DNA of 64,000 bases from a virus (IMGVR_UViG_3300026549_000032:96001-160000), one strand, 5' to 3'. Counted from the stretch's first letter, positions 1 to 64,000 are shown. The notes: generated by a model not told the origin, from the sequence alone. Program-made: numbers and translations.

Positions 1-5
1 TAACA

Positions 6-215
6 TTAATTAAGTTTATAAATTTTACCACACTTGGGGCACCGATACGTTGAAATACCGAGCCCTTCTTCGTTTACATTCTGTGCAATTAAGTCGCACT
101 TAGTCTTACAATCCTCACAAAGGACAACATCTTCGCCATTCCCTCCTGCAAGGATAGCAGCGAGAGCTAGAACTACCACTGCTCCGATTAATGCTAATAC
201 TAAAGTAATAATCAT
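6..215 (-). CDS. Small membrane-anchored Zn-ribbon protein
   Basis: Hydrophobic N-terminus, CEDC...CPKC pairs, CCTTATT motif upstream (237-243). Confidence 0.6.
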   Translation of the reverse strand: MIITLVLALIGAVVVLALAAILAGGNGEDVVLCEDCKTKCDLIAQNVNEEGLGISTYRCPKCGKIYKLN

Positions 216-269
216 AAGCTTTAAGTTTTAATCATGAATAAGGACCTGGGACTTCCTTAGTAGTGAAAT

Positions 270-818
270 ATGAAAAAGATAATAGCAAAATTGATTTTAA
301 CAGTATTACGGTGGAAAATTATAGATAATGTTAAACCCACTAATCCAAGTGTGATCCTATTCGCACCCCATACATCCTTTGCTGACGGATTCTTGGGAAA
401 ACTCTTCTTCTGGGCACTCGGCCTGAAGCATAAACTGATTATGACCGACAAGTATTTCTATTGGTGGTCTGCACCTATTCTCAAGTTCTTTGGATTTGTA
501 CCCGTCGGAAGTAAGAGTAGTAGGAATGCCATCATAGACGCGGCGAAAACCATTAGGGAGGATGGAAATTCTATTCTGATATGCCCTGAGGGTCACCTTC
601 GAGCCGTGGAAGATTGGAATCCTGGAGTATACTTGATAGCAAAGAAAGCAGAATGCCCAGTAGTCTTCGCAGTTTTAGATTATAAGAATAAGCAAGGAGG
701 ATTACTCGATGTGATGGGACCCGAAGAGATAACCTGGAACGGAATAAAAGAAAAGTCTTGGGACTTATATTCCCCAATCCAAGCGAAACACCCAGAGAAA
801 TTTCTACTCCCCAAATAA
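270..818 (+). CDS. 1-acyl-sn-glycerol-3-phosphate acyltransferase family protein (PlsC-like)
   Basis: PHTSFAD (HxxxxD) and ICPEG motifs. Confidence 0.88.
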   Translation: MKKIIAKLILTVLRWKIIDNVKPTNPSVILFAPHTSFADGFLGKLFFWALGLKHKLIMTDKYFYWWSAPILKFFGFVPVGSKSSRNAIIDAAKTIREDGNSILICPEGHLRAVEDWNPGVYLIAKKAECPVVFAVLDYKNKQGGLLDVMGPEEITWNGIKEKSWDLYSPIQAKHPEKFLLPK

Positions 819-829
819 AAAGAGAACCA

Positions 830-1390
830 TTATTGGCTCTCTTCTTTTTTACTCTCCTCGATCATCTCTAGGAATTGTTTTCTACCTTCCATTCCTTTCT
901 GACCAAAGGATCCTATATATTCTTCTCCGTTTTCCATGTTTATGGCTTCGAACTTCTGTGAGATTCCTCTGAAACCGGGCCAGTCATTCCACAGGGCTAT
1001 TGGATATACAACTCTATGTTCCTCAGAGTACTTATCAAGTTGGTCTAAGAGACTCTGCTGGATATCCCTTGGCTCTGGATCAAAGTCATTCTGGTACTCA
1101 GTGTACATTTCTGACCAGAGAATTAACTCTTTGACAACCCCTAAGAAGTCAGACCAAGCTTTATGGACAACTTCAATGGGATGTTGTTTGATAGGTTCCG
1201 GGTCTAAGTTCCAGCCCTGTTCTATTGTTCTGAACTTAATCGGTTCAATAGCTTTTAGGGCTTTCTCCAGGAGCTCTTCATACTCCTTACACCACTGCTC
1301 TTCTTCGAAAAGTTCACCATCTAATGCTTGCCAGACTTGCCTCATACAGCATCTTTTCTTTTGTTGTACTGATACTTGACGAGTTGCCAC
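830..1390 (-). CDS. Hypothetical protein
   Basis: 186-aa ORF in the minus-strand run with nadE; true start may be downstream. Confidence 0.65.
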   Translation of the reverse strand: MATRQVSVQQKKRCCMRQVWQALDGELFEEEQWCKEYEELLEKALKAIEPIKFRTIEQGWNLDPEPIKQHPIEVVHKAWSDFLGVVKELILWSEMYTEYQNDFDPEPRDIQQSLLDQLDKYSEEHRVVYPIALWNDWPGFRGISQKFEAINMENGEEYIGSFGQKGMEGRKQFLEMIEESKKEESQ

Positions 1391-1836
1391 CAGAGATACT
1401 TGATATCCTCTTGTAGTTCTCTGGCTACCTTAAGCTGATGATTATCGGGGCCATAGTTAATAATGGTCTCTTTATTCTCCTCAAACTTCGCCTTATCCGC
1501 CAGTCCTTCCTTCATGAGAGACATACAGGTTGTGAGATACCTCTTACCATTGCCAGTCACCATGAGCTGCTCAATCCATTCCCATACCATCTGAGCAAGA
1601 CCATCAGTCTTAATGGCTTTTACATACTTAATCTCTAAGTACTCCTCTGGGTGACCCCAAAGTTTAATCTTGCTGTAGTACTGGTTTTCGGTTGGAGCGA
1701 TACATTTCCTTGATCGTTGGCCGACAGTTGAGCACCATTTAGTCCATAGGGCACAATGGCGACACTTTTTCTTTACGTCTTTGGCTTCTAGTAATTCAGT
1801 ATTCTCCGTTAAGTTTTCCAAGATGTTTGTTGACAT
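1342..1836 (-). CDS. Hypothetical protein
   Basis: 164-aa ORF in operon, Cys cluster CRHC..C..C. Confidence 0.65.
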   Translation of the reverse strand: MSTNILENLTENTELLEAKDVKKKCRHCALWTKWCSTVGQRSRKCIAPTENQYYSKIKLWGHPEEYLEIKYVKAIKTDGLAQMVWEWIEQLMVTGNGKRYLTTCMSLMKEGLADKAKFEENKETIINYGPDNHQLKVARELQEDIKYLWWQLVKYQYNKRKDAV

Positions 1837-1840
1837 GTCT

Positions 1841-2104
1841 TTATGCTTTTTTATGAATCGTTACTCGTCTGATTTTTAGGTTAGCATCCCACTCACACTG
1901 CGGGCACTTAAGTTTAATCATACCTTCTGTGACTTCGGCATCCTCAAGGTGCTCTAGTTTCCAAATCTGTTCGTCACTAAGGTTTGAGTCTAGAGTAATG
2001 TGAACTGGATGACCGCAAGCGGGGCAGTGATCCTTATCTTGATCATCAAAGATACGACCATCCTTTGTAGTTCCTTTGATTCGTAATAGGTCTTTAATCT
2101 CCAT
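1841..2104 (-). CDS. Small Zn-ribbon protein
   Basis: CPACG and CPQC; overlaps the nadE stop. Confidence 0.65.
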   Translation of the reverse strand: MEIKDLLRIKGTTKDGRIFDDQDKDHCPACGHPVHITLDSNLSDEQIWKLEHLEDAEVTEGMIKLKCPQCEWDANLKIRRVTIHKKA

Positions 2105-4016
2105 ATTCTTTTAATTGTTTAAACCATTCATACTGATTAGCATCACTTGGCATTCTCCAATCACCTCTTGGGCTTAAGGAGATTGAACCAATCTTAGGTC
2201 CATCAGGGAGACAGCTTCTCTTAAACTGTTGGCTGAAGAATCGATTGATAAATACTTGCAACCACTGTTTAAGGTCTGCTCTCGTATAGTCCTTACTCCA
2301 ACCTTCTCTGGTGTGCTCTGCCAGGTACATAATCTTAGCAGGACCATAACCATGACGAAGCATATTATACAGGAAGAAGTCATGGAGCTCGTAAGGACCA
2401 ATCTTATCTTCCGTTACCTGAGCGTCTTGTCCACCGGCTCCAGAACCAGTAAGCTCTGGACTAACTGGAGTGTCAAGGATATCCATGAGAGTGTCATGAA
2501 GTTCTCTATTGGATACCATAACCCAGCTAGCGTACCAGCCAATGAGCTTCTTGATGAGAGTTTTGGGAACACTAGCATTTACACCATACATACTCATGTG
2601 GTCGGCATTGTAAGTACACCAACCAAGAGCAAGTTCCGATAGGTCACCAGTTCCGATAACCAGGCCTTTCTCCTGATTAGATAGGTTCATGAGGATTTGT
2701 GTTCTACTACGTGCCTGTACATTTTCATAGGTAACATCCTGTGTGGTCAAGTCATGACTAAGGGCCTTGAGTTCAGCGGTAGCCATGTCGACGATACTTA
2801 TCTCTCTAGTGTCAATCCCAAAGGCCTTCATCAGGGCCCAAGAGTTCTTCTTCGTTCTCTCACTGGTTGCAAATCCAGGCATAGTCACGCCAATGACGTC
2901 AGAGACGGGATTCCCTAACATCTTCATAGCTTCTATGGCTACAATCAATGCCCAGGTAGAGTCTGATCCACCAGAGATACCTATGACAGGTTTCATTCTA
3001 GTGTGGTATAGTCTCTTAGCTAGGGCAGCGGACTGCATTGTCAAGATATCTTTGCAACGATCATCTAGTTCTTTGCCTGTTGGGACGAATGGTTTAGGAT
3101 TCCACTCTCTCACTGTATCACCTTCACCAATGATGGATCCTGGGATCTGCCATTTTGTCACATCTCTTGGATTATAGTCGGCCCTGAACTGACGGAATGT
3201 CGTATTGACTGCACGTTCGTTCCTGAGAGACTCTAGGTCTATGTCATTCACAACAATCTGACCACCAGTATTGGCGACTAGGGATCTGTTGTTCTGAGCC
3301 AAGAGCTTACCATTCTCAAAGATCAGGGCATTTCCCTGATAGACTAGATCTTGAGTAGATTCACCAAAACCAGAGCTAGCGTATACATAACCACAAATGT
3401 GGTCTGCACTTCTCTGACGAAGCATGGACACTAAGTACTGATGTTTGCCAATGAGCTCATTGCTTGTGGAGAGGTTGAAGATAACCTCAGCTCCAGCCTG
3501 AACCATAGTCGTACATGGCGGATAGGGAGCCCAAACGTCTTCACAAATCTCAACACCAAACTTCACGCCATCTTCTGACTCAAAGACGCGGAAGGGGAAG
3601 TTATCACGACTGAACCATCGAGGCTCATAGAACTCTTTATAACCTGGAAGATTTCTCTTACCAACGGCCTTAACGACTTCACCTTTGTAGATGACCAGGG
3701 CGGTATTGAAGATTGGTTCATTTCTGTCCGCTCTAGCAGGAGCACCAACAATAATAACCTGCTTGTGATTCTTTGTATGTTCACAGATATCTGCAACACC
3801 ATTTTCGGCAGCTTCAATGAGACATTCCTGGAAGAATAAGTCACCGCACGAATAGCCAGTTACACAGAGTTCCGGGAAAACGATTATATCAACTCCTTGT
3901 TCTTCTGACTTATCAAGGAGTTCTATTATTTTACTAACATTATAGGATACATTTCCTACAGTTACTTCTGGAATAGCTGCTGCTACTCTTAATAATTTTG
4001 CTTGTTTCCTGTTCAT
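2094..4016 (-). CDS. nadE: Glutamine-dependent NAD+ synthetase
   Basis: Nitrilase-type glutaminase triad (VFPEL, KRNLP, EICEDVW) fused to synthetase domain (GISGGSDS, ENVQAR, GTGDLSE, QQFKRSCLPDGPK, SPRGDWRMPSD). Confidence 0.97.
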   Translation of the reverse strand: MNRKQAKLLRVAAAIPEVTVGNVSYNVSKIIELLDKSEEQGVDIIVFPELCVTGYSCGDLFFQECLIEAAENGVADICEHTKNHKQVIIVGAPARADRNEPIFNTALVIYKGEVVKAVGKRNLPGYKEFYEPRWFSRDNFPFRVFESEDGVKFGVEICEDVWAPYPPCTTMVQAGAEVIFNLSTSNELIGKHQYLVSMLRQRSADHICGYVYASSGFGESTQDLVYQGNALIFENGKLLAQNNRSLVANTGGQIVVNDIDLESLRNERAVNTTFRQFRADYNPRDVTKWQIPGSIIGEGDTVREWNPKPFVPTGKELDDRCKDILTMQSAALAKRLYHTRMKPVIGISGGSDSTWALIVAIEAMKMLGNPVSDVIGVTMPGFATSERTKKNSWALMKAFGIDTREISIVDMATAELKALSHDLTTQDVTYENVQARSRTQILMNLSNQEKGLVIGTGDLSELALGWCTYNADHMSMYGVNASVPKTLIKKLIGWYASWVMVSNRELHDTLMDILDTPVSPELTGSGAGGQDAQVTEDKIGPYELHDFFLYNMLRHGYGPAKIMYLAEHTREGWSKDYTRADLKQWLQVFINRFFSQQFKRSCLPDGPKIGSISLSPRGDWRMPSDANQYEWFKQLKEYGD

Positions 4017-4065
4017 GTTTGTTTCGTTATAATAATCACCAATAAGGCTTACACCTTAAAGATGT

Positions 4066-4449
4066 ATGAACGAGAAATTAGTACTTTTATCAAAAAAATA
4101 TATACCGTCCTTCGATACCGTCGACAAGATTATCGAGAGCTATGATATAAGAAGCAAAGTCGTAAAGGAGGTTGCCGAGAAGATGGTTAGAGATGTCTTG
4201 GATGAAGAGATCCTTAGGACAACGCCAATCTATTTCCACCACTTCTATTGTGGAGAATGGAGAAACCCTCTAACGAGCCGTGCTTTTGATATAGGAGGTG
4301 CAGTATTTAGGGTAGCCGGGGTAATGTTCACTTTGAATAGACTTTTTGGTCCGAATCAAAAGCCTGTGTACGATATTATAGTGGGTGATAGCTTAGAAGA
4401 AGAGATAGAAGGAGACGTTATAAGAAAGAAAATAAAAAGAGAGGGTTAG
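4066..4449 (+). CDS. Hypothetical protein
   Basis: 127-aa ORF between a CCTTAAA motif and a terminator. Confidence 0.65.
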   Translation: MNEKLVLLSKKYIPSFDTVDKIIESYDIRSKVVKEVAEKMVRDVLDEEILRTTPIYFHHFYCGEWRNPLTSRAFDIGGAVFRVAGVMFTLNRLFGPNQKPVYDIIVGDSLEEEIEGDVIRKKIKREG

Positions 4450-4462
4450 CTCTCTTTCTTTT
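4431..4462. terminator. Bidirectional intrinsic terminator
   Basis: aaaaagagag-ggttag-ctctctttctttt hairpin with A/T tracts between convergent genes. Confidence 0.65.
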
Positions 4463-4794
4463 TACCAGGATTCAATGAAAGTGAAGACATAGGCTGGATT
4501 ACTGTTATCGTCAGATCCCCTATAGTCATCTATGTAGTAAGACTTCTTTGGGATATATCCTGAGTCCATAGGTTCAATCCTATAGCCAACCATTCCCCTA
4601 TCTCTGACTATTTCAACTAAGCGAAATCCTTTTGGCAGTCTAATTATTGCTTTCTGCCTAGAATCCTTTGTAATTTCAGCTGTATAGTCTTCTAGGGCTA
4701 CTGTATTTTCTACCGTTTCAATCTTTGTCTCACACCCTAGAAAGAGAGTGAGGATCAAGAATAAACTACCAACTTTCGATAATTTCTTTAACAT
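4462..4794 (-). CDS. Putative lipoprotein (paralog 1)
   Basis: Signal peptide with LFLGC lipobox; shares LPKGFR, MDSGYxPKKS and terminal IESW with its neighbour. Confidence 0.75.
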   Translation of the reverse strand: MLKKLSKVGSLFLILTLFLGCETKIETVENTVALEDYTAEITKDSRQKAIIRLPKGFRLVEIVRDRGMVGYRIEPMDSGYIPKKSYYIDDYRGSDDNSNPAYVFTFIESW

Positions 4795-5080
4795 ATGTAT
4801 GTTCTGTATCATTGTACCTCTGATATATTATACTTTTCTTAGGGACATAACCAGAATCCATTTCTGTCATAGCAATAATGATGGCACAGCCACTTTCTTT
4901 GCTAAATCCAGAAAACCGGAATCCTTTGGGAAGATATATAGTCTCTTTCTCACAGCTCCCCGGTGGGGTGTTTCCAGTGTAATCCTCTATAATAGTTTCT
5001 ACTGGTTTGGGTACGTCATTAGGTTCATAACACCCAACAAATAATGTTGCTATTAAAATTGCAAATACTGTTTTCTTCAT
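4766..5080 (-). CDS. Putative lipoprotein (paralog 2)
   Basis: MKKTVFAILIATLFVGC lipobox; start placed at ATG 5080 just after a CCTTAC motif. Confidence 0.75.
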   Translation of the reverse strand: MKKTVFAILIATLFVGCYEPNDVPKPVETIIEDYTGNTPPGSCEKETIYLPKGFRFSGFSKESGCAIIIAMTEMDSGYVPKKSIIYQRYNDTEHTYVKEIIESW

Positions 5081-5132
5081 ATCATAAGTAAGGTATTCCT
5101 TATTCATGATAAAACAAAAAAGGAAGAAAATT

Positions 5133-5774
5133 ATGAAATACATTAGTGCAAGTGGCTATCAAAGATTTATAGGATTATGTAATAAGAAAGGCCACAAATT
5201 TAAAACAAATAAGTTTGGAGTAACCTGGTGTGTTAGGTGTGGAGCAGTAGGTCCTTGGACTATTGATGATCCCATCACAGAGGATGATCGTTTCATAGTA
5301 GTTCCCGACGAAGATCCTCGCCTTGGTCTTATTCCAGGTCGAGTAGTGGGAGTGGATGTAGATGCTACTATATTTCAGGATGAGTTTCCGCAGTGTGGTG
5401 ATCCAGTTCCTGGTGCCATCGAGGTTCTTAAGGAGCTTCAAAAGTACCATCAGAAGATTCTTCTCCATACTATGCGAGAACACGAACCATTCGGGAATTG
5501 TCCTGATGTCCTGCAAGTTGCCTTAGACAGACTGGCGGCAGAGGGAATTGAGATATATGCAGTAAACGAGTTCCCTCGTGTTGATAATCCCTATTATCCA
5601 AGCAGGAAGACATATGCTGACGTATACATAGACGATCATAACGTGGGAATACCACTCATCGACTATGTCAACTCTAAAGGTGAACACTCTCCTTACGTAG
5701 ATTGGAGAGCTATTGATAAGTGGTTTGTTGACAATAAATACTACCCAGCCTGTGTTTTGGAAGCCGGACAATAA
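5133..5774 (+). CDS. HAD-superfamily phosphatase with N-terminal Cys/His element
   Basis: VGVDVDATIF (DxD) and ADVYIDDHN motifs. Confidence 0.8.
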   Translation: MKYISASGYQRFIGLCNKKGHKFKTNKFGVTWCVRCGAVGPWTIDDPITEDDRFIVVPDEDPRLGLIPGRVVGVDVDATIFQDEFPQCGDPVPGAIEVLKELQKYHQKILLHTMREHEPFGNCPDVLQVALDRLAAEGIEIYAVNEFPRVDNPYYPSRKTYADVYIDDHNVGIPLIDYVNSKGEHSPYVDWRAIDKWFVDNKYYPACVLEAGQ

Positions 5775-6291
5775 CTATTTCTTATGGTTCTTAATACATA
5801 ACGACTTTTTTGGTGGGTGGACATATTACTATCTCTTCCCAACCTATCTCCTACTCCCAGAGGACAAGAATATTCTTGATATCCCACACTTCTTGACAGA
5901 GGAGAGTGTGAACAAAGTTAAGAGTTGGGGAAAAGGAACACACGAAGTACCAGTCTGGCTTGAGGCTCATGGTACAACTACTTTCGAGAAGAAAAGGAAG
6001 AAGTGGGCACCAAAACTAGAAAGCATCCTAGAGAATGTAAACTATGAACAAAGATGTTCGGTTGTTAGGTCTAGGCAATCTCTAAGCCCCGATCTCTGCA
6101 TAAAGATAGTATCAAAAGAGATAAACCTCTGGCGAGGACATGGAGGAGACTGTGTTGTTGATGCTGGTAAAGTAAAAGCACCAGACGATTGGAAGTACGT
6201 GGAGATGGTAGGAGATCCAGAACACTTCCCAAACGATTACCTACAATATTTACTAAGAGATGGAAAAAGATTTGGAGAAACTGAAGCTTAG
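5713..6291 (+). CDS. Hypothetical protein
   Basis: 192-aa ORF overlapping neighbours. Confidence 0.55.
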   Translation: MISGLLTINTTQPVFWKPDNNYFLWFLIHNDFFGGWTYYYLFPTYLLLPEDKNILDIPHFLTEESVNKVKSWGKGTHEVPVWLEAHGTTTFEKKRKKWAPKLESILENVNYEQRCSVVRSRQSLSPDLCIKIVSKEINLWRGHGGDCVVDAGKVKAPDDWKYVEMVGDPEHFPNDYLQYLLRDGKRFGETEA

Positions 6292-6529
6292 AATAACTTA
6301 TGCTATGTGGCGTGAGTATGCTAGGAAGATAACAGCCGTAACCCAGGACATAGAACAAAAGAAAACATCTGCCAGGACTAAAGAAGACTTTGCAGCTAAA
6401 GAGGCGTGGAGAGAAATCAAGCACCTCAAAGAAGTTCGTGTTTATTATGGGAAGAGGGCTAAAAAATATAAGAAAGATTTTAGATCCATGAATAGGGCCT
6501 ATTCGATGAAAAAGAAAGGAGAGAATTAA
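6260..6529 (+). CDS. Hypothetical basic protein
   Basis: 89-aa ORF ending at a terminator hairpin. Confidence 0.6.
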   Translation: MEKDLEKLKLRITYAMWREYARKITAVTQDIEQKKTSARTKEDFAAKEAWREIKHLKEVRVYYGKRAKKYKKDFRSMNRAYSMKKKGEN

Positions 6530-6567
6530 CTCTCCCTCTTTTTTTTCGGAACCTCATTACAGAGGTG

Positions 6568-7071
6568 TTACTTTATTATAAACTCTTCTTTGCCGTTTAG
6601 CCACTTGTTACGATAGTTCTTCTTGTAACGAAGACACTTAATGACCTCCTTGAAGTGACTCAGTTCTTCTGTCGGGAACTTAACACGTACGCTCAGGCTA
6701 GACTTCGTAAGCATCATCTTCACGTCATCGCCCAGAGTATAATATTGTCTTGTCTTAGCCGCCTTTTCACCTCTCCCTGAGCGTGTGGCAGTTAATCCAA
6801 TGACATCGCCATCTAATTCATTAACGTCATCAAAACCATGACCAATCAGGTAATCCGAAATCTCTTTCTGTGCTTCTTCTGACCTAACATGAATAGTAAC
6901 TATGCACAGATTGGAATCCAAGGATAGCTGGAATAGTCGCCTGAGATCTTTCTGATTGATGTCTTGATCGTTTTGGTAATGTAGGAATGGGTACACCTCT
7001 ATGAGGCCGAATTCTTGTTTTTCTCCATTAACTGGATTGTCGATTTTTAATAAGTTCTCCATATGTTTCAA
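6568..7071 (-). CDS. Hypothetical protein
   Basis: 167-aa ORF with promoter-like motif upstream. Confidence 0.65.
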   Translation of the reverse strand: MKHMENLLKIDNPVNGEKQEFGLIEVYPFLHYQNDQDINQKDLRRLFQLSLDSNLCIVTIHVRSEEAQKEISDYLIGHGFDDVNELDGDVIGLTATRSGRGEKAAKTRQYYTLGDDVKMMLTKSSLSVRVKFPTEELSHFKEVIKCLRYKKNYRNKWLNGKEEFIIK

Positions 7072-7153
7072 ATATTTTATGTTTGTACATACATAAGAAT
7101 TTCAATTAAACTCTTATTAATGTCATAGGACTAATTCCTTGACTAATTAAAAC

Positions 7154-7627
7154 ATGATTAGTAACAAAATTGACGAATTAATTTCGGAAGCACGTAGTTC
7201 TAAGGATAGAGAACTACTGAAAGTATTAACCCTGATCAAGGCGGAACTTCAGAAAGCAAAGACCGCTAAGAACAGGAAAGCTACTGGTGAACTGACGGAG
7301 GTAGAAGAGGCAAAGACTCTCATCGCCATGGTAGAACAAAGAAAAGGTTCTATCGACGAATATATAAAGGGCAAGCGAGAGGACTTAGCACAGGCTGAAC
7401 AGAAAGAGATTGATATTATTCAGCCCTACATTCCAGAGCTTCCCACCGAAGAAGAACTTAAGGAGTATATTGCCGGAGCAATAACCGCCTACAAGACAAC
7501 GAAAGAGGATGGTTATGCACTAAGTATGAAGGATATGAAACCCTTGATTGAGATTGTTCAGGGTAAATATCCTACGGCTCCAGGTAAGTTAATCAGTAGT
7601 ACACTTCAAGGAATCCTAAGAGGATGA
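7154..7627 (+). CDS. GatB/YqeY domain protein
   Basis: Typical YqeY pattern (QRKGSIDEY..GKREDLA..E..EI.II..YIP; MKDMK). Confidence 0.9.
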   Translation: MISNKIDELISEARSSKDRELLKVLTLIKAELQKAKTAKNRKATGELTEVEEAKTLIAMVEQRKGSIDEYIKGKREDLAQAEQKEIDIIQPYIPELPTEEELKEYIAGAITAYKTTKEDGYALSMKDMKPLIEIVQGKYPTAPGKLISSTLQGILRG

Positions 7628-8172
7628 AACCGCTTATTGCTAATCAGTATTGCCCAGAGTTCCTAGAGAAATGGGAATCTCTTCGGGAATGGATTAACCA
7701 GACTCGTTCTAAGACTTGGCAAGGATTCTTCTTTGGCCTAGACTTAGTCGGAACGGTTGTGTTTGCCGTAATAAGTACGGTTGGTGTTTTTGGTGTTTTC
7801 GGAGAGCCCCTAAAGTGGTTTGGTATTCTCAATCTTCTGAGAGTGACAATAAGTCTCGTCATGATAGGAGTAGTATCAAGTCAGGTACTAGATCGAGGAC
7901 GAATACCTCTCGCACAAGGACCAAGCAACGTTACACAGGTCTTATATTGGATCCTGTATATGTCCTCTCATGCAGCACTTATCATGATTGCAGAGGGTGG
8001 TCTTTGGTCACAGATGACTATAGGGGCTAGGTGGCTTATCTTTGGATTATTCTTATCCAAGATTATCAACTTGAACCATACCAAAGACTTTGACCTACAG
8101 GGTGCTTTCATAGGAGCACCAAAGTTTCTCTTAAAGGATATTCCTGAGTGGATTAAGAGCCGAGTTTCATAA
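7624..8172 (+). CDS. Multi-pass membrane protein
   Basis: About four hydrophobic segments; ATGA overlap with yqeY. Confidence 0.65.
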   Translation: MKPLIANQYCPEFLEKWESLREWINQTRSKTWQGFFFGLDLVGTVVFAVISTVGVFGVFGEPLKWFGILNLLRVTISLVMIGVVSSQVLDRGRIPLAQGPSNVTQVLYWILYMSSHAALIMIAEGGLWSQMTIGARWLIFGLFLSKIINLNHTKDFDLQGAFIGAPKFLLKDIPEWIKSRVS

Positions 8173-8209
8173 AGCTCGGTTTTTATTTTCGAACCCCTTA
8201 TTAACAGAT

Positions 8210-8557
8210 ATGAACGAAATAAAACTACACGAACTAGTAGCAAACGTATTTAGGGATTACCCATATAATGCGTGTTTATATATAGGAAAATATAGATTTA
8301 AGGCGGAAGGAGAGACAACTCCAGAGGTAGATGTATGTTTCCCATGGGAAGCGACTGACGTGGAGGATATTCCCTTCTCCGTCTATAGTAGAGGACCAAT
8401 TATCACTGGTAAACCAAAGGAGAGCATAGACAAGTTGCTTATGTTCTTCTTGGATGATAGTCCGACGAACTATTTCACAGTAGTTCATAGAGAGCCCGGC
8501 AAAGACTACTACATGTACATAGATAGACATTCAGATATATACGTAACAAAAGTATGA
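8210..8557 (+). CDS. Hypothetical protein, first gene of the TNSS/radical SAM operon
   Basis: CCTTATT at 8196-8202; ATGA coupling to next gene. Confidence 0.7.
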   Translation: MNEIKLHELVANVFRDYPYNACLYIGKYRFKAEGETTPEVDVCFPWEATDVEDIPFSVYSRGPIITGKPKESIDKLLMFFLDDSPTNYFTVVHREPGKDYYMYIDRHSDIYVTKV

Positions 8558-9123
8558 TCAAGGTTAAAAGTATAACTGACGTTATTACTAACTCAAGCAC
8601 AGAAGTATTTGTATTGAAATTAACAAGTAAAGAAGTTGAATGGCTTGAGAATAAAAGAATAACGTACGCCAGAGAAGCTCTGAAAGCTAACAAGGAAAAT
8701 AAAACTTGGATGAGAAGCTTGAGTGAGAAAGAGAGAAAAGAGTATACTTCCCTCGACTTTCTCCTTGAAGAGGTTGACGAATGTAAGGTTGTCTTAGCTC
8801 CCTGCTTCACTAGGGAAGGTCTCTTGTGGGGCTTGGGCAATAAAGAAGATAGAAAGAGATTCTGGGTTAATGATGACTGGGAGTATATCAGAAAAATTAT
8901 AGGCGGTAAAGCCATCGAAGAGACAGACGAGGATCCAGATTTTAGGTCATTTAATAAATGGTTGGCAAATAATATAGACTGGATCTCCGAGAAGATGAAG
9001 GATGTCTGGCTCATGGAAGTCTGTAACTATGACGAGAAAATCTATGAGAAGCTAGATCTCTATGCTCACATGGATAACCTACCCAAAGATGGTAAAGTTT
9101 TGTTTTATGAATGTAGGCATTAA
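8554..9123 (+). CDS. TNSS-motif protein 1
   Basis: N-terminus MIKVKSITDVITNSSTEVFV. Confidence 0.8.
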   Translation: MIKVKSITDVITNSSTEVFVLKLTSKEVEWLENKRITYAREALKANKENKTWMRSLSEKERKEYTSLDFLLEEVDECKVVLAPCFTREGLLWGLGNKEDRKRFWVNDDWEYIRKIIGGKAIEETDEDPDFRSFNKWLANNIDWISEKMKDVWLMEVCNYDEKIYEKLDLYAHMDNLPKDGKVLFYECRH

Positions 9124-9526
9124 GAGTATCACCGACGTCATAACTAACTCAAGTACAGAAGTATTTGTAGTTAAGAAAAGAGGTAAACAAGTAGCTGAGA
9201 ATGGTTACTTCTCTGGAATAAACACACCACAATCTGTTAACTGGGAACCCAAGGAGATAACTTGGAAGTGGTTAAGGTCTAATCAAGGGAAGTCTGAATG
9301 GATGATGATATGTGACCTGGTTGACAAACCCTACACTGAGCTATCAACTTCTGGGGATGAACCTGATTGGGGTAGGTGGAACGACTGGGTTACTCTTCAC
9401 AAACATAGAATCCAAGATAGAGCTATTGGCTTATGGTTCCTAACAATCCGAGATGGCTTTGGTGGATTCTTAGACATGGTAAAGGATATAAAAGATTACA
9501 TTGTCTGGCATGAAAATAGGCATTAA
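9107..9526 (+). CDS. TNSS-motif protein 2
   Basis: Start moved to ATG 9107: MNVGIKSITDVITNSSTEVFV. Confidence 0.8.
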   Translation: MNVGIKSITDVITNSSTEVFVVKKRGKQVAENGYFSGINTPQSVNWEPKEITWKWLRSNQGKSEWMMICDLVDKPYTELSTSGDEPDWGRWNDWVTLHKHRIQDRAIGLWFLTIRDGFGGFLDMVKDIKDYIVWHENRH

Positions 9527-9803
9527 GAGTAGGACAGATATAATAACCAATTCTAGTACGGAGGTTTATGAGATCATCATTAATGGATCTCCTAAGAGAG
9601 TTGAAGAGGTACTTCAAGGAATCTTAGACACCTTAGATTGGGTTGGACATGACACAGCTAGAGTGACCACTGAAGATAATGTTATAACTTTAACTGGTAT
9701 TGAAGACAACTCGATCCCATTCCCCTTGATAAACTTATTAGAGAAAGGAAAGTTTAAAGAGTGGTTTGATGAAATTAGTGAAATTAAAAATAGAAGAATA
9801 TGA
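9510..9803 (+). CDS. TNSS-motif protein 3
   Basis: Start at ATG 9510: MKIGIKSRTDIITNSSTEVYE. Confidence 0.8.
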   Translation: MKIGIKSRTDIITNSSTEVYEIIINGSPKRVEEVLQGILDTLDWVGHDTARVTTEDNVITLTGIEDNSIPFPLINLLEKGKFKEWFDEISEIKNRRI

Positions 9804-10918
9804 AAAATTTTACAGGCTGGGGAACAAAGATTAGAAGAGACCTTAGCAAGAACTACTATGCCATATGGCAAAACTTAGTAACAACGCGTCTCGACCTGGG
9901 AGATGAGATTGCCCTAGAGCCGGAGAAGTCTGAGTTCATGGATGTTGGTATAACCTCCAGATGTAATGCATGTTGTCCGTTCTGCTATGTCAGTGCAAGC
10001 GATAAAGGTCTTGATTACAAGAATATTGCCAAGACATGGAAGAAATGGATGGCAACAATGCCCGCTGATAGACCAATAGATCCTAGTCTTCTCCCGGAGG
10101 ACGATCCATTGAAGGAGGTCTTTGATGACAAGCGAACTCCAAAAGAGCTGCTCATAGATATAGCAGAAATTGGAGCGGGTAAGAAAAAGACCAATGACGC
10201 TGGTGAAAACATGGACGACCTGGAGTTAATTCTCAAGATCAAATCCTTCACAGCCCTGGGACTTCCGCTGGTAGAAACATTTAGGCCTTATCAGGTGGCT
10301 TGTGGTTCGATTGGTGAGCCAACAATTCATCCAGAGTTTGTAGAATTCTTACAGGCTGTCTTTGAGACTGGTGTGGTTCCCAATTATACAACAAACGGAA
10401 TCGTACTCTCAGACTATAGGACACAAGAATGTAAGGACCTCCTAGAGGCAACTAAGCAGTTCTGTGGTGGTGTGGCAGTTAGCTTTGGTAATAAGAAACT
10501 TCACCCACATGCAAGAGTAGCTATAGAGAACTTAATTTTATACGGGGAATGCAAGGTGGTCATCCACCACATCATTAGTGACAAGGCTAGTGTGGACGAT
10601 ATGATTAGTCTTGCCAAGGAATATAAAGATCGACTCCACTACCACGTCCTGCTGCCACTTATGGCTCATGGTCGTAGTAAGGAAGGCCTCCAGGAAGGAG
10701 TCTTTGAGTATATGTATGAGAAATGTGAAGAGGAAGGAGTGACGAATTTGGCCTTTGGTGCTAACTTCGCTCCTCAATTGAAGGCACATCCAGACCTCTT
10801 CCCCGTCTATGAGTATCCTCAGGAGATCTATAGCAAGAATGTACTCCTGCAGGAGGATAAAGTAGTAATAACACCAAGTAGCTTTAATTTAAAGCCATGC
10901 AAGACGATAGAATTGTAG
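9800..10918 (+). CDS. Radical SAM enzyme
   Basis: CNACCPFCY (CxxxCxxC), GEPTIHPEF, NYTTNG, VAVS; long insertion after the cluster motif; no C-terminal SPASM Cys cluster seen. Confidence 0.92.
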   Translation: MKNFTGWGTKIRRDLSKNYYAIWQNLVTTRLDLGDEIALEPEKSEFMDVGITSRCNACCPFCYVSASDKGLDYKNIAKTWKKWMATMPADRPIDPSLLPEDDPLKEVFDDKRTPKELLIDIAEIGAGKKKTNDAGENMDDLELILKIKSFTALGLPLVETFRPYQVACGSIGEPTIHPEFVEFLQAVFETGVVPNYTTNGIVLSDYRTQECKDLLEATKQFCGGVAVSFGNKKLHPHARVAIENLILYGECKVVIHHIISDKASVDDMISLAKEYKDRLHYHVLLPLMAHGRSKEGLQEGVFEYMYEKCEEEGVTNLAFGANFAPQLKAHPDLFPVYEYPQEIYSKNVLLQEDKVVITPSSFNLKPCKTIEL

Positions 10919-11079
10919 ATTTTACAACATGCGCAGGAATCGTAGATTTTTATAGCTCCTGTCGTGCGCCAACGGAAAGAGAAAAACTCAAGAGGAGTCT
11001 CAAGATGGATAACGACACTTGGGAGATCTATGAAGCCTGGCTGGACAGTAAGAACGACGATTGGCTTATCTTGAGCTGA
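10897..11079 (+). CDS. Small hypothetical protein
   Basis: 60-aa ORF filling the gap in the operon. Confidence 0.5.
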   Translation: MQDDRIVDFTTCAGIVDFYSSCRAPTEREKLKRSLKMDNDTWEIYEAWLDSKNDDWLILS

Positions 11080-11080
11080 G

Positions 11081-11890
11081 ATGTTTGGTCATACTAAACA
11101 ATTCAAACAGCTTACCGAAGAAAAGAAAGAAGAAAAACCTCCCATAAAACCTCTCCTAGAGGACCTACAGTTTATATCAGACTGTTACAGGGCGTTCTTT
11201 AAGATAGGGGTTAATGATTCTTGGAAGGTTGTATTCAGAGAATTCTTTAAGCAGGTTAAGTTTCACTTTGGTGATAGACGATTCTTGGTCGTTACTAGAT
11301 CAGACTTTGTTGATATGGCCGACAGACAAGGAATCCTAGTATTCAGTAGAGAAGAAGATAAAACTGAAAGAATGGGGACATTCAAGTCTAGGACCCTATT
11401 TAATTGTAGCCTAGGATTTGTCTATGATTTTATCAAGACCGTTCCTAGTGTGACATTAAAGGACGGTATAGAAGCTGGTAACCTTGTATTCCAAGTACAC
11501 CAAGGAGTCATAGAGAAAGGTGGTCGAAAATTAGTAACTACCATTCAACGTGAGAGTCCAGAAGAGATCACTGCCAGAGCAATTTTCAATGCTCTCTGGG
11601 GAATATTCACAGAACCTAAAAGGAGTGTAATAGGAACTCCCATCGAACTAGCTGCGACGAGTGTGGCATCTGGTTTTAGACCAGACTGTGATTATGTAAA
11701 GAGCAATGAAAGGCCGACAGGAGTTAGTAAGTATGTGGTGCCGGAGGACAATATCTTGGTTGGAAAAGGGAAGGACAACGAAAAAGAAATTAAGTTTACA
11801 CCAACACCGTTTGGATATATAATTTGGTTAAGTCCAGACGTAGATGGCGGAATAGTAGAGAAAGTAGGATGGTTATACTCAAGGGTATAA
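11081..11890 (+). CDS. Hypothetical protein
   Basis: 269-aa ORF. Confidence 0.7.
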   Translation: MFGHTKQFKQLTEEKKEEKPPIKPLLEDLQFISDCYRAFFKIGVNDSWKVVFREFFKQVKFHFGDRRFLVVTRSDFVDMADRQGILVFSREEDKTERMGTFKSRTLFNCSLGFVYDFIKTVPSVTLKDGIEAGNLVFQVHQGVIEKGGRKLVTTIQRESPEEITARAIFNALWGIFTEPKRSVIGTPIELAATSVASGFRPDCDYVKSNERPTGVSKYVVPEDNILVGKGKDNEKEIKFTPTPFGYIIWLSPDVDGGIVEKVGWLYSRV

Positions 11891-11947
11891 TCCCTATTTT
11901 CTCTTTTCCTTATTCATGATTAATATGAACAACAAACTTTTAAGACA

Positions 11948-14143
11948 ATGGAAGCAATAAGAAAATTACTACAAGAACAGTTTAAGAATCTCCTAGCAAC
12001 TGGACATTTATTCAGGTCTAATATTGAAGGAGACTTGTTGTGGGCGGGTTATCTGGAAGGATTCAACCAGGATCCAATCTGGCGAGCCGAGGATAGCTCA
12101 ATTCACAACTGTAACTATTGTAAAGGTTTTATTCGCCATTATGGACCGATCGTAGCTATCAATCAGAACTACGAGCTCATCTCGTTATTTGATATAGATG
12201 ACAACAAGATCCCTGACGAATATAAGAAGTCTATTAAGGATATGCGCGACCTGATTCGTGCACAGGGAAAGGTCAATGATATCTTCATCGAGTCGTTTGC
12301 TCACCTGGCTGATCCGCGTACCCCGTATGAAGAGAATCCGAAAGACAATCAGCCTACATATCGAATTGGCGTTGAACATAATATCAAGAGATACTTGGCT
12401 GAAGATATAGCTAGATGGCCAAACTCTGGCTTCAAGCTCAATCAGGTGGAGACGTATCGTCACTTCTACCTGGATCTGCCTCGTGAGTATGTCAACTTCA
12501 GTACTTCATCAATTCAAGAGATCATGTCTATTAAGAGAAGTACGAAGGATGCATTCAAGCGTATCTTGGACGAAGTTAGTCCTGATACTATGCAGCTAGT
12601 AATCGAGCTTGAGGAGCAGGGTAGCTTGCTTAATGCAGCTCAGTATATGCCCTCCTTGAAAAAGTGTTTAGAGGTAGCTGAGCAATACCAGAGCCTGACT
12701 GCCAAGCAGCGAGACAATTTCGCCTGGATTCAGAGCCTGGAGAACCGTGGTGCCATAATCAAGAATAGTAGTGCACTCGGAAAACTTCTTGAGGATCTGG
12801 CTGATGGTGAAACAAGTTTGGAGAAAGCTTGTGAGAGCTACAATTATATGGTAGATTCCGCAAACTATCGTAGAGCAACTGCTCCCGTCTCAAAGAGTGC
12901 CATCCTAAAGGCCCAGGAGTTCATTGAGAAGAATGGATTCGAAGAGTCCTTCATTCGTAGGTGTGCAACTATCGAGGATATCCAGGCCGACTTGGTGCTC
13001 TTCAGTAATCAGACGGAGACACAGACTAAGACGAAGGTGTCCATCTTCGATGGCCTGAAACCAACTACTGTGGCTAAGACGAACAACATGGCCAAAGGTT
13101 TCGATAAGCTAGAGAAGGTTCCCGTCGATGCCTTCATGACTGACTTCTTGCCGAGATGTGAGAGCGTGGAAGTTTACTTGGACAATATTCACAAGAATAA
13201 CTTCATGACCCTCCTCACCTCGAACAACAAGGACAGCAAGAGGATTTTCAAGTGGATGAACAACTTTAGCTGGTCCTATGTTGGTGGCAATGCAGGTAAG
13301 TCTATGATCAAGACGGCCGTTAAACAGGCTGGTGGTAATGTAGAAGCACCGTTCAGATTCTCCATCATGTGGAACGAAGATTGGCAGACGAATCCCGTTA
13401 CCGTGGACTTTGATGCCCATGCTATCGAGCCTAATGGAGTGGAGATATTCTACTCAACCCCCTACCGAAAGGATAGAGGAAATCAGATGACTCCATGCTC
13501 GGGACAGCTGGATATTGACATGATCAATCCTCCAAAGACTGGTGTTGAGAATATTTACTGGACAAACACCGCCCGACTGAAGGATGGTAAGTATGTACTG
13601 TTTATCAACAACTTTGGTGGTACAAACCGTGGATGTAAGGCAGAGATCTTCATTGATGGCGTGACCTATCAGTATCATGTCACTAAAGCCTTCAGGAACA
13701 AAGAGAATCAGACTATAGCAGAGGTTTGGATTAAGGATGGACATCTCCAGAAGATCGACCACTCTCAGTGGCTGGTCAAGGAGGAAACAAAGCAGGAAAC
13801 CGTATATGGCCTGGATACATGTCAGTTCCATCCCGTTAGCCTGGTTTGTGTAAGTCCTAATTATTGGCAGGGAGAGGGAGTCGGTAATAAGCACTACTTC
13901 TTCATGCTGAAGGGTGCTAAGGCTCCGGAGAAGATTCGTTCTATTTACAACGAATTCTTGATCCCAGAACTCTACAACTATCGAAAGGTGTTGGAAGTTC
14001 TCGGTAATCAGCTGAAGGTAGACTCTACACCTAACCAGCTGTCCGGTCTCGGCTTCAATGCTACCGTACGTGATGAAGTTGTACTCCGCTTAACAGGAGA
14101 CTTCGAAAATAATAAACAAAAACTCATTAAAGTAACATTCTAA
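11948..14143 (+). CDS. Large phage protein with C-terminal YfaP/DUF2135-like domain
   Basis: 731 aa; HNCNYC near N-terminus; DFDAHAIEPNG..GQLDIDM..VENIYW resembles DUF2135. Confidence 0.6.
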   Translation: MEAIRKLLQEQFKNLLATGHLFRSNIEGDLLWAGYLEGFNQDPIWRAEDSSIHNCNYCKGFIRHYGPIVAINQNYELISLFDIDDNKIPDEYKKSIKDMRDLIRAQGKVNDIFIESFAHLADPRTPYEENPKDNQPTYRIGVEHNIKRYLAEDIARWPNSGFKLNQVETYRHFYLDLPREYVNFSTSSIQEIMSIKRSTKDAFKRILDEVSPDTMQLVIELEEQGSLLNAAQYMPSLKKCLEVAEQYQSLTAKQRDNFAWIQSLENRGAIIKNSSALGKLLEDLADGETSLEKACESYNYMVDSANYRRATAPVSKSAILKAQEFIEKNGFEESFIRRCATIEDIQADLVLFSNQTETQTKTKVSIFDGLKPTTVAKTNNMAKGFDKLEKVPVDAFMTDFLPRCESVEVYLDNIHKNNFMTLLTSNNKDSKRIFKWMNNFSWSYVGGNAGKSMIKTAVKQAGGNVEAPFRFSIMWNEDWQTNPVTVDFDAHAIEPNGVEIFYSTPYRKDRGNQMTPCSGQLDIDMINPPKTGVENIYWTNTARLKDGKYVLFINNFGGTNRGCKAEIFIDGVTYQYHVTKAFRNKENQTIAEVWIKDGHLQKIDHSQWLVKEETKQETVYGLDTCQFHPVSLVCVSPNYWQGEGVGNKHYFFMLKGAKAPEKIRSIYNEFLIPELYNYRKVLEVLGNQLKVDSTPNQLSGLGFNATVRDEVVLRLTGDFENNKQKLIKVTF

Positions 14144-14556
14144 TGTACAAAAAAGCAACACGACTGAAGCTCCGCTTCAATGTAGGTAACGGTCCCTTGA
14201 CTGTTGATCAGCTTTGGGACATCAACATGAATAGCCTGAAGAAGGTTGTAGAAGTAACTCACAAGCAGCTCAAGGAATTGTCTCAGGCCAATGATGATGA
14301 TGACCTCGCCTTCCTCGAGTCTGAAACTCCCGTCGAGAACAAGGAGTTGGATCTGGCTAAGCTCCGTTTCGAAATTGCCAAAGACGTCTATGTGACTCGC
14401 CGCGATGAGCGTACAGCTGCCAGCGAAGACGCTAAGAACGCCGCTGAGATCAAGCACTTAGAGGAAGTTTTGGCCCGTCGTAAAGAACAGGAATTGGAGA
14501 ACCTCAGCTCGGAGGAACTCGAGAAGAAGATTGCTGCTCTGCGAGAGAAGAAATAG
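14143..14556 (+). CDS. Coiled-coil phage protein, translationally coupled to the 731-aa gene
   Basis: TAATG overlap; KLRF...LTVDQLWD motif; coiled-coil C-terminus. Confidence 0.75.
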   Translation: MYKKATRLKLRFNVGNGPLTVDQLWDINMNSLKKVVEVTHKQLKELSQANDDDDLAFLESETPVENKELDLAKLRFEIAKDVYVTRRDERTAASEDAKNAAEIKHLEEVLARRKEQELENLSSEELEKKIAALREKK

Positions 14557-14602
14557 GAGAAAGAAAAAGAGAACCCTAGAGAATTAACTCTAGAGTTTTC
14601 TT

Positions 14603-14893
14603 TTATTTTTCAAGGCTCTTGGCAATGGCCTCTTTAAGCTCATCATAAATTGACTGAAGACTTGCTAAGTCTAAGAGATCAGCAGTAGTTCCCTTTTCTG
14701 GTCCCTCAACACACAAGGTATTCCCATCAGCCAACGTTAAGTTTCGATAGGGATGTCGTGTAGTGATTGGGAAGGCGGTAAGATTTGTTTCTACCATCCA
14801 CTCAGTCATAGTCTGAAGAAGCTTGATCTTCAGATTCTCTGTTACTTCACTAATCTCTTCAATCTGTCTACTAAATTTTATCTTGTCTATCAT
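14603..14893 (-). CDS. Hypothetical protein
   Basis: 96-aa ORF, ATGA-type overlap. Confidence 0.6.
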   Translation of the reverse strand: MIDKIKFSRQIEEISEVTENLKIKLLQTMTEWMVETNLTAFPITTRHPYRNLTLADGNTLCVEGPEKGTTADLLDLASLQSIYDELKEAIAKSLEK

Positions 14894-15189
14894 AAGCCAA
14901 AGCCCTCCTTCTTTATTCGCTTCCTGTCATATACCGGGAGATTCTTAAGCCATTCATTAACCCACTCTTTGTTTCTGTTCTGGTAGGATACACGAATGCC
15001 TTCTTCTCTAGCGTCCTTGAATTCTGGAGTCATGGAAGTAATGGATACTACCTTTAGGACTAAGCCTCTCGGGAATTCAATGTTGACAAGATGCTTCTTT
15101 GTATAAACTTGTTCATCACTATCTAAGACGTCTGTTTTCTTTGTCGTCTCACAATTATTCAATAAGTATTGTAGTATTTGTTTCATCAT
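14890..15189 (-). CDS. Hypothetical protein
   Basis: 99-aa ORF directly after CCTTATA (15191-15197). Confidence 0.65.
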   Translation of the reverse strand: MMKQILQYLLNNCETTKKTDVLDSDEQVYTKKHLVNIEFPRGLVLKVVSITSMTPEFKDAREEGIRVSYQNRNKEWVNEWLKNLPVYDRKRIKKEGFGL

Positions 15190-15204
15190 ATATAAGGCTT
15201 TTCA

Positions 15205-15600
15205 CGGAAAACAGAGAGGACTATAAAGAAAATTACACCTCAGATTAGGTGCACAAAGGAGTGAGCGCAGCGATTCCCACATAGACAAGCAGTAACAAAA
15301 CCAGCACCCGCTCGGCCAAAGATTCTTTACGCTCCACTTCGCTTCTCCACGAAGCTCGTTCCACTAAACTTTGTCCTCGCGGGCCTCTGGGTTACGACCC
15401 CTCTTCGTCTCCGACAGCAAGGTCTCCGACTCATCGGCCGCTTCGCGGAAGGTCGAACCTTGAGGTGGTATTATGTATTATTTTTCGTAGCTGAGCACGA
15501 GCATAGCGAGGGCGAGGCAGAGAGGTGTAATTTCTATGACATTTTTTGGCAAAAACTTATAATAGTCTCTTTCGCATAAAAAATTACACCTTTAGGGGAC
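15205..15600. repeat. Non-coding origin-like region with three AAATTACACCT boxes
   Basis: AAATTACACCT at 15230-15240 (+), 15523-15533 (-) and 15581-15591 (+), flanking GC-rich hairpin-prone sequence. Confidence 0.6.
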
Positions 15601-15654
15601 TCCCTGGGGGAGGCTCCTGGGTCAAAAAAGAAAGGGACCGAAGTCCCCGAAGAA

Positions 15655-17709
15655 TTATTTCTTCTTAGTAAAAGTTAATCCATTATCTCCGTTTACTTTG
15701 GCTCGAGCAACTTCAAACCATTTCTTGAGATCACTGGCTTTGGCTTTTATTGTTAAGCCAAAATCTTTGTAGACTTTTGCTAATCTATTTTTAGCCTCAG
15801 CATTAGTCAGTCTTTCTCCAACGGAGAACTCGGAATAAACTTTTTCTTTTAATCCTTCTTCGTCGATTACCTCTTCTGGTTCGAGCATCTGATTAAGCCT
15901 CGTAATATGATATCCGTTAGCCATAATCACATCTCTTCCCAAGCTCAGGTAGCCACGAATCTTACTATCCATCTGGTTTTCGACTATGTCTCTAACTTCT
16001 GGTGTCATGTTCGATTCACATAACCATCTCAGTTTATCTACTAACGTTGTCTGGCGTTCGATCGAAAGTAGTGCTACTTTAACGTCGAGTGCTGTTTGGC
16101 TCTCTTTCCCACCAAAAACCTCGTCAATTGTACTGAAGACTGTGAATCTATCCTTGTAGTCGATTTGCTGGATATCGAATGCTCTCTGTTCTGCGATGAG
16201 CACTAAATTGTTCATGACGGGAAGTTTATTTCTCCCTGCATGTTTATTAATGCCTACGTAGTCATCTTTGTAGTTTCTATCTCTACACCTATCCTCCAGC
16301 TGCTTAACAGCTACGTCTTTATTAGGGGCCGCCTGATAGTTCTCTAAGGCTGCTTCACTAAAACGAATTTTGATCTCGATCTTTCTTTCGTAATCTTCTC
16401 GAGTCATTTTTCGATTAGTTTCTTCATCCCTGAGAGTTTTGTAGTAGAACTCCGCTGAATTCTTCCATGGATTCTCTTCAAGTCTTTGTCTTCCGAGAAT
16501 CTGAGGAAGATCCAAGCTTATATCTACTGCCAAGCAGTCCACATTAGCGTCACTTAGAATAAATGTCCTAGCATTATCAGAATAGAAGTCAGCCCCAAGG
16601 TAGACCGTTCTTGTACAGATCGTAAACATCTTCCTAGGTTCATCCTTTAGAGGAACTTTTCCGATGATATACTTTTTCGAACCTAGGCCCTTGTTAAATT
16701 TGGCCTGATTATCTGGGGTATTACTACAAAGGATATTCACTTCCTCTGGTTGAATACCACACTTCTTTATGATCTGGATGATATTCTTTACGGAGTTAAC
16801 GAAGATCATAGCTTCTCTACTTTCTATGGTCCTGATCTGACCAGTATCTTTGTCTACCTCCCTGAAAGTTTCAAACTTACCTCTCCTATATTCTCTTACT
16901 ATTCTCTTAATAGGTTCATAGATAGAGTCGATTATTCTAACTTTCAAGTTTGGTTTCCTTGTTCTTCCCGGGTCAGCTGTCTCCCAATCTAATTCATAGT
17001 AAGGAAGATTAGCAAATTCTGGGATTCTCTGGAGGTATGTCCTCATCATCGGGGTAGCACTCAGGTAGCAAACCTTATCTATCCCTTGGAGGACGTTAAC
17101 GAACTCCAGTTCCGTATCACTTTTAAATCTACTGTCGACGAAAATTGATTGAAACTCGTCAACTATCACTTGGAATGAGTCTAATAAGCCAAACTCGATC
17201 AGTACATCTTTGAGTTGGCGAAAAGAGTCGTAGGTTACGATAATCTTTAAGGGTAAGCCTTTCCTAGCCATGTTGGCTTGATAGGTCCTTAGTTCTCTAC
17301 GAAGTTTTTCTCGGAAGGAATTGTCAGCTTTAGCTGTATCCTCAGCCAGTTTCCGGAGGAATTCTTCTACGTCGATTCCTTCATCTCTGGCCTTGTCTTC
17401 TTCACTTCGATCCATTCCAGTTTTATCAATATCTTTATCAATATTGAGGTCATAATCTCTAGAGTCGTTGACTACTCTATAGACCGTGTCCGGATGCTGT
17501 TCCCATTTATTCTGAATCAGCATGTTTCTCGGACTACATAGGACAACGTTATCCTGGTTTGTGAGACACCATTCGGTGAAGCCACACCCAGGGATCTGTT
17601 TGTCCATAATGTGGGGAATCCTAGGAAAGTTGTTGTAGAATTCTTTCCAGTCCCCAATGTACCTAATTCCAGGAGGTACAATTAATGTTGTTACGTTATT
17701 ATTTTTCAT
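15655..17709 (-). CDS. SF2 helicase-fold protein, possible origin-binding/replication protein
   Basis: IPGCGFT (degenerate Walker A), IVDEFQ, LSATP, IFVNSV, TVYLGADF, QILGRQR. Confidence 0.8.
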   Translation of the reverse strand: MKNNNVTTLIVPPGIRYIGDWKEFYNNFPRIPHIMDKQIPGCGFTEWCLTNQDNVVLCSPRNMLIQNKWEQHPDTVYRVVNDSRDYDLNIDKDIDKTGMDRSEEDKARDEGIDVEEFLRKLAEDTAKADNSFREKLRRELRTYQANMARKGLPLKIIVTYDSFRQLKDVLIEFGLLDSFQVIVDEFQSIFVDSRFKSDTELEFVNVLQGIDKVCYLSATPMMRTYLQRIPEFANLPYYELDWETADPGRTRKPNLKVRIIDSIYEPIKRIVREYRRGKFETFREVDKDTGQIRTIESREAMIFVNSVKNIIQIIKKCGIQPEEVNILCSNTPDNQAKFNKGLGSKKYIIGKVPLKDEPRKMFTICTRTVYLGADFYSDNARTFILSDANVDCLAVDISLDLPQILGRQRLEENPWKNSAEFYYKTLRDEETNRKMTREDYERKIEIKIRFSEAALENYQAAPNKDVAVKQLEDRCRDRNYKDDYVGINKHAGRNKLPVMNNLVLIAEQRAFDIQQIDYKDRFTVFSTIDEVFGGKESQTALDVKVALLSIERQTTLVDKLRWLCESNMTPEVRDIVENQMDSKIRGYLSLGRDVIMANGYHITRLNQMLEPEEVIDEEGLKEKVYSEFSVGERLTNAEAKNRLAKVYKDFGLTIKAKASDLKKWFEVARAKVNGDNGLTFTKKK

Positions 17710-17785
17710 ACTAAAAACGTTGATTTAACAAATGAAATAGACCCCATCGTTTTTAATTAAAACAATGAGATCTTTACTATCCATA

Positions 17786-17814
17786 TATAAGGGTTTCATG
17801 GCTTCTGAGACGGT
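17786..17814 (-). promoter_or_regulatory. Bipartite phage promoter ACCGTC-N16-CCTTATA
   Basis: Same architecture at 18176-18205, 18716-18744 and 37249-37278. Confidence 0.65.
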
Positions 17815-17837
17815 GGGTCCAAAAAGAAAAGAAAGGG

Positions 17838-18068
17838 CTACTTAGTAGCAGCCTGCTTTCCTTCTTCTTCGTATTTATCTGTTTTGTTCCAAAGCCATAC
17901 AACGGCTGGACCACAGACAATCATCATCACTGTACCGAAAATTTTCTCGGTCTTACTCATTTCATCACTGAAATCTGCAAAACTAGCAACTTCAAAAAAT
18001 GTTACCAGTAATACGAGGACCATGCCTAAGAAGCATGCAATCCATTTTGCAATTGTTAACTTTTTCAT
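17838..18068 (-). CDS. Small two-TM membrane protein
   Basis: Two hydrophobic helices. Confidence 0.65.
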   Translation of the reverse strand: MKKLTIAKWIACFLGMVLVLLVTFFEVASFADFSDEMSKTEKIFGTVMMIVCGPAVVWLWNKTDKYEEEGKQAATK

Positions 18069-18175
18069 GTCTTTATTCTATTAGTTTGTTTCTCTTGCTT
18101 AATTAAAAATGACCGAACTACTTTCTCGCTGTTCGGTCTCTAGGTAGAGAATTAATTCATCTCTTTCTCTACATA

Positions 18176-18205
18176 TATAAGGTTTTCGACCCTTTCCTAG
18201 ACGGT
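18176..18205 (-). promoter_or_regulatory. Bipartite phage promoter ACCGTC-N17-CCTTATA
   Basis: Motif pair read directly from sequence. Confidence 0.65.
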
Positions 18206-18312
18206 CATTTTTTAAGGACCTTCTTGAGGATCAGGTAGATGATATACATTCCTAGTGCCCCAGCGCACCAAATTCCTAAATCGATTAAGTCTTTTGGATC
18301 AATGTAAATCAT
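18205..18312 (-). CDS. 35-aa membrane peptide (not in ORF track)
   Basis: MIYIDPKDLIDLGIWCAGALGMYIIYLILKKVLKK; CCTTAC at 18321-18326. Confidence 0.55.
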   Translation of the reverse strand: MIYIDPKDLIDLGIWCAGALGMYIIYLILKKVLKK

Positions 18313-18337
18313 ATTCACTGGTAAGGAAAAGAAAAGG

Positions 18338-18691
18338 CTATTTGTTAGCCTCTTCCTCTTTCTTTAACCACTCGACGGATCCAACGACATCACATATATT
18401 GTCTAGGGTCGCCAGGAGTTCATAATTCTGCATCTTTTCCAAGTCCTCTTTGGATTGGATGGGGATGTATGTTATTCTTCTTCTCTCCTTAATGGCCTCT
18501 TGTGTGAGTCGATCCATAACCTCGTTGTAGAGGTCGAGTGACATGTAGCGTTTTTCGTCATTTAGTTTTTCCCAAACTTTATCGACCAGGTACTCCCTTC
18601 CCCGGCGATACGCTTTCTTACATAGAATTGGTGTCCCAATCAGGACTGTCAATATTCCAAGTAAGATTAATCCATTTGATTTTGTTTTCAT
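18338..18691 (-). CDS. Hypothetical protein with N-terminal TM
   Basis: 117 aa, own promoter motif. Confidence 0.65.
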   Translation of the reverse strand: MKTKSNGLILLGILTVLIGTPILCKKAYRRGREYLVDKVWEKLNDEKRYMSLDLYNEVMDRLTQEAIKERRRITYIPIQSKEDLEKMQNYELLATLDNICDVVGSVEWLKKEEEANK

Positions 18692-18715
18692 TTTTAATAG
18701 ATTTATTTCTTCATA

Positions 18716-18744
18716 TATAAGGCGTTGAGTACTATTTTGACAGT
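18716..18744 (-). promoter_or_regulatory. Bipartite phage promoter ACTGTC-N16-CCTTATA
   Basis: One mismatch to the ACCGTC box. Confidence 0.55.
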
Positions 18745-18759
18745 AAAAGAAAAGGGAAT

Positions 18760-18936
18760 TTACTTCCCCTTCCTTGGTAATTCATATACGGCAATTCCTC
18801 GTAAGTTTTTGCCGATAGCTTTCTTTACACCTTTCGTAAAGGCCCAGCCCACCAAGTAGGCACCTATTACTGTCAAAACTGCTTTAGCTGTCTCATTGAG
18901 TAGCCAATCTACTGTTTCCTCTTGCTCTTTTGTCAT
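18760..18936 (-). CDS. 58-aa membrane peptide (not in ORF track)
   Basis: MTKEQEETVDWLLNETAKAVLTVIGAYLVGWAF...; starts just after the preceding stop. Confidence 0.55.
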   Translation of the reverse strand: MTKEQEETVDWLLNETAKAVLTVIGAYLVGWAFTKGVKKAIGKNLRGIAVYELPRKGK

Positions 18937-18937
18937 T

Positions 18938-19447
18938 TTACTCTACCTTATTGAAGTTATTATAATTATAGTAAGTGTTCATCTCAAACCTATGAGTCAC
19001 GTCCTGTTCGACTTGAACTCTCATGTATCTTTCATTGGCTATCTTAAGAGCAGCTTCCTCGTTAGGAGCTCTGAAGTGGAAAGTCCATCCATGACTGTCT
19101 ACGCAGAAAACGTCATTGATTACATTGAATGAGTCTGATGCATAGTAGTAATCGTCTCCTTGACTTTCATCGATTTCCCCAAGACATCGAGCGCTCCAGT
19201 AGGCTTTACCTTTCTCAATGTCTCTTCTTTCCCCACAATTAATTGATCTGTGGACATACCAACCGAATACCCAGTCTTGATTTTCCTCACCAAGTACGTA
19301 CTCCTCAACGTCTGCTTTTCCATCATAGGAGCTGTCGCTGATAGATTCTCTGTACTTTTCAGCCTTCTTTTTGTCTAAGAATACTCTACAAATGTGATAA
19401 TCACTGTAACTTCCTTTAGTTACTACATAAACTTTTTGTTCTTCCAT
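18938..19447 (-). CDS. Hypothetical phage protein
   Basis: KVYVVTKGSYSDYHICRVF N-terminus, common in phage accessory proteins. Confidence 0.7.
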   Translation of the reverse strand: MEEQKVYVVTKGSYSDYHICRVFLDKKKAEKYRESISDSSYDGKADVEEYVLGEENQDWVFGWYVHRSINCGERRDIEKGKAYWSARCLGEIDESQGDDYYYASDSFNVINDVFCVDSHGWTFHFRAPNEEAALKIANERYMRVQVEQDVTHRFEMNTYYNYNNFNKVE

Positions 19448-19510
19448 CTATTATTCTTTTATTATTCACATATAAGGCATAGACAAACAATAAACACCTT
19501 ATGATTGAAT

Positions 19511-20128
19511 ATGAAAAACGAAATTAAGAAATTAGGATTATTACTTGGTACATTTGATCCTATACACATAGGACATATTGAATTAGTAACTAGAGTACTT
19601 GGTGAGGGTCTTGTAGACAAAGTTTACATTGTTCCTACCCCAGGTAATCCTTGGAAAGATCACAAACCGGCTTCTTTCGAGTTTAGGTGTTACATGATAA
19701 AACATCTTCTCAAGAAAGAAATAACGGATGCTGGTCTTCAGGATAAGGTGGGGTTTGTAACGGGAGCTTTCTGCGAATACAATCCAGTTGACCTAGCGGA
19801 TCCAGAGGACGGTAAGTATTATTCTTACCTACAACTGGCCAGGGTTAAGGATGAACTTGGACCCACCTACGAGTACTATATTATAGGTGGCACTGATGTT
19901 GCCGAGAGTGTGAAGGGATGGAAGAAGAGTGAAGAAATACTTAAAGAATTCCATCTCTTGGGGATGGACCGTGCTGGATATGTAGATTTTCCTGAGGGAG
20001 GACCATCGATTAAGGTCTCTTCAACGAACATTCGAGAGATGATTGCTCAAGGTAAACCCGCATTCCCATGGCTCATGCCTAGTACAATTGACATAATTCA
20101 CAAATACAGACTATATGAACGAGAGTAA
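19511..20128 (+). CDS. nadD: Nicotinate/nicotinamide mononucleotide adenylyltransferase
   Basis: GTFDPIHIGH (HxGH), NPWK, IIGGTD, SSTNIRE. Confidence 0.92.
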   Translation: MKNEIKKLGLLLGTFDPIHIGHIELVTRVLGEGLVDKVYIVPTPGNPWKDHKPASFEFRCYMIKHLLKKEITDAGLQDKVGFVTGAFCEYNPVDLADPEDGKYYSYLQLARVKDELGPTYEYYIIGGTDVAESVKGWKKSEEILKEFHLLGMDRAGYVDFPEGGPSIKVSSTNIREMIAQGKPAFPWLMPSTIDIIHKYRLYERE

Positions 20129-20861
20129 TTCAAAATTTCAAAAGAATCCTTTCCCGTGGTTAGCCTTAATGACAGTTTGGTCTGTCATGTTAGCTTGTTT
20201 ATGTGGCTACATAGGTGGCTGTACACAAAGGGGAAAGGCTGAGGATCGCCTACATGACGATCGGCTTGAAGCAAAGCTGAAACTACAAGCTGCTTCTGAA
20301 CTTGAGGCTAAATCTGTAATGGAGCTTCAGAAGCTTAGGAAGGAACAGAAGGAGTTTGAAGAGAAACAAGCCAAGTTTAGGGCAGAACAAAACCAGAAAG
20401 CTAACGAGGCAGTAGCTAAGAGAGACTCTTTTATGAAGGCTCAGGCTAAGAACTCACAAGTTCCTGATTCTGCTTCCCCCAGTCCTAGTCGAGTTATCTT
20501 GAAGGGTAATCTATTGAAAGTAAAAGATACAGGGAGATCTATCTTTGACCTTGATGCTGCTAAGAATGATAAGTGGCATAACTGGTTCGCCAGATTCCAC
20601 TATGTCTTAGAGGGAGGTGAATTTAGAACTATCTCTGTATCGGTTGGTGAACTGAGTGTTATCCAATCTGAGGAAAGGATAGCTTCTGTCGAGACTGGTG
20701 GTAGCCCTGATGTAGAGGGTGTACTAAGATCTCTTAACTATGATAGTCCGGGTAAGTATGCGGATAGGAAGAATGGAGATCAGAATAGATCCGCACAGGT
20801 CTATGTACATATTCCCATTGAGGAGTTTAATAAATATGTCGAACTTTATCATAACGATTAG
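20115..20861 (+). CDS. Single-TM membrane protein, paralog array member 1
   Basis: N-terminal TM, coiled coil, C-terminal VHIPIEEFNKYV. Confidence 0.7.
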   Translation: MNESNSKFQKNPFPWLALMTVWSVMLACLCGYIGGCTQRGKAEDRLHDDRLEAKLKLQAASELEAKSVMELQKLRKEQKEFEEKQAKFRAEQNQKANEAVAKRDSFMKAQAKNSQVPDSASPSPSRVILKGNLLKVKDTGRSIFDLDAAKNDKWHNWFARFHYVLEGGEFRTISVSVGELSVIQSEERIASVETGGSPDVEGVLRSLNYDSPGKYADRKNGDQNRSAQVYVHIPIEEFNKYVELYHND

Positions 20862-20864
20862 TGT

Positions 20865-21392
20865 ATGAATACAGGGAAAGATAGAACAGCTGACTTGAAT
20901 GTTGGCTCACGACTACAGGAAGTTGTTATGTTCCTGGCAATAGTAGCATTCTTTTGTGTTGTCTTATACGGAATATATCGTTTGGTAAAGGCAAATGACG
21001 GAGATGGTCAGCCTGCTAAGGTTGAGATAATTCAGCTTGGTACTCCACAGAGAATCGGAGATGGTACATTGAACTTGAGAAGTCTCTTGAGTGATCGAGA
21101 GGTAGCTGTCAAAAACCAGATTACATACTCTATCTGTACGAAGACGGCAGATGGAATTATACACTTCTTGGATATTCGGGCCATTGATGTTAAGTTTATT
21201 GATGCGTCCGGGATTAGATTAGAGGCAGAAGTTAAAGAACCCCTTGGCCTTGATGTTTTTGACTACATTGAAAAGAACATGGGACGTGCTCAATATAGTT
21301 GGGCTAGACCTAATGATAAAGTCAGTGTACGACTGTGTTGCCCAATGGATAGTGTTGAATTTTACTTGAAGAGAGGCAATGGAGCAAAGTAG
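20865..21392 (+). CDS. Single-TM membrane protein, paralog array member 2
   Basis: N-terminal TM, C-terminal VRLCCPMDSVEFYL. Confidence 0.7.
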   Translation: MNTGKDRTADLNVGSRLQEVVMFLAIVAFFCVVLYGIYRLVKANDGDGQPAKVEIIQLGTPQRIGDGTLNLRSLLSDREVAVKNQITYSICTKTADGIIHFLDIRAIDVKFIDASGIRLEAEVKEPLGLDVFDYIEKNMGRAQYSWARPNDKVSVRLCCPMDSVEFYLKRGNGAK

Positions 21393-22032
21393 AGGGAAGA
21401 AAGGACATCCTTTATTGAAGAAAATCCTAACCCCATTCTCTATTGTTTGGGGATGGTGGATGAAGCAAACAAAAGCCTCTAATGGAGTTAACTGGGTTGT
21501 CTTATGTCTTTTCGTGTTTGTAAGTTTCTTAATAATGTTCCTCATTAATCAGTGTACTAGTGAAACTAAGTGGATTGAGGAACATCGTTTACATAAAGTC
21601 GGCGACATAGTTCCGGATCACGGAAATACTAAAGATCTTAATATCAACGGTCTTAACTTTAATGTATCGTCTGATATGAGGACGCTTACTATGAGAGTTC
21701 GACCAGACTCTACTTATCTTAATACTGAATTTATAGCAATTAGCCCGATTAACTTTGTCTATTTCGTAGATTCCCCTAAAGAACATTCGCTCTGGGTTTA
21801 TGTAACAAAAAAGGGAGCCCAAACTCTTTTAGATTGGGATAAAGAGGGTAGTAGTGCTAATTGGCCCGCCGTCATTAATGGTTACGGAAAAGGTGGAGGT
21901 AATGGCCTTTGTAAGGAAGTTTCTTATATTGAAATTCGGATGCCAAAGAAAGACATCCCTAAGTACATAGGAATAATTGATAATGGAACAGAGTCAAAGC
22001 AAGAAGACGCCAAAGTGGAAAATAAAGACTAA
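21379..22032 (+). CDS. Single-TM membrane protein, paralog array member 3
   Basis: TM; WIEEHR; C-terminal IEIRMPKKDIPKYI. Confidence 0.75.
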   Translation: MEQSRGKKGHPLLKKILTPFSIVWGWWMKQTKASNGVNWVVLCLFVFVSFLIMFLINQCTSETKWIEEHRLHKVGDIVPDHGNTKDLNINGLNFNVSSDMRTLTMRVRPDSTYLNTEFIAISPINFVYFVDSPKEHSLWVYVTKKGAQTLLDWDKEGSSANWPAVINGYGKGGGNGLCKEVSYIEIRMPKKDIPKYIGIIDNGTESKQEDAKVENKD

Positions 22033-22606
22033 AGAGATATCTTCTAAGATATTTCGTGGTCTAGGAAGATTTCTTGAATTCTTAATAGATCTTGGTTACG
22101 AGACAGAGGGAGCCAGTTGGCTTGTTATATTCTGTATTGCCGCTGCTTTTGTACTCTTCTCGCCCGTTAAGAGTTGTATAAATAGGAAGAGCGACTGGAT
22201 TGATAAGAATCGTGTTACTAAGTTAGCCGACCTATCACAGCTTCCTTCGACGGTAGTTCCTTGGGACATTGATACCCTAGATGTAGAGAAGGAGGATAAT
22301 CAGGGAATTGTGTTTATTATGAGAGGTTTTACTAATAAGAAGTCTTATAACCTAACTACTTTCAAAGTTCCCTACCCTAAGAGAGTTATCTTTACCAAGA
22401 CTAATTCCTCTACACCGTCGTTGTGGATTCGCTTAACGAGAGACAATGCTGATAATCTTTTCTACAAAAAAGATAAAGGTATTTCTCAGTTTATCGAACA
22501 CATAGAACACTCAGAGGATACTATCGAAATTCAGATTAGGAAGGAAGATATTCCAAAGTATATAATGATAAAACATGGAAACAGGAGCAAGCAAGAAGAC
22601 GTTTAA
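21983..22606 (+). CDS. Single-TM membrane protein, paralog array member 4
   Basis: TM; WIDKNR; C-terminal IEIQIRKEDIPKYIMIK. Confidence 0.75.
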   Translation: MEQSQSKKTPKWKIKTKEISSKIFRGLGRFLEFLIDLGYETEGASWLVIFCIAAAFVLFSPVKSCINRKSDWIDKNRVTKLADLSQLPSTVVPWDIDTLDVEKEDNQGIVFIMRGFTNKKSYNLTTFKVPYPKRVIFTKTNSSTPSLWIRLTRDNADNLFYKKDKGISQFIEHIEHSEDTIEIQIRKEDIPKYIMIKHGNRSKQEDV

Positions 22607-23207
22607 ACAAAGAATAGCCTGGCTTGGGGATGTAATCAGTAATATATTCAAGTCTGCTAGGTCTCTAATAAAAACTCTAATATCTATCGCCATCGTTGGT
22701 GCAATCCTATTCTTTGGTGGTAGATGGGGTTGGAGTACTTGGAAAGAGTGGAGAGAATCATCTGCTAAGGAAGATGCTTGGGTTCTTAAGAATCATGTCT
22801 TTGAGGTTGGTGAACTCATGGTCCTAGGAGAAGATGAACTGGGAACGTCGTTTGATCAGATTATCAAAGATATAGAAACAGCCCCGGCTGATTTTGTGGC
22901 GGTTATGACAGTTCGATCAAAGAAGGAAGGTCATATCACAAGAATTATTATACCTCTAGATCACCTTTACTTAGGACAACAGCCCCAGGGGAAGATCGCT
23001 CCGGTCATAAAACTTAAGAGCACCCATTATGCAGAGGCCCTATATGAAGGGAACCTAGAGAAAAGTAACTTGATAGAATATGTCAAATCTCATTTTGCTG
23101 AGAAAGGCTCGAACAGTTTTGCGGATGGAGGTAAGAACGATATCTTATATGTTTATATAGATCGTGAATTATGTCAATCATATATTATGATTAAGAAGAG
23201 AGATTAG
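22575..23207 (+). CDS. Single-TM membrane protein, paralog array member 5
   Basis: TM; WVLKNH; C-terminal VYIDRELCQSYIMIK. Confidence 0.75.
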   Translation: METGASKKTFKQRIAWLGDVISNIFKSARSLIKTLISIAIVGAILFFGGRWGWSTWKEWRESSAKEDAWVLKNHVFEVGELMVLGEDELGTSFDQIIKDIETAPADFVAVMTVRSKKEGHITRIIIPLDHLYLGQQPQGKIAPVIKLKSTHYAEALYEGNLEKSNLIEYVKSHFAEKGSNSFADGGKNDILYVYIDRELCQSYIMIKKRD

Positions 23208-23302
23208 TGTCTCTCTTTCTTTTTCTCCCGTGATGCAGAGTCCGCTTGAAAATAAAAGGCCTCGACTTTAGTCTTAGCCTTCTTTTTATATAGAATCGGT
23301 AC

Positions 23303-24694
23303 CTAGTATAAAAGTTCTCCTCTATACATTCCACCATTTTTCTGAACACCACTTATAATAAAGCGACGTTCAACCTCACCATATCTGCTATAGAGCCAGC
23401 CATCTTTATCTTCTTTGTAGATTTCTCCAAAGTTTTCGGTTCTGGTTCCTACATGCAGGCGAGTTCCCTTCACACGAATTGTATCTGTGTAAAGACTGAA
23501 CTTGTTTGCCAGGTAGTCATCAACCCAATGGCTTGGTTCTTCAACGGTCTGGTTCTTTTCCTCCTCGACCTCTGGATTAACTTCTTCCTCTTTACAAGGA
23601 TCTTCCTTGATCTTAAGTCCTTTTCCAGCACTGATAGAGTTCAAGACTTTTCCGACTACAGCATTCAACTTACCTTTCTTAACGGGAGTTGGGTGAATGC
23701 ATTCGTCCTCTTCTTCATTCTCATGATACCAGTCATAGTCTGGATCAGTTCGACGATCCCACTTACTGTAGAGCCATGAGGAGAGTTTGTCTTTTCGTCC
23801 ATACTTCTTGATGTAGACTTTGGCTTCATTGAATCTCTTCTCAAAGTCGTCCACATCATCACGCCCATCAACATAGTCCATATACAGGACACTAACGTAA
23901 TTTGTACGAACCTGTATGTTCAGGCAGTTGTCGTCCTCAATCTGACCATGGATGTTGGCCTCATCAACAATAGACTTGAGAGTATCGATGGTACTAACCT
24001 CCAAGGAGTTGACAAGCTCCATAACGTCGGCACGGGCCTCTTTAACTTCAAGGTTCTCATCAACATACTGGTTGATAGCCTTGGCAGAGATGTTACTGAA
24101 TGTCTTGATGTACTTGATACGGCCAGGTCGACCAACCAAGTTTTCATTAATATTCAGTGTGTTCGTTGTCAGGATATAGAGCTTTCTGCTCTTGTTCATG
24201 ACACCATCAATCATCTTAAGAAGTGCTTGGCTTGCATTGGGGTCATCATTCCGGAAAACTTTCTCAGCCTCATCCAGGAAGATAATACACTCAAACTCCA
24301 GCATCTGCACAAACTCAATCATACCAGGGATAAACTGGTTGATGATAATGACGGGGATATTGATTTCATTACAAAGAATCTTGGCAGAGATGGTCTTTCC
24401 CGTGCCCTTGATTCCATTAAAGATTATACCCAGATTCTGGTTACGTGAAATTACATACTCACTATTCCAGGTCTTCTTTATTTTCTCAATGAATTCGTCA
24501 ATTCCCAAGTCATATACTTTGAATGGGAATTCGAACTTCTCTGCAACCTTCTGGAGGCCAAGTCGTTGACTCATCGGGTTTGGGTCTTGAACCAGGTTAA
24601 ATATGCCTGGTCCTGGGGAAGGATAGACTTTAAAGTCAGCCGAGATTGGAAAGAATATACCATGCTCGGGGATCCACTTGATTTGATTACTCAT
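23303..24694 (-). CDS. AAA+ ATPase
   Basis: GIKGTGKT Walker A, IFLDEAEK Walker B, LTTN, GRPGRI. Confidence 0.9.
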   Translation of the reverse strand: MSNQIKWIPEHGIFFPISADFKVYPSPGPGIFNLVQDPNPMSQRLGLQKVAEKFEFPFKVYDLGIDEFIEKIKKTWNSEYVISRNQNLGIIFNGIKGTGKTISAKILCNEINIPVIIINQFIPGMIEFVQMLEFECIIFLDEAEKVFRNDDPNASQALLKMIDGVMNKSRKLYILTTNTLNINENLVGRPGRIKYIKTFSNISAKAINQYVDENLEVKEARADVMELVNSLEVSTIDTLKSIVDEANIHGQIEDDNCLNIQVRTNYVSVLYMDYVDGRDDVDDFEKRFNEAKVYIKKYGRKDKLSSWLYSKWDRRTDPDYDWYHENEEEDECIHPTPVKKGKLNAVVGKVLNSISAGKGLKIKEDPCKEEEVNPEVEEEKNQTVEEPSHWVDDYLANKFSLYTDTIRVKGTRLHVGTRTENFGEIYKEDKDGWLYSRYGEVERRFIISGVQKNGGMYRGELLY

Positions 24695-25562
24695 ATTCGT
24701 ATTTACCAGCTAATAAATTGTACATATCAATATAGTCAATTCCACAAGCATGGGCAGCATCAGCATCTTTACTACTGAGACCCCATCTACCGGAATTGAT
24801 TCCTATGTAGACCATATCTTCTTTATTCCTCCAATCACGAACCGCCCCATAGACAATTCTCTCTTTTGGAGAACCTTCCACCTGCTGTTTCAGAATAAAC
24901 ACAGAGTCTTTCCGAATTCTCAGATACGTGCTCACACAAACTTTGATATATTCCAAGGTTAGGTTTGCTACCCCAGGATTACCAAAGGCTGGAACAATAT
25001 CATTAGCCGGGAAGATCACATATAGTCTAGTGGGATTGAAACTAGCTATCTTATCCCATACGTCGAACTTTGGCTTCAGATCAAAGAGAGCTCTTGGCAT
25101 AATGTTTGGTCTGCCATTACTCTCCCATGATTCATACAGGCAGTCTAGGACGTCACAAATGACTACTTTCTTTCTGTTTCCCAGACCTCCGGTCGGTGTA
25201 ACTTTAGGTTCTTCTTTCTTTGGTTGATTGAAAGAACTACTACCACCCCAGCTACTGCCTGCTGACCATCCTCCGCTACCTCCCCAGGAGGGAGTTGTAT
25301 CTTTCTTTTCCCATGGGGCTCCTCCACTTCTGGCGGAACCGAATGGGCTATTTCCGTTGTCGAAGGGAGTATTGTTGCTCATAGGCACCCAATGCCTCCT
25401 TTCTTCGAACTCGCTGTCGAGTCTACTATTGAGTTCTTCTTGTTCATCAAGTAGTTTTTCTATTTTAATATCGTCCTCGTCTATCATCTCCTCCAGGGGA
25501 TCGTCTTCTTCCCTGGGGTGATCTGTATAGTCGGGTGGAATATATTGTCTGTTATCGCTCAT
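24687..25562 (-). CDS. Degenerate HAD / polynucleotide 3'-phosphatase-like protein with low-complexity N-terminus
   Basis: VICDVLDCLY; MVYIG...SSKDADAAHACGIDYID; acidic and G/S/W-rich N-terminal region. Confidence 0.55.
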   Translation of the reverse strand: MSDNRQYIPPDYTDHPREEDDPLEEMIDEDDIKIEKLLDEQEELNSRLDSEFEERRHWVPMSNNTPFDNGNSPFGSARSGGAPWEKKDTTPSWGGSGGWSAGSSWGGSSSFNQPKKEEPKVTPTGGLGNRKKVVICDVLDCLYESWESNGRPNIMPRALFDLKPKFDVWDKIASFNPTRLYVIFPANDIVPAFGNPGVANLTLEYIKVCVSTYLRIRKDSVFILKQQVEGSPKERIVYGAVRDWRNKEDMVYIGINSGRWGLSSKDADAAHACGIDYIDMYNLLAGKYEYE

Positions 25563-26116
25563 GGAGCACAGGTATTACCAACGCTGTTACAATCCTCTTC
25601 CTTGTCGCATTCTTTCTGCTCTTCAGCTTCATGCTTAGCAGCAAGTTCAGCTTCTATGTTGGGATTGTAGTGGCAGCTCTTCAGGAGACTATGCAACATA
25701 CATGATCCGTTGCTAGGTGAACATGCAGAGTGGCAGTCGTTATACAAGCCACATACGCCATCACATACGGCATCAATCACATTGGTCATTCGAACATAAC
25801 CATTCTCCTTGATGATGTTCTGATATACATCTTCATATTCGGGGAAAACCTGTTCGATAGTTCCCTCAACCGGGACATAATCTTTGTAATCCTTGTTTTC
25901 TTCATCGTCTATGATTCCGAGGTTACCGCAGAAATCCAGGAATGTTTTGTCTGGGTTTTCAGGGTCTCTAGGATCACGGAGAGATCCACAGATCTTAGGC
26001 CCGTAAGGACATACACTGAGACATGAAATCTCGTTGTGGTTGTCTAAGACGGGTCTGAATACTAGGTAGCGATCACCATTACTAGTAACCACTTTGATTC
26101 TTTTAATTTTTTCCAT
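25559..26116 (-). CDS. Cys-rich hypothetical protein
   Basis: 185 aa, multiple Cys clusters; CCTTATT upstream. Confidence 0.65.
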   Translation of the reverse strand: MEKIKRIKVVTSNGDRYLVFRPVLDNHNEISCLSVCPYGPKICGSLRDPRDPENPDKTFLDFCGNLGIIDDEENKDYKDYVPVEGTIEQVFPEYEDVYQNIIKENGYVRMTNVIDAVCDGVCGLYNDCHSACSPSNGSCMLHSLLKSCHYNPNIEAELAAKHEAEEQKECDKEEDCNSVGNTCAP

Positions 26117-26328
26117 ATTCTATATTAAAATGTTATTTGTCTTTAATAAGGTTAAGAAGTCCCAGGCCAATTTCTCAGCCCAGGACTATTAAGTATTAAT
26201 GTTCGTTATTCTCAGATAGCCACCTCTCTAGTCTCCCTTTATCGGCGGGAACGACATGGTTTTTAATGCTATCTATCTGAATACTAAACATCATCTGTAT
26301 CTGCTTCTTGGTGTACGTGGCACCGTTA

Positions 26329-26580
26329 TCAAGTGTTATTGTTACTGGCATATTTTTCCTTGTATTTTTTATCACTGATTATTGTTAAGGTTCCGTCCAC
26401 TGGATCTTTCATGATCCAATCTCCTTCCACAAGTCTCTTACCCTCTATGGTACAATGAAACTTATGATAGGGCATTCGAGAAGCACATGTGAAGTTACCT
26501 GCACGATTTTCTGTGTATAAAATAACTTCAGCTATGTTCTCTCTCGTAAATTGGATTGCGGTTGGCTCAGATTCTAACAT
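26329..26580 (-). CDS. Small hypothetical phage protein
   Basis: AIQFT...GDWIMK pattern. Confidence 0.6.
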   Translation of the reverse strand: MLESEPTAIQFTRENIAEVILYTENRAGNFTCASRMPYHKFHCTIEGKRLVEGDWIMKDPVDGTLTIISDKKYKEKYASNNNT

Positions 26581-28123
26581 TGATCTCTTTGAATCTCCAG
26601 GAAATCTCTACACCTTTCAGGGTAAGACCACTGAGTTCTACCTTCTTCGTAGTCTGACCAGCTGATGGACGATACTTGTCTGCGAACTTGGCCGTCTTGC
26701 TGGCGATCAGCTTGAAGGTATTCTCACGGATGATGCTCTGAGAGTTCTTCTCAATGGCTTCCCAATAGGACTTATTCTTGCTAGTCCGCTTGATATATCC
26801 AAGGATCCTAATCAGGTTCTCTGCTTTGATACCACCACGACTGATCTGTCCATGCTCAACATAGTCAGTCAAGGCATTGGTGATAGCTGTCGAGTCTGAG
26901 AAGAGGCCCTTCATAGTGGACTGTAGTTCAACAGTCTTATAGGAACCATGACTCTGAACGAGAATCTCTCGTGTGGGATAGTAATGGTCTCCGTAGATAC
27001 CAATTCCCCGGAGGAACTGTTCTGCGCTGCTAACCTGAGTACGATGCTGACGGTTCTGAGAGTTTTGCTCAGCGGCCTTATTCTCCATCATTGTCAGGTA
27101 TTCCTGAGCAACCTTGGCGATATACAGTCTTGCCTCAGCGTCAGCCAATACATAGGACGGCATGGCCTTTACGTTGTTCCTACATACGATAGGAATCTTC
27201 TTGAGGTTGACCAGGTAGAGATTGTCGTAAGCTTCGTTCATCTCTATGCAACCTACTGCTCTCAATCGACGGGCAAGGTTGCTACTTACCTTCACTCCAA
27301 GGAGAGGCATGTTGAGACGACCATCACGAATTATGTTTATGGTTTTTAAGCAGGTCAATCCTTCACGACGACCAGGCTCTACACCAAATTCATTCTCGGG
27401 AACGTCCACACTAACAAGAGCTTTATACTGCAGGCTCAGGTTAGCACGAGTCTTATTACCAACGATTGCCGTCACGGGGACGAGCTGATTCATGATATAT
27501 TCGACACCTTCCGGCTTACGAGTTGATGAGGCCGTGATTCTTTCGTATCTACCAACCAGTTCTGGGTCAATCAAGATCTTAGCGCCATCCTCCACTAGGT
27601 CGTTCACCAGCTCAAAGACACTATATCTACGACCCTTTTTGTAGAGTCTTGGACAGGTCATGATATCGAAGTCTTGGTTGATGGTTGGTCTCCAGTTAGC
27701 GCTTTCATACATCTCTCCTGCCATGTTCTCCAGAGCATTAAGTCCGGATTCACCGTAGACGGAGTAGAATTGATCGATGAGTTTAGAATCACGTGTGCTC
27801 AGAACCAGGTCTTCAATAGTATCCATGTAGACTTTTGGGGTACCAATAATCATTACCAGGATTTCACGAAGGTCATTGATCTCATATGTCTGGAGAGGAT
27901 TCTTGGTAGTAGTCTTGAGGATCACGTAGGCGTGAGTTCCTTGTACCTCTACCTCGTTCAGGCCATAGGTTTGGTAACACCTGATGGAGTTTGATACAAC
28001 ATCGAGAGTCACTATAAATTGTGCTCTCTGTTGGGATTTATTCGTTAAACGAACTTTCCCGTTTTCAATCGTTTGTGGGGTAATCTTAATTCTTGCTCCA
28101 CTAATTAATACTTCGTTGTTCAT
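26567..28123 (-). CDS. Hypothetical protein (518 aa)
   Basis: Long ORF with own promoter motif. Confidence 0.75.
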   Translation of the reverse strand: MNNEVLISGARIKITPQTIENGKVRLTNKSQQRAQFIVTLDVVSNSIRCYQTYGLNEVEVQGTHAYVILKTTTKNPLQTYEINDLREILVMIIGTPKVYMDTIEDLVLSTRDSKLIDQFYSVYGESGLNALENMAGEMYESANWRPTINQDFDIMTCPRLYKKGRRYSVFELVNDLVEDGAKILIDPELVGRYERITASSTRKPEGVEYIMNQLVPVTAIVGNKTRANLSLQYKALVSVDVPENEFGVEPGRREGLTCLKTINIIRDGRLNMPLLGVKVSSNLARRLRAVGCIEMNEAYDNLYLVNLKKIPIVCRNNVKAMPSYVLADAEARLYIAKVAQEYLTMMENKAAEQNSQNRQHRTQVSSAEQFLRGIGIYGDHYYPTREILVQSHGSYKTVELQSTMKGLFSDSTAITNALTDYVEHGQISRGGIKAENLIRILGYIKRTSKNKSYWEAIEKNSQSIIRENTFKLIASKTAKFADKYRPSAGQTTKKVELSGLTLKGVEISWRFKEINVRI

Positions 28124-28198
28124 ACCTTTTTTTTTGTAGTTTATGTATGTTTTGTATTCACATATAAGAATTTAACCATTAATATCCTTATTAGTGAT

Positions 28199-28840
28199 AT
28201 GAAAAATAAAATCGGTAAATGGAATGAAGTAACTTACGAAACAATGACAGACATTTTTCGTAGATTCTTGGAGATGGAGGACTGGACCAAGGACATGGTT
28301 CTGGAGATTCAGGATCCTATTGCCATAGCGGCTGGGGACCATGAACGACGCATGTATCTTGGGAATAGAATAGGTATCGATGGCTGGGAGAAATATGACG
28401 AGCCTTATCTCGATTGCATAAAAGCAGTTACGGAGGTTAAAGGCGTCGACAGCTCAATCATGTTTGACAAAGATTATATAATCTTGTGCATGCTTGAGAA
28501 CAAGAACCCAACAATAGTGCCTATCTTTACAGTTGATGAGAAGATGAGCAGAGCACTACTAACAGCTTTCTTTGGAGATCCGTCTATTGATGGTAGCTCC
28601 TTTGCAGACCTTATCGACACAAGTTCTCCTAAGTGGTATACAATCGGAGAAGATGGCAAGAGGTATGTTCACCTTGGGCCAGAAGCTTATAAAGAGTTTC
28701 CGATAGAAAAAAAGTTTATTAGGATAAGAACCCTAGACTATGAAACCTGGAAAAAAGATATTACTGGATTCCTAGAGGACGACCAACCTCTTCAGTATAC
28801 TGACTTAGACCTACAAGAAATAACCCTCCTTAACCCATAG
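28199..28840 (+). CDS. Hypothetical protein
   Basis: 213 aa; CCTTATT at 28186-28192; terminator downstream. Confidence 0.7.
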   Translation: MKNKIGKWNEVTYETMTDIFRRFLEMEDWTKDMVLEIQDPIAIAAGDHERRMYLGNRIGIDGWEKYDEPYLDCIKAVTEVKGVDSSIMFDKDYIILCMLENKNPTIVPIFTVDEKMSRALLTAFFGDPSIDGSSFADLIDTSSPKWYTIGEDGKRYVHLGPEAYKEFPIEKKFIRIRTLDYETWKKDITGFLEDDQPLQYTDLDLQEITLLNP

Positions 28841-28917
28841 GGAGGGATTTTTATTTTTTGCGTTCGGAGAGACATGAAAGCCCTATAAGTGTATAACAAA
28901 TAACAAAGAATTTAACA

Positions 28918-29667
28918 ATGAATAAAGATGCAGTTTATGTGGTAAAACAACCAATACACTCAATTGTATCAATTGTTGTTGTAGACGAGGCAAAAACACC
29001 ACTTCATCCATCAGCTCATGCAAACCTAGATCAGCTTGTGGATATGACAGATGTGATTTTTGTTTTCTCAGACAGATTCTCAGTAAGCGGTTTTATGCCT
29101 GACAAGTTTACTAACTTGTATAGAGGCTGTGCGTACATTCATGGAAGTGGGAATGTCCTAGGACGACCTATCTTCCAGGCTATGTTGTATGCACAGGAAA
29201 TCTTTAGACGTCATGCTTCCTATGTGGTGACAGACCTAGAGAGACTTGGGAAGATAAGATTCCAAAATAAAGAGCTCTTACAAACTCTAACTGCCAGTGC
29301 CATCGTAAAGCCAATCCTAAGAATCAAGAGACTCAGTCCAGAGGAACTCTACTCGATATATCTCCCGGAGAAGGAGGAAGAGGAGGAGAAGACCCCATGG
29401 TGGAAGTTCTGGGAAACTGAACCTACAACAACTCAAGGGGAAGATAGAATCAATAGTAGATACTGTTCTGATTCTAATCTGATGTTCTTTAAACAGACGT
29501 TAGTGAAGATCTTCCTGAAGAATTATGAAGATAAGAAATTTATGAAATATATAAATACATTCTCAGAGGATGACCCAAGTTATCTATTTGCCTCGTATAT
29601 CAGGGAGCTAGGCATAGATAATATTGATTCCTCCCCAGAGGAGCTAACTAACATTGGAGAACTATGA
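28918..29667 (+). CDS. Hypothetical protein
   Basis: 249 aa. Confidence 0.7.
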   Translation: MNKDAVYVVKQPIHSIVSIVVVDEAKTPLHPSAHANLDQLVDMTDVIFVFSDRFSVSGFMPDKFTNLYRGCAYIHGSGNVLGRPIFQAMLYAQEIFRRHASYVVTDLERLGKIRFQNKELLQTLTASAIVKPILRIKRLSPEELYSIYLPEKEEEEEKTPWWKFWETEPTTTQGEDRINSRYCSDSNLMFFKQTLVKIFLKNYEDKKFMKYINTFSEDDPSYLFASYIRELGIDNIDSSPEELTNIGEL

Positions 29668-29996
29668 TCAAGTATAAACAACGAGGCCAAAATGATACTT
29701 TCCCGGGAGAGGTCACAACATGGAAATATGGAGATGACGTCCCAGAGTGGTTAAGTGACATAGCTAAAGTGGCCAGCATAGATAATAATACTCATAGAAT
29801 CTCCTTAGAGACGAGGGAGACTAATACTGGGGGATTCGAAATCCTAGATTCAAGTGGACAACATGTCTTGGCGAGACTAGATTCGAAAACCGACATCTTA
29901 TGTAGGGATATTAGTTCGGAGGTTAAAGGAATTACTCTATTCTCCATGACCCCACGTCAATTTGACTTAATTTATGTAAGCTATGGACAATTATGA
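29664..29996 (+). CDS. Hypothetical protein
   Basis: 110 aa, ATGA coupling. Confidence 0.65.
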   Translation: MIKYKQRGQNDTFPGEVTTWKYGDDVPEWLSDIAKVASIDNNTHRISLETRETNTGGFEILDSSGQHVLARLDSKTDILCRDISSEVKGITLFSMTPRQFDLIYVSYGQL

Positions 29997-30432
29997 TGAA
30001 CTTCAATCGAAGATTAGCACGATTGAATCTGAGCTTGCCAAAGCCAAACTAGAACTAGAGAGCAGTAAGAAAGACGACTTCAAAGCAGAAGTAGAGAAAT
30101 TCTTTGAAGCTGCCCTTGATGAGCAAGCTATTACTGGAATGGGACTTAGCTTTAATCTATCAGAAGATATGAATTTTGCTAAGGGGATGATAATTGCTCT
30201 ACTAGGAAATGAATCAAGCGATGACTATGCTATGGCCAAGACTTATTTCAACTCTTTCAAATCTAAGTACCTAGAACTTAGTGAGAAGATTGCTGAAGTA
30301 AATCACATCAGGGCTAGTGTAGAAAACATGGTTCGTGTCTTCAAGAATGAAGTACACCTAGCGGAGGAGAAAAAGAGAAAAGCGGCGATTGAGAGTGACT
30401 ATAGTCTCAAACCGGAGATCGCTGAGATTTGA
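29983..30432 (+). CDS. Coiled-coil hypothetical protein
   Basis: 149 aa. Confidence 0.65.
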   Translation: MDNYDELQSKISTIESELAKAKLELESSKKDDFKAEVEKFFEAALDEQAITGMGLSFNLSEDMNFAKGMIIALLGNESSDDYAMAKTYFNSFKSKYLELSEKIAEVNHIRASVENMVRVFKNEVHLAEEKKRKAAIESDYSLKPEIAEI

Positions 30433-30528
30433 TAAATTTCTGACAAAGCCTGTGGGGAAACCGTCTGTGATGGATAGTTTTCCCACTTTTTACCTTATAT
30501 ATGAAATGAATAATAACACAACAAAAGT

Positions 30529-30717
30529 ATGAAGAAAAGTAAGAATTGGCTATTGATTATTGTAGTAGTGATCGTAGCAATCTGGGTTCTCCCGGCCGCT
30601 TTAGGTGCACTAGGGAGTTTAGTATGTGTCAGCTTTTCCTTGATTGGATCGCTGATTAGTGTCGGATTCTGGGCTTTCGTAGCCTGGTTGTTATGGAAGC
30701 TTTGGAAGAAGGCTTAA
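30529..30717 (+). CDS. Small membrane protein
   Basis: 62 aa hydrophobic; CCTTATA at 30493-30499. Confidence 0.65.
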   Translation: MKKSKNWLLIIVVVIVAIWVLPAALGALGSLVCVSFSLIGSLISVGFWAFVAWLLWKLWKKA

Positions 30718-30741
30718 GAGTAAAAATAAAAGAGGGGCAGC

Positions 30742-31671
30742 TTAATTGCTGTCGCCTTCTTTTTTATTTATCCACCAGATTATGTGGTCTTCGAGAGGTT
30801 TATCTGGTTCAAGCCCATATGTATTCCCGAATTTTGCTACGGAGGACTTAATCATCTCCTTTGTTTTCTCAAAGAACCCATCGATCAAGTCTTCATGGCC
30901 ATCCATAAATTCCTCATACTCTATGTTGGTATATTGAGTAGGATTATATATGACTGTATATCCCATACAGGCCGAAGTGTATCGGAGTTCTAGATTTCTA
31001 TCAACGGACACCCAGTAGTAATCATCTGCTCCATCAACGGCTCCTAAGAGATATGCTAGGTCTCTTGGTTCTACCTTATCGTAGTTCCCTGGATAATCAG
31101 GGTTTCCCCATGCCCAGTGAACGTACTTACCAACATCGTCCTTAGCTTCTTTCAAGATAGCTAGTTCATTATTGGCGTGCCAGAAGAGATGGTGTTTGCT
31201 GTAGTAGGCGTTCTTAAGTTTCTCTAAGACGTCTACATTACATTCCTCTATGGGATTTCTGGGGTTACCGTTTTCATATTGATCACCAAAGATATCTAAG
31301 ATAAATCGCCCAACGGCTTTCGACCTAGACTTTCCAGCTTTACAATGAATAACGAAGTCCTTTCCTAAGTTCCTTTCAATGAAGGTAACTATCTGAGCTC
31401 CCTGTCCACCAGTCATGGCTTTCATCCAATGTCCTTTGTAAGGATAATCACCCGGTCCGGGGACATCATCAAACTCTATATTAAAGACGTTCGGAGAATC
31501 GGAGAGGATGTGATCATTATCGAAGTCATCCTTATCCTCTTCCAGTCGATACTTGATACAGTCTGGGGAACCTTCAATAGAGATAAAGGCTGTCTTAGTG
31601 GGATCTCTCTTGTATATTTCTTCTCGGAAATCTACTTTCGAGTATACACTTACTGTTTTCTTTTCCTTCAT
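30742..31671 (-). CDS. Cys-based (PTP/dual-specificity-like) phosphatase with C-terminal extension
   Basis: VIHCKAGKSRS matches HCxxGxxR(S). Confidence 0.8.
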   Translation of the reverse strand: MKEKKTVSVYSKVDFREEIYKRDPTKTAFISIEGSPDCIKYRLEEDKDDFDNDHILSDSPNVFNIEFDDVPGPGDYPYKGHWMKAMTGGQGAQIVTFIERNLGKDFVIHCKAGKSRSKAVGRFILDIFGDQYENGNPRNPIEECNVDVLEKLKNAYYSKHHLFWHANNELAILKEAKDDVGKYVHWAWGNPDYPGNYDKVEPRDLAYLLGAVDGADDYYWVSVDRNLELRYTSACMGYTVIYNPTQYTNIEYEEFMDGHEDLIDGFFEKTKEMIKSSVAKFGNTYGLEPDKPLEDHIIWWINKKEGDSN

Positions 31672-32030
31672 GGTAATTCCTCTATTCCTTGATCCAACCA
31701 ATCAGCCACTATATGGCGGTGACAGAAGTCACCCGGTTTCTCGTAGCATACCAGAGCAATTTCTTCCCTACCGCCCGCTAGTTTCTCTAAGTTCTTTAAA
31801 ACTGACTCTTTGTCTAGGACTCCAAGTCTTTCATGTAGGAACCTCTCAGTGTACCTTTCGGGTGAACCACCACGATTCTTGTATTCATCATAGATATCCC
31901 AGGAAGGAGCCAAGAGTTTATACTCAGGGTACTCCCAGCCTGGAACAGCTTTCCCACATATAGCAATAGGCATTATCTTGTCCGTATCTATTGACTTAAT
32001 GTAAGCGAAATAGGTTGTCCAAATCTTCAT
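31668..32030 (-). CDS. DUF488-family protein
   Basis: IWTTYF, LAPSWDI, LVCYEKPGDFCHRHIVADWL. Confidence 0.8.
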   Translation of the reverse strand: MKIWTTYFAYIKSIDTDKIMPIAICGKAVPGWEYPEYKLLAPSWDIYDEYKNRGGSPERYTERFLHERLGVLDKESVLKNLEKLAGGREEIALVCYEKPGDFCHRHIVADWLDQGIEELP

Positions 32031-32905
32031 TTCTTTTTCTTTAAGGCCCGCCAATTGGGTACTTCATCCTCCGCACCAGCTTTGATGTTTATAGCTGGTT
32101 TAATGAAGTACAAGATGTCGGCGGTCGGTTTAATATTCTCAATGATTTCCTCCATTGGTTTATATGCCATAGGGGATTCATCGATTGTACTTATGTTGAC
32201 GGACGTCGAGTAGATACCTTCCATAGACTTTTCAAAGTCCTTTAACTTCAAGGTATCTTTTGCCTTTGCTCTCGACATAACACGCCCTGCGCCATGTGAG
32301 CAGGAGTAGTTCCAATCAGGATTTCCTTTCCCCACACAGACTGCCATACCGTCTCTCATGTTGAATGGGAGAAGGAATGTCTCATGAAGATTAGCTCGTA
32401 CGGCACCCTTTCTAATCATAGGAATACCATCAACTGTATCAAAGTCTATATAGTTGTGAGTAGTAGTTACCACCCCAACTTTCTTAGCCTCTTTGACAAT
32501 CCCTTGATAAATCTCCTCAGCTAAGCGAAGGATAGTTTGATGATTATAGGCTGCATAAGCCTGTGCTATTACCATATCTGTCAGGTAGTAGCGAAGATCT
32601 TCTCCTTCCAAGTAGCCAGGATTTCCCTGAGATTTATACTCGGCTATAGCCTTGTCTATCTCCTCACGAATCTTAGTTTTATCTTTGGTTCTTTCGCGAA
32701 CCTCTCTTGTGATTTGTCTTTCGACTTGTTTATCGAGTTTAACTTTATTGGCTATGTCGTGCCACTTTCTCCATACCCTCTGGCCTAGGTTTCTAGAACC
32801 AGTATGAATGGTAACGGCCTGGATTGGTGTCATCATATCTCCTCCTACACCACCAAAGATGGCAGTAGATGGAGAAACGCCCGTTCCATACTCGATAAAG
32901 TGATT
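32027..32905 (-). CDS. rtcB: RtcB RNA ligase, exon 2
   Basis: NHFIE, IHTGSRNLG, THNYID, RKGA, SCSHGAGRVMSR, DESPMAYK. Confidence 0.95.
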   Translation of the reverse strand, partial: NHFIEYGTGVSPSTAIFGGVGGDMMTPIQAVTIHTGSRNLGQRVWRKWHDIANKVKLDKQVERQITREVRERTKDKTKIREEIDKAIAEYKSQGNPGYLEGEDLRYYLTDMVIAQAYAAYNHQTILRLAEEIYQGIVKEAKKVGVVTTTHNYIDFDTVDGIPMIRKGAVRANLHETFLLPFNMRDGMAVCVGKGNPDWNYSCSHGAGRVMSRAKAKDTLKLKDFEKSMEGIYSTSVNISTIDESPMAYKPMEEIIENIKPTADILYFIKPAINIKAGAEDEVPNWRALKKKK

Positions 32906-33804
32906 CATTTTTGTTACTTAAATACAATCTTATTATTATGTTCTTTTAGGAATAATCCTTTTCCAATTTTGTATTTCCATAGCTTTTTTATATTTTCTAT
33001 CAATATATAAATCGCTATCTATATACAATTTATGAGCAATAATTACAGCACTCTCATTTTTTATAACAATGTTGTAAACATTATCTCTCTTATTTCTATT
33101 TACTTTTTTATCTATGTTTAGCTCTTTCTTCAAGAATTTTAAAAATTCTTCTTTTAAAGACTCACTTTTAGTAACTAAACTTACAAAGGGTTCTGGATTT
33201 TTAGCTCTTGTAAATCCAATACTACCATCACCATCTATTACTCCTCTCCAGAAAGAATATTCATCGTATTCTACTTTTGGAGTAGAGGCATTTATCGTTT
33301 TATCTGATGTTGGAAATCCAAATGAGATCAACTTATCTCTGAACTCTTTTCTATGGTTTGTAAAAATTTTTGTTTTATATCCATTTTTGAAATTGGTATT
33401 TCTAGTTCTTTCACGTATTCCAGAATTAGGAATCACGCTGAATAGTTTCATTACAATATCTTCGTCTTTTTCACCAACCTCAAGAGTCACTTTACCTCTA
33501 TTTCTAGTAGTTAGATAAAGTGAACCATCAGTTATGAGCAGACCATAGATATAGCTTTCTATTTTATCCATTCAATTTAATTAATTTTATGTATTTAAGG
33601 CTAGATCATTTCTGTCTAGCTCTGCCAGTTCTTAGTTCCTGACAGATCGGAGCACACCTTCAGCCTTTATAGACTGCTCAAGTCCCTCTGCTCTCTACGG
33701 GGGTATTTAAACCTTCCCTCGGCGGTTAGCATCACAGCTTTCCCCGATATGGACGAGTTTTACAACTACTAGCTATTAACTAGTATGGAGGCAATCATTT
33801 CCTC
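32906..33804 (-). mobile_element. Group I intron (899 nt) in rtcB
   Basis: Interrupts GTIGGG|NHFIE; P1 pairs exon GGAGGU with intron GCCUCC (U-G at the splice site); terminal G at 32906; P10 UGAUU/AAUCA; core elements ATATCGGGGAAA, GTAGAGAGCAGA and AAGGTGTGCTCC (P7 GAGCA/TGCTC). Confidence 0.93.
32936..33571 (-). CDS. Intron-encoded double-motif LAGLIDADG homing endonuclease
   Basis: YIYGLLITDGS and FWRGVIDGDGS; more AT-rich than flanks. Confidence 0.92.
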   Translation of the reverse strand: MDKIESYIYGLLITDGSLYLTTRNRGKVTLEVGEKDEDIVMKLFSVIPNSGIRERTRNTNFKNGYKTKIFTNHRKEFRDKLISFGFPTSDKTINASTPKVEYDEYSFWRGVIDGDGSIGFTRAKNPEPFVSLVTKSESLKEEFLKFLKKELNIDKKVNRNKRDNVYNIVIKNESAVIIAHKLYIDSDLYIDRKYKKAMEIQNWKRIIPKRT

Positions 33805-34317
33805 ACCTCCACCGATAGTTCCTATTGATTTATAGAATGTGGCTGGATCTATACCAACATCCTTCATCCATTCCTCCAAGTCATCTTCGTCTTGGAATTC
33901 TGGGACTATTGTTAGACCACCTGTTTTCTGATAAGCCTTTCTTAAGGACTCTCTAAGGAATTTTAAGAAATCCTTAACCTCAAACATCCTTTGTTCCTGA
34001 AGTCTCTTCCCTAAGGGGAACGTTTTCTTCAGGCGGTGTTCGAAAAGTGGATATTTATCGGCCGGAATAGGTTCGCTCATAAAAAGAGCACTAATGGAGC
34101 AACCTAGGTCGCAACCAACATGATCAGGATTAACCCAATCTCCGAGAGGAGCAGTAAATCCAATCACTATTCCTTCTCCTGAATGCACGTCAGGCATCAC
34201 TCTAACCTGTTTTCCTTCAAATGCTTTGTTTCTACAGACTTCGTAAATGGTTTCCATAGCTCCAGGTTCTACATAGTCTGTGAATATTTTACAATTAAAA
34301 TTCTCTAGTTCAATCAT
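33805..34317 (-). CDS. rtcB: RtcB RNA ligase, exon 1
   Basis: VMPDVHSG, VGCDLGC, SIGTIGGG; spliced product about 463 aa. Confidence 0.93.
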
Positions 34318-34525
34318 AGTCATCAAGTGATCTTTCTTGTTTTCTATACTCTGCCATTCTCTCCTCGTATTTAGTACCAGCCAAGAATCCTTTTCTGAAA
34401 GCAAAATTCATGGCCTTTGTTACGATGGAGTTTATATCCAGTCCCTCTGCAATAAACTTCTTGACTGGTTCGTCAGTATCCTTGAAGTGATTCTGCAGGT
34501 CTGGTTTCTCTGGTTCTCTAATCAT
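34310..34525 (-). CDS. Small hypothetical protein
   Basis: 71 aa, overlaps the rtcB start. Confidence 0.55.
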   Translation of the reverse strand: MIREPEKPDLQNHFKDTDEPVKKFIAEGLDINSIVTKAMNFAFRKGFLAGTKYEERMAEYRKQERSLDDYD

Positions 34526-34627
34526 TGTTTATTTTCTTTTGGTTTATAGAACGGACAATTCATATAGGCTAGTGGACTATGTTCAAAGCATTCACTTTGA
34601 TTCCACGCCTCAGCACAGTTTCCTGAT

Positions 34628-35029
34628 TCAATGCACATTGTTTAGGTATATATTACTTAAAATTAGCCAAGTTACTACAATCTGGCACATATGTACTATT
34701 TGATCTGTCCAAAGACTAATCTTTTTTTGATTTGCTTTTAGATCGTCTATTATGTAGTGTGCCGTTGCATTTAATACAAATATTACGGTCACAGTCTCAT
34801 TAATTCCCTCCCATCCCCAAGTTATAACTAAGAATGGAAAAAGAATCATGATTGACCACGACATACTATGGATAGCTAGTGCCATTTTATAGTCGTTCTT
34901 ATAAAGATCGTCAGGGGCGTTCTTTTCCCACCAACACCTCTGTTTCATACTGCTTAGGCAGATTGGTTGTAACACAAAATCATCAATGATATGTGCTAGG
35001 ATCATAAATAGTAGGAGCTTAGTCATCAC
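34628..35029 (-). CDS. DUF3307-family membrane protein
   Basis: LAHIIDDFVLQ...AHYIIDDLK...DQIVH. Confidence 0.8.
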   Translation of the reverse strand: MMTKLLLFMILAHIIDDFVLQPICLSSMKQRCWWEKNAPDDLYKNDYKMALAIHSMSWSIMILFPFLVITWGWEGINETVTVIFVLNATAHYIIDDLKANQKKISLWTDQIVHMCQIVVTWLILSNIYLNNVH

Positions 35030-35220
35030 TTATTAGCAATAATGTAACATAACACTACAATTCCAGCTACCATAACTGCTGGCCAGAATAACCAGGCTCC
35101 AACTGGGATTAGATTCCTTTTCCACCAAGAATCAGCTTCTTCAACTAAGACTCTTCCTATAATTAGAGCCCAAATTCCAAATACTAGATAAAGTATTGTT
35201 GCAATGATAATAGTTAGCAT
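35026..35220 (-). CDS. Small two-TM protein
   Basis: 64 aa hydrophobic. Confidence 0.6.
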   Translation of the reverse strand: MLTIIIATILYLVFGIWALIIGRVLVEEADSWWKRNLIPVGAWLFWPAVMVAGIVVLCYIIANK

Positions 35221-36254
35221 AATACTCTTGTTATTCTATTTAAAAATTTAACAGGTTCTCGGTTTTCGAAGTAGAATAGGAGGTCGTAATCGTCGGGCTG
35301 AGGAGGAATACCATGTAGGTCTTCATAGATTTGAGCCATATAATTCTTCGTCACTCCTTTCATTTCATAGGTTCCGTCAGAGAACTCCTTGAGGTATGCT
35401 CTGACACTCTGATCTGTAACTGTCTTGTATTCGACTGACTTCAGGAAGAATATCTGAGGATTCACGTAGGTCTGTTGTTCGGCAGCTACCCAATCACGAA
35501 CCTCTAAGAGGCCTTTCCAATCGATCTCTACTGGATCTGGTCCGAGGGCGAAGATAATTTCGTCGTTATCACGGGTAATAATCTCTCCCTTATCTCCAAT
35601 GAATTCTTTAATCGGTCCAGCAGCCTTGGTTATCATCCACTTCTCAATAGTCATCTGTCTGGAGGGATTTGTATTTCCAAAGACAACCACTCTAAGGTGT
35701 TTACTCTTCTTGATGTAATTCTTCACTGACTCCGGACACTTATCCCCAATGATAGCATCAACCCACTTATCGTAGAGTTCTTTAGGTTTCTTACCTTCCT
35801 CTGGTCCGACCGGAACTCCTGTGAAGAAGTCTGGAGAGATAGAAGATAGGGCTTGGTAATTAGCTCGAGACATATCTATACTCAGATAGTATTGCCCTAC
35901 CTTACTTTCATTATAGATATTATTCTTTGGGAGTTTCTCGGGGATATAATCAAACTCCTTGTTCGTAGCGGAGTACTCTTGAAGATCTTTCTTATTGAAA
36001 ACATCATACCAAGGACTCTGCAAAATACCTTGTAATAGAGCTTCTCGACCTTGGAAGTAGGAATCTATAAATGCCTTCGGATTTCCACCAAAGTCTTTCT
36101 CTACTCCTTGGAGAATCTCATCCCAGAGGGTTTTAGTTTTAAACATACCCTCATAAAGGTTCACCAGGTATTCAAAAGGACCATCTTCCATAACTGTAAT
36201 TGGAAGTTTCATGTCCTCAATAAATCTGTACTTTAATTCTCTATTTTCTATCAT
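35214..36254 (-). CDS. Hypothetical protein with polymerase-palm-like motifs
   Basis: YLSIDMSRANY, RDNDEIIF, EMKGV. Confidence 0.55.
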   Translation of the reverse strand: MIENRELKYRFIEDMKLPITVMEDGPFEYLVNLYEGMFKTKTLWDEILQGVEKDFGGNPKAFIDSYFQGREALLQGILQSPWYDVFNKKDLQEYSATNKEFDYIPEKLPKNNIYNESKVGQYYLSIDMSRANYQALSSISPDFFTGVPVGPEEGKKPKELYDKWVDAIIGDKCPESVKNYIKKSKHLRVVVFGNTNPSRQMTIEKWMITKAAGPIKEFIGDKGEIITRDNDEIIFALGPDPVEIDWKGLLEVRDWVAAEQQTYVNPQIFFLKSVEYKTVTDQSVRAYLKEFSDGTYEMKGVTKNYMAQIYEDLHGIPPQPDDYDLLFYFENREPVKFLNRITRVLC

Positions 36255-36291
36255 ATCATAGGTAAGGGGAACAAAAGAGAAAGGAAGTGTT

Positions 36292-36906
36292 TTATACTTC
36301 CTCTATCTTTCTTATCTTAACATCACTCCATATATCCATAGGTGCTCCTACTGGTGTAAGGATATCCACACGATTAGTAAACCTTGGATTCATAGTATCA
36401 TGTACGATGTACCGACCATTGATTCGTTTGTTTCCTTTAACGACGGTCAATTCAATAATGTTCCCGTAGCTGTACTTATCAAGTAAGTCTCTACTAACGG
36501 CAACCCACCGAATTTGTCCTCGCTCAAGTTTCTTTAGGTCTATCTTACTATTATCCGCAGTCACTAGTGGATCTTCATCACATTGTAATACCACTGGATT
36601 ATACTGAGTAACTGTTACTCTTCCTCTGTGTTTCTTTTTCTTCTGAGCAACCATAGCCGGTTTGATTGTTTTCTTCACGGCTGGTTCTTCCCAGAGTAAA
36701 CACTCATCTATGGCTTCAGGATCAGGTCCATCATACTTACCAATGGATGCAATAGCTCCCTCCAGCCACTCTTTCTCCCGTTGTTCCTTGCTTTTAGGTT
36801 TGTCGGGGTTCAAGTTATGCCCGAATAGACAAAACATGAACATAACTGTTAGGGTGAACATTAATCTGTCGTCCCTCTTTTCATCTTTTGTCATACTTCT
36901 TGGCAA
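36292..36906 (-). CDS. 3D-domain (lytic transglycosylase-like) protein with N-terminal TM
   Basis: VTVTQYNP..QCD..PLVTAD, VAVSRDL, VHDTMN.RF..RVDIL. Confidence 0.82.
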   Translation of the reverse strand: MPRSMTKDEKRDDRLMFTLTVMFMFCLFGHNLNPDKPKSKEQREKEWLEGAIASIGKYDGPDPEAIDECLLWEEPAVKKTIKPAMVAQKKKKHRGRVTVTQYNPVVLQCDEDPLVTADNSKIDLKKLERGQIRWVAVSRDLLDKYSYGNIIELTVVKGNKRINGRYIVHDTMNPRFTNRVDILTPVGAPMDIWSDVKIRKIEEV

Positions 36907-37219
36907 TTATTTTAAGTTCATCATTCTTGCCATTTAAAGTACTCTTTAAGAGTGCGTCGGCAAGTAAAATTAGCGTATCAACTCCGACCGTATTTTTTAC
37001 TTTCGGAATATTCTCTTCTGTATATACCGTTCCATCGGTATCTTTATTATTAAACTGGAAAGAGGTATTTTTGTCCATTTTAATGGTCCTCTTTTTCAGT
37101 CGCTGTACGTAATACTGACAAGTTTCATTTACGAAACCTACCATCTCATCAATGACTTTACGTCTTTGTATGTCGAACTTTGCCCAGTTCTCATACCTTT
37201 TTCTGAAATAATTTTCCAT
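36881..37219 (-). CDS. Hypothetical protein
   Basis: 112 aa after a bipartite promoter motif. Confidence 0.65.
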   Translation of the reverse strand: MENYFRKRYENWAKFDIQRRKVIDEMVGFVNETCQYYVQRLKKRTIKMDKNTSFQFNNKDTDGTVYTEENIPKVKNTVGVDTLILLADALLKSTLNGKNDELKIIAKKYDKR

Positions 37220-37248
37220 ATTATTCTTCGTTTAATTATTCTACTATA

Positions 37249-37278
37249 TATAAGGCGCTGATATACTTTTCAGACGGT
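37249..37278 (-). promoter_or_regulatory. Bipartite phage promoter ACCGTC-N17-CCTTATA
   Basis: Motif pair read directly from sequence. Confidence 0.65.
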
Positions 37279-37442
37279 CGAAATTAAAATACAGGACTCG
37301 ACACCTCCTTTCAAAAGATGTTGTCGTCTCTGTATACACAAACACAAACTACTTAAAACTCACTAAAAACCGGAACAATTATCATCGTTAATCGTTATTA
37401 CATTATTAGTTTTCACATTAATAAGGGTTTGAAGGGGAAGAC

Positions 37443-38372
37443 CTAAATCTCCCCTCCTATAATTAATTTTTCGAAGTCTTCCAAGCTAAGCTGTGTACCA
37501 GCTGCTCCAGCATGACCTCCTGCTTTGTCTGCTCCGAAACGACTTTGTAGGTATTCGCCACAGTTGAATTCTGGTCGTCTACCATTTTCCATGTACATAC
37601 CGAGCGTGAAGTATACACCGCCCGTAGTCTCGTCGGTTTTTCGATTGGCAGTCATGTAGATGTCATAGTCATCCTTAACTGAATCGAAAATCCTAGAACC
37701 CATGCTATTGGTCAGGATACAAATTCCTTTGTATCTTCCTGCAACAGTGACAGGGAATGAATACGTCTTCACGGCGGCCTTGAATTGCTGCTTCTCATAC
37801 TCATTGATCATTCGACCGGCCTCTAACATGTGATCCATAGAGAAACCATCAGTCATAAAATTATCGAAGTTCTCATAGATCTTGTCGAAGTTCATTCCGT
37901 ACTGTGCTTTTAGCGCGAGTTGGAATGGAACAATCTCTATGTCCCAGCTGAAACGTCCATGATCCCAGACGTCGTAGGCAGAGAGATATTGGATAGTCTT
38001 CGGAGGTTTAGCACCTCTGGTAAAGAATTCCCAGGCAAGTTCACACGCCCCCTGACCAATTCGTCTCAGGCCATCAATATCGTTATAGCCGTTGCTATCA
38101 GCGAGGTTTAGGGCAGTTACATGATGATCAATCCAGATCACGTCTACATTTCCCTTTAACCATTTCATAATGTTGGGAGGGAATGATATGTCAACCAGAA
38201 TGGCAGCATCAAACTCCATCTCATCGAACTTAGGCATTGGATCACCGTGTGTCCATCCTAGCATCTCAATTTCATCCCAATAATTCTCCTTAGTGAGGGC
38301 CCACTTAGTGACTCCCGCACTGAACAGTCCATCGTAATCTACTCGATGGTAAACTATAATTACTTTTTTCAT
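37443..38372 (-). CDS. DHH-family phosphoesterase
   Basis: YHRVDYDG, LVDIS, WIDHH, GGHAGAAG. Confidence 0.9.
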   Translation of the reverse strand: MKKVIIVYHRVDYDGLFSAGVTKWALTKENYWDEIEMLGWTHGDPMPKFDEMEFDAAILVDISFPPNIMKWLKGNVDVIWIDHHVTALNLADSNGYNDIDGLRRIGQGACELAWEFFTRGAKPPKTIQYLSAYDVWDHGRFSWDIEIVPFQLALKAQYGMNFDKIYENFDNFMTDGFSMDHMLEAGRMINEYEKQQFKAAVKTYSFPVTVAGRYKGICILTNSMGSRIFDSVKDDYDIYMTANRKTDETTGGVYFTLGMYMENGRRPEFNCGEYLQSRFGADKAGGHAGAAGTQLSLEDFEKLIIGGEI

Positions 38373-39163
38373 ATTATATCAAGGAAGGTAGAATCTCCGT
38401 CGTAGACTCTCAGAAGGATTAACTCTTCATTGAAAGCGGTTCTCTCAATGTTTTCTTGAGTCACCACCATGCCACTCCAGGTGGAGATATCTTCGAATAC
38501 TTTATCCGTCCCACCAACGGTAGCGAAGTCACACTCTAAGAGATTGGAGATAGTCTCTCCATAGCGTTCACCAAAGAAGGACTTCTGACTATCCGTCAAG
38601 TCGCGAGCTACAAACAGGGCTATGGCTGTGTGGAAGTAATTCCTGATGTGCTCGGGATCTGAGAAGAGAGGATAGGATTTCATCTCCTTAAACTCCATTT
38701 TCTCCTTAAACTTGTCCTTCGAATAGAGAATTCTCTCATTGGCTTTCTGTCGATCGGGAGTTGAGATAGCTGAGCAAAGACTGCGTTCTGCCTCTTTGAT
38801 TTCCCACTTCCAAGTGGCAGCCTCTAAGACACAATCTGATAATGTGTCTATGTACCTGTCGATCAGTCCATTGGCAGCCTCCAAGGAATCAAACCAATAG
38901 TCATCAGCCTTAGTCTCGGCACCAACCCAGAAGTCTTTCCATGGGGCTGGGATCTCTAATTTCTCAGCAGTCTCCCTGACTTCCGCATATTTTCTACGGC
39001 AATGCACCTTGTACTTGTCCAGCTCTAGTGTTACGTCTATGAGCTTATCTTGGAAAGCACTAATTTCACGTCTGGCTGCATTTGCCTTCTCAAGTTCTTT
39101 CTTCTTAGTACTTAATAGTCGATCTAATTCATCGGTACTAATTTCTTTGTTCTTGAATTTCAT
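38369..39163 (-). CDS. Hypothetical coiled-coil protein
   Basis: 264 aa. Confidence 0.7.
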   Translation of the reverse strand: MKFKNKEISTDELDRLLSTKKKELEKANAARREISAFQDKLIDVTLELDKYKVHCRRKYAEVRETAEKLEIPAPWKDFWVGAETKADDYWFDSLEAANGLIDRYIDTLSDCVLEAATWKWEIKEAERSLCSAISTPDRQKANERILYSKDKFKEKMEFKEMKSYPLFSDPEHIRNYFHTAIALFVARDLTDSQKSFFGERYGETISNLLECDFATVGGTDKVFEDISTWSGMVVTQENIERTAFNEELILLRVYDGDSTFLDII

Positions 39164-39259
39164 TTGTCTTGTTTTGTTATTTGTTTCTCAAAGGTAAGGG
39201 GAACCTATGACTTTGTAGGTCTAAATTCCCCTTAGTGAATTCCTTCGTAAGTATGGCAG

Positions 39260-40327
39260 CTAGGAATTCTTTTGTCTAAGTTTGGTATAACTCTGCTTCC
39301 CTTTCGCCACTGACGAGGGATCAATGAGTCTCCAATACCTATTATTTTTGTTTTCAAATATGTTATCCGCGTACTCTGGAGGACGTTTATCGCTTTTAGA
39401 AGTTTCATGTACGGATTCTCCATCCTGCTTTATTCCAAAAGCATTGTCCCAAGAAACGTCAAATATGTCGCCTGCCTTACGACCTGTTAATGAGAGTGGT
39501 GATATTCCTCCACCATTCTTTACTAGTCGGATGATAATATACATATTACCTTCAATATCAATGAAGTCCGACTCTTTTACTTTTTCCGATCCTTTAAAAT
39601 CCCCTGTTATCATAGTCCAAGGAACATCTTCTCCCTTCTTATAGCCCTGATAAGAGCCTATTCCCTGAATATCATTCTTTATGGATATTCTGAGGGATAC
39701 AAGGAAGAGTTCCGCATCTAAGAAGTCACCACCTGGGGTTTGGATTATATTCTTATCGGAGGTATTCTTGAAACCACTAAGCTTCAATACCATGTACCGA
39801 ATTGATCCTCTCCATTCTTCCAAGGCGGAAGTTGGATACGTACTCAGGTCTAGGTTATCAAAGACCTTTTTCTCAGGATCAAACTGTCTCCAGGCAATGA
39901 TGTCAGCTGGGAAGATGATGAGTTTTGGCTTATATTCAATTCCGAAATACTCACACATCTTTTCTGAGAGGAACTTCTTGTGACCTATCTCACCGGTCTG
40001 ATGAGACATTATCACAGAATTGAACTTCTCCGTCTGAACAACCTTTTCCAGCTTATAGACTGTCTTAAGTCCATTCTCGTAGAGGTGTCCAGGGATGAGT
40101 TCTCCACTAGAATCCTCTACGGCAGGGAGGGGAAGTCTTGGCTTCTCAAGACGTTGATCGAGGAAGGATAGATAGCGATCCGTTGGGATAACATCTATCC
40201 TATCTCCCTTTAATCTAACGTAATGTGTTGCACGAGACCTATAGTGAAAGACGGGATATCCTTTCTCATCTTTCCCCTCGGTTACTCTAATCGTATCAGT
40301 ATCGTTATAACAATACATCCCTGCCAT
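39260..40327 (-). CDS. Hypothetical protein
   Basis: 355 aa, TAATG-coupled to telA. Confidence 0.7.
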   Translation of the reverse strand: MAGMYCYNDTDTIRVTEGKDEKGYPVFHYRSRATHYVRLKGDRIDVIPTDRYLSFLDQRLEKPRLPLPAVEDSSGELIPGHLYENGLKTVYKLEKVVQTEKFNSVIMSHQTGEIGHKKFLSEKMCEYFGIEYKPKLIIFPADIIAWRQFDPEKKVFDNLDLSTYPTSALEEWRGSIRYMVLKLSGFKNTSDKNIIQTPGGDFLDAELFLVSLRISIKNDIQGIGSYQGYKKGEDVPWTMITGDFKGSEKVKESDFIDIEGNMYIIIRLVKNGGGISPLSLTGRKAGDIFDVSWDNAFGIKQDGESVHETSKSDKRPPEYADNIFENKNNRYWRLIDPSSVAKGKQSYTKLRQKNS

Positions 40328-41523
40328 TACTTAAGCTCATCTGCTGTGATAGCTGCCTTACCAGTACCGTACATTTCTTCGAGGTCCTTGGCAATACCAC
40401 GGAGTTCCTCGCTGGTTTCTTTATTAATCCTAGAGATTTCTGCACGAGCTTCTGCTCTCTTCTGAGCAGCTTCACGTATATTCTGGGCTGATGTCTTGAG
40501 GGCCTCCACAACACTGGTATTAGCCTGACGATAGGCATCGAGATCGATGATATCACGCATGGCATTCTCCTCTACCTTGATGGTGATGTTCTTCATGTTC
40601 TCAGCATTCTGAACAATCATCTTATTGTGCATATCCTTGATGAGCTTCTGAGATTCTGCAATCTCTTCACTTCTCTGGTCAATGATAGCAATGGCGATAG
40701 AGGTTTCCCACTCTGGGAGCACATGATTCCTGATGTTCTCCGCACTGGAGGCCAGGATCTCAGTATTATCCTTCATCTTCTGGATCTGCGGGAGAAGGAT
40801 GTGGCCATTATATTGAGCTGCCATGAACAGCTGGTGACCACGCTCGTCGATCTTCTCAAGAAATCTCTTCTTAGAGATAAGTTCCTGATCAGACCACTTG
40901 CCCGGAGTTTCCTTGTTTTCCTCAAGCATTCTGTTATACTCGTCCTCAGTATCCTTAAAGAGCTGAGCGAGGGCAACGTAATCCATACCAAGCTGCTCTA
41001 TATAGGAGACAGTCTTTCTCTGAATCTCGTCCAAGGTATTGTAATCCTGGAAGAGGTCAGCCTGTTGTGTTGCCAGAGAGTCAGAGACACGGCCAATAGT
41101 CTTCTTAGCGGATTCGTGTTTCTGAATGAGTTTATCTACACGAGCTGCTGCCGGGACTCCGATAAAGGGGAGTTTGGCTACGAATTTCTTCCAACCGGTC
41201 AGTTTGTCGGGATCTGCGAGCTGAGACTCATTAATGACGTCTACAATCTCCTGAATATAACCACCGACAGGACCGGCCTTATCTATCTTGTTCATTTCCA
41301 GCAACTTCGCCGAGCACTCACTCTTTGTGGACTCAAGCTTAATGCCGAAAGATGACAAGGTCTTCTCGTCTTTTACGTGGCGAGTGATCTCACGACACCG
41401 AGCAACTGCCTCTGGAGACAAGCTACTGACGTCAACGCGACCATCTTCACCAACAACACGACTAAGTTTCACCAATGCGTCGTCCGCACTTTCTCTTACT
41501 GTTTTTACAATTTCGTTTGCCAT
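40327..41523 (-). CDS. Toxic anion resistance protein (TelA-like)
   Basis: SSFG, KLPFIG, helical body, LPQIQKM..N..L, VLPEWETSIAIA. Confidence 0.75.
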   Translation of the reverse strand: MANEIVKTVRESADDALVKLSRVVGEDGRVDVSSLSPEAVARCREITRHVKDEKTLSSFGIKLESTKSECSAKLLEMNKIDKAGPVGGYIQEIVDVINESQLADPDKLTGWKKFVAKLPFIGVPAAARVDKLIQKHESAKKTIGRVSDSLATQQADLFQDYNTLDEIQRKTVSYIEQLGMDYVALAQLFKDTEDEYNRMLEENKETPGKWSDQELISKKRFLEKIDERGHQLFMAAQYNGHILLPQIQKMKDNTEILASSAENIRNHVLPEWETSIAIAIIDQRSEEIAESQKLIKDMHNKMIVQNAENMKNITIKVEENAMRDIIDLDAYRQANTSVVEALKTSAQNIREAAQKRAEARAEISRINKETSEELRGIAKDLEEMYGTGKAAITADELK

Positions 41524-41576
41524 ACTTTAAAATAGTTTATGTTTATCACACCTATAAGGAAATTAAAACCCAAGGA

Positions 41577-42260
41577 TTATTCCAAGGGTTTTGTCATGTC
41601 ATACTTATAAAGTTCAGCCGGAGAGACGAGATGTTTCTCGAAGAATTCCTTACATCTCTTCTTTCTAAACTCTAGTTCTCCTTCTGGAGTTCCATAAGTT
41701 TGCTGAAGCCAGCCGTAGGAAGAAAGTTCTTTCTTTTTCTTCTTCTCAGATTTCCAACGTTTCTTGATCTTCTCAAGGAGGGCAGCCTCTTCTTTCAGTT
41801 CTTCACGAAGTTTGATCATCATGGGCCAATCCTCCATGAATTCAATGATTTCATAGGTCTGTCTCTCTTCGGGTTTTAATTTCTTAATCCATTCCCGCTC
41901 GTCTTTGGTGGGTCTCCGGATAAGACGGCCATTATCGTCCTTGATATAGAAATAGTCGGAGTCGATAACATAATAGTTCTTAAGGAGGTAGTCTATGACA
42001 TCGTCCTTAGCTTCATCAATGTCAAGCATGGACCAACCTTCGGGGATCCAATCATAAGTGTCACCCCAATCTTTATTTGCCGGACTTGTATTATCATAAA
42101 TAGACAATTCTCCTCCCATGCCAGAACTTTTCCCGGAGTCAATAGACTCAAGGTCCTTCAAGATGTCGGCCACACTCTTTCCGTAGTTTCTAAAGATGAA
42201 AACTTCTGAGGATGAGTTGGTAATGACATCTGTCTTACTTCTTACTCTTCTTTTTGCCAT
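41577..42260 (-). CDS. TNSS-motif protein 6
   Basis: MAKRRVRSKTDVITNSSSEVFI; SGMGG motif. Confidence 0.8.
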   Translation of the reverse strand: MAKRRVRSKTDVITNSSSEVFIFRNYGKSVADILKDLESIDSGKSSGMGGELSIYDNTSPANKDWGDTYDWIPEGWSMLDIDEAKDDVIDYLLKNYYVIDSDYFYIKDDNGRLIRRPTKDEREWIKKLKPEERQTYEIIEFMEDWPMMIKLREELKEEAALLEKIKKRWKSEKKKKKELSSYGWLQQTYGTPEGELEFRKKRCKEFFEKHLVSPAELYKYDMTKPLE

Positions 42261-42538
42261 GTTGTATCCTTTACTTTACTTTTACCAAATGCTCTCTTTA
42301 AGTGCTTCTCAGTATCAATCAGACCACAAGGGCCATGGAGATACTCTATATCAACGGCAGTCCCATCGAAGGTATCACTGAAATCTGCCGTAAAGATATC
42401 CGGTTTCTTTGGGTTATTCCTAGTTCCAAATGTACCAAGACCTTCTAGGTAATCATACCAAGTTTCCATGACGGTTTCCCAATCACCGCTCTTTTGGATT
42501 CGGTACGATTCTATAACCTCGTCGTATTTGTTGATCAT
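42242..42538 (-). CDS. Hypothetical protein within TNSS cluster 2
   Basis: 98 aa, overlaps both neighbours, lacks the motif. Confidence 0.6.
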   Translation of the reverse strand: MINKYDEVIESYRIQKSGDWETVMETWYDYLEGLGTFGTRNNPKKPDIFTADFSDTFDGTAVDIEYLHGPCGLIDTEKHLKRAFGKSKVKDTTWQKEE

Positions 42539-43023
42539 GTTCTATAGTGTTCTATGAATTTTCTTTTATTCTTCTTCATCCACTTCTCTATGACCTCAAC
42601 ACAGCTGTTCCAGTGGTCAAGTTCTCCGTAGGCCTTTCCAATCAGCTCATTCCAGGCAGGATCTGCCAGAACTTTATCCCAAAACTCTTTATCCTTCTTC
42701 TCAAGATACTCCTTAACTTCTGTCACTGTATGACCAAAATCAACGAGTACTTGGAGAGTTGTGGTACTAATCCTCAAGTTAGCTGACGGAGGAACAGCAG
42801 CTGGAAGTCCTAACCCTGAGGGAGGTCTCATTATACGCTTGATGTCCTCCTTGCTGTGATACACTTTCACATTCTTGGTTAAGGAGGTCTCTACGTATTC
42901 TTTGTTCTCCAGGTCAGACTCCTTGAGATACTCCATGAAGTCATCCCAGTCCTGAACCTTCATTATAAAAACCTCAGAACTACTGTTAGTGATTACGTCT
43001 GTTTTGCTTCGTACTCTAAACAT
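42535..43023 (-). CDS. TNSS-motif protein 5
   Basis: MFRVRSKTDVITNSSSEVFI. Confidence 0.8.
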   Translation of the reverse strand: MFRVRSKTDVITNSSSEVFIMKVQDWDDFMEYLKESDLENKEYVETSLTKNVKVYHSKEDIKRIMRPPSGLGLPAAVPPSANLRISTTTLQVLVDFGHTVTEVKEYLEKKDKEFWDKVLADPAWNELIGKAYGELDHWNSCVEVIEKWMKKNKRKFIEHYRT

Positions 43024-43547
43024 TTCTGTACACTCATATAATATCGTTCCACTTTCTCATATTCTGGCCAAAGCTTCTGAAGGTCTTTATCAGATTCTAG
43101 GTTGGCCATCTTATCTTGCATTTCCTGCCATCTCTTCTCCCAATGGTCCTTCAGCCAACCCCAGAAGAGATTCTTTGGGGAATGTCCAGGCCAAGCTAAA
43201 CATTGGATATAGTCTGGGTTAGTCATAATCCACCTTCTCTTCTCCTGGAAGGCATAGTCCAGGTCAATGGCTAGGTAACCGTCGGGGAGACATTCAAAGG
43301 GTTTATGCTCATCAATAACATCACTTGCTTCAGACTCATAGTCTTCCCAATCCCAGTAGTAACAATCGTTCTTAGTGGTTTGGTTATCATAGACTTCAAC
43401 TATTCCTCCCATCCCTGAAACGCGACTGTCCTCTTCCTTTATTTTCTCTAGGAATCGTTTCATTGCCTCCGGACTCTTATCACTTTTTATGATGAAGACC
43501 TCCGACGAGGAATTAGTTATGACATCCGTTTTGCTCTTGACTTGCAT
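42993..43547 (-). CDS. TNSS-motif protein 4
   Basis: MQVKSKTDVITNSSSEVFI; SGMGG motif. Confidence 0.8.
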   Translation of the reverse strand: MQVKSKTDVITNSSSEVFIIKSDKSPEAMKRFLEKIKEEDSRVSGMGGIVEVYDNQTTKNDCYYWDWEDYESEASDVIDEHKPFECLPDGYLAIDLDYAFQEKRRWIMTNPDYIQCLAWPGHSPKNLFWGWLKDHWEKRWQEMQDKMANLESDKDLQKLWPEYEKVERYYMSVQKCLEYEAKQT

Positions 43548-43879
43548 GATGGATTTGTGTAATATATGATTCTACTTTTCTCAAGTATACGTCGTTCCAA
43601 GAACCAAGAGGTTACTTTCCTAATAGCCAGATAGCTAAGTTCATCTAATCCGACAATGTAGTGGGGCGTGATTTCACCATGTTCGTTATCATAGTTAATC
43701 TGCTTCACCCCTAATACGATGGCCGATGCTATCTTGGGTAGTTTGTACGGGTCTATCTCTTTGACTTCGAGATCTCCAGGAAGTCCAAGTTCGTCGGAAC
43801 CCTCTATACAATCTTCCTTAGTCAAGAATACGTAAAACTTTGGTTTTAGAACATCCTCTTTAGTCCAAGCGATGTACAT
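43517..43879 (-). CDS. Hypothetical protein
   Basis: 120 aa in operon. Confidence 0.6.
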   Translation of the reverse strand: MYIAWTKEDVLKPKFYVFLTKEDCIEGSDELGLPGDLEVKEIDPYKLPKIASAIVLGVKQINYDNEHGEITPHYIVGLDELSYLAIRKVTSWFLERRILEKSRIIYYTNPSCKSRAKRMS

Positions 43880-45237
43880 TTCTTATTAATCCAGCTTTTC
43901 CAACCCAGACCATAAAACTCCTTCCTGACTTCTCGAATGAGATTGTCAACGAAATCCAGGTCAATCTCATCAGGGAGTTTAGAAGAGGCCATGGCGTCTT
44001 TCATTTCCTGATCGCGAGAGGTTAAGTACTTCATCAAGTCTTCATAGACGATATCGCCATTCCTAATCTGAAGCAACCAATCTCTGTCGATCCCTCGGCG
44101 GTCTATCTTAACACCTTCACCACGGGCAATCTCAATTCCCATGGCAAGGAGTCGGGCTGAGTGCATACCATTCTTCAGGTCATAGTGACCTTTCTTGGCC
44201 AGGTTGAAGCGCTCTTCATTGTGATGTTTGCTCCAGTCGTGATACTCCTTATACTGCTGACAATAGGTCGAATAAGCATCCTTGTTATAGGATACTAGGA
44301 GTACGGCTTTCTCACCTTTGGGGATAGAGCTTAAGCGCACCTGATTTGACGTATCCTTCTCATTGACAAGACCTTTATAACCAAAAGGCTGTTCTACATC
44401 ATCCCAGAATTTCTCTACCTCATCCCAACAGATAATACTTCCGTAGGGGTCGTAACCGAGGAGTGAATATCCTTTCTCCATTCCGTAATGGAACAAGGAC
44501 TTCAAGAAGGGGTTAGAGAAATCATCCTCTACCTTTTTATCGAAATCCTCGGTACAGAACTTCTTCAAGTCCTCAAAGCATCGAATATTGTATTCGAAAT
44601 AGAGGTGTGCTGGGAAGTCATAGTACATGTCGTAGCAGCAAATCATCTTATCAAGATTCACCAAGCCACAATACTTCTGGAGGAGGCCATGATTCTTGAG
44701 CCAGTTGACTACGGTATCAGAACCGCCTTCTTTCTCGTACATAATGAATTCCAAGACACTCTGTTGCGGACCCTCAATGGGATGAACAATTTTCTTTTTG
44801 AGGTTCTGTGCCTTCTCAATCTGAGTTTTTGCATAACCCATGAAAGATCCGAAACACTTCTTCGTTACGAACTGATCTCTTTTGGAGAGAATAATGTCCA
44901 TAACGGGATGCTTATAGAGGATCTTGTCTTCAGGGACATACAGTGACTCTAAGACGTTTGGATTTGACTTAATGAGAAGATCCATGAACTTCCTCAATGA
45001 GAACCACGAATCGTCGTTCGTCGCATCATGAACGTCCTCTGGGAATTCTAGGCCATGTCCGAGAAGAGTGTCATGGGGTTCTATGTAGACACCTCCATGG
45101 TCTTCATCCGATTCTGGCCGATCCAGTCCATACAACTTACTTCCTCTTACATACTCATACAAGAGAAGTCCTTTCTCTCTAAGATACTGAAAGTCAATCT
45201 TTCTCTTTAGGGGTTCCATTTTAATGATGTGAGTCAT
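43846..45237 (-). CDS. Pol-beta superfamily nucleotidyltransferase (YcgL/RlaP-like) with central insertion
   Basis: RGSKLYGL...SDED, KSNPNVLE, YDLKNGMHSARLL, LLQIRNG. Confidence 0.85.
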   Translation of the reverse strand: MTHIIKMEPLKRKIDFQYLREKGLLLYEYVRGSKLYGLDRPESDEDHGGVYIEPHDTLLGHGLEFPEDVHDATNDDSWFSLRKFMDLLIKSNPNVLESLYVPEDKILYKHPVMDIILSKRDQFVTKKCFGSFMGYAKTQIEKAQNLKKKIVHPIEGPQQSVLEFIMYEKEGGSDTVVNWLKNHGLLQKYCGLVNLDKMICCYDMYYDFPAHLYFEYNIRCFEDLKKFCTEDFDKKVEDDFSNPFLKSLFHYGMEKGYSLLGYDPYGSIICWDEVEKFWDDVEQPFGYKGLVNEKDTSNQVRLSSIPKGEKAVLLVSYNKDAYSTYCQQYKEYHDWSKHHNEERFNLAKKGHYDLKNGMHSARLLAMGIEIARGEGVKIDRRGIDRDWLLQIRNGDIVYEDLMKYLTSRDQEMKDAMASSKLPDEIDLDFVDNLIREVRKEFYGLGWKSWINKKCTSLGLKRMF

Positions 45238-45604
45238 ATTGCTTAATAAATTCTTCTAAGTATGATGTTACATCCTTATTCGTCTTCTGTTTATCTTTAG
45301 GAATCAAGTGGGCCTTAGCGAAGACTTGTTTAGTCCATCCATTCTCATGGCCGTGATTGTTTCCTATCTTGACTCCCTTCTCTCTATCGATCGCATATAC
45401 TTTATGAGTATAACAATTTCCGTGAACCTTGGCGAAAACAATATCACCTTCCTCCAGAGAATATAGCTCTTCCTCGTCCTTTATGGGGACTAGAATAACC
45501 GGTTCTCTAGATTTCAGGATAGGCTCCATTGAATTGCCCGGCTCTCTACTAACGATAATTTCTCCGTTTTGGAGTCGTTCAATTTTATTTTGTACGTAAT
45601 TCAT
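45221..45604 (-). CDS. S24/S26 peptidase-fold protein
   Basis: GNSMEPILKS, GDIVF, THKV. Confidence 0.65.
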   Translation of the reverse strand: MNYVQNKIERLQNGEIIVSREPGNSMEPILKSREPVILVPIKDEEELYSLEEGDIVFAKVHGNCYTHKVYAIDREKGVKIGNNHGHENGWTKQVFAKAHLIPKDKQKTNKDVTSYLEEFIKQYDSHH

Positions 45605-45643
45605 ATTCACCAATAAGGATTATAGAAAAGAAAAGGAGTACTT

Positions 45644-46144
45644 TTAATACTCCTTTCTAAAATCTTTATCAAAATAGTCGATCCTGTGGATCAATTCTCT
45701 CCATTTCTCCCTCATGGTCTCCTCATTATCAGTGCTTTTGAATCTTTCGCTGGCAGACATTCCAGTGTCGTAATACCTGAATATGTAAAGCTCCTTTCTA
45801 GGATTCCAGCTTTCTTCGTTTTTATCCGTCCTGTCTAAGTCATATTCGATACGAACCTGTATACTTTGATGACGATCCTTTGTTACCATATTCTCATATC
45901 TTTTTTCTAACATGAGAAAGGCTCTTTTAACAACGTCATCAAAGCTCCACCCAAGCTCTACTTTATCGTGAGACTCATTTACTCCTTTATCAGGAGCAGG
46001 TAGTGGTGGAGTAGCTTCCTCTTTTTCTTTTGGCTTAGGAAGTGCTATTTCTTTTGCTAATAATTCCTTCTTGTAGGGACAGGTCTCACTTGGACATAAG
46101 TGTTTACAGAATGCTTTAAAAAGTCCCATTCTTATTGAACCCAA
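45644..46144 (-). CDS. Hypothetical protein
   Basis: 166 aa. Confidence 0.6.
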   Translation of the reverse strand: MGSIRMGLFKAFCKHLCPSETCPYKKELLAKEIALPKPKEKEEATPPLPAPDKGVNESHDKVELGWSFDDVVKRAFLMLEKRYENMVTKDRHQSIQVRIEYDLDRTDKNEESWNPRKELYIFRYYDTGMSASERFKSTDNEETMREKWRELIHRIDYFDKDFRKEY

Positions 46145-47229
46145 ACTTCTTCATCATAGTAACCTTTATCCAGAGCGTTCAGGAAGAATCTGATTTCCTT
46201 TGAGGCACGACAGGGTGTGAAATTGTTAGTATCAACACCTACATCGAGTCCGAAAGGTTTGATTCTCTGACGTCCATGAATATGTCCAAAAAGCGCACAC
46301 TTAGTACCAAACTTAAGTCTGGCATTGTTCGTAGCTATAGGTTCGTGGCCTAGAGTGATCTTTTGACTATCCTTGAAAGACGTATAGAGATCCGTCTCGA
46401 AAGGTTCATCTGAGAACTGATCGAATCCTTTCTCACAAAGAATCTCTCCATACCTCTTAACGTCTCCGTCATATTTCTCCTGGATATCTTTCTTTTCGTA
46501 GTTCCCTAAGACTAGAAGAATCTGTCCATTGAGGTACTTCACCATATCTAAGTTACCGAAGTCTCCTAGGTGATAAACTTTGGAGTTAGGACGTACAACC
46601 TGATTCCATTTCTCGATCATGGTCCAGTCCATCTCTTCAACATTCTTGAATGGTCGAACACTCAACTCTAAGGTTCGCTCTGAGCCGAAATGCGTATCGC
46701 TCGTGAAGAACGTGTTAACACTTCTGTCAGTGGTTTCTAGGTCAGACTTAATTCGTTCTTTTAACTCTTTAATACAGTCTTCAAGATTATCGTGGACTGC
46801 ATATAAGCCAGAATTAGCTAACCTATACTCCTCAGCCTTGTGAACTAAGTACCTTCGAGTATGAATCTCTGGGTGGATACCGAGAATAATTCTCTTTCCA
46901 CGAGCCAGGTTTTCCATGAGCTCGATCTTTGTGGTCTGAGCATAATCTCGTCCCTCTATCTTTTCTTCCTCGGGTGGAATCCAGAATAGAACGTAGTCAC
47001 TAACCCTAAGAGCCTTGGTTTCCCAATCTACCTGTTCATTCCAGTCGAAGGTTGATTTATCTAGGGATTCTCGACGAGGGCTTATAACAGTTACTCCTTC
47101 ACCGAGATCAGGTACATCATTCTTTTGCCAATCATGAACCCCTTGAATAGGTCCTGCTAAGAAGACATAAATACTGTCTTTCTTCTGACCTGGGATAATT
47201 GGATTTGGCGCTTGAATAAATCTACTCAT
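46132..47229 (-). CDS. Nucleoside 2-deoxyribosyltransferase-like domain fused to calcineurin-like metallophosphoesterase
   Basis: VFLAGPIQG..WQ, SPRR, QVDWE; FTSDTHFG, HLGDF, GNYE, HEP, GHIH, DVGVD. Confidence 0.85.
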   Translation of the reverse strand: MSRFIQAPNPIIPGQKKDSIYVFLAGPIQGVHDWQKNDVPDLGEGVTVISPRRESLDKSTFDWNEQVDWETKALRVSDYVLFWIPPEEEKIEGRDYAQTTKIELMENLARGKRIILGIHPEIHTRRYLVHKAEEYRLANSGLYAVHDNLEDCIKELKERIKSDLETTDRSVNTFFTSDTHFGSERTLELSVRPFKNVEEMDWTMIEKWNQVVRPNSKVYHLGDFGNLDMVKYLNGQILLVLGNYEKKDIQEKYDGDVKRYGEILCEKGFDQFSDEPFETDLYTSFKDSQKITLGHEPIATNNARLKFGTKCALFGHIHGRQRIKPFGLDVGVDTNNFTPCRASKEIRFFLNALDKGYYDEEVWVQ

Positions 47230-47594
47230 GCGTGTATGAATATATCTGTCTTTTCAACACCAGCCTGACCAGACTCAATACCATCCAAGGTAATCTTGAA
47301 ATCCAAGGGCTCATCACGATTCTGTACCTTCTCAATGAGCTGATCCAGCGTGAGATCTGTGTCCAGGATGAATGGAATTACTCCATTGGTACCTACGATC
47401 TTACATTTCTCTAGGGTCAGAAGCTTGTTACCGTCCAGGAAGTCAAAGAGACTCTTGAAGTCAGTAGCATGAGTGTTAACGTGATTTACGAACGCCTTCA
47501 TAGCATCGTCTTCCGTTGCAGCTTCTACAACAACTGATGGCATTTTATCCATCACATAAAACATTGCGAATAATTGTTTCTTTTGATTATCCAT
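47226..47594 (-). CDS. Hypothetical protein
   Basis: 122 aa in operon. Confidence 0.6.
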   Translation of the reverse strand: MDNQKKQLFAMFYVMDKMPSVVVEAATEDDAMKAFVNHVNTHATDFKSLFDFLDGNKLLTLEKCKIVGTNGVIPFILDTDLTLDQLIEKVQNRDEPLDFKITLDGIESGQAGVEKTDIFIHA

Positions 47595-47940
47595 ATCTAT
47601 AATTCTTGATAATATCTTCTCCGCTATATACTTTATATTCTACACCATTAAGGCGATAAACTCTTTTTGGTACTAGAACCTGAAGATTCTTGACTGTGAA
47701 CTCTACTATTTTAGGGTCCTCAAAGAAGGCAACCTTTCTTTTTAAGAGCTCAACTGTTGGGAACTTATTTGTTCCTAAGTTTGCAAAGAGTAGGGTATTC
47801 TTCCAAGTGTCGGGATCTAAGAGAATCAGGGAGGCGATTTCCTTCCATGCATTGACCTTAGTAGGGCTGTCCATGACAATTCCGGTCCAAAGAGGGTCTC
47901 GCCTAATTCCTATTTCGCTTGTCCTACAACTAAAGTACAC
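47587..47940 (-). CDS. Hypothetical protein
   Basis: 117 aa in operon (GTG start). Confidence 0.55.
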   Translation of the reverse strand: MYFSCRTSEIGIRRDPLWTGIVMDSPTKVNAWKEIASLILLDPDTWKNTLLFANLGTNKFPTVELLKRKVAFFEDPKIVEFTVKNLQVLVPKRVYRLNGVEYKVYSGEDIIKNYRYG

Positions 47941-49030
47941 CGTATCTAATCACGTTTTTAAAGTCATTCCAGTTTCGTGTGCCGGTCATCATGAATGCAT
48001 AATAAGCACACTCTTCAAAGTCCTTGCACCACTCATCTAGGTTTGCATTGATTTCAATCCATTCCCAGGCAGTATCGCTGACCTTGATTCTGGGTTTACT
48101 TCTTCTCCAAGATTCGACGTCTTGGAACCCAGCTCTCATAGCTCTAGCCTCTGGAGATGTGTTTCCATAGTACATTCTAGAGAAGCCATTGAGCTTAGCT
48201 TTAACACCATCCATGCCTCGAACTGTGGAAGGATCAATCTCATCCTTCACGAAGTCTCCGGATTTTGTCTTACTACACTTATAGATAGGTCCATAAGCCT
48301 CAATGACACGAGCAAAATCTCTACCTATCATTACATAATCTGCTCCCAGGGCAATGGCTTTAATGATATCAGAGGGACATGTTATTCCTCCATCAGCCAC
48401 AATCTTAACTTGCTTTGGGAGAGTTATGCCTCCTGTCTTCTTGAAATTCTTAATGCCCTCAAGGAGAGATGCCATTGGGTAGTGGAATCCATACTTCCCA
48501 CGATCTACTTGTGAGCCAGAAGCTATCCCAACGCGCATATAGTCAAAACCAGCGCGAGCATATTGAGAGTATACTTCTGGAGTACCTATGTTACCGCCCA
48601 TGACGATGACCTGTGCGCCATACATCCTCTTAAGATCTCCACATAGGTTGATTAGTCCTTGGTCATGTCCATTCCCCGAATCTATGCAGATATGGTACTG
48701 AGTATTTCCTCCAATCCTATTACGATTCAAGAACTCTGCTTTGACTTCGTTCATGGAGAATGCACAGAATACCCACTGACATAGTTCGAGTCTTTCCGTG
48801 AGGGGATCACAGGCAGGGATAACGGGCTTAATTCCATGATCAACAAAGTCCTTTATATTCTCTTTACCAATAATGGCTGAACTAGGACTTGTGAAGATAG
48901 GTAGGGTTCTAGCATATCCCGTCTGGTCATTTGGATCTGTTACTGAATAATCGGCCGTATTACCTAAGTGGCCATTGTTTGTAACGCTTGGAATAAGCGT
49001 AATGTCTTCTAATTCGTAATAATTTTCCAT
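47930..49030 (-). CDS. IMPDH/GMP reductase family paralog lacking the catalytic Cys
   Basis: IDSGNGH, GGNIGT, IVADGGI..DIIKAIALGADYVMIG; loop RVGIASGSQVD has no Cys. Confidence 0.8.
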   Translation of the reverse strand: MENYYELEDITLIPSVTNNGHLGNTADYSVTDPNDQTGYARTLPIFTSPSSAIIGKENIKDFVDHGIKPVIPACDPLTERLELCQWVFCAFSMNEVKAEFLNRNRIGGNTQYHICIDSGNGHDQGLINLCGDLKRMYGAQVIVMGGNIGTPEVYSQYARAGFDYMRVGIASGSQVDRGKYGFHYPMASLLEGIKNFKKTGGITLPKQVKIVADGGITCPSDIIKAIALGADYVMIGRDFARVIEAYGPIYKCSKTKSGDFVKDEIDPSTVRGMDGVKAKLNGFSRMYYGNTSPEARAMRAGFQDVESWRRSKPRIKVSDTAWEWIEINANLDEWCKDFEECAYYAFMMTGTRNWNDFKNVIRYGVL

Positions 49031-49060
49031 AATTCATTTGTAAGGAAAAGGATGACCGTT

Positions 49061-49390
49061 TTAGTCATCCTCATCTCTTGTTACATGTTGCTTCATCCAT
49101 TTACTCATATCTACTCGGTCATCTGGGAAATGAGCACTCCAACCTTGTCTGGCGATCTCTATAACAAAAACCTTTCCATCATCTCCATGTTGATTCAGGA
49201 TTGAATAGATGTAGTCTCGTACGTAATCTTTGTTTCGTTTACTTCTGAGACCCCAGGTTGTTTTTGTCAAGGCAAGTGCGGAACTTCCTTTCTCTTGTCC
49301 GAGACGAGTAAGACCATCTACGACAGCTTCAAACTTTTCTTTTAAGTTCTTTGCTTTATCGATCGAGAATGTTACTATGTATGTCTCCAT
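49061..49390 (-). CDS. Small protein, Cas2-like ferredoxin fold predicted
   Basis: TYIVTF..., TTWGL, KVFVIEI..GW pattern. Confidence 0.45.
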   Translation of the reverse strand: METYIVTFSIDKAKNLKEKFEAVVDGLTRLGQEKGSSALALTKTTWGLRSKRNKDYVRDYIYSILNQHGDDGKVFVIEIARQGWSAHFPDDRVDMSKWMKQHVTRDEDD

Positions 49391-49396
49391 CTCTCT

Positions 49397-49738
49397 TTAC
49401 TTGGTATCTAATATTAATTGCCATTCGGGATCTTCTGGACTACCAGTAAGCTCTTCTGCACTGGCTATTACTAGAGCACATGTTTGTACCTCCCACTTGT
49501 AGTACTTGTTGTATAGTTCGGTAATAGCTGCATCTAGTTCCGGAGTCATTGGTCCATATACATAGACCCAATCTGCATCAGTCCACCCTTCGTATTCATC
49601 TTCGTAAAATCCATCTTCACTTACGTAGACAAATCGATTTTCAGGGAACTTAGACTTTAGATCTTCCTGAATATGTTTCTTAATCCATCTCTTTGTCCAA
49701 AATCTATCGACCCAATGTGGTGTTCTTTTTCTTCCCAT
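49397..49738 (-). CDS. Hypothetical protein
   Basis: Probable ATG start MGRKRT. Confidence 0.55.
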   Translation of the reverse strand: MGRKRTPHWVDRFWTKRWIKKHIQEDLKSKFPENRFVYVSEDGFYEDEYEGWTDADWVYVYGPMTPELDAAITELYNKYYKWEVQTCALVIASAEELTGSPEDPEWQLILDTK

Positions 49739-49797
49739 CGTATGGCTAAAAAGTAATCCCGACCTCTGAGAGACCGGGACCACACAACACAAGTAGT

Positions 49798-50334
49798 TTA
49801 ATCCTCTTCCACAGGAGGCTGATCATCTGCCTTCGGAGCCTCCTCAGCGGCAGGGGCTGCATCAGATTTGGAGATTTCATCCAGTGCCTCGTTGAGCTTC
49901 GTTGAGAAGACGCCAGCAATGGTCTTGCTGTAATCAACGGCCTTCTTCAGACGGTTCTGGGCATCGATGGTCTGCTTGATCTCCTCGATCTTATCCGACT
50001 CCAGGAGAGCATCAACCTTCTCCTTCAGCTTGTTCAAGCTCTCATTCTCACCGAGGGCCTTCTTGAGGTCACTATAACCCCAGCGAAGCTTCTCCTTCAG
50101 GTCGGCGATAGTCTCTTCAGTTTTAGACTTCTTGCCGATCTCGTCCAGGATGTCAACAATCTGAGCATGAGAGAGATCCGGATTCTTGCGAATCGTGTCG
50201 ATGGCGATGTCCACCTTTTCCTCGTAGGTCTTCGGACGAAGATCATCTTTTACTTCGTTTACTAACTCGGTAGCTGCATCTTTTACTGCTGCTCCAATGC
50301 TGTTAAGTTTCTCGTTAATTGTTGTCCAATTCAT
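49798..50334 (-). CDS. Helical hypothetical protein
   Basis: 178 aa; CCTTATT at 50362-50368. Confidence 0.7.
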   Translation of the reverse strand: MNWTTINEKLNSIGAAVKDAATELVNEVKDDLRPKTYEEKVDIAIDTIRKNPDLSHAQIVDILDEIGKKSKTEETIADLKEKLRWGYSDLKKALGENESLNKLKEKVDALLESDKIEEIKQTIDAQNRLKKAVDYSKTIAGVFSTKLNEALDEISKSDAAPAAEEAPKADDQPPVEED

Positions 50335-50369
50335 AATTAATGGGTTTTAAAATTACTCATTAATAAGGA

Positions 50370-50525
50370 AAAGAAAGGGGAGGAGTAATTCCTCGCGCCG
50401 TGAGTCATCAGAGTCTTTAATGCAAAACAAGTCATTGATTGGCGGCGATACCCATTCTCTCTCCCCATAATAGAAGGCCGCCTTCGGAAAAATCTAAACT
50501 TATGGCAGGACAGCGACCTCCTTGT
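50370..50525 (-). ncRNA. Candidate small structured RNA (~155 nt)
   Basis: Follows a CCTTAA motif (50531-50536); GGCGGC/GCCGCC stem; ends in a hairpin plus pyrimidine tract. Confidence 0.3.
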
Positions 50526-50549
50526 CAATGTTAAGGGTTTTAGGGGAAG

Positions 50550-51290
50550 GAGGAAAAAAAATAAAACGTCAACTTTCCATTAACCTTAGTCAGTCACTAT
50601 GCAGCGGCTAACTTTAGTCATTGGTCTGTATCCGTGTTATGTCTTGGTTGTGGAACCTATTACTCCTTAGGATTCCTAGTGAGTAATGATTTACGTAGGT
50701 TTCTTTGATTTTCATCACCTACTACCACAGTAATTTGTAACTTAGTATACCTGATTCCAACAGGTTCCTCTTCAGAAGCAAGTTCCAAAGTGTGCTGGCC
50801 CATATACACCAATCAAGTTATCGTGTTTGGGGCACTTAAAGGTGCGACTAGACATCCCACCTCTCCTTCACACCATCAGTCTTAAACACTGCGCTGCTTT
50901 AAGTGCCTGTATCGTTATAAAAGTGTTTTAATGTTCTACTACCGTGTCGCCCTTGGGGAAGTAGGTTAGTAGGGCAACTGACTTTTGACATCCTACACCC
51001 TCGATAATAGAACATTAAAGGTTGTTTTTGTTGTGTTAATCGGTTTTAGAGTATCCTCTTTCGGGCGATTATTCTCGTCCTAGTGACTTCATCAATTTTC
51101 TGGGCTGTGATGTCATCACTAGAGGTTGCTCTAATTTAGTTTGTTGTTTTGTGTTATAATATAAATTTCAGGTTATGAAGTGTTGGTATATGTTCAGGGT
51201 CTATGCAGATCCTGTTCCGGCCTAGCCCTTCAAGTGAAAGAGCTCTCAATCACTAGAGGGGTTCTGCCAGACCATATAACAACATTAGTT
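50550..51290 (-). ncRNA. Candidate large structured ncRNA (~740 nt)
   Basis: No ORF of 60 aa or more; TCTTATA motif at 51297-51303; perfect stems 50831-50841/50897-50907, 50927-50938/51008-51019 and 51080-51086/51116-51122; A/C-rich linkers and terminal U-tract on the minus strand. Confidence 0.65.
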
Positions 51291-51306
51291 CACAGTTATA
51301 AGATTT

Positions 51307-51669
51307 TCAGGGGATTGGTCCAAGATAGTTGGTTGCATCGTGTATAGATACATGTTTTGTTCCTTTCTCTTTTGCAATCTTTAATCGCAGGAGGACACCA
51401 ATCACACGATCAGTGTCGTTCCCGTAATCCTGATCTATCTCACCTGTAAGGAAATCAAGCTTTTCCTTGACGTCCTCAATCATAAGATTTTCAGGGGCCT
51501 TCTCTGGGTAGAGGTCTGTATTGTAGGTTAGTCCACATACCGGACACTTGAATTGTCCAAAGGAGTAACCATCAAGATCCTCTAGCATCCCATGGAAGGT
51601 TTCTTTCCTAGTGATACTAATATTTGTCTCTCCCCCACAGATGGGGCATTCAACCTTCTTATTATTCAT
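51307..51669 (-). CDS. Zn-ribbon protein
   Basis: CPICG, CPVCG. Confidence 0.65.
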   Translation of the reverse strand: MNNKKVECPICGGETNISITRKETFHGMLEDLDGYSFGQFKCPVCGLTYNTDLYPEKAPENLMIEDVKEKLDFLTGEIDQDYGNDTDRVIGVLLRLKIAKEKGTKHVSIHDATNYLGPIP

Positions 51670-52847
51670 ATTCGATAATAAGGATATCGTCTTTGGCGTC
51701 TCTCGTTAGTGAGGAAGATAGCCTGACCGAATAATCCTATGAAGGACAGTACCACGACCGTCCAGAGTATAGTGGATCTTTGTCCACTCGTCAGGAAGGA
51801 CTTAATATAGTCAAAGTCATGGAAAGGCTTACGATTCCACATGGATAAGTTTCCCTCAATCCAGTAAGATAACTTTTCTAAGTCAAACCTCGGATTAGAC
51901 AAGAGAAATTCTTTACACTGAATGTCCATGGTGATGTCGTCTTGCCAAGAGAAGCACCTAGCCCATCTAATGGAATCTCTTGAATCCTTTCCGATACAAA
52001 CTACGAACTCATTCTTATTGCCTCCCTGCCAATAGGCTCGTTGGTCTTCACTAATGGAAGCTCCTTTCTCCCAAGGCCAGACTAAGACGAACACATGAAT
52101 CTGCTTGTTCATCCCGTAATAGGCATTGATGAAGTTAAATCTTTGAGTGTCGTAATGAGAGGCCTTGATTCCAATGATTGGTGAATTCTTTGCGGTAGGA
52201 TAATCGTAGAGACCTAGTTCTTTCGCTTCCTCCTTGGAGACTTCTCTTAAGCGGAAAGCACTTTGACTTCCTAAGAGTCGATTTTCATAGGAGTGAGTCG
52301 TGGTGAAGGTTTCACAGGTCTGCCAGGATCCATCCCAATCGTACTCTTGTGCATCACCATCTATTCGATAGTAGTTTCGATGCATATCAATGAACCTCAT
52401 TGGTGTACCCCATCTTCTTCTAAGTTCCTCGAACTCCTCTCGATCAATATAAATGTCATCACCTTTATTGTCATATTTCAGCCATCTCTCTGGGTGATAT
52501 TCTCGATAGGAACAATCATAGGTCTCGGTTCTGTACTTAGTGTTTCCTTTGCTGTCAGTTCCATCGGGAACTTCTCTAGTACAAGTCCTATGAATCCACT
52601 CATCCCATTCGTCGGTATGGCGGATCTTTGTGATGTAGTAAGAGAGGTATTCAGTATCACTGAAGTTACTGTGCCTCATTCCCAGAGACATCCCCAGCAC
52701 GATCAAACCTATAATAAAGGTTGGAGCTAAGCCAATCACAATAATTGATCCTAAGGTATGATCCTGATGAATATGGTTTCCTTGGTATAAGTAATAAACT
52801 AATACTCCTGATAATACGAAAGGAATTAATAATACTAATGCTTCCAT
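51666..52847 (-). CDS. Phage membrane protein (393 aa)
   Basis: Two N-terminal TMs and one C-terminal TM; YWQGGNKNE motif. Confidence 0.75.
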   Translation of the reverse strand: MEALVLLIPFVLSGVLVYYLYQGNHIHQDHTLGSIIVIGLAPTFIIGLIVLGMSLGMRHSNFSDTEYLSYYITKIRHTDEWDEWIHRTCTREVPDGTDSKGNTKYRTETYDCSYREYHPERWLKYDNKGDDIYIDREEFEELRRRWGTPMRFIDMHRNYYRIDGDAQEYDWDGSWQTCETFTTTHSYENRLLGSQSAFRLREVSKEEAKELGLYDYPTAKNSPIIGIKASHYDTQRFNFINAYYGMNKQIHVFVLVWPWEKGASISEDQRAYWQGGNKNEFVVCIGKDSRDSIRWARCFSWQDDITMDIQCKEFLLSNPRFDLEKLSYWIEGNLSMWNRKPFHDFDYIKSFLTSGQRSTILWTVVVLSFIGLFGQAIFLTNERRQRRYPYYRI

Positions 52848-52990
52848 ATAAAAATCCCCATGACCCGTTTCCAGGCCACAGGGCTTTGTTTTATGTTAAT
52901 GAAGTGTTGCCTTGTTGGTTATTACCATTGTTGTCCATAAACCACATAGCAACGACCATAGCTATAAATATCGCAAGATAGAATCCCCAA

Positions 52991-53533
52991 TCAATTGAAG
53001 AGATCGACATTGTCGTCTACTTTAGAGTCCATTACGCTCTTTGTAGTAGTTGAGGAGATAACCTCCCACTCGAGTTTCTTTCGTCCTCCTAAGAACCACT
53101 TAGAGGGAACGACGTCAAGCATGTTGTTGTGCTCTCGAACAATGTCTATGATCTTAGTCTGCGCATTCAAGAACTTCTGGCGTTCCACTTCAATAGCTAC
53201 TGATAGGTCTTTGTACAAGTCTGCCGTAAACTGAGGATTAGACTCCTGAATCCAATTCATCAGGACACCATCATTCTTGTCATACCTAGCGGAAGTGATG
53301 TGAGTATAGATGCTGTCAAATTGAGCAGCATACTCCTTACTTACACCAGCCTTCTGTTGAATTGTTTTCCACATGTTGTCGTGGACAGCCTCAATCTTAG
53401 ACTTCTGAGACTCAAACTCGTTAACGTACCGAACTTCATCATTCTGATAACCCCAGGCAGTAGCCATAGTGATAACAGCGAAAACAATGATTCCGGCAAG
53501 GGCGATTAACCCAATCAATAATTTCTTACTCAT
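52991..53533 (-). CDS. LemA-like membrane-anchored protein
   Basis: N-terminal TM, WIQESNPQ, helical bundle ending PSKWF. Confidence 0.6.
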   Translation of the reverse strand: MSKKLLIGLIALAGIIVFAVITMATAWGYQNDEVRYVNEFESQKSKIEAVHDNMWKTIQQKAGVSKEYAAQFDSIYTHITSARYDKNDGVLMNWIQESNPQFTADLYKDLSVAIEVERQKFLNAQTKIIDIVREHNNMLDVVPSKWFLGGRKKLEWEVISSTTTKSVMDSKVDDNVDLFN

Positions 53534-53979
53534 CTTCTTTTAAATTTTCTTGGACGATCAAACTTACGAATATCTGCTCTCAACTTATTCTGAATCTCAT
53601 ACTTAAGCTCGGGAATGAGAATACTTGTATCAACATCCCAGACATAAGTCTTGTGCTGGTTTCCATGAGTACCAAGGACCTCGATCTTATACAAGTTCTT
53701 TTCCTTCTCCTCATCATAACCAACCAAGTTAATTCTAAGCTTATCAGCATACCAGAACTCACCGTTTCCGATGGATTCTAGATAAATACGACCCTCTAGG
53801 CCGGTGTCAATGTCTATGACCTCTCCTATCTTTCCTTCCTGGTTGAAGTAGTTGATAAGATTTCTAGTCACATCTTTGTCGATGCCTACCATGGCTCTGG
53901 CATAAGCATCTCTAATGTTTCCCATCTTCTTTCGAAGATCAATTAGGACATACTTTCTGTCTTCGTTTTTTCTGAACAT
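53530..53979 (-). CDS. Hypothetical protein
   Basis: 149 aa in operon. Confidence 0.65.
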   Translation of the reverse strand: MFRKNEDRKYVLIDLRKKMGNIRDAYARAMVGIDKDVTRNLINYFNQEGKIGEVIDIDTGLEGRIYLESIGNGEFWYADKLRINLVGYDEEKEKNLYKIEVLGTHGNQHKTYVWDVDTSILIPELKYEIQNKLRADIRKFDRPRKFKRR

Positions 53980-54230
53980 ATATACGATTTATAACTAACA
54001 TGTTCGTGGAACTTTGATCCACCTTTCTTTTGTCTGGCTCCCTTCGATTGGTATTTATCCCATCTCTGGTAAAGACAACCATCCTTCTTTGAGACATGTT
54101 GTTTTAAAGTCACAAGTCGGAAATACCAGGCAACGGCTATTCTCCACTTCCTGATCTTACCACTACCCGTCTCAAAGGAGAATTCAATTTCCGGAGGAGT
54201 TCCCTTCAGGTATCTTATTCCTACCTTCAT
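53943..54230 (-). CDS. Hypothetical basic protein
   Basis: 95 aa in operon. Confidence 0.55.
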   Translation of the reverse strand: MKVGIRYLKGTPPEIEFSFETGSGKIRKWRIAVAWYFRLVTLKQHVSKKDGCLYQRWDKYQSKGARQKKGGSKFHEHVSYKSYICSEKTKTESMS

Positions 54231-54825
54231 TCTTTCTGATTATGATAAGTTCATTTTCACCGTAATTAAGGAGGAGAGTCCCAAGTTCTCCTAAGACGCT
54301 CTGTCCCAAGAGGTTAGGTGACTCTACGCTCCTTCCGACGAAGACTTTCACACCATGGACAAGTATATTGCCAACGGAAAGTGAATCCACGGTAACTACG
54401 GCCTTCGTATGTTCAAAGCCATCAGCATTTACAGTCACGACGGAGTCCTCATCAAGAGTGGTCTCCTTAATGAAACCATTTCTCAGGAGGAAAGCATACT
54501 CTGCACGTCCAATCTGAACGTCACTACAGCCCGTGTCAAGGATGAACTTTGTTGGAACACCATTAACGTGGACTAGGAGATACGCCGTTCGACCTTCTAC
54601 CGTGAGAGGCACACGAATCGTATCAAGCGGACTCTGTATTGTTGCGACAGGTTCCACTTTCACTGTGTCTGTAACAGTAGAGTCTTTCTTAGTTCCGAAG
54701 TGATCTTGGATAAACTGCATACTCTGCTGTGGCCAAGTAGTCATTATAAACGCTATACAACCTATTATAATAAATAGGATCAACCAAAATTTAATGTGAT
54801 AATTTTTCTTTTTACCGTATTTCAT
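54184..54825 (-). CDS. Membrane-anchored retropepsin-like aspartic protease
   Basis: VNGV...FILDTGCS, LLGQSVL. Confidence 0.9.
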   Translation of the reverse strand: MKYGKKKNYHIKFWLILFIIIGCIAFIMTTWPQQSMQFIQDHFGTKKDSTVTDTVKVEPVATIQSPLDTIRVPLTVEGRTAYLLVHVNGVPTKFILDTGCSDVQIGRAEYAFLLRNGFIKETTLDEDSVVTVNADGFEHTKAVVTVDSLSVGNILVHGVKVFVGRSVESPNLLGQSVLGELGTLLLNYGENELIIIRKNEGRNKIPEGNSSGN

Positions 54826-54827
54826 AT

Positions 54828-55118
54828 CTACACATAAGGCTTTTCCCTCGGACGAAAAGAAAAAGAGTCCAAGTCAATTCGCTTGTCTCTCTTTCTATCG
54901 TATTTCTTCTTGTCCTTGTAAACTCGGTTCATGGCTACCCACTTACCATCATTTCTCTCAAGTTCCTCATCACGGGCAATCATTCTCAGTATCTTATACT
55001 GGTCATTGCTCTTAGTTGGTTTGCTCTTTTTCATTTTCTTGTTGCTGTTGAGCTTTAACCCTGGCCGCCCAGGCTGCTGCTCGTTGTCTTTGTAGTTCTT
55101 CGGCCTTTTCTTTTTCAT
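54828..55118 (-). CDS. Highly basic small protein
   Basis: VYKDKKKYDRKR motif; true start may be internal. Confidence 0.5.
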   Translation of the reverse strand: MKKKRPKNYKDNEQQPGRPGLKLNSNKKMKKSKPTKSNDQYKILRMIARDEELERNDGKWVAMNRVYKDKKKYDRKRDKRIDLDSFSFRPREKPYV

Positions 55119-55494
55119 GCATCAATGAATCTCTGACTTCTCTTTTGCCTCTTGCCCATCCACGAGACTCAGCAAAGATGACTTGCTGTTCCATGGAATC
55201 TTCTATCTCGTACTTAACTTTTCCTACCATATCCTCTGCCATTCTAGCCTTCGAATAGAAATATACACTAGGGAAGAATCCGACAAGTATGATAATAGCT
55301 ACTTCTACAGCGAGACCCAAACATGGAATCTTTACACGGAAATAAGCTAGGTATACGAAACATTCTTTAATGAATAGGACAAGGTTCTTTATAAAAAGCC
55401 ATATAGATTTCAATATCATCCTGCCTCTTGTTTTTACTTTTGTTGACTTTAATACGTCGTCAATGTGCTGTTGAATTATTTCTTTACTTTCCAT
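55012..55494 (-). CDS. TM plus coiled-coil protein
   Basis: 160 aa; CCTTATA at 55499-55505. Confidence 0.65.
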   Translation of the reverse strand: MESKEIIQQHIDDVLKSTKVKTRGRMILKSIWLFIKNLVLFIKECFVYLAYFRVKIPCLGLAVEVAIIILVGFFPSVYFYSKARMAEDMVGKVKYEIEDSMEQQVIFAESRGWARGKREVRDSLMHEKEKAEELQRQRAAAWAARVKAQQQQENEKEQTN

Positions 55495-55633
55495 CAGCTA
55501 TAAGGCAGTGAAGGAAAGGAAAGGACCTATTAATATAGATCCTCATCCCCGAATGCAATATTCGGTGTTGTTTATTGAAAGAACACATACGAGCTATGGA
55601 CTTTTGACAACACTTTATACTTCTGCATTCTGT

Positions 55634-56779
55634 TCATCTGTTAATGCTAGTAATGGCAGAAACAGAATTTGTGACCAACTTTGTGTTCGTAGTGAACTGC
55701 TGCAGGTCCCTTGCTCCTGCATATGACATCGCTGATCGTAGGTAATCTGTGAAATTCTCGACCCAAGCCTGCATGGTATACTCAACATCAAGTGTTGTTT
55801 CAATGCCCTCGCTCGTATGAGTCTTTTTACCGTTCATGGCTAACTGGCCACGTTTGGAAGCCATGCCATAGAACGTCTTCTTGATAGTGACCGGCCCGAG
55901 AAGGGTATTATCATCCTTCCACGCCATAAACTCGCCACTACCAAAGGTAACCCTATAGGTACCCATGAATTTCGTTAGATCATCTTGTTGTTGTTTGTCC
56001 TCGGGATCAACCCAAGAGACGGTTCCGGGAGCTGCGCTTTCTAGCATCTTAGTGAAGACAGAGCCAATCATGACTCGATCCGCACCCAAGGCTAAAGCTT
56101 TGATGGCGTCACTATATCCACGTACTCCTCCATCAGCCACTATGAGCGGAGTAGTATGGACCAATTGACCGCCTTCAGTTAACAGCCGCTTCTTAATGGA
56201 AGAAATCTCATTCAGGAGAGATGCCATAGGATATCCTACCCCAGTATTGGAAGAGGTTATGCAACCACGACCAACCCCTATACCGACTCGTACGTAATCG
56301 GCACAAGCTCTAGCGGCCGCTAGATAGGTTTCGGGATTCGCTATGTTCCCTACCATGACAATAAGATTCTTCGTCTGGGCCTTGGCTGAACGGACTAGGT
56401 TGTATAACTTTTCCATATGACCGTTCGCTATGTCAATGAGGACACGGAAGAACTTTCCATCCCATCCGTCCCAGATTGACTTTACGAAATACTCCTCAAA
56501 CTCTCCCAACGACATAGCCACCCAATACCCAAGACTGAGTAATTGGAGACGATCTGTAAGGGATTCCGTTCGAGGGATGATCGGTGTTATACCCTGAGCG
56601 ACCCAGAGATCCATATTATTAATCCCAATAACCGAATCCATCGGTGCCGTGAAGAGAGGAAGTTTATTAGTTCCTTCCTCTACGTAGGGATTGCAGTCTT
56701 TTCTTGAATCAATGGGGCTGACTGCTGCCGGTACAATTGAAACATCTTTATAGGAAAATTTCAATTCTGTATCTAACAT
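55634..56779 (-). CDS. IMP dehydrogenase / GMP reductase family protein (no CBS domains)
   Basis: TAPMDSV, IDIANGH, VGIGVGRGCITS (catalytic Cys), ADGGVR, FYGMAS, SEG, LRSAMSYAGA. Confidence 0.9.
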   Translation of the reverse strand: MLDTELKFSYKDVSIVPAAVSPIDSRKDCNPYVEEGTNKLPLFTAPMDSVIGINNMDLWVAQGITPIIPRTESLTDRLQLLSLGYWVAMSLGEFEEYFVKSIWDGWDGKFFRVLIDIANGHMEKLYNLVRSAKAQTKNLIVMVGNIANPETYLAAARACADYVRVGIGVGRGCITSSNTGVGYPMASLLNEISSIKKRLLTEGGQLVHTTPLIVADGGVRGYSDAIKALALGADRVMIGSVFTKMLESAAPGTVSWVDPEDKQQQDDLTKFMGTYRVTFGSGEFMAWKDDNTLLGPVTIKKTFYGMASKRGQLAMNGKKTHTSEGIETTLDVEYTMQAWVENFTDYLRSAMSYAGARDLQQFTTNTKLVTNSVSAITSINR

Positions 56780-56874
56780 AACTTGTTCTTTATATTATAT
56801 TTTATTTTCCATATATAAGTAAAATAGAGGGACCGAAACGCGTTTCCTTGATTTCAAAGACCTTATTGATGACT

Positions 56875-57756
56875 ATGAAAGATAAAATAGTAGAAATCAT
56901 TGAAAAAATTAGGTGTTATCCTTTTAGTGATAACAGTATTGATTATGCAGAAAAAGAACTCCTGAATGAGTTGGAATGGGGTTGGACTTGGGAAGTAAAG
57001 AATTCCCTGAAACGACTAGAGGAACTTTACCAATTCGGAACAAGTTTCGATACCTCTCTGGAAGGGGATGTAGAGAAAATTAATAAGTGGGATAAGAAAT
57101 ATGATCAGCTAATGGACGACATATGTGATCGCTCACAGAGGTGGTATAGGAAATACGCCGAGGAGATGACCGATCATAAGAGACCCATCCTCCCCTTTGA
57201 TAAATGGGTTGTTGCGACCGATGAGGAACAAGCTATCTTCACAGAAAAGGAGAGGTTTATTATGGAGAGGGAACTTAGGTTTAGGTTAATCTCTCAAACT
57301 TTAAAAGTACGTAACCTAATGCATGAAGAAGATACTCAGGTAACTAGAATGATTGGTCTTCGGGAGATTCAACCTTATGGTATGTTTCATATCCTGGTGG
57401 GGGAAGGTGACGAACCTGAAACTGATTATGAGAATATGTATGCCTTCATAGAGGATCTTCGACCGATTCTCTGGCCCATGTCTTGCTTGACTGAATGGGT
57501 GACTGTTGGAGGAAAGAAGGTGTGCTGGTTATATGAGATGAAGAAGCATCTTTTCGGCCCAAAGAAGGTGGAAAACATAATCCCAGAGAGCGGTAGTGTA
57601 TGTGTTCAGTTCTTTGACAACACCTGTCAGTTCCTCGACCCACGTCGTATTAGTATAGAAGATGTTAATTTCATGTACGAGCATGACATTGATTGTAATG
57701 GGTTGATCCCTAAAGGGTTAGCTATGAACGCACTAGAGGAGAAAGTTTATGAGTAA
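56875..57756 (+). CDS. Hypothetical phage protein
   Basis: C-terminal LRPILWPMS...HDIDCNGLIPKGLA domain; CCTTATT at 56861-56867. Confidence 0.7.
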   Translation: MKDKIVEIIEKIRCYPFSDNSIDYAEKELLNELEWGWTWEVKNSLKRLEELYQFGTSFDTSLEGDVEKINKWDKKYDQLMDDICDRSQRWYRKYAEEMTDHKRPILPFDKWVVATDEEQAIFTEKERFIMERELRFRLISQTLKVRNLMHEEDTQVTRMIGLREIQPYGMFHILVGEGDEPETDYENMYAFIEDLRPILWPMSCLTEWVTVGGKKVCWLYEMKKHLFGPKKVENIIPESGSVCVQFFDNTCQFLDPRRISIEDVNFMYEHDIDCNGLIPKGLAMNALEEKVYE

Positions 57757-58477
57757 AGTAAGTGAGGCTTGGTACTTCGGAAACAGAGAATATTTAAGTG
57801 AGGAAGTTGAAAAGAACGCCCTTGACTTCGAAAAACTAATTGACCCTAAGCTCTGGGAAGAAGATGATGAAGCTGACACCAATGTAACTGGTTGGGGCAC
57901 AGTTACTCTGGACTTCTATGTTCCTGATAATGGGCTAGTATCGGCGGAGGTCGGCAAGACAAAAGTTGGTTATTTTACGGACTTCGATCACGGAATTAAT
58001 TATGGGTCAGACGGATTTGATTGGCCTGATCATACAAAAGTAAGCGACGAAATGTTAGAATGGTTTTTGAAAGGAAAGAATAAGAAGATGGAAGAAGAAA
58101 AAGAATTCCTCAAGCAGAGAGCAATTTTCTGTGGTCTACCCAACGTTTGGGTTATGTATAAAGATACTCCATACCTTGTCTTTGGATATGGGGCTGGAAG
58201 ACTAGAACTCTTGACTAGTCCGCTTAGTTCGTGCACATACCCAGAAGCTCCTCTTATCAAAGAAGTTCAAGTTATCCTAAGAAAAGAGGAAGACCTAAAC
58301 GAAGAGGAAAAGAAAGAGTATGCTAAGATTGGTATGACTGACGAGCTTGAGGACTGGATGAATATACATTGTGTGGATCATCGAGACTTAATTTCACGGG
58401 GCTGGGCCGTTGATGCTGTTAGTCTAGGAGACAAGAACCCGTATAAATACGGAGTATGCTTTGGAGGCTTGATATAA
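57749..58477 (+). CDS. Hypothetical phage protein sharing a C-terminal domain with the upstream gene
   Basis: VILRK...HCVDHRDLISRGWA. Confidence 0.7.
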   Translation: MSKVSEAWYFGNREYLSEEVEKNALDFEKLIDPKLWEEDDEADTNVTGWGTVTLDFYVPDNGLVSAEVGKTKVGYFTDFDHGINYGSDGFDWPDHTKVSDEMLEWFLKGKNKKMEEEKEFLKQRAIFCGLPNVWVMYKDTPYLVFGYGAGRLELLTSPLSSCTYPEAPLIKEVQVILRKEEDLNEEEKKEYAKIGMTDELEDWMNIHCVDHRDLISRGWAVDAVSLGDKNPYKYGVCFGGLI

Positions 58478-58830
58478 TACATATCGAAGTAAACGATTGG
58501 GATCCGACCGACAAAGAAAAAGAGTTAATAGAATACATAGAAGAGCAGGGCAAAGAGAATGACGGCTATAACTACTGTTGGACTATGTACGACATGGCTC
58601 AATACTACTTAATAACTACAACAAAGAGGTGGTTAATGGAACATGGATTTGAATCCTTGATTTCTCATGCTGCCGATTGGGGTTATCACTTATATTCACT
58701 CAGAATGTATCCCACTAAATTTACGGGAGAATTCTTAGATGGATTTGATAACGAGATTTATGCTGGGAAGGAAGAGATAAATAAGTGCCTCCTGAGAGGG
58801 ATAGAATTAGGATATCGTAAAAAGAAATGA
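58456..58830 (+). CDS. Hypothetical protein (MLWRL start)
   Basis: 124 aa. Confidence 0.65.
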   Translation: MLWRLDIIHIEVNDWDPTDKEKELIEYIEEQGKENDGYNYCWTMYDMAQYYLITTTKRWLMEHGFESLISHAADWGYHLYSLRMYPTKFTGEFLDGFDNEIYAGKEEINKCLLRGIELGYRKKK

Positions 58831-58857
58831 TATCCTTTTCTTTTTCTTATAGGTGAT

Positions 58858-59247
58858 ATGATATATAAATTTAGAATAAAACCAGAGTTAATGTGGTGGA
58901 GGTCTGGAAAAGATTATGCAACAGACAATCCACGTGACCTCTGGGAAGTAACTAATTATTTAATCGAAAGATCATTGAAAGAGTTTTTCGAATATAGGCC
59001 AATGACACTTACAGCCAAATATGAGATGGAACGTACTATAGAAGTAGCCATCGAAAAGTGCATACGAGGATATACAGGTAAATGTTCTATTGAACCTGAT
59101 TGGTTTGTACACCTAGTGGGAAGTTGGTATCCTGAAGCACTTTCAAATTATGGTGGGAGTATGGACTTGGTTATCTATAAGCCGGAGGAGTTAAAAGTAA
59201 TCATCAACTCTCTGATGGTGGCGAAGTACATGCAGAAACTCTTATAG
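58858..59247 (+). CDS. Hypothetical protein
   Basis: 129 aa; TCTTATA upstream. Confidence 0.65.
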   Translation: MIYKFRIKPELMWWRSGKDYATDNPRDLWEVTNYLIERSLKEFFEYRPMTLTAKYEMERTIEVAIEKCIRGYTGKCSIEPDWFVHLVGSWYPEALSNYGGSMDLVIYKPEELKVIINSLMVAKYMQKLL

Positions 59248-59251
59248 GTGT

Positions 59252-59650
59252 ATGGAAGAAAAGAAAATAAAAGACCTAGAAAAAGAACTACGAGAAGTAG
59301 ACGAAAGAAGAAAAGAAATCATTAAAGAAATGGCTGATCTCAGAGCTAAGATTGCTACTAAGAAGTTTAAAGATATGATAGGAGGGTGTTATAAGCATCC
59401 TAACTATTACTGTGGCAGTCCGAGGTCAGAGCATTGGTACATATACTCAAGAATAACTGGTATCTCTGGGATGGATTCTCTAGGGGATCCGATCTACGTG
59501 ACGGAATCTATTCAGAAGACTTGTGATGGAAGGATTGAATATAACCCGAATAATCATGAGACTATGAATAGTAATGACGTGGGTGGTTGGATCAAGATAT
59601 CCTTTGAAGAGTTTATGAAAGCAAGAACAGAAATCTTATGCTTGACTTAA
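59252..59650 (+). CDS. Hypothetical protein
   Basis: 132 aa, N-terminal coiled coil. Confidence 0.65.
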   Translation: MEEKKIKDLEKELREVDERRKEIIKEMADLRAKIATKKFKDMIGGCYKHPNYYCGSPRSEHWYIYSRITGISGMDSLGDPIYVTESIQKTCDGRIEYNPNNHETMNSNDVGGWIKISFEEFMKARTEILCLT

Positions 59651-60195
59651 ATTATAGGAACACAAACCCTGGGGACCTGGTACAGGGGAAGAAAACAGGA
59701 ACACTCCTCAGAGTCTTGAGGGTTGAGAAGGATGGCCTTTTCGTGGAGGGTTTCAAACAGAAAATTCAATACGAAGACGTAGAACCTTTCTGGATCTATC
59801 CCATTGAGAGGGTTGAAGCCCTAAAAGATATAATCATGGCTGACCCAAGAGAAGACATCGATGGAAAAGGAGATAAGAAGTATGAGTTCTGGTTTGGGGA
59901 TTATAAAGTTTTAACTTTCATGAAGTCGGTAGGTAATAAGGTTAGTGCTTCATGGAGAGAATATCTCCAGACGCCTACCAACCTAGATATTACCACAGAT
60001 CGTTTCAGTGATGTTCAAAGGATGTTCTTTGAGGCAAGTGATGGGTACAGAGAACTACCACTTACCCTTCCAAAACTACCAACCTTAAAGTGGAGGTGTT
60101 TGGGTTGTGGTCGAGTAATGGCTGAGCCTGGACCTCATAGATGTGGTAGTAACTTCCAAAAACATCACTTGACTTGGGAAAATTTGATACTATAG
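59638..60195 (+). CDS. Hypothetical protein with C-terminal CxxC..HxC
   Basis: 185 aa, followed by a terminator. Confidence 0.65.
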   Translation: MLDLNYRNTNPGDLVQGKKTGTLLRVLRVEKDGLFVEGFKQKIQYEDVEPFWIYPIERVEALKDIIMADPREDIDGKGDKKYEFWFGDYKVLTFMKSVGNKVSASWREYLQTPTNLDITTDRFSDVQRMFFEASDGYRELPLTLPKLPTLKWRCLGCGRVMAEPGPHRCGSNFQKHHLTWENLIL

Positions 60196-60241
60196 GGGAC
60201 GTAAAACACGTCCTTTTTCTTTTCACTCCCTTACCTCTGAA

Positions 60242-60469
60242 ATGAGATTTAATTTAATTTATAAAAGAATTAAAGATACAGATCCAATAGAGATTCCTAG
60301 TCTGGTGAGGGATGATGAAGGAGGAGCATTATCAGGACCAGAAGCTTATAAAGCATTCTGGAAAGCCTATAATGAAACTCAACGCACCATAAACGCGCTG
60401 ATATATCAGTTAGAGATGGTACGTGACTCACTTAACAAGGAATCTAATCAAACAAATAATATATGCTAA
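60242..60469 (+). CDS. Hypothetical protein
   Basis: CCCTTAC upstream. Confidence 0.6.
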   Translation: MRFNLIYKRIKDTDPIEIPSLVRDDEGGALSGPEAYKAFWKAYNETQRTINALIYQLEMVRDSLNKESNQTNNIC

Positions 60470-60918
60470 TCCGGATAACAAATCAGAAACTGATTCGTGA
60501 TGCACTGAATAGATTAGCAGACTTAATGTACGAAACTAATGGACACTACCTCAGGAAGGTTCTTTACGTGGACGATTACTTGTATCTAGGGCGACACGGT
60601 AATAATCTGAAGTACTCTGATAGGTTGGGCATAGTATGTGTAAAAGCATGGCAGAAAAATTGGAGAGAAGGTTACTTCTTAATGAAAGAATTAGCGACCG
60701 TCTTAAATTCTCAAACCCTCGCTCTACCTTTCGAAGAAGTTCAGAAAAGAATCTGGCAGGAAGCTGTTAATAAACCTTCTAATGTAGATTACCTAGAGTA
60801 CTTAGATAATGCTTACATAACTGTTATGAAGTTTAATAGCATTGTGTTCAATTGGTTTTGGGCTAACTTTTTACATCACTGGGACAATGTTGTGGCAGCC
60901 TATAGAAAGAAAACCTGA
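60463..60918 (+). CDS. Hypothetical protein
   Basis: 151 aa. Confidence 0.6.
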   Translation: MLIRITNQKLIRDALNRLADLMYETNGHYLRKVLYVDDYLYLGRHGNNLKYSDRLGIVCVKAWQKNWREGYFLMKELATVLNSQTLALPFEEVQKRIWQEAVNKPSNVDYLEYLDNAYITVMKFNSIVFNWFWANFLHHWDNVVAAYRKKT

Positions 60919-61393
60919 TGTTGTTATATCTATGGGGAGGTCCTATGTAGAGGATTTCCTCGCCTCAAAAAGAAAGATGAGCGAACAAATTCCCTCCTGG
61001 ACAACAATAGCTAGGTGGAGAGGTCATCCCGGAAGGGGGATAAGAGATTTTGGTTTAAATATAACAGATGCTCCTTTTACGAGAGAACTCTTACATGACT
61101 GGTGGGTACATGGAATCGTATCAAACCAGTGGAGAGGTGTCGATGGTACAAAAGCTTTGGAATTATTACCAAACAAAACTATTCATGACGCACTCCGTGA
61201 ATTTATCTACCCAGAAGTGAGTGGTGATTGGAGTGCTAGAGAGGAAAGAGAGGAGAAAGCTTTTGCGTTAGCAATTGTTAGGATAGACTCTCTATGGACT
61301 AAGTTTTGTGAATATTTTATAATTAGAAGATTAATATATGATAGAGTACAAAGAAGGGAACATTTTCACATCTCTAGCGCAGACTATTACTAA
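60887..61393 (+). CDS. Hypothetical protein (MLWQP start)
   Basis: Probable ATG at 60887. Confidence 0.6.
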   Translation: MLWQPIERKPDVVISMGRSYVEDFLASKRKMSEQIPSWTTIARWRGHPGRGIRDFGLNITDAPFTRELLHDWWVHGIVSNQWRGVDGTKALELLPNKTIHDALREFIYPEVSGDWSAREEREEKAFALAIVRIDSLWTKFCEYFIIRRLIYDRVQRREHFHISSADYY

Positions 61394-61967
61394 TACAGTA
61401 AACCTGATGGGAGTCATGGGAGCTGGCTTGGCGTTAGTCCATAAAGCCATATTTCCAAGGATGTATCAAACCTACAGGGACTACTGTAAGGCTGGTCAAT
61501 TTAAAGCAGGTCAGCTTTGGGTATGGGATCAGTCCTGGAAATGGCAGGTCTTAAACTTCCCGACGAAACGACATTGGCGTGATTGGTCAGAGATCCCTCT
61601 CATCGAAATGGGACTAATGAACTTAGTGAGAACGTATCAGGAGAGAGGAATAACTTCTCTGGCAATACCACTCCTGGGTTGTCAGAATGGTCACCTGAAA
61701 GAGAAGGATGTACTGCCAGTCATGGAGAAGTGGTTAGGACAGATGAATATCCCCGTAGAAATATGGAGACGAAATCCTGATGCCCCAAATCCAATCTGGA
61801 ATGAGCTTAAGTTTAAGTGTTCGGCAGGGAAGACAACTTTCGAGAGAATAGTTCTGGAATGTGAATCTTTCGAGGACTTGGTTAAACGACCAGGTATAGG
61901 AAGAGACTCTTGGGCTAAGGAAACAGGTAAAATACTAGGGATAGAGAAAGATGATATTCAGAATTAA
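61338..61967 (+). CDS. Macrodomain protein (DarG/Poa1p-like ADP-ribose hydrolase)
   Basis: GNIF, TNTVNLMGVMGAGLA, LNFPTKRHWR, SLAIPLLGCQNGHL. Confidence 0.9.
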   Translation: MIEYKEGNIFTSLAQTITNTVNLMGVMGAGLALVHKAIFPRMYQTYRDYCKAGQFKAGQLWVWDQSWKWQVLNFPTKRHWRDWSEIPLIEMGLMNLVRTYQERGITSLAIPLLGCQNGHLKEKDVLPVMEKWLGQMNIPVEIWRRNPDAPNPIWNELKFKCSAGKTTFERIVLECESFEDLVKRPGIGRDSWAKETGKILGIEKDDIQN

Positions 61968-62097
61968 TAATGATATATCTGACCTTGTCGGTTGGTATAA
62001 CGGAATACCTGTCATCCGAGTAGATCGAAGGGAATTGAAAAGAAAATATCTGACCTTCTTGACGATGCGAGATTTATTCGGAGTTCAGTTTATATGA
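61951..62097 (+). CDS. Mini-ORF MIFRI (48 aa)
   Basis: Hand-translated; ATGA-coupled to the next ORF. Confidence 0.55.
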   Translation: MIFRINNDISDLVGWYNGIPVIRVDRRELKRKYLTFLTMRDLFGVQFI

Positions 62098-62204
62098 AGT
62101 GGAAATTGAAAACGATAATTGCATCTTGGAAAGGGAAACAGCCCGTATTCCATGCAGAAAGATTTCCATTTCGTTTCTGGAATGAAATTTGGTTACCGGG
62201 ATGA
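62094..62204 (+). CDS. MxW mini-ORF MKWKL (36 aa)
   Basis: Hand-translated; ATGA overlaps on both sides. Confidence 0.6.
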   Translation: MKWKLKTIIASWKGKQPVFHAERFPFRFWNEIWLPG

Positions 62205-62368
62205 TTTGGAAAATAAATCAAACAGAAGAAATTGGGTACTCTATAACCCATGATAGACCTGTCTATAATTTTAGAAGGGAATATGGCCAAACAACTAGTA
62301 GCAATATATCTGATTGGTTTAAAGAATGGTATGGGAAGTTAAAAATACTAGAAGGAAACTTAGAGTAA
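62201..62368 (+). CDS. MxW mini-ORF MIWKI (55 aa)
   Basis: Hand-translated. Confidence 0.6.
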   Translation: MIWKINQTEEIGYSITHDRPVYNFRREYGQTTSSNISDWFKEWYGKLKILEGNLE

Positions 62369-62508
62369 CTGTTAAGATACCTTTTGGCAAAGTATCATCC
62401 AATGGGATAATATATAACAGTGAAGCTCTTCTTGAAGCGATCAAAAGCTGTAATGGCCTAGGAGAGATAACTCATAAAAGTTCTGACGGACTATGGTTTG
62501 GAGTATAA
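62326..62508 (+). CDS. MxW mini-ORF MVWEV (60 aa)
   Basis: ORF track; contains SNGIIYNSEALLEAI..GLGEITH. Confidence 0.6.
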   Translation: MVWEVKNTRRKLRVTVKIPFGKVSSNGIIYNSEALLEAIKSCNGLGEITHKSSDGLWFGV

Positions 62509-62726
62509 GCCAAGAGGTATTGTTTAGTGAAACCGTCGATAGATTCATGGGAGAATGGCAGAAAATACTTAGAGCGAGTATGCGTGCCTTCAGTGCTTCC
62601 ATGACAGTTGACTTGAATCCAAAGAATATAAACTATGTCACGAAGACTTCGACAGGAACGTGGATTCCAAGTCAGTATGACATAGATACGACTTTGGGAA
62701 ATAACAATATAGGATATTCGACATGA
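62493..62726 (+). CDS. MxW mini-ORF MVWSI (77 aa)
   Basis: ORF track; LFSETVDRF similar to the next ORF. Confidence 0.6.
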   Translation: MVWSISQEVLFSETVDRFMGEWQKILRASMRAFSASMTVDLNPKNINYVTKTSTGTWIPSQYDIDTTLGNNNIGYST

Positions 62727-62884
62727 CTTGGGAAGTAAATGCGATACTGTTTAGTAGGAAAGTTGATAGATTCTCTACTAAATTTAGAAGCTCTTTCCGA
62801 AAGGCAATGATGCTTTCCTACATGTATGGTGGGGATGGACATGTCGTATTTGATTACGAAACAGCAGGATGGAGTGGAAGTTAG
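62723..62884 (+). CDS. MxW mini-ORF MTWEV (53 aa)
   Basis: Hand-translated; LFSRKVDRF. Confidence 0.6.
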   Translation: MTWEVNAILFSRKVDRFSTKFRSSFRKAMMLSYMYGGDGHVVFDYETAGWSGS

Positions 62885-63123
62885 CGAAACTAGGAATGCC
62901 TAAGCGTTTTTATGATAAGTTAGTCAGAGATGGGAATATAATATTTGCTCCCTACATGCCACTAACTAGTACGCCAACCATAGGCAACTTCAGCAATCCC
63001 GCGCAAACCGTAAATACCAAATATTATTGTGCGGATACTACTATCTGGTCTTCTAAGAAGATACATACTATCCGTCCCTGCACGCTTGACGAGGGAGGAG
63101 ATAGTGACGTTAGTGAAACATGA
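62869..63123 (+). CDS. MxW mini-ORF MEWKL (84 aa)
   Basis: ORF track; contains GNIIFAPYMPLTSTPTI. Confidence 0.6.
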   Translation: MEWKLAKLGMPKRFYDKLVRDGNIIFAPYMPLTSTPTIGNFSNPAQTVNTKYYCADTTIWSSKKIHTIRPCTLDEGGDSDVSET

Positions 63124-63290
63124 CTTGGAACTTTTCAGACACAATGACCATGGCGATAGAACAGAGGGGAAAGATGGGAAGAGGTCCTAAAAGACCTAAC
63201 CTACTCTACTGTTTTAAGACTTGGGTTGAATTGAAAGAGAAAAATGAAACGCTTTTCAAGGCGTGTGAGAAGGAGCTTTTGAGGAAATGA
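63120..63290 (+). CDS. MxW mini-ORF MTWNF (56 aa)
   Basis: Hand-translated; ATGA overlaps. Confidence 0.6.
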   Translation: MTWNFSDTMTMAIEQRGKMGRGPKRPNLLYCFKTWVELKEKNETLFKACEKELLRK

Positions 63291-63391
63291 TTTGGAGGAT
63301 CAATCCAAGAAAACGGACAAGGACTAGTGGTGTGTTTATCTTGACCAAGGATGGACTTAAGCCTATAAACATTCCGAGGACATGGAAATGA
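63287..63391 (+). CDS. MxW mini-ORF MIWRI (34 aa)
   Basis: Hand-translated; ATGA overlaps. Confidence 0.6.
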   Translation: MIWRINPRKRTRTSGVFILTKDGLKPINIPRTWK

Positions 63392-63513
63392 AGTGGAATA
63401 TAGACATAGATATTTCAAAAGTCCTCCGCCTACGGAGATTAGAATTGATGATGTTTGAGTATTACATTAATCATGATCTGGGACGTATTAATCGAAGAAA
63501 TAGGACTTGCTAA
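63388..63513 (+). CDS. MxW mini-ORF MKWNI (41 aa)
   Basis: Hand-translated. Confidence 0.55.
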   Translation: MKWNIDIDISKVLRLRRLELMMFEYYINHDLGRINRRNRTC

Positions 63514-63598
63514 ACTAACCATCACTACTTCAACTAAAACAACAACTCATACATGTAAGTTGACGTTAATAACCTCCAGCGATGGTGTTAAACGTTGA
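63473..63598 (+). CDS. MxW mini-ORF MIWDV (41 aa)
   Basis: Hand-translated. Confidence 0.55.
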   Translation: MIWDVLIEEIGLAKLTITTSTKTTTHTCKLTLITSSDGVKR

Positions 63599-63606
63599 AA
63601 GAAGAT

Positions 63607-63816
63607 ATGAGGTGGGAGTTTAGTGAACTGGTTAATAGATATGTTAGTCCTCCTATCCCAACACTAGATGATATGTCTAACTTAACCTTCTGGGAAAACA
63701 CCAACAGTAATCTCAGAGATGGGATAAAGGCATACAAACAATTATTACACGTTTACAATGCTTTGGGAGTTAAACCTGATTTTGAAACCCATCCTGTGGT
63801 GGGCGAGGGATTCTGA
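63607..63816 (+). CDS. MxW mini-ORF MRWEF (69 aa)
   Basis: Internal ATG of track ORF 63595..63816. Confidence 0.6.
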   Translation: MRWEFSELVNRYVSPPIPTLDDMSNLTFWENTNSNLRDGIKAYKQLLHVYNALGVKPDFETHPVVGEGF

Positions 63817-64000
63817 GATTTTCATAGTAGACAGAACCACAGATCCGGTCACCCAAGTAATAGAAGATACAGATGCAGCCTGGAATAGCTATCATGAATA
63901 TCAAGCAAAGTACGGGACAAGACTCTTTCCAGAGTACCCAAGCAGGAATGACTGGTATTTTGCAGTAGCTATGACTATGCTTGAGAATGGTGATTATAAA
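63758..64000 (+). CDS. MxW ORF MLWEL (partial, runs off the window)
   Basis: Hand-translated; 81 codons with no stop. Confidence 0.55.
   Translation, partial: MLWELNLILKPILWWARDSEIFIVDRTTDPVTQVIEDTDAAWNSYHEYQAKYGTRLFPEYPSRNDWYFAVAMTMLENGDYK

Follow-up and report, generated by a model that had tools for sequence, protein, structure and literature searches.

Why should a dozen successive mini-proteins, otherwise unlike one another, all begin Met-x-Trp-x-hydrophobic? An initial annotation raised this question for the last 1.9 kb of the window, that is, the whole stretch of 64,000 nucleotides analysed here, and proposed a shared N-terminal tag on a variable set of peptides. The window belongs to a ~218 kb contig, ~60% complete, from the genome of a huge phage that was sampled in the gut of ruminants (cattle and sheep) and whose host is probably one of the Bacteroidota.

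The 12 starts of this form that had been reported were all found in place, each being the first ATG of its ORF; 63388 is a slight exception, with an extra ATG two codons upstream in this genome alone. The array reaches 816 nt beyond the window end and includes five more tagged ORFs there, giving 17 in a row on the + strand, from 62094 to 64816. These mini-genes span 34-127 codons and sit 3' of a DarG-like macrodomain gene. The array-wide start consensus is ATGNNNTGG....T, translated as M-x-W-x-[LIVF], and its register from the start codon is constant. Six tagged genes with Trp3 flank the array (58456, 60887, 65346, 66368, 67251, which has a GTG start, and 67550), and position 3 is Phe or Tyr instead at 58858, 60242, 61951 and 65167. 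The related starts noticed upstream (58456, 60887, 61951, 58858 and 60242) were each confirmed as carrying Trp3 or Phe/Tyr3. Neighbouring genes overlap by 4-59 nt, and the array starts lie inside, or abut, the preceding ORF. The exact ATGA stop/start overlap was present at all six junctions for which it had been claimed (62094, 62201, 62723, 63120, 63287 and 63388), and a 16-nt overlap is common to four further junctions, two of them within the window. The whole unit of ~4.5 kb holds 22 tightly overlapping + strand genes, from ~60242 to ~64816 in window coordinates, with a hairpin at either end. We found the same array in six related metagenome contigs (L030, L035 and L037-L040), L035 being the most distant. 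The features are as follows.

58456..58830, + strand: gene with the Trp3 tag, upstream unit, 124 aa; orthologues in L035 and L037-L040 keep Trp3 and a hydrophobic residue 5; 52% identity to L035
58858..59247, + strand: Tyr3 gene (M-I-Y-x-F), 129 aa; Tyr3 in 6 of 6 orthologues
60194..60216, + strand: terminator-like hairpin closing the upstream unit; RNA-library contigs end nearby
60242..60469, + strand: first gene of the unit, 75 aa, Phe3; 83% identity to the L035 orthologue
60463..60918, + strand: untagged gene of the unit, 151 aa, Ile or Val at position 3
60887..61393, + strand: Trp3 gene, 168 aa, residue 5 Pro or Leu; homologues found are lineage-restricted only
61338..61967, + strand: DarG-like macrodomain protein with C-terminal extension, untagged, slow-evolving; Pfam Macro E 7.5e-9; L035 orthologue 85%
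61951..62097, + strand: Phe3 cassette, 48 aa; start overlaps the last codons of the macrodomain gene; absent in L035
62094..62204, + strand: tagged mini-gene 1, 36 aa, ATGA overlap; absent in L038 and L040
62201..62368, + strand: tagged mini-gene 2, 55 aa, ATGA overlap; absent in L038 and L040
62326..62508, + strand: tagged mini-gene 3, 60 aa; AF2 model of low confidence, residues 1-11 disordered
62493..62726, + strand: tagged mini-gene 4, 77 aa, 16-nt overlap; tandem paralogue of mini-gene 5
62723..62884, + strand: tagged mini-gene 5, 53 aa, ATGA overlap; paralogue of mini-gene 4
62869..63123, + strand: tagged mini-gene 6, 84 aa, 16-nt overlap; 3 synonymous and 0 non-synonymous changes vs L030
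63120..63290, + strand: tagged mini-gene 7, 56 aa, ATGA overlap; an extra tagged cassette comes next in L035 and L038-L040
63287..63391, + strand: tagged mini-gene 8, 34 aa, pI 12, ATGA overlap
63388..63513, + strand: tagged mini-gene 9, 41 aa, ATGA overlap; deleted in L038 jointly with mini-gene 10
63473..63598, + strand: tagged mini-gene 10, 41 aa, 41-nt overlap, least constrained (3 synonymous, 4 non-synonymous changes); absent in L038, and a tagged orthologous ORF was not found in L039
63607..63816, + strand: tagged mini-gene 11, 69 aa; 10 synonymous and 4 non-synonymous changes
63758..64024 (window ends 64000), + strand: tagged mini-gene 12, 88 aa; AF2 pLDDT 76, residues 2-19 helical
64009-64392, 64358-64465, 64462-64575, 64548-64721 and 64706-64816, + strand: tagged genes past the window
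64798-64829: conserved hairpin at the 3' end of the unit, kept in relatives

The ~4.5 kb block is likely a single transcription unit, because hairpins bracket it and RNA-library contigs break there. Such contigs end at 60179-60201, some with adaptor attached, and new ones start at 60252-60305. The array is covered by RNA-library contigs from three studies, and in two of these one contig spans ~60252-64794. The RNA evidence consists of assembled contigs only, from which strand, transcript ends and expression level cannot be read, and the depths of neighbouring contigs are unequal (15, 69, 33 and 183). Hairpins were confined to the two ends of the block, and promoter-like sites were no more frequent than expected from shuffled sequence. 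A recoded region was also considered and rejected: reading TGA, TAG or TAA as sense gave no long frame over 62000-64800.

Coding status and conservation of the tag

The run of starts had been called very unlikely by chance, and chance is excluded by two counts. In the 2.6 kb array ATGNNNTGG was observed 17 times where 0.67 were expected (Poisson P 1.5e-18), and a genome-wide count of + strand ORFs of at least 30 aa gave 16 tagged of 20 in the array versus 3 of 988 in the rest of the genome (binomial P 2.5e-37). Across the 218 kb contig, the motif stands at chance level on both strands except at 155-165 kb.

Judging by their codon changes, the mini-ORFs are real coding genes under purifying selection, because in the called frames the comparison with L030 (92% nucleotide identity) gave 68 synonymous and 26 non-synonymous changes, with a third-position bias, whereas the +1 frame of the same comparison gave 18 and 76. 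Among orthologues, nucleotide diversity is 0.00 only at nt 1-3, 7-9 and 14, and it is 0.12-0.35 at nt 4-6, at nt 10-13 and from nt 15 onward. L035 additionally has Gly, Phe, Leu or Ala at residue 4, and thus nt 10-11 are free. Read from this pattern, the constraint on the tag acts on amino acids, though at nt 7-9 an RNA-level and a protein-level constraint are not fully separable because only one codon encodes Trp. Gly, Ala, Ser, Cys and Pro do not occur at residue 2 (0/23 here and 0/15 in L035, versus 42/219 genome-wide; P 0.018), suggesting that Met1 is probably retained in the tagged proteins.

Behind the tag the bodies are mostly unrelated, as had been claimed. Similarity is confined to the pair 62493/62723, whether proteins, DNA or cross-frame translations are compared, and 153 pairwise body comparisons gave a median z-score of 0.07; a simple tandem repeat or paralogue array was rejected on these results. 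The mini-proteins contain 9.0% Lys and 4.2% Trp, the latter versus 1.6% genome-wide.

The relatives show the tag standing still while the bodies change. Compared with L035, the mini-proteins are 28-53% identical, whereas the macrodomain is 85% and two neighbouring genes are 75-83% identical; the evolutionary rate of the mini-genes is roughly threefold that of the macrodomain gene. Trp3 is nevertheless kept by every orthologue in the 17 array families and the 6 flanking families, the Phe/Tyr families keep Phe/Tyr, and both Trp3 and residue 5 are invariant even in L035. The proposal of a shared N-terminal tag on otherwise unrelated peptides therefore held for all orthologues found, and array orthologues lacking Trp3 or a hydrophobic residue 5, looked for in the six relatives, were not seen.

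The tag is confined to one narrow phage lineage. An exhaustive homologue search among representatives with the 127-aa member found two homologues, both tagged, and word-based searches with the 88-aa and 168-aa members gave lineage-restricted matches only. No DNA match was found in the phage GenBank collection. Huge phages related through a 666-aa neighbour (~47% identical) carry no array beside that gene, and the two searchable records among them have none elsewhere in the genome either. In IMG/VR, two scans for three motifs at a set spacing yielded nothing but simple tandem repeats and chance matches. PHROGs and Pfam gave nothing besides the macrodomain for the mini-proteins and most neighbouring genes. 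The nearest solved structures to the 61338 protein are the DarG macrodomains 5m31 and 5m3i (E ~1e-26). For the mini-proteins, no usable structural match came from the ESM Atlas or from Foldseek searches of PDB and viral models.

Gain, loss and exchange of whole genes

The initial annotation had also suggested that the repeated starts mark cassettes, and the comparison of relatives supports this: whole mini-genes have been gained, lost and swapped exactly at the ATG, and in all four of the clear events both junctions lie at a motif ATG. First, a tagged cassette of 41-44 aa after 63120 is present in L035 and L038-L040 and missing here. Second, L038 has a 219-nt deletion between two ATGAAGTGG repeats, which removes the 63388 and 63473 genes. 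Third, the 61951 cassette was lost in L035. Fourth, in L038 and L040 one unrelated 44-aa cassette (M-I-F-x-L) replaces three (61951, 62094 and 62201). Relatives carry two or three copies of the 148-aa and 100-aa tagged families. Apart from such changes, the genes keep their order.

Candidate explanations of the tag

The reading that we favour, at a little below an even chance, is that the tag serves as an address or docking label, anchored at the free N-terminus, for proteins that probably act in host takeover or counter-defence. Met1, Trp3 and residue 5 would form one hydrophobic face of a five-residue label that includes the free N-terminus, and one partner, of the phage or of the host, would read it. 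A common reader would allow many different, fast-changing cargo proteins to be handled alike. The cargo would probably be host-takeover or counter-defence proteins, and a counter-defence setting is given by the DarG-like macrodomain gene within the same unit. Three fixed positions are few for a specific docking site, and the strict register from the start codon suits an effect on early translation as well as recognition of a free N-terminus.

Such an effect is unlikely, but of the other explanations it fares best: the first five codons, or the nascent peptide, would be needed for efficient restart or early elongation at starts buried in the gene before, in a host that lacks Shine-Dalgarno pairing, and the mature protein would make no use of the tag. 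The distance from the ATG is strictly kept, and the array starts, being inside or against the previous ORF, have no upstream context of their own. Moreover, Shine-Dalgarno sites were found for 17 of 234 genes, versus 30 of 234 in a control window; this phage does not use them. In E. coli, protein yield is set by codons 3-5, and codons 4-5 preferably encode Lys or Asn and then Ile or Tyr (Verma et al. 2019, PMC6920384). The same ORF positions matter here, and the favoured pair is present in several array members. However, this "translational ramp" is a general expression property in which Trp is not favoured, and tryptophan is not mentioned in that paper, whereas the present motif belongs to one operon. 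Other ATGA-coupled or overlapping genes of the phage lack the motif, including the macrodomain gene with its 56-nt overlap. RNA accessibility around the 17 starts did not differ from controls, and neither a common RNA structure nor, among orthologues, an extended RNA motif at the starts was seen. The bases between the fixed ones are free to vary among orthologues, residue 4 is not kept in L035, and where Phe or Tyr stands for Trp the residue class is kept though two of the three bases have changed. A general translation signal, which the initial annotation had offered as one option, is thus unlikely, because other ATGA-coupled operons do without the motif and no conserved RNA structure or motif accompanies it.

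It is also rather improbable that the tag is the relic of one ancestral cassette that was duplicated in tandem and diverged very fast, the N-terminus being kept for each protein's own core and read by nothing. Tandem duplication does occur (the 62493/62723 paralogues, and the two families multiplied in relatives), the mini-proteins are rich in Trp, and the folding of very small proteins rests on few large hydrophobic residues. But the lengths range from 34 to 168 aa, the bodies are dissimilar save for the one pair, and a core element should allow register shifts, whereas Trp is always residue 3. AF2 models of two families (pLDDT 62 and 76, from shallow alignments) place the N-terminus differently, disordered in one and helical in the other. 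The unrelated replacement cassette of L038 and L040, furthermore, again begins M-I-F-x-L.

The likelihood is low that ATGNNNTGG is kept primarily as a crossover site in the DNA, the protein consequence being incidental. The model for this would be the PeSL (promoter-early stem-loop) motifs, which mediate modular shuffling in T4-type phages (PMC2839356, PMC4122927). As with PeSL, small variable ORFs are bordered by a short repeated motif, and indels and replacements have their junctions there, in all four clear differences between relatives. PeSL, however, are an intergenic promoter plus hairpin, whereas here there is no intergenic space and the repeat is the first codons of a gene, conserved as a protein motif. 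Six to seven fixed bases with variable ones between them make poor homology, gene order is otherwise stable across relatives, and selection to keep overlapping genes intact would by itself favour borders at the ATG. At nt 14 the T is invariant while nt 13 and nt 15 are free, as expected for a class of amino acids and not for a DNA site.

That the tagged peptides are a decoy library, in which fragments resembling virion proteins (among them portal, protease and capsid) lure the immune sensors of the host, is very improbable and largely refuted: a single weak match of the 35-aa ORF 64358 to Pfam Portal_T4 (E 0.044, 12.9 bits against a cut-off of 22.9) favours it, but Pfam is otherwise empty even at E up to 10, ten ORFs from 61951 to 63388 match no PHROG family at E below 0.06, a profile of the 64358 family finds no portal among solved structures, blastp of the mini-proteins against all ORFs of their own contig gave nothing below E 0.01, and T4-type portal, capsid and protease genes were not found on the contig.

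If the address or docking reading is right, the cargo would most likely either be packaged into the capsid for co-injection or be tethered to a single hub; a turnover signal common to all is less favoured. Incidentally, the repeated ATG...TGG coding sequence would make a clean cassette border, at which exchange leaves the neighbours undamaged. The more specific proposal, that Met-x-Trp-x-hydrophobic is an undescribed phage sorting signal by which one reader routes at least 23 unrelated, fast-evolving mini-proteins to one destination, e.g. the capsid, to be co-injected as a prepared counter-defence kit, while its coding sequence also serves as the plug-in border of cassettes, is possible but distinctly more doubtful.

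Comparison with known systems and significance

The closest analogue of a sorting signal is the capsid targeting sequence (CTS) of T4 and its internal proteins (IPI, IPII, IPIII, Alt and the polymorphic IP loci), although the array is not a member of that family. In both, a short N-terminal leader is the sole feature common to diverse, fast-changing small phage proteins. The T4 CTS has about ten residues and another sequence, whereas here only Met1, Trp3 and residue 5 are fixed. The CTS is removed by the prohead protease, which cuts after Glu, and residues 6-12 across the present families hold no shared Glu-containing motif and no conserved cleavage motif. The internal proteins of T-even phages, encoded in a variable locus, are diverse defence proteins, several of them directed against host defences, and have nothing but the targeting sequence in common (PMC3012670). 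Unlike those loci, the tagged genes lie in a translationally coupled unit with a macrodomain gene and not beside head genes. On the ~60%-complete contig, head genes of the T4 or HK97 kind were not seen, and Peptidase_S77, Gp23 and Portal_T4 were not found, the first two of which were missed in control genomes too.

Bacterial proteases and their adaptors also recognise N-terminal signals: the ClpX N-motifs and ClpS N-degrons are likewise short hydrophobic and basic patterns, recognised at the exposed N-terminus. Roughly half the tags match the pattern "hydrophobic-hydrophobic-basic-hydrophobic". Those signals are degenerate, however, and do not require Trp, and residue 4 is acidic in 5 of the 17 tags. 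As made, the tag is not a ClpS degron, because Trp is not the first residue. A search of the contig for candidate readers and N-terminal processing enzymes (ClpS, peptide deformylase, S77 and S78 proteases) found none.

Most small early genes of large phages lack a known function and a handle for study, and here some two dozen of them have an invariant feature in common. The experimental handle is simple: a single tag, a single point mutant at Trp3, and a choice of natural cargos. The locus is also a clean natural case of whole-gene exchange at the start codon inside a translationally coupled operon. Identifying the reader would show by what means such a phage sorts, times or delivers its fast-evolving effectors, and whether very short terminal labels organise phage microproteins in general. 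If the sorting-signal reading is true, it would point to a lineage-specific "address label" logic for phage microproteins, perhaps an instance of a general principle.

Extent and coding capacity of the tagged array

All twelve Met-x-Trp-x-hydrophobic starts reported in the initial annotation were present in the sequence, and the array was found to continue for another 816 nt past position 64000, to 64816. It comprises 17 consecutive plus-strand ORFs, each 34-127 codons long, between 62094 and 64816, every one of which begins with ATGNNNTGG and has T at nucleotide 14, giving Met-x-Trp-x-(Leu/Ile/Val/Phe) with Trp at residue 3 (Trp3). The motif occurred 17 times in the array against 0.67 expected (P = 1.5e-18). 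Among ORFs of at least 30 codons, 16 of 20 were tagged in the array vs. 3 of 988 elsewhere (P = 2.5e-37), confirming the enrichment, and the motif frequency outside the array region was at chance level. A recoded genome was considered and rejected, as reassigning any stop codon failed to merge the array ORFs.

Array junctions consist of seven ATGA overlaps, four copies of a recurring 16-nt overlap, five overlaps of 28-59 nt and one 8-nt gap. Because the same 16-nt overlap recurs at four junctions, the upstream protein ends there in (Trp/Cys)-x-Gly-x-stop, a shared ending that looks like a by-product of the downstream tag codons read in another frame. Related upstream starts, two with Trp3 and three with Phe or Tyr, had also been claimed; all five were found, among the following (genes are named by start position).

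Ends of the upstream genes at the 16-nt overlaps, plus strand: 62506-62508 and 62882-62884; past the window, 64022-64024 and 64719-64721
Trp3 genes in flanking units (six): 58456, 60887, 65346, 66368, 67251 (GTG start), 67550
Genes with Phe or Tyr at residue 3 (four): 58858, 60242, 61951, 65167

A second, loose plus-strand cluster with aromatic residue 3 lies at 181759-186989 of the whole contig, some 22-27 kb past the end of the window; its genes encode 98-206 aa, with Trp3 in two and M-(I/V)-F starts in four within 2.5 kb. Apart from this cluster and the array region, aromatic residue 3 was not enriched genome-wide.

We assessed coding with a related Logan metagenome contig, L030 (92% nucleotide identity), which covers 62798-67437 and twelve array ORFs. 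The called frames showed 68 synonymous and 26 non-synonymous codon changes, vs. 18 and 76 in the +1 frame. Changes were strongly biased to the third codon position, and indels were found only outside the array. The ORFs at 63473, 64358 and 64548 were individually weak in this test. The array ORFs are genes.

Divergence and cassette exchange among relatives

Homologue searches gave matches confined to a narrow lineage. The array is present on five contigs besides L030, namely L037-L040, located via the neighbouring macrodomain protein, and L035, the most distant. Identity to L035 was 85% for the macrodomain protein and 75-83% for two neighbours, vs. only 28-53% for the array proteins; even so, 13 of 13 array ORFs in L035 begin Met-x-Trp-x-(Leu/Ile/Val/Phe). 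When all starts were clustered into 17 array families plus flanking families, Trp3 was kept in every orthologue of the Trp3 families, as were Phe and Tyr in the families that carry them. The bodies, described earlier as mostly unrelated, shared no similarity as protein, as DNA or across frames, with the exception of the tandem pair 62493/62723. Two motif scans of IMG/VR returned only tandem repeats or chance matches, so that at this sensitivity no comparable arrays were seen outside the lineage.

Tandem duplication is active in the tagged region: 62493 and 62723 are paralogues, a tagged family of 148 aa occurs twice in L039 and in L040, and one of 100 aa occurs twice here and three times in L037.

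Tandem duplications: window 62493-62884; L039 15124-15986; L040 10393-11273; L037 10328-11254

Alignment of six loci revealed four clear differences. L035 and L038-L040 carry an additional tagged cassette of 41-44 aa after the 63120-type gene; in L038, 63388 and 63473 were removed by a 219-nt deletion between two ATGAAGTGG repeats; the 61951 cassette is absent from L035; and in L038 and L040 a single unrelated 44-aa cassette starting M-I-F-x-L stands in place of three cassettes. Every junction of these differences falls at a motif ATG, in support of the cassette idea of the initial annotation. Such a location could reflect selection that keeps overlapping genes intact, microhomology between the repeated starts, or a combination of the two.

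Possible transcription unit, neighbouring genes and probable host

The array lies between two terminator-like hairpins, downstream of the macrodomain gene.

60194-60216: terminator-like hairpin
61338-61967: DarG-like macrodomain protein with a C-terminal extension of about 80 aa; closest solved structures 5m31 and 5m3i (E ~1e-26)
64798-64829: terminator-like hairpin, very stable (z -4.9), conserved in relatives

The array is covered by assembled contigs from three metatranscriptome studies. Three runs, drawn from two of these studies, each yielded a single contig reaching from about 60252 to 64794, and upstream RNA-library contigs stop at 60179-60201, some carrying adaptor sequence. Word depths of adjacent RNA-library contigs were unequal (15, 69, 33 and 183). 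A single polycistronic RNA with 60242, 60463, 60887, the macrodomain gene, 61951 and 17 mini-genes is only hinted at, because the contigs show neither strand nor expression level. In the same runs, word depth over the neighbouring minus-strand genes (48000-56800) was 3-25 times that over the array unit, and contigs over 48000-60200 break in intergenic regions. The assembled contigs suggest real transcripts at different levels across 48000-60200 and the array unit. With DarG macrodomains 5m31 and 5m3i as its nearest solved matches, the macrodomain protein is probably, by homology, an anti-DarT counter-defence enzyme.

The 218-kb IMG/VR contig, of which the window is bases 96001-160000, is an estimated 60% or so complete. 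To judge by its conserved proteins, it is related to uncultured huge phages (300-460 kb), with Cellulophaga phages as more distant relatives. The same DNA turns up in gut metagenomes of cattle and sheep sampled in many studies. Across the contig, Shine-Dalgarno sequences were not enriched (17 of 234 genes vs. 30 of 234 in a control window), regions upstream of starts were A-rich and G-poor, and T stood at -1 in 55% of genes. These start-codon contexts and the gut occurrence suggest a Bacteroidota host in the rumen. No tRNA genes were found on this incomplete contig. Downstream of the tagged region lies the gene for a 666-aa protein (8489-10489 of the later stretch L009; window 68489-70489) that had no match in Pfam or PHROG, yet many IMG/VR phages of 300-400 kb encode homologues about 47% identical to it, frequently two per genome.

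Constraint on the tag and its possible role

Among orthologues, the mean pairwise nucleotide difference was 0.00 at nt 1-3, 7-9 and 14, and 0.12-0.35 at nt 4-6, 10-13 and from 15 onward, third codon positions being highest. The fixed bases are exactly those specifying Met, Trp and the middle base common to Leu, Ile, Val and Phe codons. Purine-A at nt 10-11 in this genome was not retained in L035, where residue 4 may be Gly, Phe, Leu or Ala; in genes with Phe or Tyr for Trp, two bases differ and the residue class is unchanged. Efficient Met removal is driven by Gly, Ala, Ser, Cys or Pro at residue 2. These occurred there in 0 of 23 tagged genes vs. 42 of 219 genome-wide (P = 0.018), a bias that hints that Met1 is part of the motif. 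The motif is not used in other ATGA-coupled operons of this phage, nor in the macrodomain gene, which starts 56 nt inside the previous gene, and predicted RNA accessibility at the 17 array starts was the same as in controls. Taken together, the diversity pattern, the Phe/Tyr swaps, the residue 2 bias, the untagged coupled operons and the accessibility result favour a constraint on amino acids rather than nucleic acid; because Trp has a single codon, UGG might conceivably have an RNA role.

We tentatively prefer to read the start as a short address or docking label that one predicted partner would recognize from the free N-terminus. The strict register, invariant Trp, unrelated fast-evolving bodies and counter-defence neighbour all fit such a label, of which capsid loading and hub docking are the likelier forms and a common turnover signal a weaker one. 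The shared tag on variable peptides proposed in the initial annotation stands as regards real genes, retained Trp3 and unrelated bodies; our analysis found no reader. On the contig, about 60% complete, searches found neither ClpS nor peptide deformylase, nor any of the common prohead protease families. A 35-aa tagged ORF (L009 4358-4465; window 64358-64465) gave a sub-threshold Pfam Portal_T4 match (E 0.044, 12.9 bits, residues 16-34); we took it as chance because a profile of its six orthologues matched no portal among solved structures.

An effect of codons 3-5 on translation (compare PMC6920384) is unlikely; other ATGA-coupled operons of this phage lack the motif. Slightly less probable is a relic of common ancestry retained as a fold element: AF2 models of two families, of low to moderate confidence, place the N-terminus differently in each. 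Fold and Atlas structure searches with the mini-proteins found no match. That the motif serves primarily as a PeSL-type signal for DNA recombination (PMC2839356, PMC4122927) is improbable; cassette junctions do fall at the motif ATG, but the free nt 13 and 15 around the fixed T at nt 14 point to an amino-acid class. A decoy library failed tests against PHROG, Pfam, the phage's own genome and, by profile, solved structures, and we give it hardly any weight.

Among documented systems, the one nearest to the proposed address label is the capsid targeting sequence of T-even phages, described as all that a highly diverse set of internal defence proteins has in common (PMC3012670). The likeness is one of analogy and not of membership: the tag here is shorter, its cleavage is marked by no conserved site, and searches of the incomplete contig turned up no T4-type head genes. 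A literature search found no description of the Met-x-Trp-x-hydrophobic motif. Targeting leaders common to otherwise diverse phage proteins are a known kind of system, of which the Met-x-Trp motif, with its predicted reader, would be a variant.
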